In this document: positions 1 to 25,618 of the stretch, in pieces | Layout: each line of letters starts with the position of its first letter | Numbering within the stretch: position 1 is the first letter of the stretch | Assembly: GCA_018812505.1 (NCBI GenBank) | Contig: JAHJDK010000149.1 | Span: 1-25,618, forward strand | DNA: 25,618 bases | DNA from: Nanobdellota archaeon | Lineage (GTDB): Archaea > Nanobdellota > Nanobdellia > Woesearchaeales > GCA-2686295 | Direction of reading: 5' to 3' | Made by a program: the position numbers and the translations under genes | The notes under the pieces: generated by a model | The model's database searches: none | What the model was told of the DNA's origin: nothing | The model's input: only the letters and a program-made list of their open reading frames with translations

Positions 1-71
1 ACTCATATATAAATCTTTCTATTTTTATCACTAAATAGTAAGAACATTCTATGTTTTTCTCTTCATAAAAA

Positions 72-79
72 TTTATAAA
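72..79 (+). promoter_or_regulatory. Archaeal TATA box (TTTATAAA, A-rich upstream) of serS
   Basis: aaaaa-TTTATAAA ends 25 nt before the ATG at 105. The same geometry recurs upstream of several other genes. Confidence 0.6.
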
Positions 80-104
80 CAAAAAGAATTATTCCATAAA
101 CAAG

Positions 105-1394
105 ATGCTAGATATAAAACAGATAAGAGAACAAACAAAGCAAGTAAAGGAAAACCTTACAAGAAGAAAAGATCCAGAACTACTGAAAAAATTAGATCAA
201 GTGGTAAAAAAAGACGAGAAATATCGTCAGACATTATATCAAGTAGAAAAACTAAGACATGAAAAAAACGATAAAAGTCAAGAAATAAACCAACTTAAAA
301 AAGAAAAAAAAGACATTAAAAAAACAATTCTTGAAGTTAGAAAAGTAACACAGACACTAGCAGAAAAGGAACAAGAACTTATAAAACTAAAACAAGAATT
401 AACACAACAATTAATGAGACTGCCAAACATAATGCATGAAAGCGTGCCCTACGGCAAGGATGACACTGAAAACAAAGAAATCAGAAAATGGGGAAAACCA
501 AAAAAGTTTGATTTTGAAATAAAAAATCATGGGGAATTAGCAGAACAACTAGGCATAGCAGACTTCGAAAGAAGCGCAAAAATATCAGGAAAAGGATTCT
601 ACTTTATGTTAGGAGATTTAACAATGCTGAACCAAGCGCTGATAAGATATGGTTTAGAAAAATTAATGAAAAAAGGATTCACACCTGTAGAACCGCCAGA
701 GATGATGAGAAGAAAACCATACGAAGGAGTGACAGACCTGGCAGACTTTGAAAACATGATATACAAATCAGAAGGAGAAGATCAATATTTCATAGCAACA
801 AGCGAACATCCAATAGCTGCAATGCTAATGGATGAATCAATTTCAGAAGAAAAGTTGCCGCTAAAATTTGCAGGACTAAGCATAAACTTCAGAAAAGAAA
901 TAGGAAGCCATGGAGTAGATGAAAAAGGATTTTTCAGAATGCACCAATTCTGGAAAGTAGAACAACTAATATTCTGCAAACCAGAAGACAGCTGGAAGAT
1001 ACACGAAGAAATAATAAAAAATGCAGAAGAGATATACCAAGAACTAGACTTACCATATCACGTAGTAAATATATGCACAGGTGATTTAGGAATTGTGGCA
1101 GCAAAAAAATATGACCTAGAAGTATGGATGCCAAGAACCAAAGAATATAAAGAAGTAGTTTCCTGCAGCAACTGCACAGATTATCAGGCAAGAAGATTAA
1201 ACATTAAGTGCAGGGATAAATACGGAAACAATAGAACTCTACACACACTAAATAGTACAGCAATAGCAACGTCAAGAACCTTGGTGGCAATACTGGAAAA
1301 CTATCAAAACAAAGACGGAAGCATAACAATACCAACAGTACTGCAAAAATATATGAACGGGAAAAAGAAGATAACAACACAAAAAATTATTTAA
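105..1394 (+). CDS. serS: Seryl-tRNA synthetase (class II aaRS)
   Basis: N-terminal coiled-coil tRNA-binding arm (MLDIKQIRE...), ATSEHP, motif 2 FRKEIGSHG..GFFRMHQFWKVEQ, EVVSCSNCTDYQARRL, motif 3 HTLNSTAIATSRTLVAILENYQ. Confidence 0.98.
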   Translation: MLDIKQIREQTKQVKENLTRRKDPELLKKLDQVVKKDEKYRQTLYQVEKLRHEKNDKSQEINQLKKEKKDIKKTILEVRKVTQTLAEKEQELIKLKQELTQQLMRLPNIMHESVPYGKDDTENKEIRKWGKPKKFDFEIKNHGELAEQLGIADFERSAKISGKGFYFMLGDLTMLNQALIRYGLEKLMKKGFTPVEPPEMMRRKPYEGVTDLADFENMIYKSEGEDQYFIATSEHPIAAMLMDESISEEKLPLKFAGLSINFRKEIGSHGVDEKGFFRMHQFWKVEQLIFCKPEDSWKIHEEIIKNAEEIYQELDLPYHVVNICTGDLGIVAAKKYDLEVWMPRTKEYKEVVSCSNCTDYQARRLNIKCRDKYGNNRTLHTLNSTAIATSRTLVAILENYQNKDGSITIPTVLQKYMNGKKKITTQKII

Positions 1395-2734
1395 CACTGA
1401 AAGTTATCTGGAATCATAAGACCTTTATTTTTCTGCTTACCAATAACTAATATATTTGATATCTCATCCAAGTAAAAATCTCCAGACCAATTGTTGTCAG
1501 ATTTTTTCTCATAACGAGTCAAACCAATACTTTCAAGTCTTTTAATCCTCTCATCATAACCTAAAGCATTATCAGGAGAAATATTCACATTTCGACCAAC
1601 CTGAACATTCTTGTCAAGAATAACATATTTTAATTTAGAACCTTTACCAATAGTGGTGTTGAACTCCTCGTTGAGAAGAACATTGTTTCTGTCAGCACCA
1701 GTAAACACACAATGATTTACTGTACAGTTTTCTTCAACAATTATTTGATAACCAAAAACAGAATTAGTAATTGAACTTCCACTATAGATCTCATTGCCAG
1801 GACTAAGAATTGAAGAACCAACAGAACTATTACTGGCAACCCATGCACCGGGAAGCTGCCTTAGATGTGTGCGAACTCTCATCTTATTAAGATCTAAAGG
1901 CCTACCAACTGCAAATTCCATATTACAATCAAAATAATCATTGACTTTTCCAACATCTCGCCAATAACCCTCAAAAGCGAAAGCATAGATCTCATGATTA
2001 TCTTTCATCATACTAGGAATAATATTCTTACCAAAGTCAGAACCTTCATACTCCAAGAAACGTTTTAAACGCTCATTGAAAAAAACATAATTGCCCATAG
2101 AAGCAAGGAACTGCTTGTTAGGATCAGTAATCCCAAGTTTAACCATAGCTCTTTCACTAAGTCTGAAATCCTCAATTAAATCCTTATCTTCAGGCTTCTC
2201 AGTGAAACCCATAACCTTACCTTGATTGTCAACCTTGATAATTCCAAAATCAGAAATCTTTGCTTCAGCTACAGGAGTAGTCATAATAGTTAAATCAGCA
2301 TTTTTAGACTTATGATATTTGATGATGTTCTGATAATTAGCAGAATAAATATGGTCTCCGCCAAGAATCAAAGTTATTTTTGGATTATGATTCTCAATCC
2401 TGCTGTAATTCTTTCTTACAGAATCTGCAGTTCCTTCAAAATTAACCATTTCAGAATCCTGAAAAGGAGAAAGAATCTCTAAAATATTATCATCACTGAA
2501 ACCAAGCTCTGCCTTGTTAGTCATATGAGTTGATAAAGAAATAGGCAAGAACTGAACACCAATAAGCATAATAGGAATATCAGAATTAACAACATTGCTC
2601 GTAACCAAGTCAACAATCCTGTAATGACCAAAAATATTGACAGCAGACTTAGACCTGTCTCTAGTTAAAACTTCCAGCCTAGAACCCTTGCCACCAGCCA
2701 TGACAAAGCTAGCAACTAAATCATCCATAACCAT
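1391..2734 (-). CDS. glgC: Glucose-1-phosphate adenylyltransferase (ADP-glucose pyrophosphorylase), bacterial type
   Basis: MAGGKGSRL..LT..RSKSAV.IFGHYRIVD, EGTADSV, ILGGDHIY, FTEKP, ASMGNYVF, DFGKNIIP, GYWRDVG and a C-terminal left-handed beta-helix. Overlaps the serS stop convergently by 4 nt. Confidence 0.93.
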   Translation of the reverse strand: MVMDDLVASFVMAGGKGSRLEVLTRDRSKSAVNIFGHYRIVDLVTSNVVNSDIPIMLIGVQFLPISLSTHMTNKAELGFSDDNILEILSPFQDSEMVNFEGTADSVRKNYSRIENHNPKITLILGGDHIYSANYQNIIKYHKSKNADLTIMTTPVAEAKISDFGIIKVDNQGKVMGFTEKPEDKDLIEDFRLSERAMVKLGITDPNKQFLASMGNYVFFNERLKRFLEYEGSDFGKNIIPSMMKDNHEIYAFAFEGYWRDVGKVNDYFDCNMEFAVGRPLDLNKMRVRTHLRQLPGAWVASNSSVGSSILSPGNEIYSGSSITNSVFGYQIIVEENCTVNHCVFTGADRNNVLLNEEFNTTIGKGSKLKYVILDKNVQVGRNVNISPDNALGYDERIKRLESIGLTRYEKKSDNNWSGDFYLDEISNILVIGKQKNKGLMIPDNFQC

Positions 2735-2780
2735 GAAAGAAAAGGAAAAAGAACTTGTTTAAAAATGTATGGTGAAAAAA

Positions 2781-3008
2781 TTATTTATCAGCCCAATCCC
2801 TGATAGCCTGATAACCCTTTACTCCTGCATAAGTCAAGGCAGCAGCTTTTAGCAAAGGAGCACCAACAATCATTGCAACGCCAAAACCGACAGCGCCGTA
2901 CAATGCTTTATTCTTATTGGCTAATAAATTAATAGGATTAGGATTATAATCAAGAGTTTGAACCTTTAACTTGCTTATTAATTTATCAGTTATTAAACCT
3001 ATATCCAT
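2781..3008 (-). CDS. Small membrane protein with a Gly/Ala-rich hydrophobic segment
   Basis: Hydrophobic stretch ALYGAVGFGVAMIVGAPLLKAAALTYAGV. The track's GTG start at 3017 lies inside a GAGGTGA SD, so the ATG at 3008 is preferred. Confidence 0.65.
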   Translation of the reverse strand: MDIGLITDKLISKLKVQTLDYNPNPINLLANKNKALYGAVGFGVAMIVGAPLLKAAALTYAGVKGYQAIRDWADK

Positions 3009-3013
3009 AAAAA

Positions 3014-3667
3014 TCACCTCTGGCTAGTTTCATATTGACGGTAAAGATTATCAAGATACTCAGTAAACATTAGGTTGATCTTGTTCTTTGTATCTGCACC
3101 CAGCATTTGCTCATACTTTCCAAAATTAAGATTAACACCCTTGCTAAATAAGTCATCATCAACCATTACAGTATCAACACCATTGCTCAAGTACAAGTTG
3201 TTCTTACCATTCTCATCCTGAGCAACCAATAATTGAATGTTCTGAACAGCTATAGAGTTATAATTCTCTCCATGCTTTGAGATTTGTGCTGATTTGAAAA
3301 GTTCAAAAGAACCATCAATAATACTATCTAAACTGTCATCATCAAATTTGTTTTGTTCGAATCTTTGCTTCAAACCATCAAGCATATTTTTAGTAGAGGG
3401 AAGCATATCATACAACACCTTAAGTTTCTTGCCAGTAGAGTTATTAACAAGATAAGTATCCATGGCGCCGCTATCATTCTCTTCCCAGTCAACCTCTAAT
3501 ATTGCAGGGCTTTTGAAACCATTCTCAGCAATAGGCACGTTCCTGTTAAACAAGTTATAATCAAGTTTCTTTATATCATTGTGATAGGCATAAGCAAGAA
3601 AGAAAACAGTCAGAGCGCCACCCTTAGCAAGAATTGCCCAACCCCACTTACCAAGTCTCTTGCCCAT
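3014..3667 (-). CDS. Hypothetical single-pass membrane protein (N-terminal anchor)
   Basis: MGKRLGKWGWAILAKGGALTVFFLAYAY anchor. AGGTGA SD at 3674-3679. Coupled to both neighbours. Confidence 0.7.
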   Translation of the reverse strand: MGKRLGKWGWAILAKGGALTVFFLAYAYHNDIKKLDYNLFNRNVPIAENGFKSPAILEVDWEENDSGAMDTYLVNNSTGKKLKVLYDMLPSTKNMLDGLKQRFEQNKFDDDSLDSIIDGSFELFKSAQISKHGENYNSIAVQNIQLLVAQDENGKNNLYLSNGVDTVMVDDDLFSKGVNLNFGKYEQMLGADTKNKINLMFTEYLDNLYRQYETSQR

Positions 3668-3984
3668 TATAAATCACCTATCCATTCATCAAATGTTTGT
3701 TTAGGAGTTGCTGATGTAGAATCGTAGACCACAACATCTTGGGGTTTAGAAATCGCTTTTTGCATAGAGGTGTATGACTCGTCAGGGCAATCACCTGTAA
3801 CCAGGTAGATAACACTGTTCTTTAACCTGTTATAAACGCAGTCTATATTCTTGGCAACATCAAGCTTGTCACCTGTGTACATCAAAGCACTAACAAACAT
3901 CAAACTTCCAATAGTAAAAGACTTCCACTTAGACTTCTTTTTAACATCAACAACTTTTTCATCAATTGAATCTTTATCCATCAT
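3667..3984 (-). CDS. Hypothetical single-pass membrane protein
   Basis: Basic KKKSKWK followed by hydrophobic FTIGSLMFVSALMY. GGGTGA SD at 3987-3992 precedes ATGs at 3984/3981. Confidence 0.65.
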   Translation of the reverse strand: MMDKDSIDEKVVDVKKKSKWKSFTIGSLMFVSALMYTGDKLDVAKNIDCVYNRLKNSVIYLVTGDCPDESYTSMQKAISKPQDVVVYDSTSATPKQTFDEWIGDL

Positions 3985-4150
3985 AATCACCCGCTTATAG
4001 CTAAAGCTAATAAATATTGAATCAGCTTTTTTAACTAAAACTAAATAATAAGATAGAAAAATTGTTTAATAAAAGTGTGTAGTGGTTGAATGTACAACAA
4101 ATAAAATTAGTTTTTTAAGAATGATTTATGCTTACAGTCTAAATCAGTAT

Positions 4151-4582
4151 TTATTCAATTCCATCCAATAATATTCGATTGTATGTATATCCTTTAATTG
4201 TTGCATTATCAGCTTCATCCTGTCTTCCTAATGCCATAAGCACTCTGGCTTTTCCATCCCATGCCATCTGGTTTTCCTGGCTGAATTCTTCTGTCAACTC
4301 TGTGACTTTGTCGTAGCACGAAAGTGCCCTCTCTGGCTGTTTAAGATATGCATCATATATTAGTGCTTGAACAGCCCATGCTTCAACATTGTAAGAATCA
4401 TTATCAGTTATTACCTGCCAATACTCTAAAGACTTATTGTATTGCATTTCATTGTATAGCTGCAATGCTTTATCTCTTAAGTTACTGATGTCTGCAGATA
4501 TTTCTTCTGGATTTCTAACTCTGATAACTATTTCTTCCAATGCTTTGAATTCTTCTTCCGGATTGATTATTTCTTCAGACAT
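4151..4582 (-). CDS. TPR protein with shared N-terminal leader (EEIINPEEEFKALEEIVIRV)
   Basis: TPR-like AWAVQALIY..PERALSCYDKV and AWDGKARVLMALGRQDEA. The start at Met4 of the track ORF aligns the leader. Confidence 0.75.
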   Translation of the reverse strand: MSEEIINPEEEFKALEEIVIRVRNPEEISADISNLRDKALQLYNEMQYNKSLEYWQVITDNDSYNVEAWAVQALIYDAYLKQPERALSCYDKVTELTEEFSQENQMAWDGKARVLMALGRQDEADNATIKGYTYNRILLDGIE

Positions 4583-5417
4583 TTTTTTCATACGTTACTC
4601 CTAGTACATTTATTGCCATTCCCTCTTGTAATTTATCTCTTAATAGCATTAGTTCATGAACGTTTGCCTTGAAGAAAATTGATGGATTGCTTACTTTGAA
4701 AGATGTTTTATTTAATTCTTCTTTTATGTAATTTGCTAATTCTATTTGTTCTATGCTTCTAAGTTGTTTTATCGCTTCATTGTATGAATGATTGCTTTGA
4801 ATTATTGTTGTGTGAGTTACTTGCTGCTGATACAAGTCTTTCTTTAGCGTTTCTACACCGTATCTTTTGTTGTTCAATGCTTTTTCGCTTATCTCTTTCA
4901 GAGTTTCAAGTTGCTCTCTAATGTCTTTAAATGTTTCTTGACTATAGTTCCCATTGCATGAACCTATATTTTTTAGTCTTGTATCAATTCTTAGTTGTTG
5001 TTCTGCTTTGTATCTTCCGGATTTTTCTAGTTGTTTGTCATATGTTTGTATAAGAAATTCAAGTTTTTCCTCGTTGTCAGGTTCCTGACTTACAGCTTCC
5101 AAGATTATTGGATTAGCTATCTTGAAATATTCTTCTGCTCCTCTAATAAATGTTTTTATAATTAATTCTTTATGATTACAGGTTTCTTCACTATCATCTA
5201 TTATTGCTAATTCTTCAGTTATTTTGTCTGATAAGTTTTTAACTGCCGGCATGAACTTGTTAATATATAAGTTTGTTTGTCTTGACTTGCTCATTTCAAA
5301 ATCGTAATAGACTATTACTTCATCTATGCTTGAGTTGTTGCTTTGATTATTTATTCTAATAATTGTTTTCTTTAAAGCTTCAAATTCTTCTTCCGGGTTG
5401 ATTATTTCTTGGATCAT
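4575..5417 (-). CDS. Hypothetical alpha-helical protein with shared N-terminal leader (QEIINPEEEFEALKKTIIRI)
   Basis: 280-aa ORF rich in E/K/I/L, overlapping the next gene. No family recognised. Confidence 0.7.
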   Translation of the reverse strand: MIQEIINPEEEFEALKKTIIRINNQSNNSSIDEVIVYYDFEMSKSRQTNLYINKFMPAVKNLSDKITEELAIIDDSEETCNHKELIIKTFIRGAEEYFKIANPIILEAVSQEPDNEEKLEFLIQTYDKQLEKSGRYKAEQQLRIDTRLKNIGSCNGNYSQETFKDIREQLETLKEISEKALNNKRYGVETLKKDLYQQQVTHTTIIQSNHSYNEAIKQLRSIEQIELANYIKEELNKTSFKVSNPSIFFKANVHELMLLRDKLQEGMAINVLGVTYEKNV

Positions 5418-5418
5418 C

Positions 5419-6453
5419 TTACATATAGTTCATCATTATACTGCGTGATTTTTCTAATAATCTATTTCCTTTATTGTACAATTCAGTATATCTTTTGGTT
5501 GCTTGGACATTGATTGATCCTCCGAAAAATTTATCTAGCGAACTCGTAGGTTCTCTGCTAGTATCTATTTCGTTTGCTTCATCATAGAATTTCTGCGCTT
5601 GTTTTTTGTATTCATTAGCTATTTCTTCTGCGAACTTTCTGAATTGAGAACTTATCTTTCTTCCTTTCATCCGATTAATCTTTTCAAATATTTTCTCTTG
5701 TTCTCCGAATGAATTTATACTCATTCCCATTTTTGAAATCTTATCAACTAACTTGCTTTCAGCCCACTCATCTCTTTCATCATATGGTCTTGACTCGAAT
5801 AAACTGATTAGTTTGTCAATTTTTTCTTTTGCGCTTCCGCATTTTGATTCAATTAGTTTTTCTGCTTTGTCAAAGTCATCATTCCGCACGTATAGTTTGG
5901 CTAGTTTTTCCTTTATCTCTGTTGCTCTGTAGCTGTCTACCTGTATTTCAAGGATTTCTTTGTACAACTTTATGGCTGTGTCCAATGTGTAACTCTTGCT
6001 TTCCGCTTCTCTAGCTTTGTTTATTAATAGTTCATAAAGCCTGTTTTTTGCTCCGGAATTATTAGAATCTAGGCATAGTATCTTGTAAAGCAGTTGTTTC
6101 TCTTTATCAACACTTTCTCCTCGATACACTTCTGCTAGTTTGAATAAGTAATTAGTGTTGTCAGGTTTGAGACTTACCAGTTCCTTCACTAAGAATTCTC
6201 GATTGGAGAAGCTATGACATACATAATTTGTTTTGTACACAAAGTTTTCAAGACCTGATGTTATTATTTTTCTTTGTGTTTCATTCAGTCCTTTACTCTT
6301 TGCTTTACTGATAGCAGTCCTAACCTTTTGTATGTTACTGGATTCAAACGCTTCTTTCAACAAGTCATCTACAGGTATGATTACCCTTATCTCTAGGTTT
6401 GCAAGTTTTTCAAACTCTCTTTCAATATCCTTAATGTCTTTGTCAAGAGTCAT
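5419..6453 (-). CDS. TPR-like helical repeat protein with shared N-terminal leader (MTLDKDIKDIEREFEKLANLEIRV)
   Basis: TPR-like segments LKPDNTNYLFKLAEVY, AIKLYKEILEI and KLAKLYVRNDDFDKAEKL. ATGA overlap with the upstream gene. Confidence 0.75.
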   Translation of the reverse strand: MTLDKDIKDIEREFEKLANLEIRVIIPVDDLLKEAFESSNIQKVRTAISKAKSKGLNETQRKIITSGLENFVYKTNYVCHSFSNREFLVKELVSLKPDNTNYLFKLAEVYRGESVDKEKQLLYKILCLDSNNSGAKNRLYELLINKAREAESKSYTLDTAIKLYKEILEIQVDSYRATEIKEKLAKLYVRNDDFDKAEKLIESKCGSAKEKIDKLISLFESRPYDERDEWAESKLVDKISKMGMSINSFGEQEKIFEKINRMKGRKISSQFRKFAEEIANEYKKQAQKFYDEANEIDTSREPTSSLDKFFGGSINVQATKRYTELYNKGNRLLEKSRSIMMNYM

Positions 6454-7133
6454 TCTATTGTTATGTTATCATAGTCTATTATTCTCATTAATGATTTTTT
6501 GAAATCTTGCTCGCGTGGATTTATCTCTATAGCTTTATTAATAGAATTAACTGCTTCTTGGTAATCTTTTAGTTCCCACAACGCATCAGATTTGTTAACC
6601 CAAAAAACGCTTTTTCTTGGATTAATTTCTATTGCTTTATCAAAGTCTTCAATTGCTTTTAGTAACAAGCTCTTTTTTTCTTGAACTCTTTTTGGGGTGT
6701 TTTGGTTTATAGGTATATTTTTTGCAATTTCTTTCAGTGTATATCCTTTATAGTTCCAAGTATATTCATAGTTAGGATTTTGAGCTATGGCATTTTCAAA
6801 ATATTTGACTGCTTCTTTGTAATGTTTATCTTTCAGATTTGAGCATGCTTTTGAATACCATTGGTTGGTTTTGCTCTCAGATTTTGTTACTTCAAGCCCT
6901 TGTTTTTCTTGTTCTACTCTTAAAAGGATATTACTAACTATTTCCTCTTGTTGGTACTTTAATTGATCCACAAGGATGATAAAATTTCTGTAAATTTGGT
7001 TCACTTTACGGAGTTTCTCAACAAGGATTTCTTGATTAACATCATTTTTTTTTATAGTTTTGATTTTGATAACTACTCTTTCCAATGCTTCAAACTCTCT
7101 TTTAATATTTTTTATGTCTTGGTCAAGGGTCAT
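6450..7133 (-). CDS. Coiled-coil plus TPR protein with shared N-terminal leader (MTLDQDIKNIKREFEALERVVIKI)
   Basis: TPRs: WYSKAC..YKEAVKYFENAIAQNPNY, TWNYKG, FWVNKSDALWELKDYQEAVNSINKAIEINP. Confidence 0.85.
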   Translation of the reverse strand: MTLDQDIKNIKREFEALERVVIKIKTIKKNDVNQEILVEKLRKVNQIYRNFIILVDQLKYQQEEIVSNILLRVEQEKQGLEVTKSESKTNQWYSKACSNLKDKHYKEAVKYFENAIAQNPNYEYTWNYKGYTLKEIAKNIPINQNTPKRVQEKKSLLLKAIEDFDKAIEINPRKSVFWVNKSDALWELKDYQEAVNSINKAIEINPREQDFKKSLMRIIDYDNITIE

Positions 7134-8125
7134 TTTGTCCTGTAGATGTTGTTGTGAATAAAACTTTTTATTATTGTATCACTTTCTGTTCCGTGAGTGT
7201 TCTTTTTTATTTCATTCATAAACTCTAATTCATTTGTTTGTGCCTTGGAATATAATCCTCCACCTCTTATGTCTGCGTGATTGTTAGTTATTTTATTAAG
7301 TCTAAAATTGTTTGAAGATTTGTAGGCACATATACCTCCTCCATAACCATATGCTTTGTTGTTCACTATGATATTTTCTTTTATCAATGCATCAGAATTG
7401 AAGAGGAGTATTCCTCCTCCTGATCCTGCAATGTTGTTTTGTATCAAACATTCTTGTATGGTGCAGTTAGATTTTGTTATGAATATTCCTCCACCATATG
7501 TGTTTATTCCGCTAAATGTTGGAAAATCCCAAAACATCATTGTATCTGTGTAAAGATATTCTTTTTTCAGTAATGAATATAGGTGATATTGACCTAATCC
7601 CTTCTCGATTATACAGTTCTTCAGTATGCTGTCATTTGAGTTTTCTCCTGCTACAGTTATATTTCTCCAAGGACTAGAATGTGATGTGAATATTATTTTT
7701 TCTTTTTCTGTCCCTATAGCTTTAAGTGTTCCATAACAGATTATCCCTCCAGTACTATGGGCAAATAAAGGATTTAAGTCTAGTTCTGTTCCTGGCTCTA
7801 TCTCAAGTGTTCCTCCAGAGTTTATTATTAAGGGAAAATCAATTTCATATTTTCCTTTTTTTAGTAATATATATTGATCTATTCCTCTTGCTAGTTTGAA
7901 GTATTTTGATATATTATCTATTGGTTTGCCAAACCTATCAACCACTTCAAACTTATTATTTATGACTTTGATTACAGAATTCTCGAGTTCTTCAAGTTCT
8001 TTTGATTTAAATGGCTTGTCACGTTTATCGACCACTCTAATCTCACTGTCTATAATTTTTATTACTACATTTTCCAACTCGTCGAATTCTCTTTCAATAT
8101 TTTTGATTTCTTGGTCTAAGGTCAT
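7130..8125 (-). CDS. Right-handed parallel beta-helix (pectin-lyase-like) protein with duplicated N-terminal leader
   Basis: LIINSGGTLEIEPGT, GTLKAIGT...IIFTS, and repeated GGGI/L plus N-rich rungs (GGGIFI..SNCTI..CLIQNN.A, GGGILL.NS.ALI.ENII.NN.A). The leader segment occurs twice. Confidence 0.8.
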   Translation of the reverse strand: MTLDQEIKNIEREFDELENVVIKIIDSEIRVVDKRDKPFKSKELEELENSVIKVINNKFEVVDRFGKPIDNISKYFKLARGIDQYILLKKGKYEIDFPLIINSGGTLEIEPGTELDLNPLFAHSTGGIICYGTLKAIGTEKEKIIFTSHSSPWRNITVAGENSNDSILKNCIIEKGLGQYHLYSLLKKEYLYTDTMMFWDFPTFSGINTYGGGIFITKSNCTIQECLIQNNIAGSGGGILLFNSDALIKENIIVNNKAYGYGGGICAYKSSNNFRLNKITNNHADIRGGGLYSKAQTNELEFMNEIKKNTHGTESDTIIKSFIHNNIYRTK

Positions 8126-8988
8126 CTTGTTTTATTTAATAGTGTCTTTTGCGCTATCTTTTTATTTTGTTTATATATTTCATTTGAAGGGTTTATGTTT
8201 ATTGCTTTATCATATGCTTTTATTGCTTCTTCATATTTCTTAATTCTTTCAAGTGCCACTCCTTTGTTGTTCCATGCTGTTGCGTATTTTGGTTTTATTG
8301 TTATCGCTTTGTCATAACATTCTATTGCTTCTTCTATTTGTCCTAGATTTTCTAGTATAAATCCTTTATTAATCCATGTTTCTGTGAGTTTTGGTTTTAT
8401 TTCTATTGCTTTGTCATAACATTCTATTGCTTCTTCTAGTTGTCCTAATTCGGATAATATTACTCCTTTGTTGTTCCATGCTGTTGCAAATTTTGGTTTT
8501 ATTTCTAGTGCTTTATCACATGCTTTTATTGCTTCCTCTAGTTTCCCTAAATCTTTTAGTGCCATTCCTTTGTTGTTCCATGCTGTTGCATATTTTGGTT
8601 TTATTCCTATTGCTCTATCATATGCTTTTATTGCTTCTTCTAATTTTCCTAGATTTGCTAGTTCTACTCCTTTGTTGTTCCAAGCAAGTCTATGATTTTG
8701 CTTTAGGCTTATTGCTTTGTTATATCTTTTAATTGCTTCTTCTAGTCGCCCTTCTTTTCCTAGTGCTTTTCCTTTGTTGTACCATTCATCTGCTATTATA
8801 TGCCTTATGAGTGAGTGTTTTCCTTGAAATTTTAGATTGTCTATTGTTTCGTATGTTCCAAACACTGTCAGAAACATCACAGCCAAGAACCATTCAGGAA
8901 TTTTTATAAGACGTTTTTTTCTCTTTATTTTTAATCTTCTTAACTCGTCAAATTCTCTTTCAATATCTTTTATTTCATCAAGGCGCAT
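8122..8988 (-). CDS. Membrane-anchored TPR protein (6 TPRs) with shared N-terminal leader (MRLDEIKDIEREFDELRRLKIK)
   Basis: Six 34-aa canonical TPRs (AWNNKG..L..LG.LEEAI..YDKAI.IKPK) follow a basic patch and a hydrophobic segment (WFLAVMFLTVFGTY). The start at 8988 aligns the leader; the track start is 9024. Confidence 0.88.
   Translation of the reverse strand: MRLDEIKDIEREFDELRRLKIKRKKRLIKIPEWFLAVMFLTVFGTYETIDNLKFQGKHSLIRHIIADEWYNKGKALGKEGRLEEAIKRYNKAISLKQNHRLAWNNKGVELANLGKLEEAIKAYDRAIGIKPKYATAWNNKGMALKDLGKLEEAIKACDKALEIKPKFATAWNNKGVILSELGQLEEAIECYDKAIEIKPKLTETWINKGFILENLGQIEEAIECYDKAITIKPKYATAWNNKGVALERIKKYEEAIKAYDKAININPSNEIYKQNKKIAQKTLLNKTR
8182..8793 (-). repeat. Coding tandem repeat with a unit of about 102 bp (six TPR units)
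   Basis: The plus strand shows recurring ttgttgttccatgctgttgc / ttctattgcttc blocks at a 102-nt period, matching 34-aa TPR units. Confidence 0.85.
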
Positions 8989-9032
8989 ATTTTTTTTATT
9001 CCCCATTTTTTTGTTTAAAAACAATTAAAAAA

Positions 9033-10370
9033 TTATTTTGGCAGTAGCTCTACCAATGTTTTGTATTTTTTCCAGGTGTTTTGATTGTTGCACACTGGAT
9101 TTTTGTATCTTAAGAGGTTGCTTCTTTGTGTCTTGACTTGTTCTACTTCTTCTTTCTTGAATTCTGTACTGCTGATTGTTTCTTTTAAGTCTATGACTTC
9201 TCTTAATTTTCCTTGTGTAAATTCATAGTCTTTCTCCCATCTTTGACGTATGGTGTTGTCTAGTGGGTTTCCTTTCAGTAATGCTTGAACTTCGTCCTTA
9301 CTAGTGTATTTGCCAATTTCGTTGTTCACTTCTTTGAGAAATTCTTCTCTTGCATTCGCTAATTTCACTATGTCTCCTGCTGACAATAATTCTTTGTTTG
9401 AGTTTGTCACTTGTTCTATTTGACTGAGGTATCTTCGTTCTATTGTTTGGTATAGTTCTGTTGGTTTTACTTCTGGTGTTGCAGTTGGTCCGCCGTGAAA
9501 TTCTTCCAGAAACATGTCTATTGTTGAGTACCTGTAGTCTTTGATATTCTTGCCTGTTAGGTTGTCAGGAGTTTTTATCTCAAGCATTCTTCTTAGGAAG
9601 TATTTGGAGTCTTTTGTTATGTTTAGCTGTGCTATTTGTGCCATTACAAAATCATAAAATATTGAGTGTTCCTCTCCAGGCCACATATTTCTAAGTGTTT
9701 GATGCGTTCCTTCAATGTTGAATCCTTGGAATGCTTCAACTCCCAAACCAAATATGTCTGTACTTTGAGAGTACTGCATGGTTTTTTTGAAATATTGTTC
9801 TATTAATTCGTAGGAACTGTATTCTATCGCGCTTTGATGACTTCTTGTACTTCTTTTCTGTGATGCATATTCAAAGTCTGAAACAGTCCAGATTATCTTT
9901 CCTCCTTCTTTGTATCCGAGACAGTTTGTGTCTTTTGGGTCTCTGTAAATATATCCTGCCAGATGCAATTCTTTGTTTCCAAGTGCTAATTGTATTATTA
10001 TATCCCACATTTCTTCTTCAAAGTTTTTATTCTGGTCTAAACTTGGAAAGAACTCTTTCAAATTCATATCTGCCCTTTCCATTAAAACTGCTTTATACCC
10101 TGCATATACTAGCGGCTTGGTTCCTATCAATCTCGCGAGGTGTGTTCTATCTTTTACATCTTGTATAATTTTATAAGTTCTTTCACTCTGTTCGCCTGTT
10201 GTGTCCCAGAGAGGAACTTTTAATGCACAGTTTAGGTTGTTCTCTTTCTGCTTCATAAAAATAATCAATGTATCATTTTTTATTCCTTCATCTTTTATAT
10301 CTGTAAATCTTTTATCATCTTCTAAATCATCTAATATTAGTTCTTTTATTTCGCTGTCTGTCATCTTCAT
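9033..10370 (-). CDS. Atypical Hanks-type Ser/Thr protein kinase with C-terminal helical extension
   Basis: ALKVP (subdomain II Lys), VLME, YIYRDPKDTN (catalytic loop), VSDFEYA (DFG-like), YSSYE (APE-like), STDIFGLG (subdomain IX). No clear GxGxxG loop. Confidence 0.85.
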   Translation of the reverse strand: MKMTDSEIKELILDDLEDDKRFTDIKDEGIKNDTLIIFMKQKENNLNCALKVPLWDTTGEQSERTYKIIQDVKDRTHLARLIGTKPLVYAGYKAVLMERADMNLKEFFPSLDQNKNFEEEMWDIIIQLALGNKELHLAGYIYRDPKDTNCLGYKEGGKIIWTVSDFEYASQKRSTRSHQSAIEYSSYELIEQYFKKTMQYSQSTDIFGLGVEAFQGFNIEGTHQTLRNMWPGEEHSIFYDFVMAQIAQLNITKDSKYFLRRMLEIKTPDNLTGKNIKDYRYSTIDMFLEEFHGGPTATPEVKPTELYQTIERRYLSQIEQVTNSNKELLSAGDIVKLANAREEFLKEVNNEIGKYTSKDEVQALLKGNPLDNTIRQRWEKDYEFTQGKLREVIDLKETISSTEFKKEEVEQVKTQRSNLLRYKNPVCNNQNTWKKYKTLVELLPK

Positions 10371-11230
10371 ATCCTCCCATATATCATGAATGTTATGTTA
10401 TCACCTAGCTTATTGGTGATGTCAAGATTAAACTCTTCTGTCAAGCTTAGCGAATCATATGCGTCTCTTATCATAATAGGATTCTCTGCTATCCATCTCA
10501 AATCTTCCTTGATTTGTTCTTCTTTAGTTCTTTTCTCACCCAAAAAGATTCTGCTTATAATATTTTGTTCTATCTGGCTGTCGTATAGTATTCCTAAAAT
10601 CTCTTCTTCTGCAACCATACTTGTAAATCCATCAGTTCCCATTATTAGTATATCTCCATCTTTGAAAGGTTTTTCATATAGCTCAACATTTATGTTTGGT
10701 TCTTTTCCAATGTAGTTTGTCAAATCTGATTCTCCTTTCAACACTTGTTGTTCTGTCTCTAAGAGTTGTGAGATATCTTTTGGCAGGTATACTTCTTCTG
10801 TTGTTAGTTTTTCTATTGTGTCGTCTTGGATGTTTGCAATATATACTGCTCCATCTCCGACGTGTCCACCATATAGTTTGTTGTTATAAATCATGCAGGT
10901 ATCAAGCGTCGTTCCACAATGTGATAATTATCCTACATTCTTTGCTATGCTAGTTATTACTTGGTTTGTTTCTCCTATTGCTCTGCTAATTCTTCTCAGT
11001 ATTTTTTCTTCTTTCACAATACCTCTTTCTAATCCTGATTGCAACATCAACATTTTTTTCATCAGGTAGTAGGTTGTTAGATCACTTGCTTCTGCTCCTG
11101 CTGCGTGTTGTCTTCCACCCATACCATCTGCCATCAAGAATATTTTTTTCTCAAAGTCTGCTCTTAATGAGTCTTGATTTTCTTCTCTCGTACCTATTGT
11201 TGATTCCCATATACAGTTATTTTCAGTCAT
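10367..11230 (-). pseudogene. PP2C/PPM-family protein phosphatase interrupted by one in-frame TAA (10928-10930)
   Basis: The two track ORFs share a frame: ...AKNVG-TAA-LSHCGTTLDTC-MIYNN. PPM motifs lie on both sides: GTREENQD and MADGMGG before the stop; GTT, HVGDG, MGTDG and GDNITF after it. AGGTGGA SD precedes the ATG at 11230. Confidence 0.85.
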
Positions 11231-13463
11231 TTTTCTCCACCTGTGTTCTTGTTTTATCAAAATTATTTATGTCTAATGTTTCCATGCAATAATTGTTTCC
11301 TTCATGGTATATTGCGAGCATGTTTCCTGGTTTGTCTGAGAAAAAGAATAAGTTTTCATCTTGTGTCCATATGCTTGTTTTGTTTTCGAATAATTCATTT
11401 TGCAGTACATATATCTGGCTTGTTCCTTTGAACAAGTCTTGTTTTTTGTAGTAGTTATTGATTATAATTCCTTCTGGTTCTTGGGTTATAACCTGAATTC
11501 CTCCTTCATCTAAGTTTGTGACTGCAATTGTTTTGAACATAGTGGTTATTTCTCTTGCTTGATTATTTTCAAGGTCTTTTACAATCATGTTTCCTTGCAG
11601 TTCGTTGTAAAACATCAGGTTGTTTTGTTCGTTTAGGATTTTTATCCTGCCTATATCTGTTTGTGAAGTTATAATTGGTGTGGAGATTATTCTTTGTCCG
11701 TCAAATACATACATTTCTCTTGGTGTTGCTAAGATTAATCCTTTATGATATGGAATAATCCTTTGCACTTCTAGATTTGTGTTTGTTATTCTTATTAGTC
11801 CTTCTTCTGGTTGGTACACACATATACTCGTTCTGTTATTATCTGTTCTTAAGAAGTATAAGTTTTCATTGTAACTCATGTCTTGTATGAACGGTCCAGC
11901 CTCATTTCTTGTTATTGGTTCTGATATGTGTATTGGTTTATTGTTATGTTTTTCGAACACAAATAATTTGTATTCAAATGTTTTACCTCCATGATTTCTT
12001 TCACTTAGACCAAACACTTCATTATCTCCTATTGCAAATGCACCTAATCTGGTTCTTTTATGTTCATAAGCCATCTCACTCCAGTTTGTAGGTCTGGATT
12101 TCTCGATTGGAAGGTTAAGAATGTATGTTGTTATTATTGGTGTTTTTGACTTATTAAATGAGTATTCTACTATTGTTCTATCGCTTATTTTTGAATGAGT
12201 GTAAATCCTTGAGTTCAGTGAATTTGTCAATAATCTTTCTTTGTTTATTGGAGTTTCCTCTCTGTTTATAATAATTGCATTTGCATTTGATCGTGTAGTA
12301 ATAACTCTTGTTGATGCTTTAAACATGTTCAGCATTAGCTCTGTGTCATCATTTGCAGTTAATTTGTGAAATTCTTTTGGAAGGTTTGTGTTTATAACTG
12401 CTTCTAAGGATTCTGTTGGTCCTACGATTCTATCTTGTATTTGTTGAAAGTCCTGATTTGAAAACAATTCTAGTTTGTCTTCGTTTAACTCTGGAAATCC
12501 TCTCTCAAAGGTTGTTGGCAGTTTGAAAAAATAATGATTATCACCTATTTTGTATGGAATCCCTATTGTTGTTGTGCCTCTGTTTATGACTGCTTTTGTT
12601 AGCTGCTGTATGGCTCTACCTGTTGGTATTGCTGTTGGTACTTCTCTTAGTAATTTTTCAATTGGTGTGTCAGAATATTTTCTTTGTAAGTAATCTATTT
12701 CCCATTCGATTTGTTTAACAGCCCATTTGTTGAGTTCTGAAACAATTTCTCCTTCATGTTCTCTTATTAAATCATATATTCCAAATGTTACATCCTCGTC
12801 CCAGACGGTTGTTCCTATTATTATTTCTGCACTCCTCAAAATTGGCCATGGCCTGTCATGATATCCGGATATTTCAATATTTATTCCTTCGTAAGCGTTG
12901 AATTTCTTGTTGATAAAAGTTTTCAGTATTTGTTTGCACCTTGCTTCTTCTATTGGTACGTGTGCTGTTATCTGTCTGATTGATGGGATGTTCCATCTTT
13001 GTGCTGCGTAGTGTGCGAGTGCTTCTGGCAGGTTTGATACTATGTTTATTATTCCTTTGAATTCCTGATTGAAATATTTTGCAAGTTCATCTATTAATGG
13101 CAGGTTGCTTTCAATCATGTTTGGTCTTTCTTTTTCTGTTGAAAGGTGTTTGCTTGCTGTGAAGAAGAAAAGACTTGTTTCTTTCAGAATTGTTTCTAAA
13201 TCATCCTTGTTGCTGTTTATGATTTCTGTACAATACATAGCTCTGTTTTCAGATGTTATTTCCTGCGCTCTTTTTTTCATACCCTCTCTTTTATCATAAC
13301 TGCCCTCGTTTCCAACAAGATATATTTTATTTATAGGTCTAAATATCTCATGTTCAGTTGTTGCGCATATCGCTGCTAATCCTTTCTCTGCAACTCCTCC
13401 ACATCCATAGAATGTAATATTGAACTCTTCATTATTTGATTTCTGAGCTTTTTTCGTGTTCAA
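11223..13463 (-). CDS. Fusion of an LDH/MDH-like Rossmann domain and a probable C-terminal beta-propeller
   Basis: ITFYGCGGVA (dinucleotide loop), ERPNMIESNLPLI, IVSNLPE, PIEEAR and ISGYHD resemble the LDH/MDH R..N, SNP, DxxR and GEHG motifs. The C-terminal ~350 aa consist of repeated short beta-strands. GGGGAG SD then TTG at 13463; the track start is 13493. Confidence 0.65.
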   Translation of the reverse strand: MNTKKAQKSNNEEFNITFYGCGGVAEKGLAAICATTEHEIFRPINKIYLVGNEGSYDKREGMKKRAQEITSENRAMYCTEIINSNKDDLETILKETSLFFFTASKHLSTEKERPNMIESNLPLIDELAKYFNQEFKGIINIVSNLPEALAHYAAQRWNIPSIRQITAHVPIEEARCKQILKTFINKKFNAYEGINIEISGYHDRPWPILRSAEIIIGTTVWDEDVTFGIYDLIREHEGEIVSELNKWAVKQIEWEIDYLQRKYSDTPIEKLLREVPTAIPTGRAIQQLTKAVINRGTTTIGIPYKIGDNHYFFKLPTTFERGFPELNEDKLELFSNQDFQQIQDRIVGPTESLEAVINTNLPKEFHKLTANDDTELMLNMFKASTRVITTRSNANAIIINREETPINKERLLTNSLNSRIYTHSKISDRTIVEYSFNKSKTPIITTYILNLPIEKSRPTNWSEMAYEHKRTRLGAFAIGDNEVFGLSERNHGGKTFEYKLFVFEKHNNKPIHISEPITRNEAGPFIQDMSYNENLYFLRTDNNRTSICVYQPEEGLIRITNTNLEVQRIIPYHKGLILATPREMYVFDGQRIISTPIITSQTDIGRIKILNEQNNLMFYNELQGNMIVKDLENNQAREITTMFKTIAVTNLDEGGIQVITQEPEGIIINNYYKKQDLFKGTSQIYVLQNELFENKTSIWTQDENLFFFSDKPGNMLAIYHEGNNYCMETLDINNFDKTRTQVEKND

Positions 13464-13493
13464 AATTATCTCCCCAAAACTTTTGAAAAACAA

Positions 13494-13546
13494 AATTTAA
13501 ATTGATTACTACTCGACAGTCACAGAATAACGGCAACATTTAAATA
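13494..13546. promoter_or_regulatory. Divergent promoter region with back-to-back TATA-like boxes
   Basis: TTTAAATT on the minus strand at about 13494-13501 (operon) and TTTAAATA on the plus strand at 13539-13546 (TrmB), separated by a GC-richer tract. Confidence 0.5.
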
Positions 13547-13577
13547 CTTAACTATGTTTCTCCACTAAAGATTCCTG

Positions 13578-14303
13578 ATGAATGAAGACATACTTACAGA
13601 TTTAGGATTAAGCACTAACGAAGCAAAGATATACACTTCTCTATTATCATTAGGTCTAACAACCATAACCTCTATCGCTCATGAGTCAAAGCTTCACAGA
13701 TCAAACGTTTATGATTCTATAAAAAAACTTGTTGAAAAAGGACTAGTTGCATACATCATAAAAGATAATGTGACATACTATGAAGCTACAGACCCGCAAG
13801 CGCTTCTAAGGATATTAAAAGAAAAAGAAAACAGGTTGAAAGCTGTTTTGCCACAACTGATGCTGTCAAAGAAGCTTGCACAGTCAAAAGGCGAAGCGCA
13901 CATCTACGAGGGAGTGCCTGCATTTACAAGATTGTTGTACGAGTTCTTACAATATAAAGATCCAATACTTGCATACGGAATTCCACCTATTGCTCCTGAA
14001 CTTATGAAAACCAAGATAATGCATTTTCACAAGGAAAGAATGGCACTGAAAATACCAATGAAGCACATATATAACCACAATGCTCAGGAACGCATAGTAT
14101 TTCTTAATAAGATGAAACTCACTTATGCAAGGTACCTTCCAGAATCATTCGATTCACAGGTATCAACAAACATTTGTGGAGAGGAAGTTTTATTGACTTT
14201 GTGGATAAAACCTGTTCTTACGATTCAAATAAAAAATAAGTTAGTCGCTGACTCCTACAAGAAATACTTTGACCTTCTATGGGCTGCTGCAAAAGCAGAT
14301 TAG
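13578..14303 (+). CDS. TrmB-family transcriptional regulator (wHTH plus effector-binding domain)
   Basis: LGLSTNEAKIYTSLL.LG.TT...IA.ESKLHRSNVYDSIKKLVEKGLV, Y.A.DP..L, and a C-terminal IKN..VADSYKKYFDLLW typical of archaeal TrmB-like proteins. Confidence 0.9.
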   Translation: MNEDILTDLGLSTNEAKIYTSLLSLGLTTITSIAHESKLHRSNVYDSIKKLVEKGLVAYIIKDNVTYYEATDPQALLRILKEKENRLKAVLPQLMLSKKLAQSKGEAHIYEGVPAFTRLLYEFLQYKDPILAYGIPPIAPELMKTKIMHFHKERMALKIPMKHIYNHNAQERIVFLNKMKLTYARYLPESFDSQVSTNICGEEVLLTLWIKPVLTIQIKNKLVADSYKKYFDLLWAAAKAD

Positions 14304-14338
14304 TTAATTTGTCATTATTTTGACATACAATTATATAT

Positions 14339-14500
14339 TTATCCGTTAGTCTTTAACCAGAACCATAAAGAATAAATCACTAATCCTAAACCAACTAAAC
14401 CCCAATGGTATGTGAGCTCAAGCCAACTCCCAACTATTAAAATAAGTCCTAAAATACAGATAACACTCGCAGTTGTCCTACGAGTCCAATTATCGCTCAT
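14339..14500 (-). CDS. 53-aa two-TM membrane microprotein (below the track cut-off)
   Basis: Manual translation: MSDNWTRRTTASVICILGLILIVGSWLELTYHWGLVGLGLVIYSLWFWLKTNG*. TTTAAATA lies about 24-31 nt upstream. Confidence 0.65.
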   Translation of the reverse strand: MSDNWTRRTTASVICILGLILIVGSWLELTYHWGLVGLGLVIYSLWFWLKTNG

Positions 14501-14669
14501 AAATAGCTAAATATTAGTTGAAATATTTAAATTTTTATGAAAAAAAGCAAATAAACAAAAACCTTTACTAATCCCTAACTTAAAAGTTAGGATACTTAAC
14601 GTGAGGTTTTTGGACTTGAAAATGGCATACTGAAATGAGAGGTATTAAAATGTACCATTTTCAAATAAG

Positions 14670-14677
14670 TATATAAA
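14670..14677 (+). promoter_or_regulatory. Archaeal TATA box (TATATAAA) upstream of the sigma-like gene
   Basis: TATATAAA ends 24 nt before the ATG at 14702, the same spacing as at serS and fic. Confidence 0.55.
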
Positions 14678-14701
14678 AAGACAGAGAATACTGTTAAAAA
14701 A

Positions 14702-15277
14702 ATGAGCAGTAACACACAAACAGATATGTTAATGATAGAATTCCAACAAGGAAATGAGTTGGCAGGAATACAAATCTACGAGCAAACATGGAACTATGTG
14801 AATAACTATTTAAAAAACAGTATGCCAGAGTTATCAAACTATGGAATAGATTCACAAGATATCACCCAGCAAGCATTCACGAAGATGTTTCTTAGAAACC
14901 ATCAATTCCAGTCAAGATCATCTGTGAAAACATGGCTGTGCAGCATTGCAAGAAACGAAGCAAAAATTGAACTTAAAAAAAAATCTAATAAAAACTCATC
15001 TCTGGACTTAATACTGGAAACAAATGGAGACTCTATAATGTATGAATTACAAGAAAATAACTATTATGATGATCAAGAAAATATGAATAGAGTTAGGTGT
15101 GCAGTTTCAGACTTAGGCAAAAAAAATCTTAATCAAGCAACAACGTTCATTCTAAGATATATGCAGGGATTAACAATAAAAGTTGTTGCATTAATGACTG
15201 ATTCAAACATATCAACTGTCAAAACCAGAAGTCACAGGGCAATGAACTATGTCCGAAGAATAATAGGACAATACTAA
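14702..15277 (+). CDS. ECF-type sigma-70 family factor-like protein
   Basis: Region 2: DSQDITQQAFTKMF....FQSRSSVKTWLCSIARNEA. Region 4.2 HTH: FILRYMQGLTIKVVA......STVKTRSHRA. At 191 aa it has typical ECF size. Confidence 0.88.
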   Translation: MSSNTQTDMLMIEFQQGNELAGIQIYEQTWNYVNNYLKNSMPELSNYGIDSQDITQQAFTKMFLRNHQFQSRSSVKTWLCSIARNEAKIELKKKSNKNSSLDLILETNGDSIMYELQENNYYDDQENMNRVRCAVSDLGKKNLNQATTFILRYMQGLTIKVVALMTDSNISTVKTRSHRAMNYVRRIIGQY

Positions 15278-16219
15278 TTATTTTTTTGTCTCTAATTCTT
15301 TCTTCTTCTTTTCAAGATCTTCAAGCTTCTTGCCATTAAGCTTTTTTGCAAAGAAAGGTAAAAATATGTTTGCATTAGCAAGCCATAACAACAAACCGAC
15401 AACAATAGCAATTATTGCATATAGCAAGTATTGACTGTAAAAACTTGCAAGTTGATCTGAAAGAACACTTACGATTTTTGTAATCATTTTTTGAGGATCT
15501 ATAGGAATATCCCCTCCAACAATCTTTGAAAGGTCTAACTTTCCAAAAACCCATCCAAGAGCATTTGTCTTGGCAAGAATATATGGAAATATGAATATTG
15601 CAGAGACAAAGAAAACCAGTTTTCTGGCAATGTAATCTGATAGTATCAACAAGTCATTATTAATCAAGTACAATATTAATAACAAAACAAAAATGCCTAT
15701 TAGTAGGTATAAGTTTAAAAAAATACTTTTCTCCTTTAATTCATCAATAGAATTACCAGCATCAGTGATTGTTTCACCAAGGCTTTCAGCAATTTGAACA
15801 GCGGCATCTTCTTCAAAAGAATCCATTTTAACATCCAGAACTGCATCAATCATTGTTTCACGGTCAAGACTTCCATTAGCACATTCTCTTTCAAAAACAA
15901 ACAGTACATCTTCATCATCAGTTTCTATTTGGTCTGAATATTCGCAAAGGTCTCCTTCAGGCAACTCATCAAGATTGTGTTCAACCATAACATCCTGAAT
16001 ATCATCATCCGAGAGCATATCATCAACGTTTTCAATCACAACAGATGCCAATTCAGAAGATAAGTTTTCAGCGTTATCCTCAAAATGCTTTATCGTGCTT
16101 TCAGAAACAGTTAAGGTTAACAATAAAATAAGAACTAAACTTAGACCAAGAATTAAAAATGCGTTTATCAAGCGATTATACCACTGAAGCTTTCGTTTTT
16201 TATAGTCACTAATTTTCAT
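15278..16219 (-). CDS. Hypothetical multi-pass membrane protein with an acidic soluble loop
   Basis: N-terminal TM (AFLILGLSLVLILLLTL), a D/E-rich domain, then about three further hydrophobic segments and a basic C-tail. Confidence 0.75.
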   Translation of the reverse strand: MKISDYKKRKLQWYNRLINAFLILGLSLVLILLLTLTVSESTIKHFEDNAENLSSELASVVIENVDDMLSDDDIQDVMVEHNLDELPEGDLCEYSDQIETDDEDVLFVFERECANGSLDRETMIDAVLDVKMDSFEEDAAVQIAESLGETITDAGNSIDELKEKSIFLNLYLLIGIFVLLLILYLINNDLLILSDYIARKLVFFVSAIFIFPYILAKTNALGWVFGKLDLSKIVGGDIPIDPQKMITKIVSVLSDQLASFYSQYLLYAIIAIVVGLLLWLANANIFLPFFAKKLNGKKLEDLEKKKKELETKK

Positions 16220-16291
16220 CTAGAATTTTTTGTAAGTAATCATTTAAAAAGTTTTTCAAAAAGCTTGTAAAGAAAGTTTATTTTGTTATTC

Positions 16292-16711
16292 TTAATTAGA
16301 ATAGGCTGTGTGAAAAGATTTTTCTTTTGCATCCATTTTTATTCTCCAAACCTTACACTCTAACTTATATGCTTCTGTGAAGATTGGTTCATAGTTGGAA
16401 TTAATGATTCTCTTTAGAAATCTACTTCTATATTTAGAATCTATATTATTAACCAGACGCTTTAGCTCATGTTCTACATTTTTAGCATCATCCCTTACCA
16501 ATTCATAGTCCACTGCAGTAACTGACTCACTCAGCCTAGATATTAAGTTAGAAACTTTATCTTTGTATATTTTAATAGTAGATTTATAATTTGCTATGTC
16601 GCCAGAAACAGGTTTGGAACCATTTGATTCTGAATTTTTAACTTTTATTTTTACATTTTTAAGCGCATTAAATTCCAGTGCTATTCGTAAAACTTCCTTG
16701 TCCAAAGTCAC
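16292..16711 (-). CDS. Helical protein with shared leader (MTLDKEVLRIALEFNALKNVKIKV); paralog of the N-half of 16751-17674
   Basis: GTG start. Aligns along its full length to the neighbour (SKYRSRFLKRIINSNYEPIF vs SKYRTKVLKRVINPAYESIF). Confidence 0.75.
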   Translation of the reverse strand: MTLDKEVLRIALEFNALKNVKIKVKNSESNGSKPVSGDIANYKSTIKIYKDKVSNLISRLSESVTAVDYELVRDDAKNVEHELKRLVNNIDSKYRSRFLKRIINSNYEPIFTEAYKLECKVWRIKMDAKEKSFHTAYSN

Positions 16712-16718
16712 ATCATTG

Positions 16719-16750
16719 GTAATGCTTGCAGGTTTTTAAAGGTTATAGAA
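16719..16750 (-). repeat. Duplicated 32-bp promoter segment (second copy at 17682-17713)
   Basis: gtaatgcttgcaggtttttaaaggttatagaa vs gtaatgcttacaagtttttaaaggttatagaa, 2 mismatches. Contains TTTAAAAA on the minus strand upstream of both GTG starts. Confidence 0.85.
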
Positions 16751-17674
16751 TCAATAATACTTTTTATTGGATTTTCTGGCAATGTAGATACCTGTTGCTA
16801 ATCCAATCACAGCACCTGATATCATGCCATGAATTGTTAAATCAGAACCTGATGAGTTCATAGCCATTTCGTGACAGACACTTCCTAAGCCTACAGCTCC
16901 AATAAAAGTACCTAATCCTCCATATAAAACATATTTTCCGGCTTTTACAAGACATCTAAAAACAGGTTTAAAGTCAACATCTTCAATCAGGTAAGGAAAC
17001 ATTGCACCTATAATACCTGAAAAACCAGTCATTATAGCTATTATTGCTCCTTGATCTTTATCTCCGTTAATTGTAACTTTACTTAAATAATAAGTACCTA
17101 TACCTCCTCCTGTTGCAAATAAAAGAGTTCTTGCAATACCCCATTTTAATCTGGAGCTTATATTTAATCCAGGTTCATAATAATTTTTTTCTGGCTCATC
17201 ATTAATTAATGAATTTAAAGAATTAGTAACAGAAGGTTTATATTTGCGCTCATATTTATAAGCTCGAGCTGCAGAATTAGATTTCTCTTCTGCATCAAGT
17301 TTTATTATCCAAGCCTTACCTTCTAAAGAATCAGCTCTTTTAAAAATAGACTCGTATGCAGGATTAATCACTCTTTTTAGAACTTTAGTTCTGTACTTTG
17401 AACCTATTTCATCGACCAAATGCATTAATTTAGTTCCTATCTTATCAGAATCTGACTTTAGCGTTAAAAAATCTTCTGCATAGATGGCTTCTCTCATTTC
17501 AGATGTTAAACTTGAAATTTTTTTTTTATATCCTTTAAGTATTGATTCATAGCTCGTAATATCATCAAGAATAACTTGTGAAACCTCAGGCGCAGGTTCT
17601 TCAACTCTTATCTTTGCATTTTCAAGTGCTTTAAACTCTAATTCTATTTTTAGAATCTCTTTGTCTAATGGCAC
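16751..17674 (-). CDS. Leader-bearing protein (MPLDKEILKIELEFKALENAKIRV) with a helical domain and four Gly-rich C-terminal TM segments
   Basis: GIARTLLFATGGGIGTYYL, GAIIAIMTGFSGIIGAMF, YGGLGTFIGAVGLG and GMISGAVIGLATGIYIA (GxxxG-rich). Confidence 0.8.
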   Translation of the reverse strand: MPLDKEILKIELEFKALENAKIRVEEPAPEVSQVILDDITSYESILKGYKKKISSLTSEMREAIYAEDFLTLKSDSDKIGTKLMHLVDEIGSKYRTKVLKRVINPAYESIFKRADSLEGKAWIIKLDAEEKSNSAARAYKYERKYKPSVTNSLNSLINDEPEKNYYEPGLNISSRLKWGIARTLLFATGGGIGTYYLSKVTINGDKDQGAIIAIMTGFSGIIGAMFPYLIEDVDFKPVFRCLVKAGKYVLYGGLGTFIGAVGLGSVCHEMAMNSSGSDLTIHGMISGAVIGLATGIYIARKSNKKYY

Positions 17675-17716
17675 AATAAAAGTAATGCTTACAAGTTTTT
17701 AAAGGTTATAGAAATA

Positions 17717-18115
17717 TTATAGTATTAGTGTTTTCTTAACTATGTCTCTGTCTGGTTTTGGAGCTAGTTCTTTATAGTTGTCTATTGGAATCCATTTCAG
17801 CTCTGCAGCTTCTAACTTCTTAATAGTTCCTTTCCACTCTTCAACTTTGAAGTAATGTATTTCAAAAATTGAGTCCGGCAGGTATGCGTGTTTGTCAGTT
17901 TCAATCCCTAAGAATGTCATGCTTATAGGTTCTACATCAAGTTCTTCTCTTATCTCTCTCATGGCTGCTTGCTCCGCAGTCTCTCCTTCTTCAAAAGTTC
18001 CTCCTGGTATCGCTATAACTCCAGAATACACTTTTTTCGTGTCTGCACGTTTCTCAACAAGCATCAGTCCATTTTTTAACAGCAGGAATGCAGCACACTT
18101 AATTATTTTAACCAT
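17717..18115 (-). CDS. Nudix hydrolase (MutT-like)
   Basis: Nudix box GGTFEEGETAEQAAMREIREELDV. Confidence 0.93.
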   Translation of the reverse strand: MVKIIKCAAFLLLKNGLMLVEKRADTKKVYSGVIAIPGGTFEEGETAEQAAMREIREELDVEPISMTFLGIETDKHAYLPDSIFEIHYFKVEEWKGTIKKLEAAELKWIPIDNYKELAPKPDRDIVKKTLIL

Positions 18116-18263
18116 GACTGTAGCGGTTTAAAATTGTTTTAAAAAGGTTTCGAAAAGATAGGTTTCGCTTATAGCAACAAAATACTGTAATCACTTAAAA
18201 GTGATAAAAATAGAAAAATTTATAAAGGTAAACTTATTCATAAACTAAAAATTGGTGATATCT

Positions 18264-18824
18264 ATGGATAATGATAAAACAACAAGCAAAAAAATTAAAG
18301 TGCCTGAAGTATTTAAGGTAGCAGAAAGAAAAGGATTATTGCACGAAGAACCGGGTGACGATATTTTCGGCGCACCATTCAAAAGCTATGTTTCTCATTC
18401 TAACAACGGCGGATTCTATCAAGTCGGACACACCGAAGATATGAACGGACCTGAGGCAGGACCAGGAACCTACTGGGAAAGAGTAATCTTTAGCAATATT
18501 GACAAATACATCCAAGTTAGTATAGATCCAAATAAAAGAATTGTAACAAACATCTCAGTTCAGGACACATCTATAAATAGCTTTAACATAGACAAAAGAG
18601 TTATACTAGAAAATGACAGAGTTAAAGGAACTATAAGCATACAATCAGGAGCATTTAAGTTACCTGAAGAATTAACTGATAAAATTGAAATGTATGAACA
18701 TAACGCAATTGAATTATACAACAAAGGCGTAGAAATATTCAATAACGCAGTTACACAATCAGAAGCACCCATAACATTAGGACTTGATTTGAAAGTTCAA
18801 GTAAACTTATATGATGAGAAATAA
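18264..18824 (+). CDS. Hypothetical protein
   Basis: Open frame with a GGTGA SD at 18254-18258 before the ATG at 18264 and TTTATAAA upstream. No family recognised. Confidence 0.7.
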   Translation: MDNDKTTSKKIKVPEVFKVAERKGLLHEEPGDDIFGAPFKSYVSHSNNGGFYQVGHTEDMNGPEAGPGTYWERVIFSNIDKYIQVSIDPNKRIVTNISVQDTSINSFNIDKRVILENDRVKGTISIQSGAFKLPEELTDKIEMYEHNAIELYNKGVEIFNNAVTQSEAPITLGLDLKVQVNLYDEK

Positions 18825-18966
18825 TTATAAATTTAAATGATTTTTGAAGAAGAAAAATAAAATGAGTATAAAGAAATCTTGAGATTTCTGATTCCAAGAA
18901 TTCTATGTTGTATAATAGTTAACTATCTTCGAATTCTTGTTATCTAAAAAGACACACAGTGTGTTA

Positions 18967-18984
18967 TGCGGCGGCTGAGATTTG
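18967..18984 (-). other. Isolated tRNA 3'-end-like fragment (att-like), tRNA-Gly-like
   Basis: Minus strand reads CAAAT-CTCAG-CCGCCGC-A: partial T-loop, 5-nt T-stem strand, 7-nt acceptor strand and discriminator A. The rest of a tRNA is absent. Confidence 0.5.
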
Positions 18985-19037
18985 TATAAGATAATGTTCT
19001 CGTCAATAAATCTTTAATAAGTCACAAAAAGGTATAA

Positions 19038-19048
19038 TGCCCCGAGCG
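19038..19048 (+). repeat. TGCCCCGAGCG dispersed repeat, copy 1 (others at 21681-21691 and 23713-23723; variant at 20198-20208)
   Basis: Exact GC-rich 11-mer found three times, intergenic only. Its reverse complement CGC-TCGGGGC-A resembles a tRNA 3' end. Confidence 0.8.
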
Positions 19049-19182
19049 TAAAAGCAGACAAAAATTAACTCTTTTTATGTTTTTTTTGCAAAAATAGTTA
19101 ATTATATACTTAATTCCCACTACAATAGAAAAAATAAATGTAGAGGGAAAACTTTATAAACAAGTAAGTTTTACAAAAACAA

Positions 19183-20190
19183 ATGGCCTATATTCATAAA
19201 AAGAAAATTGGAGAAAAAACATACTACACATTAAGAATTTCTGTTAGAATAGGAGAAAAGGTTATAGCAAAAGATATTGAAGTATTAGGAACAGATATAT
19301 CAAACATAAAAATCGATGACTTAGAAAAGAAACATAGCAAAGAAATAAGAAAATCTTACTATACAATCAAAAAATTCTTAGAAAAAAACAGGTATGAAGA
19401 AGAATTAAAGAATCAAAAATTGAAAAAACAAGAATTACTAACAACAAATCAATTAATAAAAATAGAATCAACAAAGAAGCATTACCAAAATAAATTCTTA
19501 AAACTACACGAACTAACGCAAAAAGACATCCTAGAAATATTCCTAATAAGATTTGCAGTTAATACAACTGCAATAGAAGGAAACACAATAACATTAAAAG
19601 AAGCAATAAAACTATTCAAAGAAGATCAAATACCAAAAAATCATACCACAAGAGAAGTGTATGACTTGACAAATACAAAGAAAGTCTTTTATGAACTATT
19701 GGAAACTAAACAAGAAATAAACAAACAACTAATGATAAACATTCACGACAAACTATTAGACAATATCGACGAAAGAAAAGGATTTAGAAATCACGATATC
19801 CACATATTTGGGCAACCATTCAAACCAACACCAACACAATTTGTTAGAAGGGATTTAGATTTACTGTTAGAATGGTATAAAAAAAACAAAAAGCAATTAC
19901 ATCCATTAGTATTAGCGACACTATTTCATCACAAATTTGAGAGCATACACCCATTTAGCGATGGAAACGGACGAACAGGAAGAATGATGATGAATTTAAT
20001 AATGATGCAAAACGATTATCCACCAATAGTTATTGAAAGAAGAAATAGAAAAGAATATTTAGATGCAATGAGCGAAGCAGATAAAGCAACAAAAAAAGAT
20101 TTGAAATCAAACAAACAAGAATATTTGAAGTTAATAGAATTTACAACAGAACAATTAGTAAAATCTTATTGGGACATATTTTTATTCTAA
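19183..20190 (+). CDS. Fic-domain protein (AMPylase-like) with an internal inhibitory helix
   Basis: Canonical HPFSDGNGRTGR. (S/T)xxxE(G/N) motif TTAIEGN lies N-terminal to the Fic core. TTTATAAA at 19153-19160. Confidence 0.93.
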   Translation: MAYIHKKKIGEKTYYTLRISVRIGEKVIAKDIEVLGTDISNIKIDDLEKKHSKEIRKSYYTIKKFLEKNRYEEELKNQKLKKQELLTTNQLIKIESTKKHYQNKFLKLHELTQKDILEIFLIRFAVNTTAIEGNTITLKEAIKLFKEDQIPKNHTTREVYDLTNTKKVFYELLETKQEINKQLMINIHDKLLDNIDERKGFRNHDIHIFGQPFKPTPTQFVRRDLDLLLEWYKKNKKQLHPLVLATLFHHKFESIHPFSDGNGRTGRMMMNLIMMQNDYPPIVIERRNRKEYLDAMSEADKATKKDLKSNKQEYLKLIEFTTEQLVKSYWDIFLF

Positions 20191-20197
20191 ATAAAAG

Positions 20198-20208
20198 TGC
20201 CCCAAGCA
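20198..20208 (+). repeat. Variant repeat copy TGCCCCAAGCA
   Basis: 9/11 match to TGCCCCGAGCG, 7 nt after the fic stop. Confidence 0.55.
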
Positions 20209-20278
20209 TAATCAACATATTTTCTTAAGAGAATAATTAAAACCTATGTGTTATAAAGCCATTCTACATCTGCATTCT

Positions 20279-21610
20279 ATGGAAAAAGTGTGTGTTGGTA
20301 TAAAAAAAGAAACAGGTCATGTTGATGAGCGACGAGTAGTATTAACACCAGACCATGTTAAAAAGCTCATTAAAGAGCATGATATTGCTGTTATTGTTCA
20401 ACCTTCAAAGTTGCGTATTTTTAAGGATGCAGAATATAGAGCTGCAGGTGCAACTATATCTAGTAATCTGGAATCTTGTAAGGTTATTTTAGGTGTAAAA
20501 GAAGTTCCAGCTAAAGAATTAATGGCAGATAAAACATATCTGTTTTTTTCCCACACAATCAAAGGCCAAAAATATAATATGGGCATGCTCAAACAAATTC
20601 TAAAGAAAAAAATTACTTTAATTGATTATGAATTAGTAAAGCGAGATAATGGAAGAAGAGTAGTTTTCTTTGGTGATTATGCAGGTTATGTTGGAATGAT
20701 TAATGCCTTATGGACATTTGGTAAAAGATTAAAATGGGAAGGGGTTGAAAATCCTTTTGAAGAATTACAACAAACATGTACATATGATAGTTTAGCTGAA
20801 ATAAAAAAAGTTATTAAAAACATAGGTAAAAAAATCAAAAAAGAAGGACTACCAAATCAATTAGCACCACTCGTTGTTGGATTCACAGGATTTGGAAGAG
20901 TTTCAAAAGCATCACAAGAAATCATAAGATTACTGCCATCCATAAACATACCTGCTGATGAACTAGGGGAATTTTATAGAAAAGGAAAATTTTCAAACGG
21001 AGTAATATACATTGTTGAATTTAAAAAATCAGATATGCTTATGAAAAAAGAAGGAGGTAATTTTGACAGCTACTTATACCGAAAATACCCTGATCAATTT
21101 ACAAGTAAATTTGAAAAGTTTATACCCTACCTAAGCATAATAGTTAATGGGATATATTGGGAACCACAATTTCCAAGACTAGTAACATTAAGTTATATGA
21201 AACAATTCTACGAATTCAATCCAAATCCAAAACTAAGAGTGATAGCTGATATAAGTTGTGATATAAGTGGATCAATAGAACTAACAACAAAATCAACGAC
21301 AAGTGAAAACCCCGTATATGTATATGAACCATTAACAGATAAAGTAACAGATGGAGTAGAAGGCTTTGGACCAGTAATACTAGCACAAGATAAACTACCT
21401 ATAGAACTGCCCAAAGAATCATCCCAATCATTTGGAAATGCATTATTACAATACATACCTCAACTAGCTAGAGCAGATTATAGCAAAGAAAGACTAGAAT
21501 TGAATATACCAAAAGTATTCAAGAAAGCAGTAATCGCACATCAAGGAGAACTAGCTAAAAGATATCATCACCTGCATGCATATATAGATAAAAAAGAAAG
21601 GAAGAAATAG
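20279..21610 (+). CDS. Lysine-ketoglutarate reductase / saccharopine dehydrogenase-like protein (AlaDH/PNT superfamily)
   Basis: GIKKE....ERRVVLTP, ILGVKEVP, FFSHTIKGQ.YNM.ML, LIDYE, FGDYAGYVG, NGIYW..QFPRLV and IADISCDI.GSIE. The TATA at 20251-20258 favours the ATG at 20279 over 20246. Confidence 0.85.
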   Translation: MEKVCVGIKKETGHVDERRVVLTPDHVKKLIKEHDIAVIVQPSKLRIFKDAEYRAAGATISSNLESCKVILGVKEVPAKELMADKTYLFFSHTIKGQKYNMGMLKQILKKKITLIDYELVKRDNGRRVVFFGDYAGYVGMINALWTFGKRLKWEGVENPFEELQQTCTYDSLAEIKKVIKNIGKKIKKEGLPNQLAPLVVGFTGFGRVSKASQEIIRLLPSINIPADELGEFYRKGKFSNGVIYIVEFKKSDMLMKKEGGNFDSYLYRKYPDQFTSKFEKFIPYLSIIVNGIYWEPQFPRLVTLSYMKQFYEFNPNPKLRVIADISCDISGSIELTTKSTTSENPVYVYEPLTDKVTDGVEGFGPVILAQDKLPIELPKESSQSFGNALLQYIPQLARADYSKERLELNIPKVFKKAVIAHQGELAKRYHHLHAYIDKKERKK

Positions 21611-21680
21611 GTTATAGTCAAATAGTTCAAAGTAATGGTTGTTTCTAAAAATGTCCTACTTAGTAACCAAAATAAGAATA

Positions 21681-21691
21681 TGCCCCGAGCG
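21681..21691 (+). repeat. TGCCCCGAGCG dispersed repeat copy
   Basis: Exact match, intergenic, 70 nt after the stop at 21610. Confidence 0.8.
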
Positions 21692-21742
21692 ATATTAAAG
21701 TACGTTTTCGTTCCCTTCGCCTACTTCTTAAAAAAATATATT

Positions 21743-22036
21743 TTATACGTAGAATGATACGATGTTCTCGAATCGTTCTAAGTAAGTCGTTGTTGCTCTT
21801 TCGAGTTTTTTAGACTCTAAGTAAGCTCTTGTAATTGCTAGGAATAAGAATCCCATATTATTAAAGTTGCTTATTTCTATCCAGAGTTCTTTTTCGTCTT
21901 TGACATAGAACTCTTCGTTTTCATCTTCGGTTTCGTAAGGAATATCCTCTGCAGCAAAAACCCCTCTATGACTATCATGGATAAGTCTCACTTCAAGTTT
22001 CACAATTCTGGTTTTATCCATAAAGTTCACATCCAA
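21743..22036 (-). CDS. Small hypothetical protein, weakly HicB-like
   Basis: VKLEVRLIHDSHRGVFAAEDIP...AITRAYLE loosely resembles the HicB N-terminal pattern. TTTATATA lies upstream on the minus strand. Confidence 0.45.
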   Translation of the reverse strand: MDVNFMDKTRIVKLEVRLIHDSHRGVFAAEDIPYETEDENEEFYVKDEKELWIEISNFNNMGFLFLAITRAYLESKKLERATTTYLERFENIVSFYV

Positions 22037-22207
22037 TAGTTCTGGGCGAATATTTAAAGTTGGTTATATAAATCTTGTGGAAGAATGAAGAGTGATGATT
22101 AGCTTCTTTGGTTAATCTGGAACTTGTTCAAAACAATAGATTTAAAAGTATGTATGATAGGTTCATTCTTTAGACATAAACGCTTTTAAAAAAACAGAGA
22201 TGCAACT

Positions 22208-23692
22208 ATGAACCAAACTCAATCTTCTAGAACGGAATTAGACTATATATACTTAACGCTAAAAAACTTAACAATTCTGACTAACATTTCAGCTCTGCTG
22301 AACTGGAATCAAAGCACATATATGCCTTTAGCAGCAGCAAGTGGTAGAGGGGAACAGATAAAACTTATAGAATCAATAATACACAAGAAATGGAAGAGTA
22401 AGAGAGTTATTGAGGCATATGAGAAAGCAAATAAAGAAAGTATGACACAAAAAGACTGCCTTGTACTGAAAATGTTTGGTAAAGAATTAACAAAAAGGAA
22501 CAAAGTGCCTGTAACATTCACTGAAAGATTAGGAATGGCAAGGGCTCTATCCGAATCCGCATGGCAGAATGCAAAGAAAAATAATAATTTTGAATTATTC
22601 CAAGACCATCTCAAAAAACTCGTGAGTTTGAAACAGGAATACGCCAAATACATAAACAAGGAAAAATTACCTTATGATGCACTCCTTAATGAGTATGAGG
22701 AGGGTATGACTTCAGAAAGGCTTAATGTGATGTTTGCATACCTCAAGTCTGAGTTGGTAACATTAAGAAAAAAAGTCATACAATTCCAGACTTCAATAAA
22801 AAAACCCTTAATTAAACGTACAGAACACCGAAAACTAATTGAAGAGTTTATACAAACAAAATTGTTGATTGATAAGAATTCGCTGGCAATAAATGTGTCA
22901 ATGCATCCATTTACCATTAGAGTTTCCAAAAATGATGTCAGGATAACCTCCCGGTTCAGAAGCATAGATTCTTTCTTTTCAGCGATACATGAAGCCGGAC
23001 ATGCACTGTATGAGTTGGGCCTGCCTAAAGACTACTATTACACTCAAGTCTATTCTGCTCCAAGTACAGGACTTGATGAATCACAAGCAATGTTATGGGA
23101 GAATAATATATGCAAAAACATTCATTTCTGGCATCATTTCTATAAAGAATATAAAGAGAGAACAGAGATAACCGGAAACTTAGAAGAATTTTACAAGTAC
23201 ATAAATCTGGTGAAGAATGATCAGTTAAGAGTGGATGCCGACGAGATAAGCTTTATATTGCATATTATTATAAGGTATGAAATAGAAAGAGATATGATTA
23301 ATGGTGTTCTGAAACCTGTTGATGCTAAAAAAGAATGGAACAACAAATGCAGGGAACTGTTAGGTAAAGAACCAGTAAATGACTTTGAAGGCATATTACA
23401 GGATATACACTGGGCAGGAGGAGACTTCGGATATTTTCCTTCATATGCTATAGGAATGATATATGCTTCACAAATCTATAGAAAAATGAATGAAGAAATA
23501 AACGCTGATAAATTACTGGAAGAAGAAAATTATGAACTCATACTTAACTGGCTAAAAGAACATATTTACTCCAAAGGACTAGTTAAGTCTGCTGATGACA
23601 CGGTAAAAGAAGTGTGTGGTCAGGGACTAAACCCAAAAATATTCATAGAATACCTAAAAGGAAAATACTCGAAAATAATAATGCTCTTCTAA
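22208..23692 (+). CDS. Carboxypeptidase, peptidase family M32 (Taq/Pfu carboxypeptidase type)
   Basis: HPF, DVRIT, HEAGH (HEXXH), LRVDADE, IRYEIE and GILQDIHWAGGDFGYFPSY. Confidence 0.95.
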   Translation: MNQTQSSRTELDYIYLTLKNLTILTNISALLNWNQSTYMPLAAASGRGEQIKLIESIIHKKWKSKRVIEAYEKANKESMTQKDCLVLKMFGKELTKRNKVPVTFTERLGMARALSESAWQNAKKNNNFELFQDHLKKLVSLKQEYAKYINKEKLPYDALLNEYEEGMTSERLNVMFAYLKSELVTLRKKVIQFQTSIKKPLIKRTEHRKLIEEFIQTKLLIDKNSLAINVSMHPFTIRVSKNDVRITSRFRSIDSFFSAIHEAGHALYELGLPKDYYYTQVYSAPSTGLDESQAMLWENNICKNIHFWHHFYKEYKERTEITGNLEEFYKYINLVKNDQLRVDADEISFILHIIIRYEIERDMINGVLKPVDAKKEWNNKCRELLGKEPVNDFEGILQDIHWAGGDFGYFPSYAIGMIYASQIYRKMNEEINADKLLEEENYELILNWLKEHIYSKGLVKSADDTVKEVCGQGLNPKIFIEYLKGKYSKIIMLF

Positions 23693-23712
23693 ACACCTAT
23701 ATGAAAAAATAA

Positions 23713-23723
23713 TGCCCCGAGCG
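23713..23723 (+). repeat. TGCCCCGAGCG dispersed repeat copy
   Basis: Exact match, 20 nt after the carboxypeptidase stop and just before the truncated corA. Confidence 0.8.
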
Positions 23724-23755
23724 AACTAATCATAAAAAAATATATTCGAAAATAA

Positions 23756-24097
23756 ATTTCTAAACTTATTTCAAAAAAATCAGCACCCTACTTCAGAGAT
23801 ATATATGACCATGCAGTGAGAGTTTCTGATTCTATAGACAACTATCGAGAAGCAATAGGAGGAACATTTGATGCTTATATGTCTGCAATCTCAAACAATA
23901 TGAACGAAGTGATGAAAACCCTCAGCATAATAGCCACTATTGCGCTACCACTAGGAATAATATCAGGGATATTTGGAACCAATTTTGACCTATTACCAGG
24001 ACAACACATACATTATGGATTTTGGCTGATGATACTTCTAATGATGACCTTTATGGGAGTAATGCTGTACTATTTCAAACGAAGAGGATGGTTTTAA
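23756..24097 (+). pseudogene. corA: 5'-truncated CorA-family divalent cation transporter (C-terminal stalk plus 2 TM only)
   Basis: Homology extends upstream of the track GTG to PYFRDIYDHAVRV and ends at an in-frame TAA at 23753-23755. SNNMNEVMKTLSIIATIALPL, GIFGTNF and YYFKRRGWF follow. About two thirds of CorA is missing. Confidence 0.85.
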
Positions 24098-24150
24098 TTA
24101 AACAGCAAAAATTAACTATCTTTTTATAATAGCAATATTTCTATGTGTGA

Positions 24151-24900
24151 ATGGCAAACTTTTGGTCTATTGTTAACAATGTGATTAGAGAAGCTGATGT
24201 TCTTCTATTACTGCTAGATGCAAGACTGGTTAATGAAACAAGGAATCCTGAGATTGAAAAAAAAGTTAAAGCTATAGGCAAACCATTGATTTATGTGATT
24301 ACAAAATCAGACTTGGTTGAAAACAAAGAATTTGTCGAGGCACATAAAAAAGAGCTGAAACCTTGTGTTTTTGTTTCTGCAAATAAGTATTATGGAACAA
24401 CAATTCTTAGGGAAAGAATATTGATTGAAGCTAAAAAGCATAAGGTAAAATATTTACCTGTTAAAGTAGGAGTTCTTGGTTATCCTAACGTTGGAAAATC
24501 TTCTTTGATAAATGCAATGAGCGGTCGCAGTGGCGCTCCAACAAGTATGATGAGCGGCTACACTAAATCATTGCAGAAAATCAGAGGTGATAATAGCATT
24601 CTATTCTTGGACACCCCAGGAGTTATTCCTTTTATGGAAAAAGAAAGCGAGAAACACTCCATGATTGGCTCTGTTGACTTTACAAAAGTAAAAGAGCCTG
24701 ATTTGGCAGTGATGAACATTATGAAACAATTCCCAGGCAAAGTAGAAGCCTATTATGGTGTTGAAGTGCTTGATGATTTTGAAGCATCTATTGAAAACAT
24801 AACAATTTCTAGGAATATTGTTAAAAGCGGCAACCAGCCTAACATTGATAAAATGGCTCGAACAATTTTGAAAGAATGGCAGAAAGGAAATATAAAGTGA
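24151..24900 (+). CDS. Circularly permuted GTPase, YlqF/RbgA family (ribosome biogenesis-type)
   Basis: Order G4 (TKSD), G5 (SA), G1 (GYPNVGKS), G2 (T), G3 (DTPG); also LDAR and AR.IL.EWQ.G.I. Confidence 0.92.
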   Translation: MANFWSIVNNVIREADVLLLLLDARLVNETRNPEIEKKVKAIGKPLIYVITKSDLVENKEFVEAHKKELKPCVFVSANKYYGTTILRERILIEAKKHKVKYLPVKVGVLGYPNVGKSSLINAMSGRSGAPTSMMSGYTKSLQKIRGDNSILFLDTPGVIPFMEKESEKHSMIGSVDFTKVKEPDLAVMNIMKQFPGKVEAYYGVEVLDDFEASIENITISRNIVKSGNQPNIDKMARTILKEWQKGNIK

Positions 24901-24963
24901 GCATGAATTCTCATAAAGCATTAAGATAAGAAATTATTTAAAGAGGTTAAAAAGAAAATAACT

Positions 24964-25618
24964 ATGATGAACTTTAAAACATTTGTTCTGGATAAATTTC
25001 AAGAAGACTCAATTATTGCAATTGAAAAAGGCAAGTCAGTTTTAGTTTCAGCTCCAACAGGTTCAGGAAAAACCTTGATTGCAGACTACATCATTGACAA
25101 ATTTTTAAAAGAAAACTCTAGAATTATCTATACTGCACCAATAAAAGCATTATCAAACCAGAAATACAAGGAATTCACAGAATCCTATGGTAAAGATAAG
25201 ATTGGACTGATTACAGGAGATTTAGTTATTAATCCAGAAGCCCAAGTCTTGATAATGACTGCAGAAGTATACAGAAACATGGCTATAATCAACGACCACG
25301 CATTAGATTCAGTCGCTTATTGCATCATGGATGAAATTCACTATATAAGTGATCAAGAAAGAGGTCATGTTTGGGAGGAATCAATAATTTTCAGTCCAGA
25401 ACATATAAAATTCTTATTTCTTTCAGCGACAATTCCTAATTCAGAAGAATTTGCTTCATGGGTTGAAAGTATAAAGAAAACCCCTGTAGAAGTTATAAAG
25501 TCTGATGTTAGACCTGTTCCTTTAGAAAGAAAATTCTACGACTCAGGATTGGGAATAACAACTCTTGATGAAATAAAAGAAAAGAAAAAACTGGATAACT
25601 ATCCTGATTATCATCAGT
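24964..25618 (+). CDS. Ski2/Mtr4-like DExH helicase, N-terminal part (runs off the window)
   Basis: Manual translation: LDKFQ (Q motif), APTGSGKT, YTAPIKALSNQKY, TGD..INP, IMTAE, DEIHY..DQERGHVWEE, LSATIPN and RPVPL. Confidence 0.93.
   Translation, partial: MMNFKTFVLDKFQEDSIIAIEKGKSVLVSAPTGSGKTLIADYIIDKFLKENSRIIYTAPIKALSNQKYKEFTESYGKDKIGLITGDLVINPEAQVLIMTAEVYRNMAIINDHALDSVAYCIMDEIHYISDQERGHVWEESIIFSPEHIKFLFLSATIPNSEEFASWVESIKKTPVEVIKSDVRPVPLERKFYDSGLGITTLDEIKEKKKLDNYPDYHQ

Follow-up and report, generated by a model that had tools for sequence, protein, structure and literature searches.

The window analysed here, a stretch of 25,618 nucleotides from an uncultivated DPANN archaeon of Woesearchaeota type, holds eight genes that open with one 25-residue leader peptide, and a ninth carrier lies on another contig (C30, 1459-2343, minus strand), so that the peptide is common to nine otherwise unrelated proteins. 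Six of the genes follow one another on the minus strand behind a kinase, a phosphatase and a two-domain head protein. The sequence-only reading had quoted this leader for the six consecutive genes and two further ones, and it holds for all eight, with small start-codon corrections in two: the leader of the 4151 gene begins with Met at 4582 (codon 4 of the longest ORF), and that of the 8122 gene at ATG 8988, not at the upstream TTG 9024. The features are as follows.

13578-14303, plus strand: divergent TrmB-family regulator (TrmB Pfam E 9e-17)
11223-13493, minus strand: head protein, LDH/MDH-fold domain (aa 22-371) and 7-bladed beta-propeller (aa 427-756)
10367-11260, minus strand: PP2C phosphatase (Stp1/IreP-type PP2C E 8e-32, with the break translated as X)
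9033-10370, minus strand: soluble Hanks-type kinase (Pkinase E 2e-8)
8122-8988, minus strand: tagged gene 1, leader 8917-8988, MRLDEIKDIEREFDELRRLKIKRK, K/R cluster, TM segment (aa ~27-43) and six TPRs (leader HMM E 1.6e-9)
7130-8125, minus strand: tagged gene 2, leader 8051-8125, partial second copy and right-handed beta-helix (leader HMM E 9e-15)
6450-7133, minus strand: tagged gene 3, leader 7059-7133 and TPR body (leader HMM E 1e-14; TPR_2 E 6e-17)
5419-6453, minus strand: tagged gene 4, leader 6379-6453 and helical/TPR-like body (leader HMM E 3e-12)
4575-5417, minus strand: tagged gene 5, variant leader 5349-5417, MIQEIINPEEEFEALKKTIIRIN, and helical body (leader HMM E 1e-10)
4151-4582, minus strand: tagged gene 6, variant leader 4514-4582, MSEEIINPEEEFKALEEIVIRVR, and short TPR body (leader HMM E 8e-11)
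16751-17674, minus strand: tagged gene 7, second locus, leader 17600-17674, GTG start (leader HMM E 3e-11)
16292-16711, minus strand: tagged gene 8, second locus, leader 16637-16711, GTG start, and helical domain (leader HMM E 5e-12)

The leader peptide and its carriers

The leader is N-terminal in all nine proteins and follows the consensus M-T-L-D-x-x-[IV]-x-x-[ILP]-E-x-E-F-x-x-L-x-x-h-x-I-[KR]-[VI]-K, with [ILP]-E-x-E-F-x-x-L-x-x-x-x-I-[KR]-[VI]-K as the core of what we term the type 1 tag. An HMM built from the eight window leaders, applied to all stop-to-stop frames of the genome (1.4 Mb), recovered exactly the eight window genes (E 1e-9 to 1e-15), always at the N-terminus. All further matches had E > 0.5, among them the ninth member (MTEKEYLSIEEIEKEFELLEQTNIRIK followed by a TM segment and TPRs), and the profile search found no type-1 leader beyond these nine elsewhere in the genome. 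The leader had been noted as belonging to no named family, with a faint likeness to SHOCT and PspA; neither gave a match, nor did any entry of Pfam, NCBIfam, PADLOC or the PDB sequences, and no published description was found in the literature. A survey of 1.84 billion representative proteins and of about 400 genomes from the order places the type-1 tag only in this genome and one congener, G007. Identical array DNA is present in contigs from three studies with independent metagenomes (biofilm, groundwater), which excludes an assembly artefact.

Selection acts on the peptide itself, as the sequence-only reading had proposed from synonymous differences. Across 21 leaders pS is 0.69 and pN 0.33, with pS exceeding pN in 207 of 210 pairs, and E13, F14, L17 and I22 are invariant, their codons showing zero entropy at positions 1-2 and 0.7-1.7 bits at position 3.

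The bodies behind the leader comprise TPR, beta-helix, helical and Gly-zipper membrane domains. The TPRs of gene 1 are unambiguous (Pfam E 1e-67), and its TM segment (hydrophobic window 1.78) has eight K/R before it and two after, which indicates N-in topology. Gene 2 carries an internal half copy of the leader at aa 45-57; in its AlphaFold2 model a helix (3-31) and a low-confidence linker to about aa 80 precede a beta-helix of pLDDT 85-98, which has weak Foldseek matches to beta-helix proteins and homologues in six other genomes that bear other tags. Matches to TPR_19 in gene 4 are sub-threshold in Pfam, those of gene 6 to TPRs are weak, and the gene 5 body has no family in Pfam, NCBIfam or PADLOC. 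At the second locus, gene 7 encodes a helical domain with C-terminal Gly-rich membrane helices and has a syntenic homologue in G007 (L014 8672-9574), and genes 7 and 8 are paralogs, 45% identical over 101 aa after the leader. A membrane protein gene beside them (15278-16219) is conserved, also in congeners without tags. Stripped of their leaders, the bodies show no BLAST similarity except for that of the 16292/16751 pair and generic matches between TPRs (8122/6450/4151); local scores reach z 2-12 at the N-terminus and about 0 in non-TPR bodies. The suggestion of a portable N-terminal module on dissimilar cargo was thus borne out in that unrelated folds share the leader, and needs amending in that the cargo is partly paralogous.

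In the AlphaFold2 prediction the leader forms a single helix (aa 3-31, moderate confidence), as expected from sequence, and leads into a disordered linker where a beta-strand had been expected. The tag is acidic, non-hydrophobic and moderately amphipathic (type 1, mean z 1.6). About one third of tagged proteins consist of tag, K/R cluster and a TM segment at aa 30-70, with K/R far commoner before the TM segment than after it; the K/R-rich tag side marks an N-in anchor, which makes the tag the sole cytoplasmic part of these members. The earlier analogy to exported effectors is not supported by this topology, and no linked secretion genes were found at the arrays.

The head module and the tags of related genomes

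The three head proteins lack the tag at their N-termini, leaving no homotypic copy, and the module proteins have no TM segments. The head protein (AlphaFold2 mean pLDDT 75.6) matches LDH/MDH structures in Foldseek (E 3e-13) and, by VIA-align, archaeal MDH with Z 28.9 and methylamine dehydrogenase and WD40-type propellers with Z 19.8; among 12 homologues G30, R123, N130, R185 and H212 never vary and G32 and N154 hardly do. The PP2C gene has an in-frame TAA at 10928-10930 in the window, and contigs of runs X1 and X2 carry G at 10929, giving TCA (Ser) and hence an intact phosphatase. In the kinase, the C-terminal 146 aa (9036-9473) replace a domain conserved in related kinases: in an alignment of 10 kinases FLWGPPFT...RYTL is common to the others and absent here, and hhalign relates the two domains with a probability of 0.5%. 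The 146-aa domain occurs only in this genome and G007 (2 of 401 genomes), both of which bear type-1 tags. Its place is immediately upstream of the type-1 array in each of them: here as part of the kinase, in G007 as a free-standing, differently tagged 159-aa ORF (45% identity).

At least 15 genomes of the order show the same arrangement, in which TrmB, the LDH/MDH-fold and 7-bladed propeller protein, usually PP2C and a Hanks kinase are followed by one to six or more downstream genes. A TrmB homologue adjoins the module in most related loci fetched, and no PP2C lay within the stretch fetched in G030, G157 and G228. Where there are several downstream genes, their products mostly share a genome-specific N-terminal peptide, and most of their bodies are unrelated. 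G007 has 13 type-1 genes at syntenic loci, with the tag at residue 1-8 in all. Elsewhere the tags read GGIEKKIKNR in the congener G006 (at the syntenic locus), DQNLExKLExI in G155, KPELEEILxxI in G480, KRLDEILxxI in G030 and LEERLxETFQRLKE in G136, with a loose common core h-E-x-x-h-x-x-h. Tags of the same genome were ranked first by 51 of the 58 tags, and pS exceeds pN in most genomes, the type-2 tags of G007 being an exception (pS about equal to pN). Homologous beta-helix bodies bear whichever tag is local to their genome. Type-1 genes also occur away from the operon, at 16292-17674, on contig C30 and at three further loci in G007. The arrays of G148 and G136 share tags without any TPR protein, which rules out a neighbouring TPR protein as receptor in the general case.

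This conserved synteny, with its own tag in each genome, upholds the proposed tie between the leader and the kinase, PP2C and propeller genes at the operon head. Judged from sequence, the 25-residue leader appears to be the local, extended form of a genome-specific N-terminal tag behind a Woesearchaeales module. The cross-genome core is too short for significance alone, and a profile built on it fails to single out type-1 leaders in this proteome; position and context are therefore the basis for homology between type 1 and the other tags.

A putative docking handle and its alternatives

We tentatively favour, at somewhat less than an even chance, a reading of the tag as a putative cytoplasmic docking handle through which scaffold or sensor proteins of variable kind would be linked to the soluble signalling module. 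It is built on the tag, its selection and distribution, and on synteny, topology and folds. A pure docking model leaves unexplained why certain homologous bodies have a TM anchor and lie outside the cell in one genome but lack the TM segment in another.

A doubtful alternative is a homotypic assembly tag, whose helices would pair as a short coiled coil or beta-zipper (in type 1, a helix plus an alternating h-K-h-K segment), so that the array proteins of one cell co-assemble into a membrane-tethered complex that the kinase module only regulates. Type-1 hydrophobics at 3, 7, 10, 14, 17, 21 and 24 have heptad spacing, the amphipathicity is moderate, tags are alike within a genome as homotypic binding needs, and TM-bearing members could tether TM-less ones. 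However, most non-type-1 tags conserve about 11 residues, some three helical turns and short for a stable coiled coil, Pro at position 10 in several type-1 leaders breaks a long helix, and AlphaFold2 confidence is only moderate; loci with a single downstream protein (G299, G092, G491, G228) have a tag-like N-terminus at most. It is improbable that the tag is a regulatory phosphosite or degron, serving as kinase/PP2C substrate or turnover element with the conserved small residue before the first hydrophobic (Thr2 in MTLD) as acceptor. Arrays always lie behind a kinase, Thr occupies position 2 in 14 of 21 type-1 leaders, and S or T directly precedes the core in several dialects (KS-LEE, QS-LEE, KT-LLE, ES-LDD), its place being taken by D or E in others; yet other genomes have N, G, R or K there, some type-1 leaders P, A, V or R, and neither S nor T is among the invariant residues (E, F, L and I). 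By known helix-capping preferences, S/T/N/D/G is the set that a helix N-cap would yield.

An export or membrane-targeting signal of an unrecognised archaeal pathway is decidedly improbable. The tag is N-terminal, beta-helix and TPR bodies are frequently extracellular, and the beta-helix homologues of G136, G316 and G491 are TM-anchored with the body outside, the one here having neither TM segment nor signal peptide. Against this, the tag is acidic and non-hydrophobic and lies on the K/R-rich cytoplasmic side of TM-bearing members, secretion-system genes are not conserved beside the arrays, and tag-less congeners share the membrane neighbour. We disfavour most strongly, as very improbable indeed, a shared start without separate function, left over from tandem duplication and gene conversion within a family of TPR genes. 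The many TPR bodies, a likely ancestral form of tag, TM segment and TPRs, the type-2 tags of G007 and two G148 genes that are whole-gene duplicates speak for it, whereas four residues stay invariant in 21 leaders of two species with synonymous sites near saturation, the bodies include unrelated folds, and the pattern recurs in many genomes with different tag sequences.

Known systems offer partial parallels. Microcompartment encapsulation peptides (PduP, PduD, EutC) are N-terminal amphipathic helices of about 18 aa, and, like encapsulin cargo-loading peptides, resemble the tag as short terminal helices that, through a flexible linker, target unrelated operon proteins to a common partner. Here, however, the cargo consists of scaffold and membrane proteins rather than enzymes, a kinase module supplies the conserved partner genes, encapsulin peptides usually stand at the C-terminus, and no BMC shell (PF00936) or encapsulin (PF04454) genes were found in this genome. 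The effector-associated domains (EADs) of NTP-dependent conflict systems, reportedly described by Kaur, Burroughs, Iyer and Aravind in eLife in 2020, likewise place one N-terminal adaptor on neighbouring genes with differing C-termini in fast-evolving, patchy operons; they are globular, about 80-100 aa, and also present on the core protein (homotypic), whereas the tag has 11-25 aa and is absent from core protein N-termini. Dockerin-cohesin pairs of the cellulosome also join many proteins through one docking module with species-specific pairing, although dockerin is an extracellular, Ca-binding C-terminal domain of about 70 aa and cohesin-like repeats are missing here. Stk1/Stp1, PknB/PstP and the TerY-P triad (vWA, PP2C and kinase) share the adjacent kinase and PP2C, a third non-catalytic partner and an operon-encoded phospho-switch; in our case that partner is LDH/MDH-fold plus propeller, not vWA/FHA, the kinase has no sensor or TM segment, and the tagged array has no counterpart there. 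Kinase docking motifs such as the MAPK D-motifs are a further parallel, and so are propeller adaptors. The WD40 protein DCAF7, for one, links partners to DYRK1A/HIPK2 (PMC4910162). In these cases diverse proteins are brought to one kinase by a short linear peptide that lies outside the catalytic site or by a propeller adaptor, whereas the present peptide, whose docking is putative, is strictly N-terminal, genome-specific and archaeal, and marks a whole array.

Under the docking reading, the handle would sit on a flexible linker ahead of interchangeable bodies (TPR scaffolds, beta-helix, Gly-zipper or single-pass membrane proteins) and would recruit all tagged proteins to one common cytoplasmic partner of the module. 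The most likely candidate for the type-1 receptor or adaptor would be the 146-aa domain fused to the kinase: its occurrence as a fusion here and as a separate tagged protein in G007 may be a hint of the Rosetta-stone type, and its co-occurrence with type 1 in two sister species counts as one evolutionary event. The tag differs from genome to genome, from which it follows, under this reading, that it co-evolves with its receptor. We infer that the tag binds this partner and that the recruited proteins are phosphorylated; they would thereby be coupled to reversible phosphorylation, and in membrane-anchored members the tag may serve to recruit a soluble kinase, much as a receptor tail does.

A leader peptide shared by dissimilar proteins

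The minus-strand operon running from 13493 to 4151, in which neighbouring stop and start codons overlap by 4 nt or lie 1 nt apart, closes with six genes that begin with one 25-residue leader, here termed type 1, and two genes at a second locus begin in the same manner. The start peptides that a sequence-only reading had quoted for the six, and the like pattern that it noted for the other two, were confirmed. The module and its tagged genes are listed below.

13578-14303, plus strand, TrmB gene
11223-13493, minus strand, head protein (LDH/MDH fold and propeller)
10367-11260, minus strand, PP2C phosphatase
9033-10370, minus strand, Hanks-type kinase
8122-8988, minus strand, type-1 gene
7130-8125, minus strand, type-1 gene with a beta-helix body
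6450-7133, minus strand, type-1 gene
5419-6453, minus strand, type-1 gene
4575-5417, minus strand, type-1 gene
4151-4582, minus strand, type-1 gene
16292-16711, minus strand, type-1 gene of the second locus
16751-17674, minus strand, type-1 gene of the second locus

Alignment of the leaders gives the consensus M-T-L-D-x-x-[IV]-x-x-[ILP]-E-x-E-F-x-x-L-x-x-h-x-I-[KR]-[VI]-K. A profile built from the eight was run against all open frames of the genome's own assembly (1.4 Mb, 261 contigs, 84% complete), where it matched exactly these eight, each at the N-terminus and with E values from 1e-9 to 1e-15, and nothing further scored better than E about 0.7. One more leader gene, a weak profile match, was recognised outside the window using its likely start (contig C30, 1459-2343, minus strand); it encodes MTEKEYLSIEEIEKEFELLEQTNIRIK followed by K/R, a TM segment and TPRs, and its longest ORF begins about 50 codons too early. 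Four public runs, belonging to three studies of biofilm and groundwater, contain contigs in which the array shows zero differences.

No named family had been recognised for the leader, and none was matched in Pfam, NCBIfam, PADLOC or PDB sequences; the faint resemblance to SHOCT or PspA disappeared, as neither model was found in a Pfam scan at E <= 0.1. In an HMMER search of 1.84 billion representative proteins the hits were confined to proteins of the same genome (or pieces of them from strains nearly identical to it) and a single protein of the congener G007, and a word-index search using the leader region recovered the query protein alone. Among PDB sequences the leader matched nothing beyond an internal stretch of PyrK, at chance level (E 0.13); in the ESM Atlas a search by features was empty, and one by structure retrieved no more than single helices of a generic kind. 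Searches of full-text literature turned up no description of the module or the tag.

Among 40 relatives, type 1 occurs in G007 only, and in 401 genomes sampled from the order it was found only in that genome and the window's own. G007 carries 13 type-1 genes, grouped into four clusters, and in every gene product the tag lies at residue 1-8. Its main cluster is syntenic with the window, having six type-1 genes with a 159-aa ORF on one side and, on the other, homologs of the window genes 3667-3990, 3014-3667 and 2781-3017 and of the window's NTP-transferase and SerRS genes. A second cluster is syntenic with 16292-17674 and the membrane protein at 15278-16219, which was considered as a tag-specific partner and rejected because it is also present in three congeners (G002, G005 and G006) that have no upstream leader genes. 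Convergent with this membrane protein gene lies an ECF-type sigma-70 gene (14702-15277, Pfam hits to Sigma70_r2 and r4_2) in an archaeal genome.

Genome-specific tags behind a conserved module

The order was searched for the distinctive head protein and the surrounding loci were then retrieved. In most of them a TrmB gene is adjacent, and the core runs from the LDH-like protein through PP2C, where present, to the kinase, with at least one gene after it; G030 and G157 show the reversed order, with the kinase ahead of the LDH-like protein. Where several genes lie downstream, their products mostly have an N-terminal peptide in common within a genome, and this peptide is specific to that genome. 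The shared leader is real, and the phenomenon is more general than the window by itself could reveal: synteny of module and array extends to at least 15 genomes. At the same locus of the congener G006, for example, LDH-propeller, PP2C and kinase genes are followed by four genes with unrelated bodies.

Genome-specific tags found behind the module in related genomes

G006 array, L057 4986-8013 (G006:C3), 4 genes, M-x-E-x-G-G-I-E-K-K-I-K-N-R on all products
G155 array, L085 1561-7069 (G155:C18), 6 genes, DQNLExKLExI
G480 array, L134 7094-10192 (G480:C4), 5 genes, KPELEEILxxI
G030 array, 4 genes, KRLDEILxxI
G157 array, 2/3 genes, EKTLLELVDEIV
G136 array, 2 genes, LEERLxETFQRLKE
G172 array, 2 genes, N/DLEELLKR
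G316 array, 2/3 genes, DLxELVxxEA
G007 type-2 array (a second tag in this genome), L082 7732-10282 (G007:C10), 4 genes, MxEGELExxIExI
G092, single protein behind the kinase, L132 9900-10997 (G092:C3), starts MMADSLKPRNIEREIDEVIELLDYKP, then TM

Local scores in these arrays give z of 5-17 for the N-termini and about 0 for most bodies; ranking by tag placed own-genome tags first in 51 of the 58 cases, and most genomes show pS above pN. Homologs of the beta-helix body of the 7130 gene recur in six other genomes, where each one bears the tag of its own genome. The tag peptide is doubled in two G006 proteins and partly doubled in the window's beta-helix protein. A Gibbs search over 41 such N-termini yielded the loose core x-x-x-[LI]-E-x-x-[LI]-x-x-[IV], and the 11-residue cross-genome profile made from it scores 9 bits at best and cannot tell tags apart from the rest of a proteome, being too short for significance; we therefore equate type 1 with the other tags by position and context and claim no sequence homology. 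A suggestive likeness exists in G092, from another family of the order, whose NIEREIDEV is identical at 7 of 9 positions to the type-1 NIEREFDEL.

In AlphaFold2 models aa 22-371 of the head protein form an LDH/MDH fold (Z 28.9 to archaeal MDH) and aa 427-756 a seven-bladed propeller (Z about 19.8). Five residues (G30, R123, N130, R185 and H212) are the same in all of 12 homologs, and two more (G32 and N154) are nearly invariant; an LDH/MDH fold that keeps catalytic-type residues and is fused to a propeller hints at a link between a metabolite and phospho-signalling. A 401-genome sample of the phylum yielded full-length forms of this protein from this order alone. The kinase matches Pkinase (E 2e-8, over cut-off), and the adjacent PPM-type phosphatase matches Stp1/IreP with E 8e-32, under the equivalog cut-off. 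An in-frame TAA at 10928-10930 (minus strand) splits the PP2C gene; contigs from the metagenome runs X1, from which the assembly may derive, and X2, an independent run, read TCA (Ser; plus strand 10929 T>G), so the phosphatase is intact in the population and the stop is an assembly or consensus error or a rare variant. A second consensus difference is likely at 11413 in the LDH-propeller gene, where all four runs have C, not A (plus strand), changing codon 694 in the propeller domain from ATA (Ile) to AGA (Arg).

The kinase C-terminus and divergence of the module

Nine related kinases have a common C-terminal domain with FLWGPPFT...RYTL. The last 146 aa of the window kinase (9036-9473) were considered as a diverged form of this domain, a candidate that was rejected at an hhalign probability of 0.5%. 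Their relative is instead the 159-aa ORF of G007 (L013 361-840, G007:C13), with whose body they share 45% identity; this ORF carries the type-2 tag and lies directly upstream of the type-1 array. From the contig ends we suggest that the G007 locus is laid out as kinase, four type-2 genes with the 159-aa ORF last, and six type-1 genes, the contigs G007:C10 and G007:C13 probably joining inside a type-2 TPR gene. At the end of C10 this gene has an in-frame stop (L082 ~10280), with TPR repeats running on to the contig end, and C13 opens inside TPR repeats (L013 1-230). On comparison of the two loci, the window kinase looks like the outcome of a deletion joining the kinase domain to a body of the 159-aa-ORF type, an event that would also have removed the type-2 tag and the standard kinase C-terminus. 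Among 401 genomes the 146-aa domain was found in exactly the two with type-1 tags, and it is a candidate adaptor or receptor for them; as this reflects a single event in two sister species, the link is a lead and not a proof.

The best match of the head protein comes from G148, in another family (32%, full length), and it is only about 28% identical to its G006 and G007 counterparts; SerRS is 57-61% identical among the congeners. By these identities the module (11223-13493 against congeners) evolves much faster than housekeeping genes, which suggests rapid divergence or exchange.

A proposed cytoplasmic docking handle and its alternatives

The best-supported reading, to which we give slightly less than even odds, is that the tag is a cytoplasmic docking handle coupling interchangeable proteins to a soluble hub of kinase, phosphatase and LDH-propeller protein; the partners would be scaffold, sensor and membrane proteins. 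The context for putative docking to the kinase consists of the synteny in at least 15 genomes, the cytoplasmic position of the tag and its co-occurrence with the 146-aa domain. About a third of the tagged proteins (21 of 62, by a looser hydropathy criterion) combine the tag with a K/R cluster and one TM segment at aa 30-70, having 3-8 K/R before the segment and 0-3 after it; these are predicted to be N-in, with the tag as their only cytoplasmic part. No TM was found in the kinase, PP2C or head protein. Export was among the roles suggested earlier, by analogy with effector families, and an export signal is quite improbable: a hydrophobic h-region as in Sec, Tat or class III signals is absent, most of the tags are net acidic, and where a TM is present the order is tag, K/R cluster, then TM. 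Neutral paralogy, by which the common start would be left over from duplication, is very improbable. The bodies had been described as dissimilar, and without their leaders they do lack similarity, except for generic TPR-TPR matches and the paralogous pair 16292/16751; Pfam assigns TPRs to four of them and a PMP-type beta-helix repeat to a fifth, and has no match in the others. The suggestion that constraint acts on the peptide also held, as the invariant residues have zero variation at codon positions 1-2 and 0.7-1.7 bits at position 3, and 21 leaders give pS = 0.69 and pN = 0.33, with pS above pN in 207 of 210 pairs.

That the tag serves homotypic assembly is possible though unlikely. A coiled coil would call for hydrophobic a/d positions through 3-4 heptads or more, together with self-association; type 1 has hydrophobic positions 3-7-10-14-17-21-24, Pro stands at position 10 in four leaders, and the other tags span only about 11 aa. 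The mean z of the hydrophobic moment is 1.6. In the AlphaFold2 model of the beta-helix protein the tag is a helix at aa 3-31 (residues 1-20 have a pLDDT of about 73), and the beta-strand once expected to follow is missing, although residues 19-25 alternate hydrophobic and basic; the best Foldseek match of the body, for which no close solved relative was found, is Rhombotarget A (E 1e-3). A low-confidence stretch separates the tag helix from the confident beta-helix, and this predicted arrangement resembles the terminal amphipathic helix and linker of BMC encapsulation peptides. Unlike BMC and encapsulin systems, the window's genome (84% complete) has no match to the shells PF00936 or PF04454, both of which were matched in control genomes. 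The effector-associated domain (EAD) also differs, being a globular helical domain of about 80-100 residues against a conserved part of 25 aa in type 1 and about 11 aa in the others, and a homotypic adaptor of that kind would sit on the core proteins as well as on the variable ones. The type-1 HMM located no further copy in this genome, be it in the kinase, PP2C, the LDH-propeller protein or any other, and for tags in general the candidate that core proteins bear them at their own N-termini was rejected, own-genome tags ranking at chance (mean ranks 9.1, 8.1 and 6.3 of 17). By analogy the tag may work like microcompartment or encapsulin targeting peptides or kinase docking motifs; with no shell genes and no tag copy found on core proteins, it falls outside the shell-targeting and EAD families.

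The side-by-side kinase and PPM-type phosphatase genes recall Hanks kinase and PP2C phospho-switches; that the tag itself is a phosphosite or degron is improbable. The TerY-P triad differs in its third component, a vWA (TerY) protein, in whose place there is here an LDH/MDH fold with a seven-bladed propeller, and no vWA match was found in the operon. Extending the docking-handle reading, we put forward more speculatively that DPANN archaea of this order may run a modular "plug-in receptor kinase". Its soluble hub would comprise a metabolite-binding LDH-like domain with propeller, PP2C and kinase, to which changeable extracellular and cytoplasmic sensor, adhesin and scaffold modules would be wired by short N-terminal address peptides, in a code private to each genome and co-evolving with the receptor domain. 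Adaptors such as the 146-aa domain could be tagged with one code and bind another, forming a second tier that would account for one sister genome having two types of tag.

The genomes of DPANN archaea are tiny, and next to nothing is known of how these organisms signal or make contact with their hosts. If true, the docking-handle reading would give the first functional handle on dozens of "hypothetical" DPANN TPR, beta-helix and membrane proteins, and would offer natural, mutually orthogonal peptide-receptor pairs whose peptides and domains of <150 aa are possible parts for protein engineering. It would also mean that a minimal cell wires many outputs and sensors to one kinase/phosphatase pair by short, fast-evolving address peptides.

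Follow-up and report, generated by a model that had tools for sequence, protein, structure and literature searches.

A fixed and apparently undescribed unit of an LDH-like/propeller fusion protein, a PP2C phosphatase and a Hanks-type kinase in Woesearchaeota-type DPANN archaea

Three adjacent genes, encoding an LDH/MDH-fold protein fused to a seven-bladed β-propeller, a PP2C phosphatase and a Hanks-type kinase, are inherited as a fixed unit in a group of DPANN archaea, and they represent a conserved and apparently undescribed signalling unit. The trio studied here is located on contig JAHJDK010000149.1 of a Nanobdellota archaeon, a tiny archaeon of the symbiotic type; the contig's entire 25,618 nucleotides we refer to as the window (Table 1). 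With a rough probability of 0.55, we take Woesearchaeota-type DPANN archaea to carry an accessory multi-gene system whose signalling core is the trio and in which a hub protein, a kinase/PP2C switch and a docking tag carried by neighbouring proteins would work together.

Among 401 genomes sampled from the order to which the window belongs, the fusion protein is present in 16 and the full-length kinase of this family in 14; all of the latter belong to the former, with the kinase gene beside that of the fusion protein, and each fusion-protein homologue on a sufficiently long contig is followed by the PP2C and then by the kinase. The module is patchily distributed (13 of the 257 genera). The first-pass annotation had assigned the DNA to a reduced DPANN genome, in which it considered such an operon unexpected; the archaeal nature of the host is confirmed by the presence of TFB, while the module is better described as accessory, being found in about 4% of the sampled genomes of the order. 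One of its bearers is a metagenome-assembled genome labelled Candidatus Woesearchaeota archaeon (same order), and another carries the automatic label 'Methanosarcinales'; the DPANN placement is based here on these labels.

Table 1. Positions of the module, its domains and its surroundings in the window.
Feature	Position	Strand	Remark
Fusion gene (LDH/MDH fold + seven-bladed β-propeller), first of the trio	13493..11223	-	TTG start
LDH/MDH-like Rossmann and catalytic domain, residues ~20-370	12384..13436	-	profile against PDB
Seven-bladed β-propeller domain, residues ~415-756	11226..12251	-	AlphaFold2 and Foldseek
PP2C phosphatase gene	11230..10367	-	one frame, interrupted by TAA
In-frame TAA in PP2C gene	10930..10928	-	TCA (Ser) in other assemblies
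Hanks-type kinase gene	10370..9033	-	PF00069
Kinase catalytic domain, residues ~40-290	9501..10253	-	family alignment, PDB kinase matches
Helical C-terminal kinase extension	9033..9500	-	alignments; ESM Atlas model
Gap between kinase and first tagged gene, 44 nt	8989..9032	-	T6 and T5 runs, TATA-like TTTTTAAAC
Six tagged genes (TPR, β-helix, unknown domains)	4151..8988	-	presumed clients of the module
TrmB-type palindrome gACT-N7-AGTA, ~25 nt after TATA start	13507..13521	-	conserved
TATA box TATTTAAATGT of module promoter, preceded by purine-rich BRE-like stretch	13536..13546	-	conserved
Divergent TrmB-family regulator	13578..14303	+	PF01978, E = 8.8e-17
Two further tagged genes, beyond TrmB	16292..17674	-	tag HMM

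The three genes lie on the minus strand where they had first been placed, and they overlap by 8 nt (fusion gene and PP2C; ATGACTGA) and 4 nt (PP2C and kinase; ATGA). Translational coupling of the trio is likely because of these overlaps. An alternative TTG start of the fusion gene at position 13463 coincides with the end coordinate of the earlier annotation, which also had the operon run on into six genes with a shared N-terminal leader, here called the tag. That statement holds in part: six tagged genes do follow on the same strand, with successive junctions of -4, -4, -4, +1 and -8 nt, but the gap behind the kinase contains T-runs and, 29 nt upstream of the start codon (ATG, position 8988) of the first tagged gene, a TATA-like TTTTTAAAC, and co-transcription in the window genome is therefore not certain. 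This gap may combine a partial terminator with an internal promoter, as judged from its sequence. At the 3' end of the kinase gene, a hairpin with a T-run is listed at 9056..9038.

The upstream end of the operon has a conserved architecture. In most homologous loci, a TrmB-family protein (50-70% identical) is encoded divergently beside the fusion gene, and the same TATA box, TATATAAAT[AG]T, recurs in 10 of the 11 homologous intergenic regions. When searched with the pattern [TC]ACT-N3-9-AGT[AG], eight of ten loci contain a palindrome 23-25 nt past the TATA start (spacers of 4-7 nt were observed), a count that none of 2000 shuffles reached; the window's palindrome is slightly degenerate and similar to the copy in locus L004. 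It occupies the position at which the transcription start is expected. The putative operator matches the published TrmB operators TACTN3AGTA and TACTN7-8GAGTA (PMC4158304), and the divergent TrmB protein is likely to be a repressor of the module. A TrmB gene beside a promoter with a TACT...AGTA palindrome near BRE/TATA is likewise found in the TrmB-controlled operons of the Thermococcales and haloarchaea; there, however, the genes controlled serve sugar transport and glycolysis, whereas here they are signalling genes.

The profile of the fusion protein's LDH-like domain, built from 48 homologues, matches L-lactate and malate dehydrogenases of solved structure over residues ~24-370 (E = 7e-27). 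It shares with these enzymes the fold, the dinucleotide motif GxGxxA (residues 30-35) and the Arg/Arg/His catalytic set: R123, R185 and H212 are nearly invariant across the 48 sequences and, by the profile alignment and LDH numbering, are presumably the counterparts of LDH Arg109, Arg171 and His195. Residue 182 is Glu in the fusion protein and Asp in the other four sequences of one alignment (A1). In contrast to the classical dehydrogenases, the domain is fused to a propeller and is so divergent that a Pfam scan with Ldh_1_N gave no match; its homologues are rare (89 of 1.84 billion cluster representatives). For residues ~395-756, AlphaFold2 produced from a 45-sequence alignment a model with a pLDDT of 91.3 and a pTM of 0.88, and Foldseek aligned this model with propellers at a probability of 1.0 and TM-scores of up to 0.57. 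The 50 best matches listed include WD40, methylamine dehydrogenase, Kelch, prolyl-oligopeptidase-type and designed propellers, and no other fold was recognised among these 50.

Might the fusion protein be the sole substrate of the switch, a 2-hydroxyacid dehydrogenase turned on and off by its dedicated kinase and PP2C, with the propeller as their docking site and the tagged genes as neighbours with a separate role? Pyruvate dehydrogenase and isocitrate dehydrogenase, which are each controlled by a kinase/phosphatase system, would be analogues. We consider this rather unlikely. The strict 1:1:1 co-occurrence of the overlapping genes and the conserved LDH catalytic residues are in line with it, as is the classical role of TrmB regulators in the control of sugar metabolism (PMC4158304); furthermore, no canonical LDH/MDH was found in the window genome (84% complete), and the related genomes G005 and G002 possess a TrmB gene paired with a short LDH-like gene without the kinase. 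The latter arrangement fits a metabolic core function and hence speaks against a hub. However, canonical LDH is not distributed in a complementary fashion (2 of the 16 module-positive genomes versus about one quarter of all 401), both canonical LDH and the module are absent from most genomes of the order, and a purely enzymatic role leaves unexplained both the tagged repeat proteins that follow the kinase at 14 of the 15 loci and the genome-level link to a cluster of AAA and transglutaminase-like proteins described below.

The window's kinase is the only Pkinase match of its genome above the Pfam cut-off (PF00069, 34.4 bits; cut-off 31.7), and the family profile finds solved eukaryotic-type kinases with E = 7.5e-22. 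Residues K51, D144, K146, N149 and E188 are invariant in the family; all 16 members have the catalytic Lys, Asp and Asn, and 15 of them have the DFG Asp, this motif reading DFE in the window's protein. The activation loop holds a conserved Thr/Ser, and the alignment of the family lacks a glycine-rich loop. Modelling of the C-terminal extension (ESM Atlas) yielded generic helical-bundle matches only, and the family motif at the C-terminus, WGPP...RY[ST]L, is degenerate in the window. When the PP2C frame is read through with X at its stop codon, it matches PF13672 across the break (35.8 bits; cut-off 24) and PF00481 (29.9 bits). Its invariant residues are D20, D35-G36, G106/T108, H123/G125, D200 and D277, and Asp is retained at all four metal-binding positions. 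These Pfam and profile matches, together with the retained catalytic residues, bear out the initial view of a genuine kinase/phosphatase unit.

The in-frame TAA of the window's PP2C and the degenerate C-terminal motif of its kinase could mark an operon that is being lost from a shrinking genome. We regard such decay as highly improbable: on the sole contig that covers the site in each of two sequencing runs, X1 and X2, a plus-strand T>G at 10929 (TAA>TCA) restores Ser at full depth, these two public assemblies differ from the window at only two positions over 4.7 kb, and all other catalytic motifs of the three proteins are intact. Since both site-covering assemblies read TCA, the population probably has an intact phosphatase.

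The bacterial pairs PknB-PstP, PrkC-PrpC and Stk1-Stp1 likewise consist of a eukaryote-type Ser/Thr kinase and a PPM phosphatase whose genes are neighbours, point the same way and overlap, and a reversible switch would be common to both settings. The archaeal kinase differs from these in that it lacks a membrane anchor, a PASTA sensor and the glycine-rich loop, possesses a helical C-terminal extension and is always encoded after the LDH-propeller gene; no transmembrane segment was found in any of the module proteins. The threonine phosphorylation pathway of T6SS (PpkA-PppA-Fha1) resembles the locus in that the pair and its presumed targets are encoded in one operon, but Pfam scans of the window's open reading frames revealed neither an FHA phospho-reader nor secretion-machine genes.

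In other genomes, too, homologues of the kinase and PP2C are linked to tag-bearing genes, so that the refuting case named in the first-pass annotation does not hold: in 14 of 15 loci, the kinase is followed by one or more genes whose products begin with a tag of the core [LI]-E-x-[KRE]-[LIF]. At least two adjacent genes with a locus-specific common N-terminus occur in ten loci and a single candidate in four, while one (L001) has the trio with no tagged gene after it. With a matrix trained on the other loci only, 32 of 46 tagged N-termini scored in the top 5% of the background, where about 2 were expected. The conserved core comprises nine residues, and the tag extends over about 25 in the window genome; a tag HMM run over the 1.4-Mb assembly gave eight matches, all on the window contig, including the two genes beyond TrmB (E = 5e-12 and 3e-11). 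The carriers are TPR, MORN, β-helix and propeller repeat proteins (among them PD40 and FG-GAP), all of them binding repeats. No hydrophobic segment is present in 37 of 47 tagged proteins; in four it directly follows the tag, which would therefore stay in the cytoplasm.

According to one suggestion, Thr or Ser at position 2 of the tag is the target of the kinase, whose action there would control how the tagged proteins are assembled or deployed. The underlying count is correct (three Thr2 and one Ser2 among the six operon tags), and Thr2 is common in locus L044 (six of seven tags). Met-Thr and Met-Ser starts are nevertheless common owing to N-terminal processing, and the tags of L015, L016, L019, L040 and L047 have neither residue at this position. 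Because the tag core has no conserved Ser or Thr, Thr2 lacks support as a phospho-acceptor, and we judge this mechanism improbable.

The accessory system to which the module belongs is larger and includes an AAA ATPase and a transglutaminase-like protein. These two, together with an Mrr-like nuclease-fold protein and, in some loci, MoxR and vWA, form a conserved flanking cluster whose marker protein occurs in 14 of the 16 module-positive genomes versus 26 of 385 others. With such neighbours, the trio could serve as the regulatory part of an NTPase-peptidase-nuclease system for immunity or host interaction, of the type described by Kaur et al. (2020), with the tagged TPR, MORN and β-helix proteins as diversifying sensors. 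This is a tentative possibility that concerns the role of the module and is compatible with a hub. Like the loci described here, the MoxR-vWA ternary and related NTP-dependent conflict systems combine AAA/MoxR, vWA, a transglutaminase-like peptidase, kinase plus PP2C and repeat sensors, and have one short adaptor domain common to several variable effectors (PMC7159879). The AAA ATPase, moreover, weakly resembles IetA (E = 5e-7), and the module's patchy spread and its locus-specific, fast-changing tags and client sets would suit such a role. On the other hand, no PADLOC system model matched, no toxic effector is recognisable among the tagged proteins, and the window genome's own cluster (contig C79) is devoid of MoxR and vWA. 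No VMAP component was seen here, and the adaptor-domain rule of one copy on a core component is broken, as the tag, being short and N-terminal, was found on variable proteins and on no core protein beyond chance.

Some observations count against a hub as well: the untagged locus L001, the restriction of the tag to non-core proteins, the missing glycine-rich loop and the one family member without the DFG Asp, the PP2C stop and degenerate kinase motif of the window, and the T-runs behind the kinase, which may put the tagged genes on a separate transcript.

In the reading that we prefer, TrmB would hold the operon off until its effector arrives. The fusion protein would then act as a cytoplasmic hub whose LDH-like domain, with its catalytic Arg/Arg/His set kept, would have NAD(P)H or a 2-hydroxy/2-oxo acid as its ligand and would probably form oligomers, while the propeller, or the tail of the kinase, would dock partner proteins. 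The kinase and PP2C would toggle the hub, the tagged repeat proteins, or both, through reversible Ser/Thr phosphorylation, and the tag would serve these archaea as a docking handle rather than as a phospho-acceptor.

The three genes that the first-pass annotation had described as a signalling module are all present on the minus strand of the window, and they are tightly packed (see the table below). The ORF for the fusion protein, in which an LDH/MDH-fold domain is joined to a beta-propeller, contains a second TTG codon at position 13463, which is where the first-pass annotation had placed its end. The stop of this gene overlaps the start of the PP2C phosphatase gene by 8 nt (ATGACTGA), and the PP2C stop and the start of the Hanks-type kinase gene overlap by 4 nt (ATGA). 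A gap of 44 nt separates the kinase gene from six further genes, whose own junctions measure -4, -4, -4, +1 and -8 nt. The host is an archaeon, since TFB repeats are present, and G155, a genome placed in the same order, has the same module. An Rfam scan of the window returned no RNA family; scans of the window for sigma-70 promoters and intrinsic terminators stayed at the level of shuffled sequence, both models being the wrong ones for an archaeon.

Coordinates of the module genes, the divergent regulator gene and the promoter elements in the window
Feature	Coordinates	Strand	Remarks
Fusion-protein ORF	13493..11223	minus	756 codons, TTG start
PP2C frame	11230..10367	minus	
Kinase frame	10370..9033	minus	445 codons
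TrmB-family gene	13578..14303		Divergent from module; PF01978 match
TATA box TATTTAAATGT	13546..13536	minus	
Palindrome gACT-N7-AGTA	13521..13507	minus	Degenerate copy

The trio is inherited as a fixed unit. In every homologue on a long enough contig, the fusion gene is followed by the PP2C gene and then by the kinase gene, and in most homologous loci a divergent trmB gene lies upstream of the fusion gene. In a sample of 401 genomes of the order, the propeller profile found 18, of which 16, spread over 13 of 257 genera, have a fusion gene of full size. The full-length kinase of this family occurs in 14 of the 401 genomes, all of them among the 16 fusion-positive ones and each with the kinase gene adjoining the fusion gene. 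Within the genus, three genomes (G000, G006, G007) possess the trio, two (G005, G002) have only trmB and a short LDH-like gene, and others have none of the module, which is an accessory unit that is either mobile or often lost. Our literature search did not find this arrangement of kinase, phosphatase and dehydrogenase-fold/propeller fusion described in Woesearchaeota or DPANN; this version of a kinase/PP2C switch is real, conserved and apparently undescribed.

The kinase gave only a self-match in a word-indexed homologue search, and its relatives were reached through gene neighbourhoods and whole-genome searches. It is the sole protein in the assembly with a Pkinase match above the cut-off, which it just passes (PF00069; 34.4 bits versus 31.7), and a profile built from six family sequences matches solved eukaryotic-type kinases in the PDB with E = 7.5e-22. 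The window's protein retains K51, D144, K146, N149, E188 and the Asp of DFE, with YRDPKDTN as its catalytic loop. All 16 family members share the beta-3 Lys, catalytic Asp, the Lys at +2 and the Asn, and the DFG Asp is found in 15 of the 16. By profile score and catalytic residues the protein is a Hanks kinase; the glycine-rich loop GxGxxG that precedes the beta-3 Lys is absent from it and from all aligned family members. A conserved Thr/Ser cluster in the activation loop suggests that the kinase autophosphorylates. Its helical C-terminal extension of about 160 residues, for which an ESM Atlas look-up yielded generic helical bundles only, ends in a family motif (WGPP...RY[ST]L) that is conserved elsewhere and degenerate in the window's genome. 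Receptor kinases of the PknB-PstP type have a membrane helix and an extracellular sensor, whereas the module's kinase has no hydrophobic segment by hydropathy and no PASTA domain by Pfam. Threonine phosphorylation in type VI secretion involves an FHA reader and structural genes, neither of which appeared in Pfam scans of all ORFs of the window.

A single TAA codon (10930..10928) interrupts the PP2C frame in the window. When this codon is read through as X, the protein matches PF13672 (35.8 bits; cut-off 24) and PF00481 (29.9 bits; cut-off 20.3) across the break. The metal-binding residues D20, D35, D200 and D277 are invariant and every invariant residue of the family is kept, so that the read-through protein has both the profile scores and the metal-binding Asp residues of a PPM/PP2C phosphatase. 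The alignment column of the stop is variable among homologues (E, Q, T, D). Contigs from four public sequencing runs were compared with the region. The site is covered in only two of the runs, X1, from a biofilm metagenome of 2016 that may be the sample behind this assembly, and X2, from a metagenome of 2017; at full depth, both have G instead of T at plus-strand position 10929, which turns TAA into TCA (Ser). This argues against a fixed lesion and for a minority allele or an error in the assembly, and with TCA in place of TAA in both runs we regard decay of the operon as very improbable. Over 4.7 kb, X1 and X2 differ from the window at only one other place, 11413 (A>C, plus strand), a change shared by a third run, X3, and converting Ile694 of the propeller to Arg. 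A low-depth groundwater contig from the fourth run, X4, spans 10174-10407 at the PP2C/kinase junction; it has 18 listed differences (21 when counted over the contig's length) and lacks 3 nt at 10278, and it appears to represent a further strain at a greater distance.

A Pfam scan of the window's fusion protein gave no match, Ldh_1_N included; this domain scores above its cut-off in the sister proteins of loci L053 and L055. A word-indexed search retrieved four homologues of 746-819 residues. When 1.84 billion cluster representatives were searched exhaustively with a profile, no more than 89 matched, and none of these was an ordinary LDH. When a profile of 48 fusion-protein homologues was compared with PDB structures, positions 24-363 matched L-LDH/MDH (best E = 7e-27). 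R123, G147, R185, G210 and H212 are nearly invariant in the family; from the HMM alignment and LDH numbering, we take R123, R185 and H212 to be the substrate-binding Arg109 and Arg171 and the catalytic His195 of LDH. By the same mapping, the column of E182 presumably corresponds to LDH Asp168, and the other four sequences of the fusion-protein alignment have Asp at this place. Homology to L-LDH/MDH and equivalents of its catalytic residues are thus both found, and together with the GxGxxA motif at residues 30-35 they indicate a divergent LDH/MDH homologue that is probably ligand-competent. Replacement of a canonical LDH by the module was considered and rejected, as the two distributions are not complementary. 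We think it unlikely that the module simply constitutes a phospho-regulated dehydrogenase.

An AlphaFold2 model of the whole 756-residue protein from five sequences was poor (pLDDT 48.8) and was discarded, and the propeller was then refolded alone. With a 45-sequence alignment, the C-terminal 362 residues gave an all-beta model (pLDDT 91.3, pTM 0.88) for which Foldseek returned beta-propellers, with TM values of up to 0.57 (seven-bladed methylamine dehydrogenase). The strand list indicates about seven blades, and the last strand appears to close the first blade; the model is hence that of a closed toroid of four-stranded blades, as in a beta-propeller. The profile matches and this model bear out the earlier description of the protein as LDH-like/propeller. 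Docking of the fusion protein was also predicted, against a 40-residue tag alignment; this prediction scored 0.00, was run without controls, and counts neither way.

The intergenic regions between trmB and the module share a BRE-like purine run and a box, TATATAAAT[AG]T. In 8 of 10 loci, a palindrome of the form [TC]ACT-N3-9-AGT[AG], with observed spacers of 4-7 nt, lies 23-25 nt past the start of this box, a count that none of 2000 shuffles attained. Published TrmB operators read TACTN3AGTA and TACTN7-8GAGTA, and TrmB represses by blocking the recruitment of polymerase (PMC4158304). Both a gene for an HTH regulator and a TACT...AGTA palindrome at the promoter are found here, from which we infer that TrmB represses the module. 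An ORF resembling sigma-70 regions 2 and 4 adjoins the trmB gene (14702-15277), in what is an archaeal genome. Farther along the window are a Fic/DOC-domain protein (19183-20190), a few kb from the locus, and a 93-residue ORF (23816-24097) whose match to CorA is confined to the final 90 positions of that profile; this may be a magnesium transporter gene that is truncated or has a wrongly assigned start.

Repeat proteins with a common short N-terminal tag are encoded downstream of the kinase gene. A strict regular expression for the tag caught only three genes, and an HMM was used instead; its matches in this genome are eight variable proteins, all encoded on the window's contig. Other loci have their own N-termini after the kinase gene: GGIEKKIKNR in four genes of L015, EGELE..IEQI in three of L016, DQNLE.KLEGI in six of L019, TLEDDL and PIEDDL types in seven of L044, EDLEQ.LG.I in four to five of L045, and further locus-specific types elsewhere. 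At least two genes with a shared N-terminus follow the kinase in 10 of 15 loci, one candidate does so in four, and none in L001. The first-pass annotation had proposed that the kinase and phosphatase control leader-tagged proteins, and with linkage to tag-bearing genes in 14 of the 15 loci this proposal was not refuted. A motif search across the tags revealed the common core [LI]-E-x-[KRE]-[LIF]; using matrices trained on other loci only, 32 of 46 tagged N-termini score within the highest 5% of a background of 949 N-termini, a significance that is overstated because related loci are not independent. The suggestion that Thr at position 2 is the phosphorylation target found no support: the tag has no conserved Ser or Thr, and we judge phosphorylation of Thr2 to be improbable.

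The tagged proteins contain TPR, MORN, right-handed beta-helix, PD40, FG-GAP or DUF2087 domains, or none known. The majority are soluble; in four, a hydrophobic segment comes immediately after the tag, a position that would leave the tag in the cytoplasm, the compartment of the three soluble module proteins. In L004, the gene after the kinase (15021-15851) encodes another PP2C-like protein, a degenerate one (profile E = 2e-10) with an N-terminal RLEDLI, which may be a pseudophosphatase client. Two ORFs of the window resemble genes of other loci, one of 217 residues (3014-3667; 47% identical to the gene after the tagged genes in L015) and one of 75 residues (2781-3008; 44% identical to a small protein encoded at the distal end of L047's AAA cluster), so that the system may reach down to about 2781.

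On the side of trmB that faces away from the module, most loci encode small membrane proteins together with Mrr-fold, coiled-coil, AAA ATPase, DUF5906-like and transglutaminase-like proteins. Some clusters add MoxR and vWA proteins; these are Pfam-confirmed in L019, and precomputed weak AAA_5 matches suggest them for L001 and L004. The AAA/DUF5906-like/transglutaminase-like cluster of the window's genome is located on another contig (C79, 2867-7713) that ends inside the transglutaminase-like gene, and MoxR and vWA were not found in it. The AAA frame on C79 seems to end early near 5390, and the tblastn match runs on to 5528. Of the 401 genomes, 40 have a marker protein of this cluster, and these 40 include 14 of the 16 that are module-positive. 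Other marker-positive genomes have sister systems with tags of their own and without PP2C, in which the fusion protein is more LDH-like and is preceded by one or two kinases. Four such loci (L053, L055, L056 and L057 in genomes G030, G157, G293 and G063) encode an LDH-like fusion protein of 673-824 residues, its gene adjoining trmB and a cluster for Mrr-like, coiled-coil and AAA proteins. In L053 and L055, which have their own tags (KRLD.I..IE; TLLELVDEIV), the fusion gene has one or two kinase genes upstream, and PP2C was detected in none of the four loci.

The module and its flanking cluster recall the architecture of the NTP-dependent conflict systems described by Kaur et al. (PMC7159879). 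In those systems an adaptor is shared by a core component and the effectors, whereas the tag scoring matrix placed no core protein of the module above chance, and the effector-associated-domain pattern was therefore rejected. PADLOC matched no system model and showed weak similarities to IetA and MkoA only. A role in defence or host interaction would be compatible with the mechanism favoured below; given the absence of a PADLOC match and of a tag on any core protein, we consider it possible, on balance rather doubtful.

The best reading, to which we assign a probability of about 0.55, is a TrmB-controlled phospho-switch acting on a hub. The fusion protein would be this hub, combining a ligand-binding, probably oligomeric LDH-fold domain with the propeller; kinase and PP2C would reversibly modify the hub, the tagged repeat proteins, or both; and the latter would dock via their N-terminal helix. 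We infer every interaction and every target in this model. The unit itself is a concrete, testable system, having a regulator and an operator that can be recognised, a defined client set and a tag core common to the clients.

A more speculative extension, which we put forward as an unlikely idea, is an archaeal modular kinase, in which a soluble hub, formed by the oligomeric LDH-fold/propeller protein with bound kinase and phosphatase, takes interchangeable tagged receptor subunits and is gated by metabolism. The receptor subunits would be the TPR, MORN, beta-helix and PD40 proteins, of which some are membrane-anchored; each would plug in by one common short N-terminal helix, in a way similar to F-box and DCAF receptors on cullin ligases, and the NAD(P)H or 2-oxoacid site of the hub would gate signalling according to metabolic state. 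DPANN genomes encode few recognisable sensors, and signal transduction in these organisms is, to our knowledge, very poorly understood. Should the defence reading be true, the loci would represent an extra family of archaeal immune systems. If the hub model is true, it would constitute a new way to assemble a receptor kinase from separate parts, and a modular kinase of this kind in a DPANN episymbiont could tie host contact or the sensing of viruses to a very limited metabolism.

Follow-up and report, generated by a model that had tools for sequence, protein, structure and literature searches.

The sigma gene locus and its genome

The window is a complete contig of 25,618 nucleotides, the longest among the 261 contigs of a 1.40-Mb metagenome-assembled genome (MAG, G000; the contig is C49). 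On its plus strand lies a gene for an ECF-type sigma-70 family protein of 191 amino acids, here called P0001 (14702..15277 including the stop codon; ATG start, TAA stop). The gene is preceded by a TATA box (14670..14677, +) and by two palindromic elements, which separate it from a divergent ORF of 53 amino acids with two hydrophobic, transmembrane-like segments (14339..14500, minus strand). A gene for a TrmB-like regulator (13578-14303, +) precedes the sigma gene by 400 bp; its family is heavily expanded, with 24 matches or paralogs in the 1.4-Mb MAG and up to 19 members in related genomes of the host's family. On the downstream side the sigma gene meets a gene for a multi-pass membrane protein of 313 amino acids with no assigned family (15278..16219, minus strand). 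Further along the window a Fic-domain protein is encoded (19183-20190, +), which matches two defence candidates of PADLOC, PDC-S04 (E = 6.7e-40) and SoFic (E = 2.2e-35). Rfam and tRNA scans across the window gave no matches.

The MAG is estimated to be 84% complete, with 2.6% contamination. It contains two TBP genes and, at a contig end, the N-terminal 288 amino acids of an archaeal Rpo1N. This fragment scores 400 bits against the archaeal model and 54 bits against the model for bacterial β′; it is the sole β′-like match in the MAG, in which no bacterial β′ was found. The GC content of the contig equals the genome mean (0.326) and its composition profile is flat along the whole length. The SerRS encoded on it is 75% identical to that of a congener (G005) and 57-61% identical to those of most other congeners, and the TrmB-like gene has orthologs with 45-54% identity in six congeners. 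The sigma gene is itself typical for the genome in GC content (0.328), and its codon-usage score falls at the 64th percentile of 954 genome ORFs. An independently assembled 918-bp contig from ENA (ERZ928008; ERR2191545, PRJEB10519) is identical to positions 14771-15666 of the window; this stretch runs from the second half of the sigma gene across the abutting stop codons and takes in 390 bp of the convergent gene. An earlier sequence-only reading of this DNA had allowed that the contig might be bacterial or chimeric at this point; judged by SerRS, GC content, codon usage and the independent ENA contig it is archaeal, with no visible chimerism, and the sigma gene belongs to the chromosome of a DPANN (Woesearchaeota-type) archaeon, where it is resident. 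Origin of the gene from a mobile element or provirus was also considered and rejected for want of evidence: neither flanking direct repeats nor an integrase domain were found, and apart from the Fic gene the neighbours do not belong to phage or defence families.

Domain organization and conserved residues of P0001

Profile searches and structure prediction place P0001 in group IV (ECF) of the sigma-70 family, as a member that is intact and highly divergent. The Pfam model Sigma70_r2 (PF04542) matches residues 44-95 with 33.9 bits (cut-off 24), and Sigma70_r4_2 (PF08281) matches residues 145-181 with 25.0 bits, marginally below its cut-off of 25.7. The whole-protein NCBIfam model TIGR02937 (sigma70-ECF) covers residues 26-185 with 53.9 bits (cut-off 42.9), and many NCBIfam ECF equivalog models align to P0001 from end to end with scores far under their own cut-offs. 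The best sequence matches in the PDB are E. coli σE (1or7, 6jbq), AlgU and SigW. An AlphaFold2 model based on 133 aligned relatives reached a mean pLDDT of 88.2, and Foldseek searches with this model retrieved sigma factors exclusively, with ECF sigma factors at the top. Because Pfam, NCBIfam, PDB, AlphaFold and Foldseek agree, P0001 can be said to carry full regions 2 and 4.2, as the sequence-only reading had claimed.

The predicted structure consists of two domains and a short linker; region 1.1 and the region 3 domain are absent from the modelled 191 residues. The helical σ2 domain with regions 2.1-2.4 (residues 4-98; 14711..14995, +) was delimited by PF04542, the AlphaFold helices, column conservation and Foldseek, and it resembles the σ2 domain of M. 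tuberculosis SigC (2o7g) with a TM score of 0.83 and an rmsd of 2.3 Å. It is followed by an acidic, Asn-rich linker of 22 residues (residues 99-120; 14996..15061, +) that is predicted to be disordered, since the mean pLDDT is about 50 or less in 10-residue blocks over residues 101-120 and lies below 50 at residues 108-119. The σ4 domain (residues 121-188; 15062..15265, +) harbors the helix-turn-helix (HTH) of region 4.2 with the recognition helix TVKTRSHRA, as defined by PF08281, the alignment with σE and Foldseek; its structural match is region 4 of σE on −35 DNA (2h27; TM score 0.77, rmsd 2.2 Å).

At an overall identity of 32% or less, P0001 keeps all 13 columns that are conserved to at least 80% among 148 ECF hits. 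Eight of these residues are in the σ2 domain (D53, Q56, F59, F69, T77, W78, I82 and N85); the others are L138, L151, V173, K174 and A180. At the less stringent level of at least 50% conservation, 35 of 56 columns are kept. Most of the same 13 positions are also retained in the other five archaeal ECF-like proteins discussed below. The recognition helix corresponds to GTVRSRIFRAR in σE, and written as TVKTR.HRA it follows the bacterial ECF consensus GTVKSRL.RAR. In bacteria, the signature residues of regions 2.2 and 2.3, of which P0001 retains D53, Q56, W78 and N85, serve core binding and promoter melting. Region 2.2, singled out in the sequence-only reading as the place to look for core-binding residues, reads DSQD..QQ in P0001, where the family consensus is DAED..QE. 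Purifying selection for a sigma-like fold, or for a sigma-like function, would leave such a conservation pattern, structural and functional constraint being inseparable in an alignment of this kind.

Transcription signals and flanking genes

The TATA box of the sigma gene, TATATAAA, covers positions −32 to −25 relative to the ATG. Among 840 ORFs of at least 150 amino acids from the same genome, TATA-type words show a sharp peak 27-32 nt before the ATG, with 220 TATA starts over −31 to −25 as compared to about 10 per position elsewhere. Since TATA words peak at −32 to −27, many genes of this genome can be taken to be leaderless, the middle of their TATA element lying some 27 nt ahead of the start codon. 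A separate gene set displays a Shine-Dalgarno peak of the GGAGG/GGTGA type at −11; the genome thus has two translation-start classes, one leaderless with TATA at about −30 and one with a Shine-Dalgarno sequence at −11. A promoter position weight matrix (PWM) trained on the native upstream regions, with the consensus A-TTTATAAA-T, finds its best match upstream of the sigma gene at the modal offset of −31, with a score of 6.2 bits that is attained by 30% of the native genes versus 2.3% of random genomic windows. With the centre of the box about 27 nt before position 14700, a leaderless sigma mRNA is implied. TTTATA-type boxes at about −31 also precede two other genes, namely the additional sigma gene found in the MAG and the one encoding the closest archaeal homolog (from genome G107), the latter box being TTTATAAA. 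These data leave little doubt that the sigma gene has a native-type TATA box at leaderless-gene spacing, which upholds what the sequence-only reading had said of its position. A bacterial ECF-type promoter (GAAC-N15-18-CGT) was not found upstream of the sigma gene, and a scan of the region for bacterial sigma-70-type promoters gave matches at or below shuffle expectation.

The sigma gene and the 53-aa ORF have divergent promoters, and two palindromic elements occupy the space between these (14556..14664). The first, with an RNA fold z-score of −2.97, is a nested inverted repeat, of which the outer arms (14556-14564/14604-14612) enclose the inner pair (14574-14581/14584-14591). The second consists of two perfectly matching inverted arms of 10 bp, TTGAAAATGG (14616-14625) and CCATTTTCAA (14655-14664), with an N29 spacer, and stops 5 bp short of the TATA box. 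Both are candidate operators and may have a regulatory role; a genome-wide search revealed no clear over-representation of the palindrome motifs, and so gave no regulon signal. The 53-aa ORF is probably a real leaderless gene because it has its own TTTAAATA at −31 to −24; no family match was obtained for it.

On the downstream side the sequence-only reading had described a convergent gene that abuts the sigma gene exactly, and no co-directional anti-sigma gene. Both observations hold: the two genes stand stop codon against stop codon, a co-directional gene downstream of the sigma gene is absent, and no zf-HC2 anti-sigma domain was detected in the 84% complete MAG. Archaeal transcription terminates at oligo-T signals, and a run of seven T (15281..15287, +), located three bases past the sigma stop codon, where the convergent gene has its 3′ end, would be a plausible terminator of this kind. 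The convergent 313-aa protein has a single full-length homolog in 200 genomes of the order (37% identity; G009, L090:1498-2481). This homolog occurs in a different genus, in an unrelated neighbourhood and without an adjacent sigma gene. Both neighbours were considered as anti-sigma factors and rejected, the 313-aa protein because it has only about 15 cytoplasmic N-terminal residues and its homolog is not linked to a sigma gene, the two-TM product of the 53-aa ORF because it has no cytoplasmic domain.

Homologs and phylogeny

An exhaustive HMMER search of 1.84 billion representative sequences gave 3646 hits at E ≤ 1e-3, among which the only sequence with more than 50% identity to P0001 was its own fragment. 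A word-indexed homolog search likewise returned that fragment alone. The best non-self match is a metagenomic protein, P0003, encoded on a 1.3-kb contig (32% identity, E = 1.7e-18). In the order to which the host belongs, P0001-like genes were found in five of 400 sampled genomes, with 32% identity for G107 and 23-27% for G006, G170, G062 and G206. The G170 gene can be read as adjoining an ORF for a putative archaeal recombinase, radA. Within the genus, no ortholog was found in the other eight genomes apart from a 23% identical ECF-like gene located elsewhere in G006, and no relative of P0001 was found at the syntenic position in the congeners. The sequence-only reading would have been weakened by a lack of archaeal orthologs; archaeal relatives do exist, at 23-32% identity, but a close ortholog was not found and none is syntenic.

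The G107 protein (L040:1489-2094) and P0003 are 30-32% identical to P0001 over the full length and 43% identical to each other. Like the P0001 gene, each of the two genes is followed by a convergent gene, whereas the nearest bacterial matches have a zf-HC2 or other co-directional gene downstream. The genomic neighbourhoods of the three genes differ and their divergence is too great for an orthology call. The contexts of the nearest bacterial matches are heterogeneous, with zf-HC2 anti-sigma proteins, Ser/Thr kinases and others. The position of one hit, P0005, among kinases, together with a Hanks kinase/PP2C module in the window (9033-11260), raised the idea that P0001 could be a Ser/Thr-kinase-regulated sigma factor resembling ECF43. 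This idea was set aside, since congeners have no sigma gene beside that module and kinases occur in only one of six neighbouring-hit contexts.

In a maximum-likelihood tree of 95 ECF sequences, P0001 is on a terminal branch of 1.78 substitutions per site. The six archaeal sequences in this tree do not cluster (six changes, the same as in shuffles), and a clade of P0001, P0003 and the G107 protein was neither recovered nor rejected (p-AU 0.33). Because the 95-sequence tree lacks resolution, no donor, ECF group or transfer age can be assigned.

Sigma-70 genes in the order and genus

Sigma-70 genes are common in the order. PF04542 (Sigma70_r2) matches were present in 85 of 201 sampled genomes (ca. 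42%), closed genomes included, and in 80 of 169 genera; the sample includes four unpublished genomes (G191, G121, G141 and G130), without which the count is 81 of 197. Most of these sigma genes, including the second one of the MAG, give stronger region 2 matches than P0001. A search for a bacterial β′ in five genomes with sigma genes, of which three are 100% complete, found none; these genomes encode the archaeal split Rpo1 only. The clamp coiled-coil of the archaeal enzyme does not vary within the order.

Of the nine genomes of the genus, two carry full sigma genes, the MAG studied here and G006, each of which has one RpoD-like protein (ca. 280 amino acids) and one ECF-like protein. The second sigma factor of the MAG is an RpoD/RpoS-like protein of 280 amino acids with regions 2-4 (TIGR02393, 175 bits). 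Its gene is located on the minus strand of contig C206 (L005:1009-1851, the same gene as L075:1462-2304), between genes for an exosome Rrp42-like protein and a class I aminoacyl-tRNA synthetase-like protein. In G006 the same slot also holds an RpoD-like sigma gene, whose product is 36% identical to that of the MAG, as compared to 72% for the Rrp42-like neighbours; in G005, G007 and G002 only an empty spacer of 315-350 nt is found there. From this pattern the sigma genes appear to be long-resident, fast-evolving and often lost in the lineage. Fast evolution makes the absence of a close P0001 ortholog less damaging to the idea of a functional resident. Frequent loss, on the other hand, indicates that sigma genes are dispensable, and since its locus is non-syntenic in the congeners, the P0001 gene is dispensable for the lineage as well.

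Comparison with known sigma factors

The presence of sigma-70 class genes in DPANN archaea has been known since 2021, when Castelle et al. (Front Microbiol, PMC8204110) described them as family fam00359, "particularly prevalent in Woesearchaeota". Mis-binning was excluded and no anti-sigma factors were found in that study, which left the mechanism open; we found no later paper on the function of these genes. P0001 shares with the genes described there a Woesearchaeota-type genome, archaeal flanking genes, the presence of TBP and the lack of an anti-sigma factor. It differs in being of the short ECF (group IV) type and a sequence outlier, with at most 32% identity to anything known, and thus adds an unusually divergent member to the class; this comparison with fam00359 relies on the description in that paper.

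Similar to the bacterial ECF sigma factors (E. coli σE/RpoE, 1or7 and 6jbq; P. aeruginosa AlgU; B. subtilis SigW), P0001 has the order σ2-linker-σ4, a comparable length and the conserved residues discussed above. A cognate adjacent anti-sigma factor and an autoregulated promoter of the AAC/CGT type are typical, although not universal, for ECF sigma factors. Unlike the bacterial proteins, P0001 is encoded in an archaeal host in which a bacterial core enzyme was not found, its gene lacks a co-transcribed anti-sigma gene, and the autoregulatory GAAC-N15-18-CGT promoter is replaced by an archaeal TATA box. The deviating region 2.2 sets it further apart.

Possible function of P0001

Cellular life recognizes promoters in one of two mutually exclusive ways, by sigma factors or by TBP/TFB, and a sigma gene in an archaeon therefore poses the question of what a sigma factor can do without its polymerase. 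This question has stood in the literature since 2021, and the P0001 locus supplies a test object rather than an answer: a short, intact, confidently folding ECF-type protein with a clear leaderless promoter and no anti-sigma factor, in a genome with a second, RpoD-like sigma factor that is syntenic yet fast-evolving.

We propose that a bacterial ECF sigma gene was acquired by the archaeon long enough ago for full amelioration, and that it is one of a pool of fast-evolving sigma-70 genes which genomes of the order gain and lose. The gene would be transcribed by the archaeal TBP/TFB machinery, and P0001 would act in the archaeal cytoplasm, where it would regulate transcription by binding to specific DNA sequences, using the HTH of σ4 and possibly the DNA-binding surface of σ2 as well. 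Control would be exerted at the level of its own transcription, via the promoter-adjacent palindromes and not by an anti-sigma factor. To this role as a resident DNA-binding regulator we assign a rough probability of 0.5. A target motif for P0001 was not found, and the retention of D53, Q56, W78 and N85 speaks against a plain HTH regulator because such a protein does not need these residues. Their conservation would better fit a polymerase-linked or DNA-melting role, or a purely structural constraint.

The main rival of the regulator role is that the gene is a dispensable import, i.e. a weakly useful or neutral bacterial leftover that is transcribed only owing to a TATA-like box provided by AT-rich DNA and that, having no dedicated function, is heading for loss. 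We consider this possible but rather unlikely. It would account for the lack of close orthologs (with a best non-self match of 32% among 1.84 billion representatives), the restriction of full sigma genes to two of nine genomes in the genus, the long terminal branch and the behaviour of the RpoD-like gene, which is much less conserved than its neighbour and missing from its slot in three congeners. However, the frame of 191 codons is intact, the 13 strongly conserved ECF positions are all kept and the AlphaFold model is confident for both domains. The gene is moreover fully ameliorated, and its TATA box is at the modal offset with a score that few random windows (2.3%) reach.

Less probable still is a sigma-like action on the archaeal RNA polymerase, in which σ2 would dock on the clamp coiled-coil of Rpo1N and P0001 would direct or modulate initiation at some of the promoters, either together with TFB or in its place. 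The Rpo1N clamp coiled-coil is the structural counterpart of the bacterial β′ clamp helices. Such an action would explain why the signature residues of regions 2.2 and 2.3 are kept in P0001 and in the other archaeal ECF-like proteins, and it agrees with the order-wide invariance of the archaeal clamp coiled-coil and with the lack of a bacterial core enzyme in those genomes of the order that have sigma genes, complete ones included. Direct support is absent, though, the patchy distribution of the genes argues against a core role, and the conserved residues may serve folding alone. In addition, TBP, TFB and TFE suffice for initiation in all archaea studied (PMC7289017). A complex prediction of P0001 with the 288-aa Rpo1N fragment of the MAG, which includes the clamp coiled-coil, gave an ipSAE of 0.00 (alignments A3 and A2); run without controls, this value counts neither way. 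If P0001 did bind the archaeal RNA polymerase, a bacterial sigma factor would be working with a Pol II-like archaeal enzyme as an auxiliary or alternative initiation factor, and the view of the evolutionary relation between both initiation systems would change. If it is an HTH regulator or a dispensable import, the locus would be one more case of gene flow from bacteria to DPANN archaea.

Of the two functions suggested in the sequence-only reading, a domesticated HTH regulator and a protein aimed at the RNA polymerase of a bacterial partner, neither is singled out by the data, and the second finds no positive support in them. As an effector, P0001 would be passed to a bacterium, either a host or a neighbour, and redirect transcription there, for which its canonical ECF residues would suit it. 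We regard this as very improbable: the N-terminus is hydrophilic and has no signal-peptide-like segment, the genes seen in the window include none for a secretion system, and neither ECF-type promoter logic nor a link to a bacterial partner was found. The known hosts of DPANN archaea are archaea as well (PMC8204110).

Scarcely credible, finally, is an artefact, whether through a bacterial contig, mis-binning or a chimeric join at the sigma gene: the MAG is fragmented and carries some estimated contamination, but lineage-typical genes (SerRS and the TrmB-like regulator) flank the sigma gene on both sides, the composition of the contig is uniform, the promoter architecture is native, the 3′ junction is identical in an independent assembly and closed genomes of the order show the same phenomenon.

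Several of the Sigma70_r2 matches in the order are in very long open frames of 450-1763 amino acids from stop to stop, for example L009 (G122:C5:267294-270497). These frames hint at fusions of sigma domains with larger proteins or, in GC-rich genomes, at long stretches free of stop codons.
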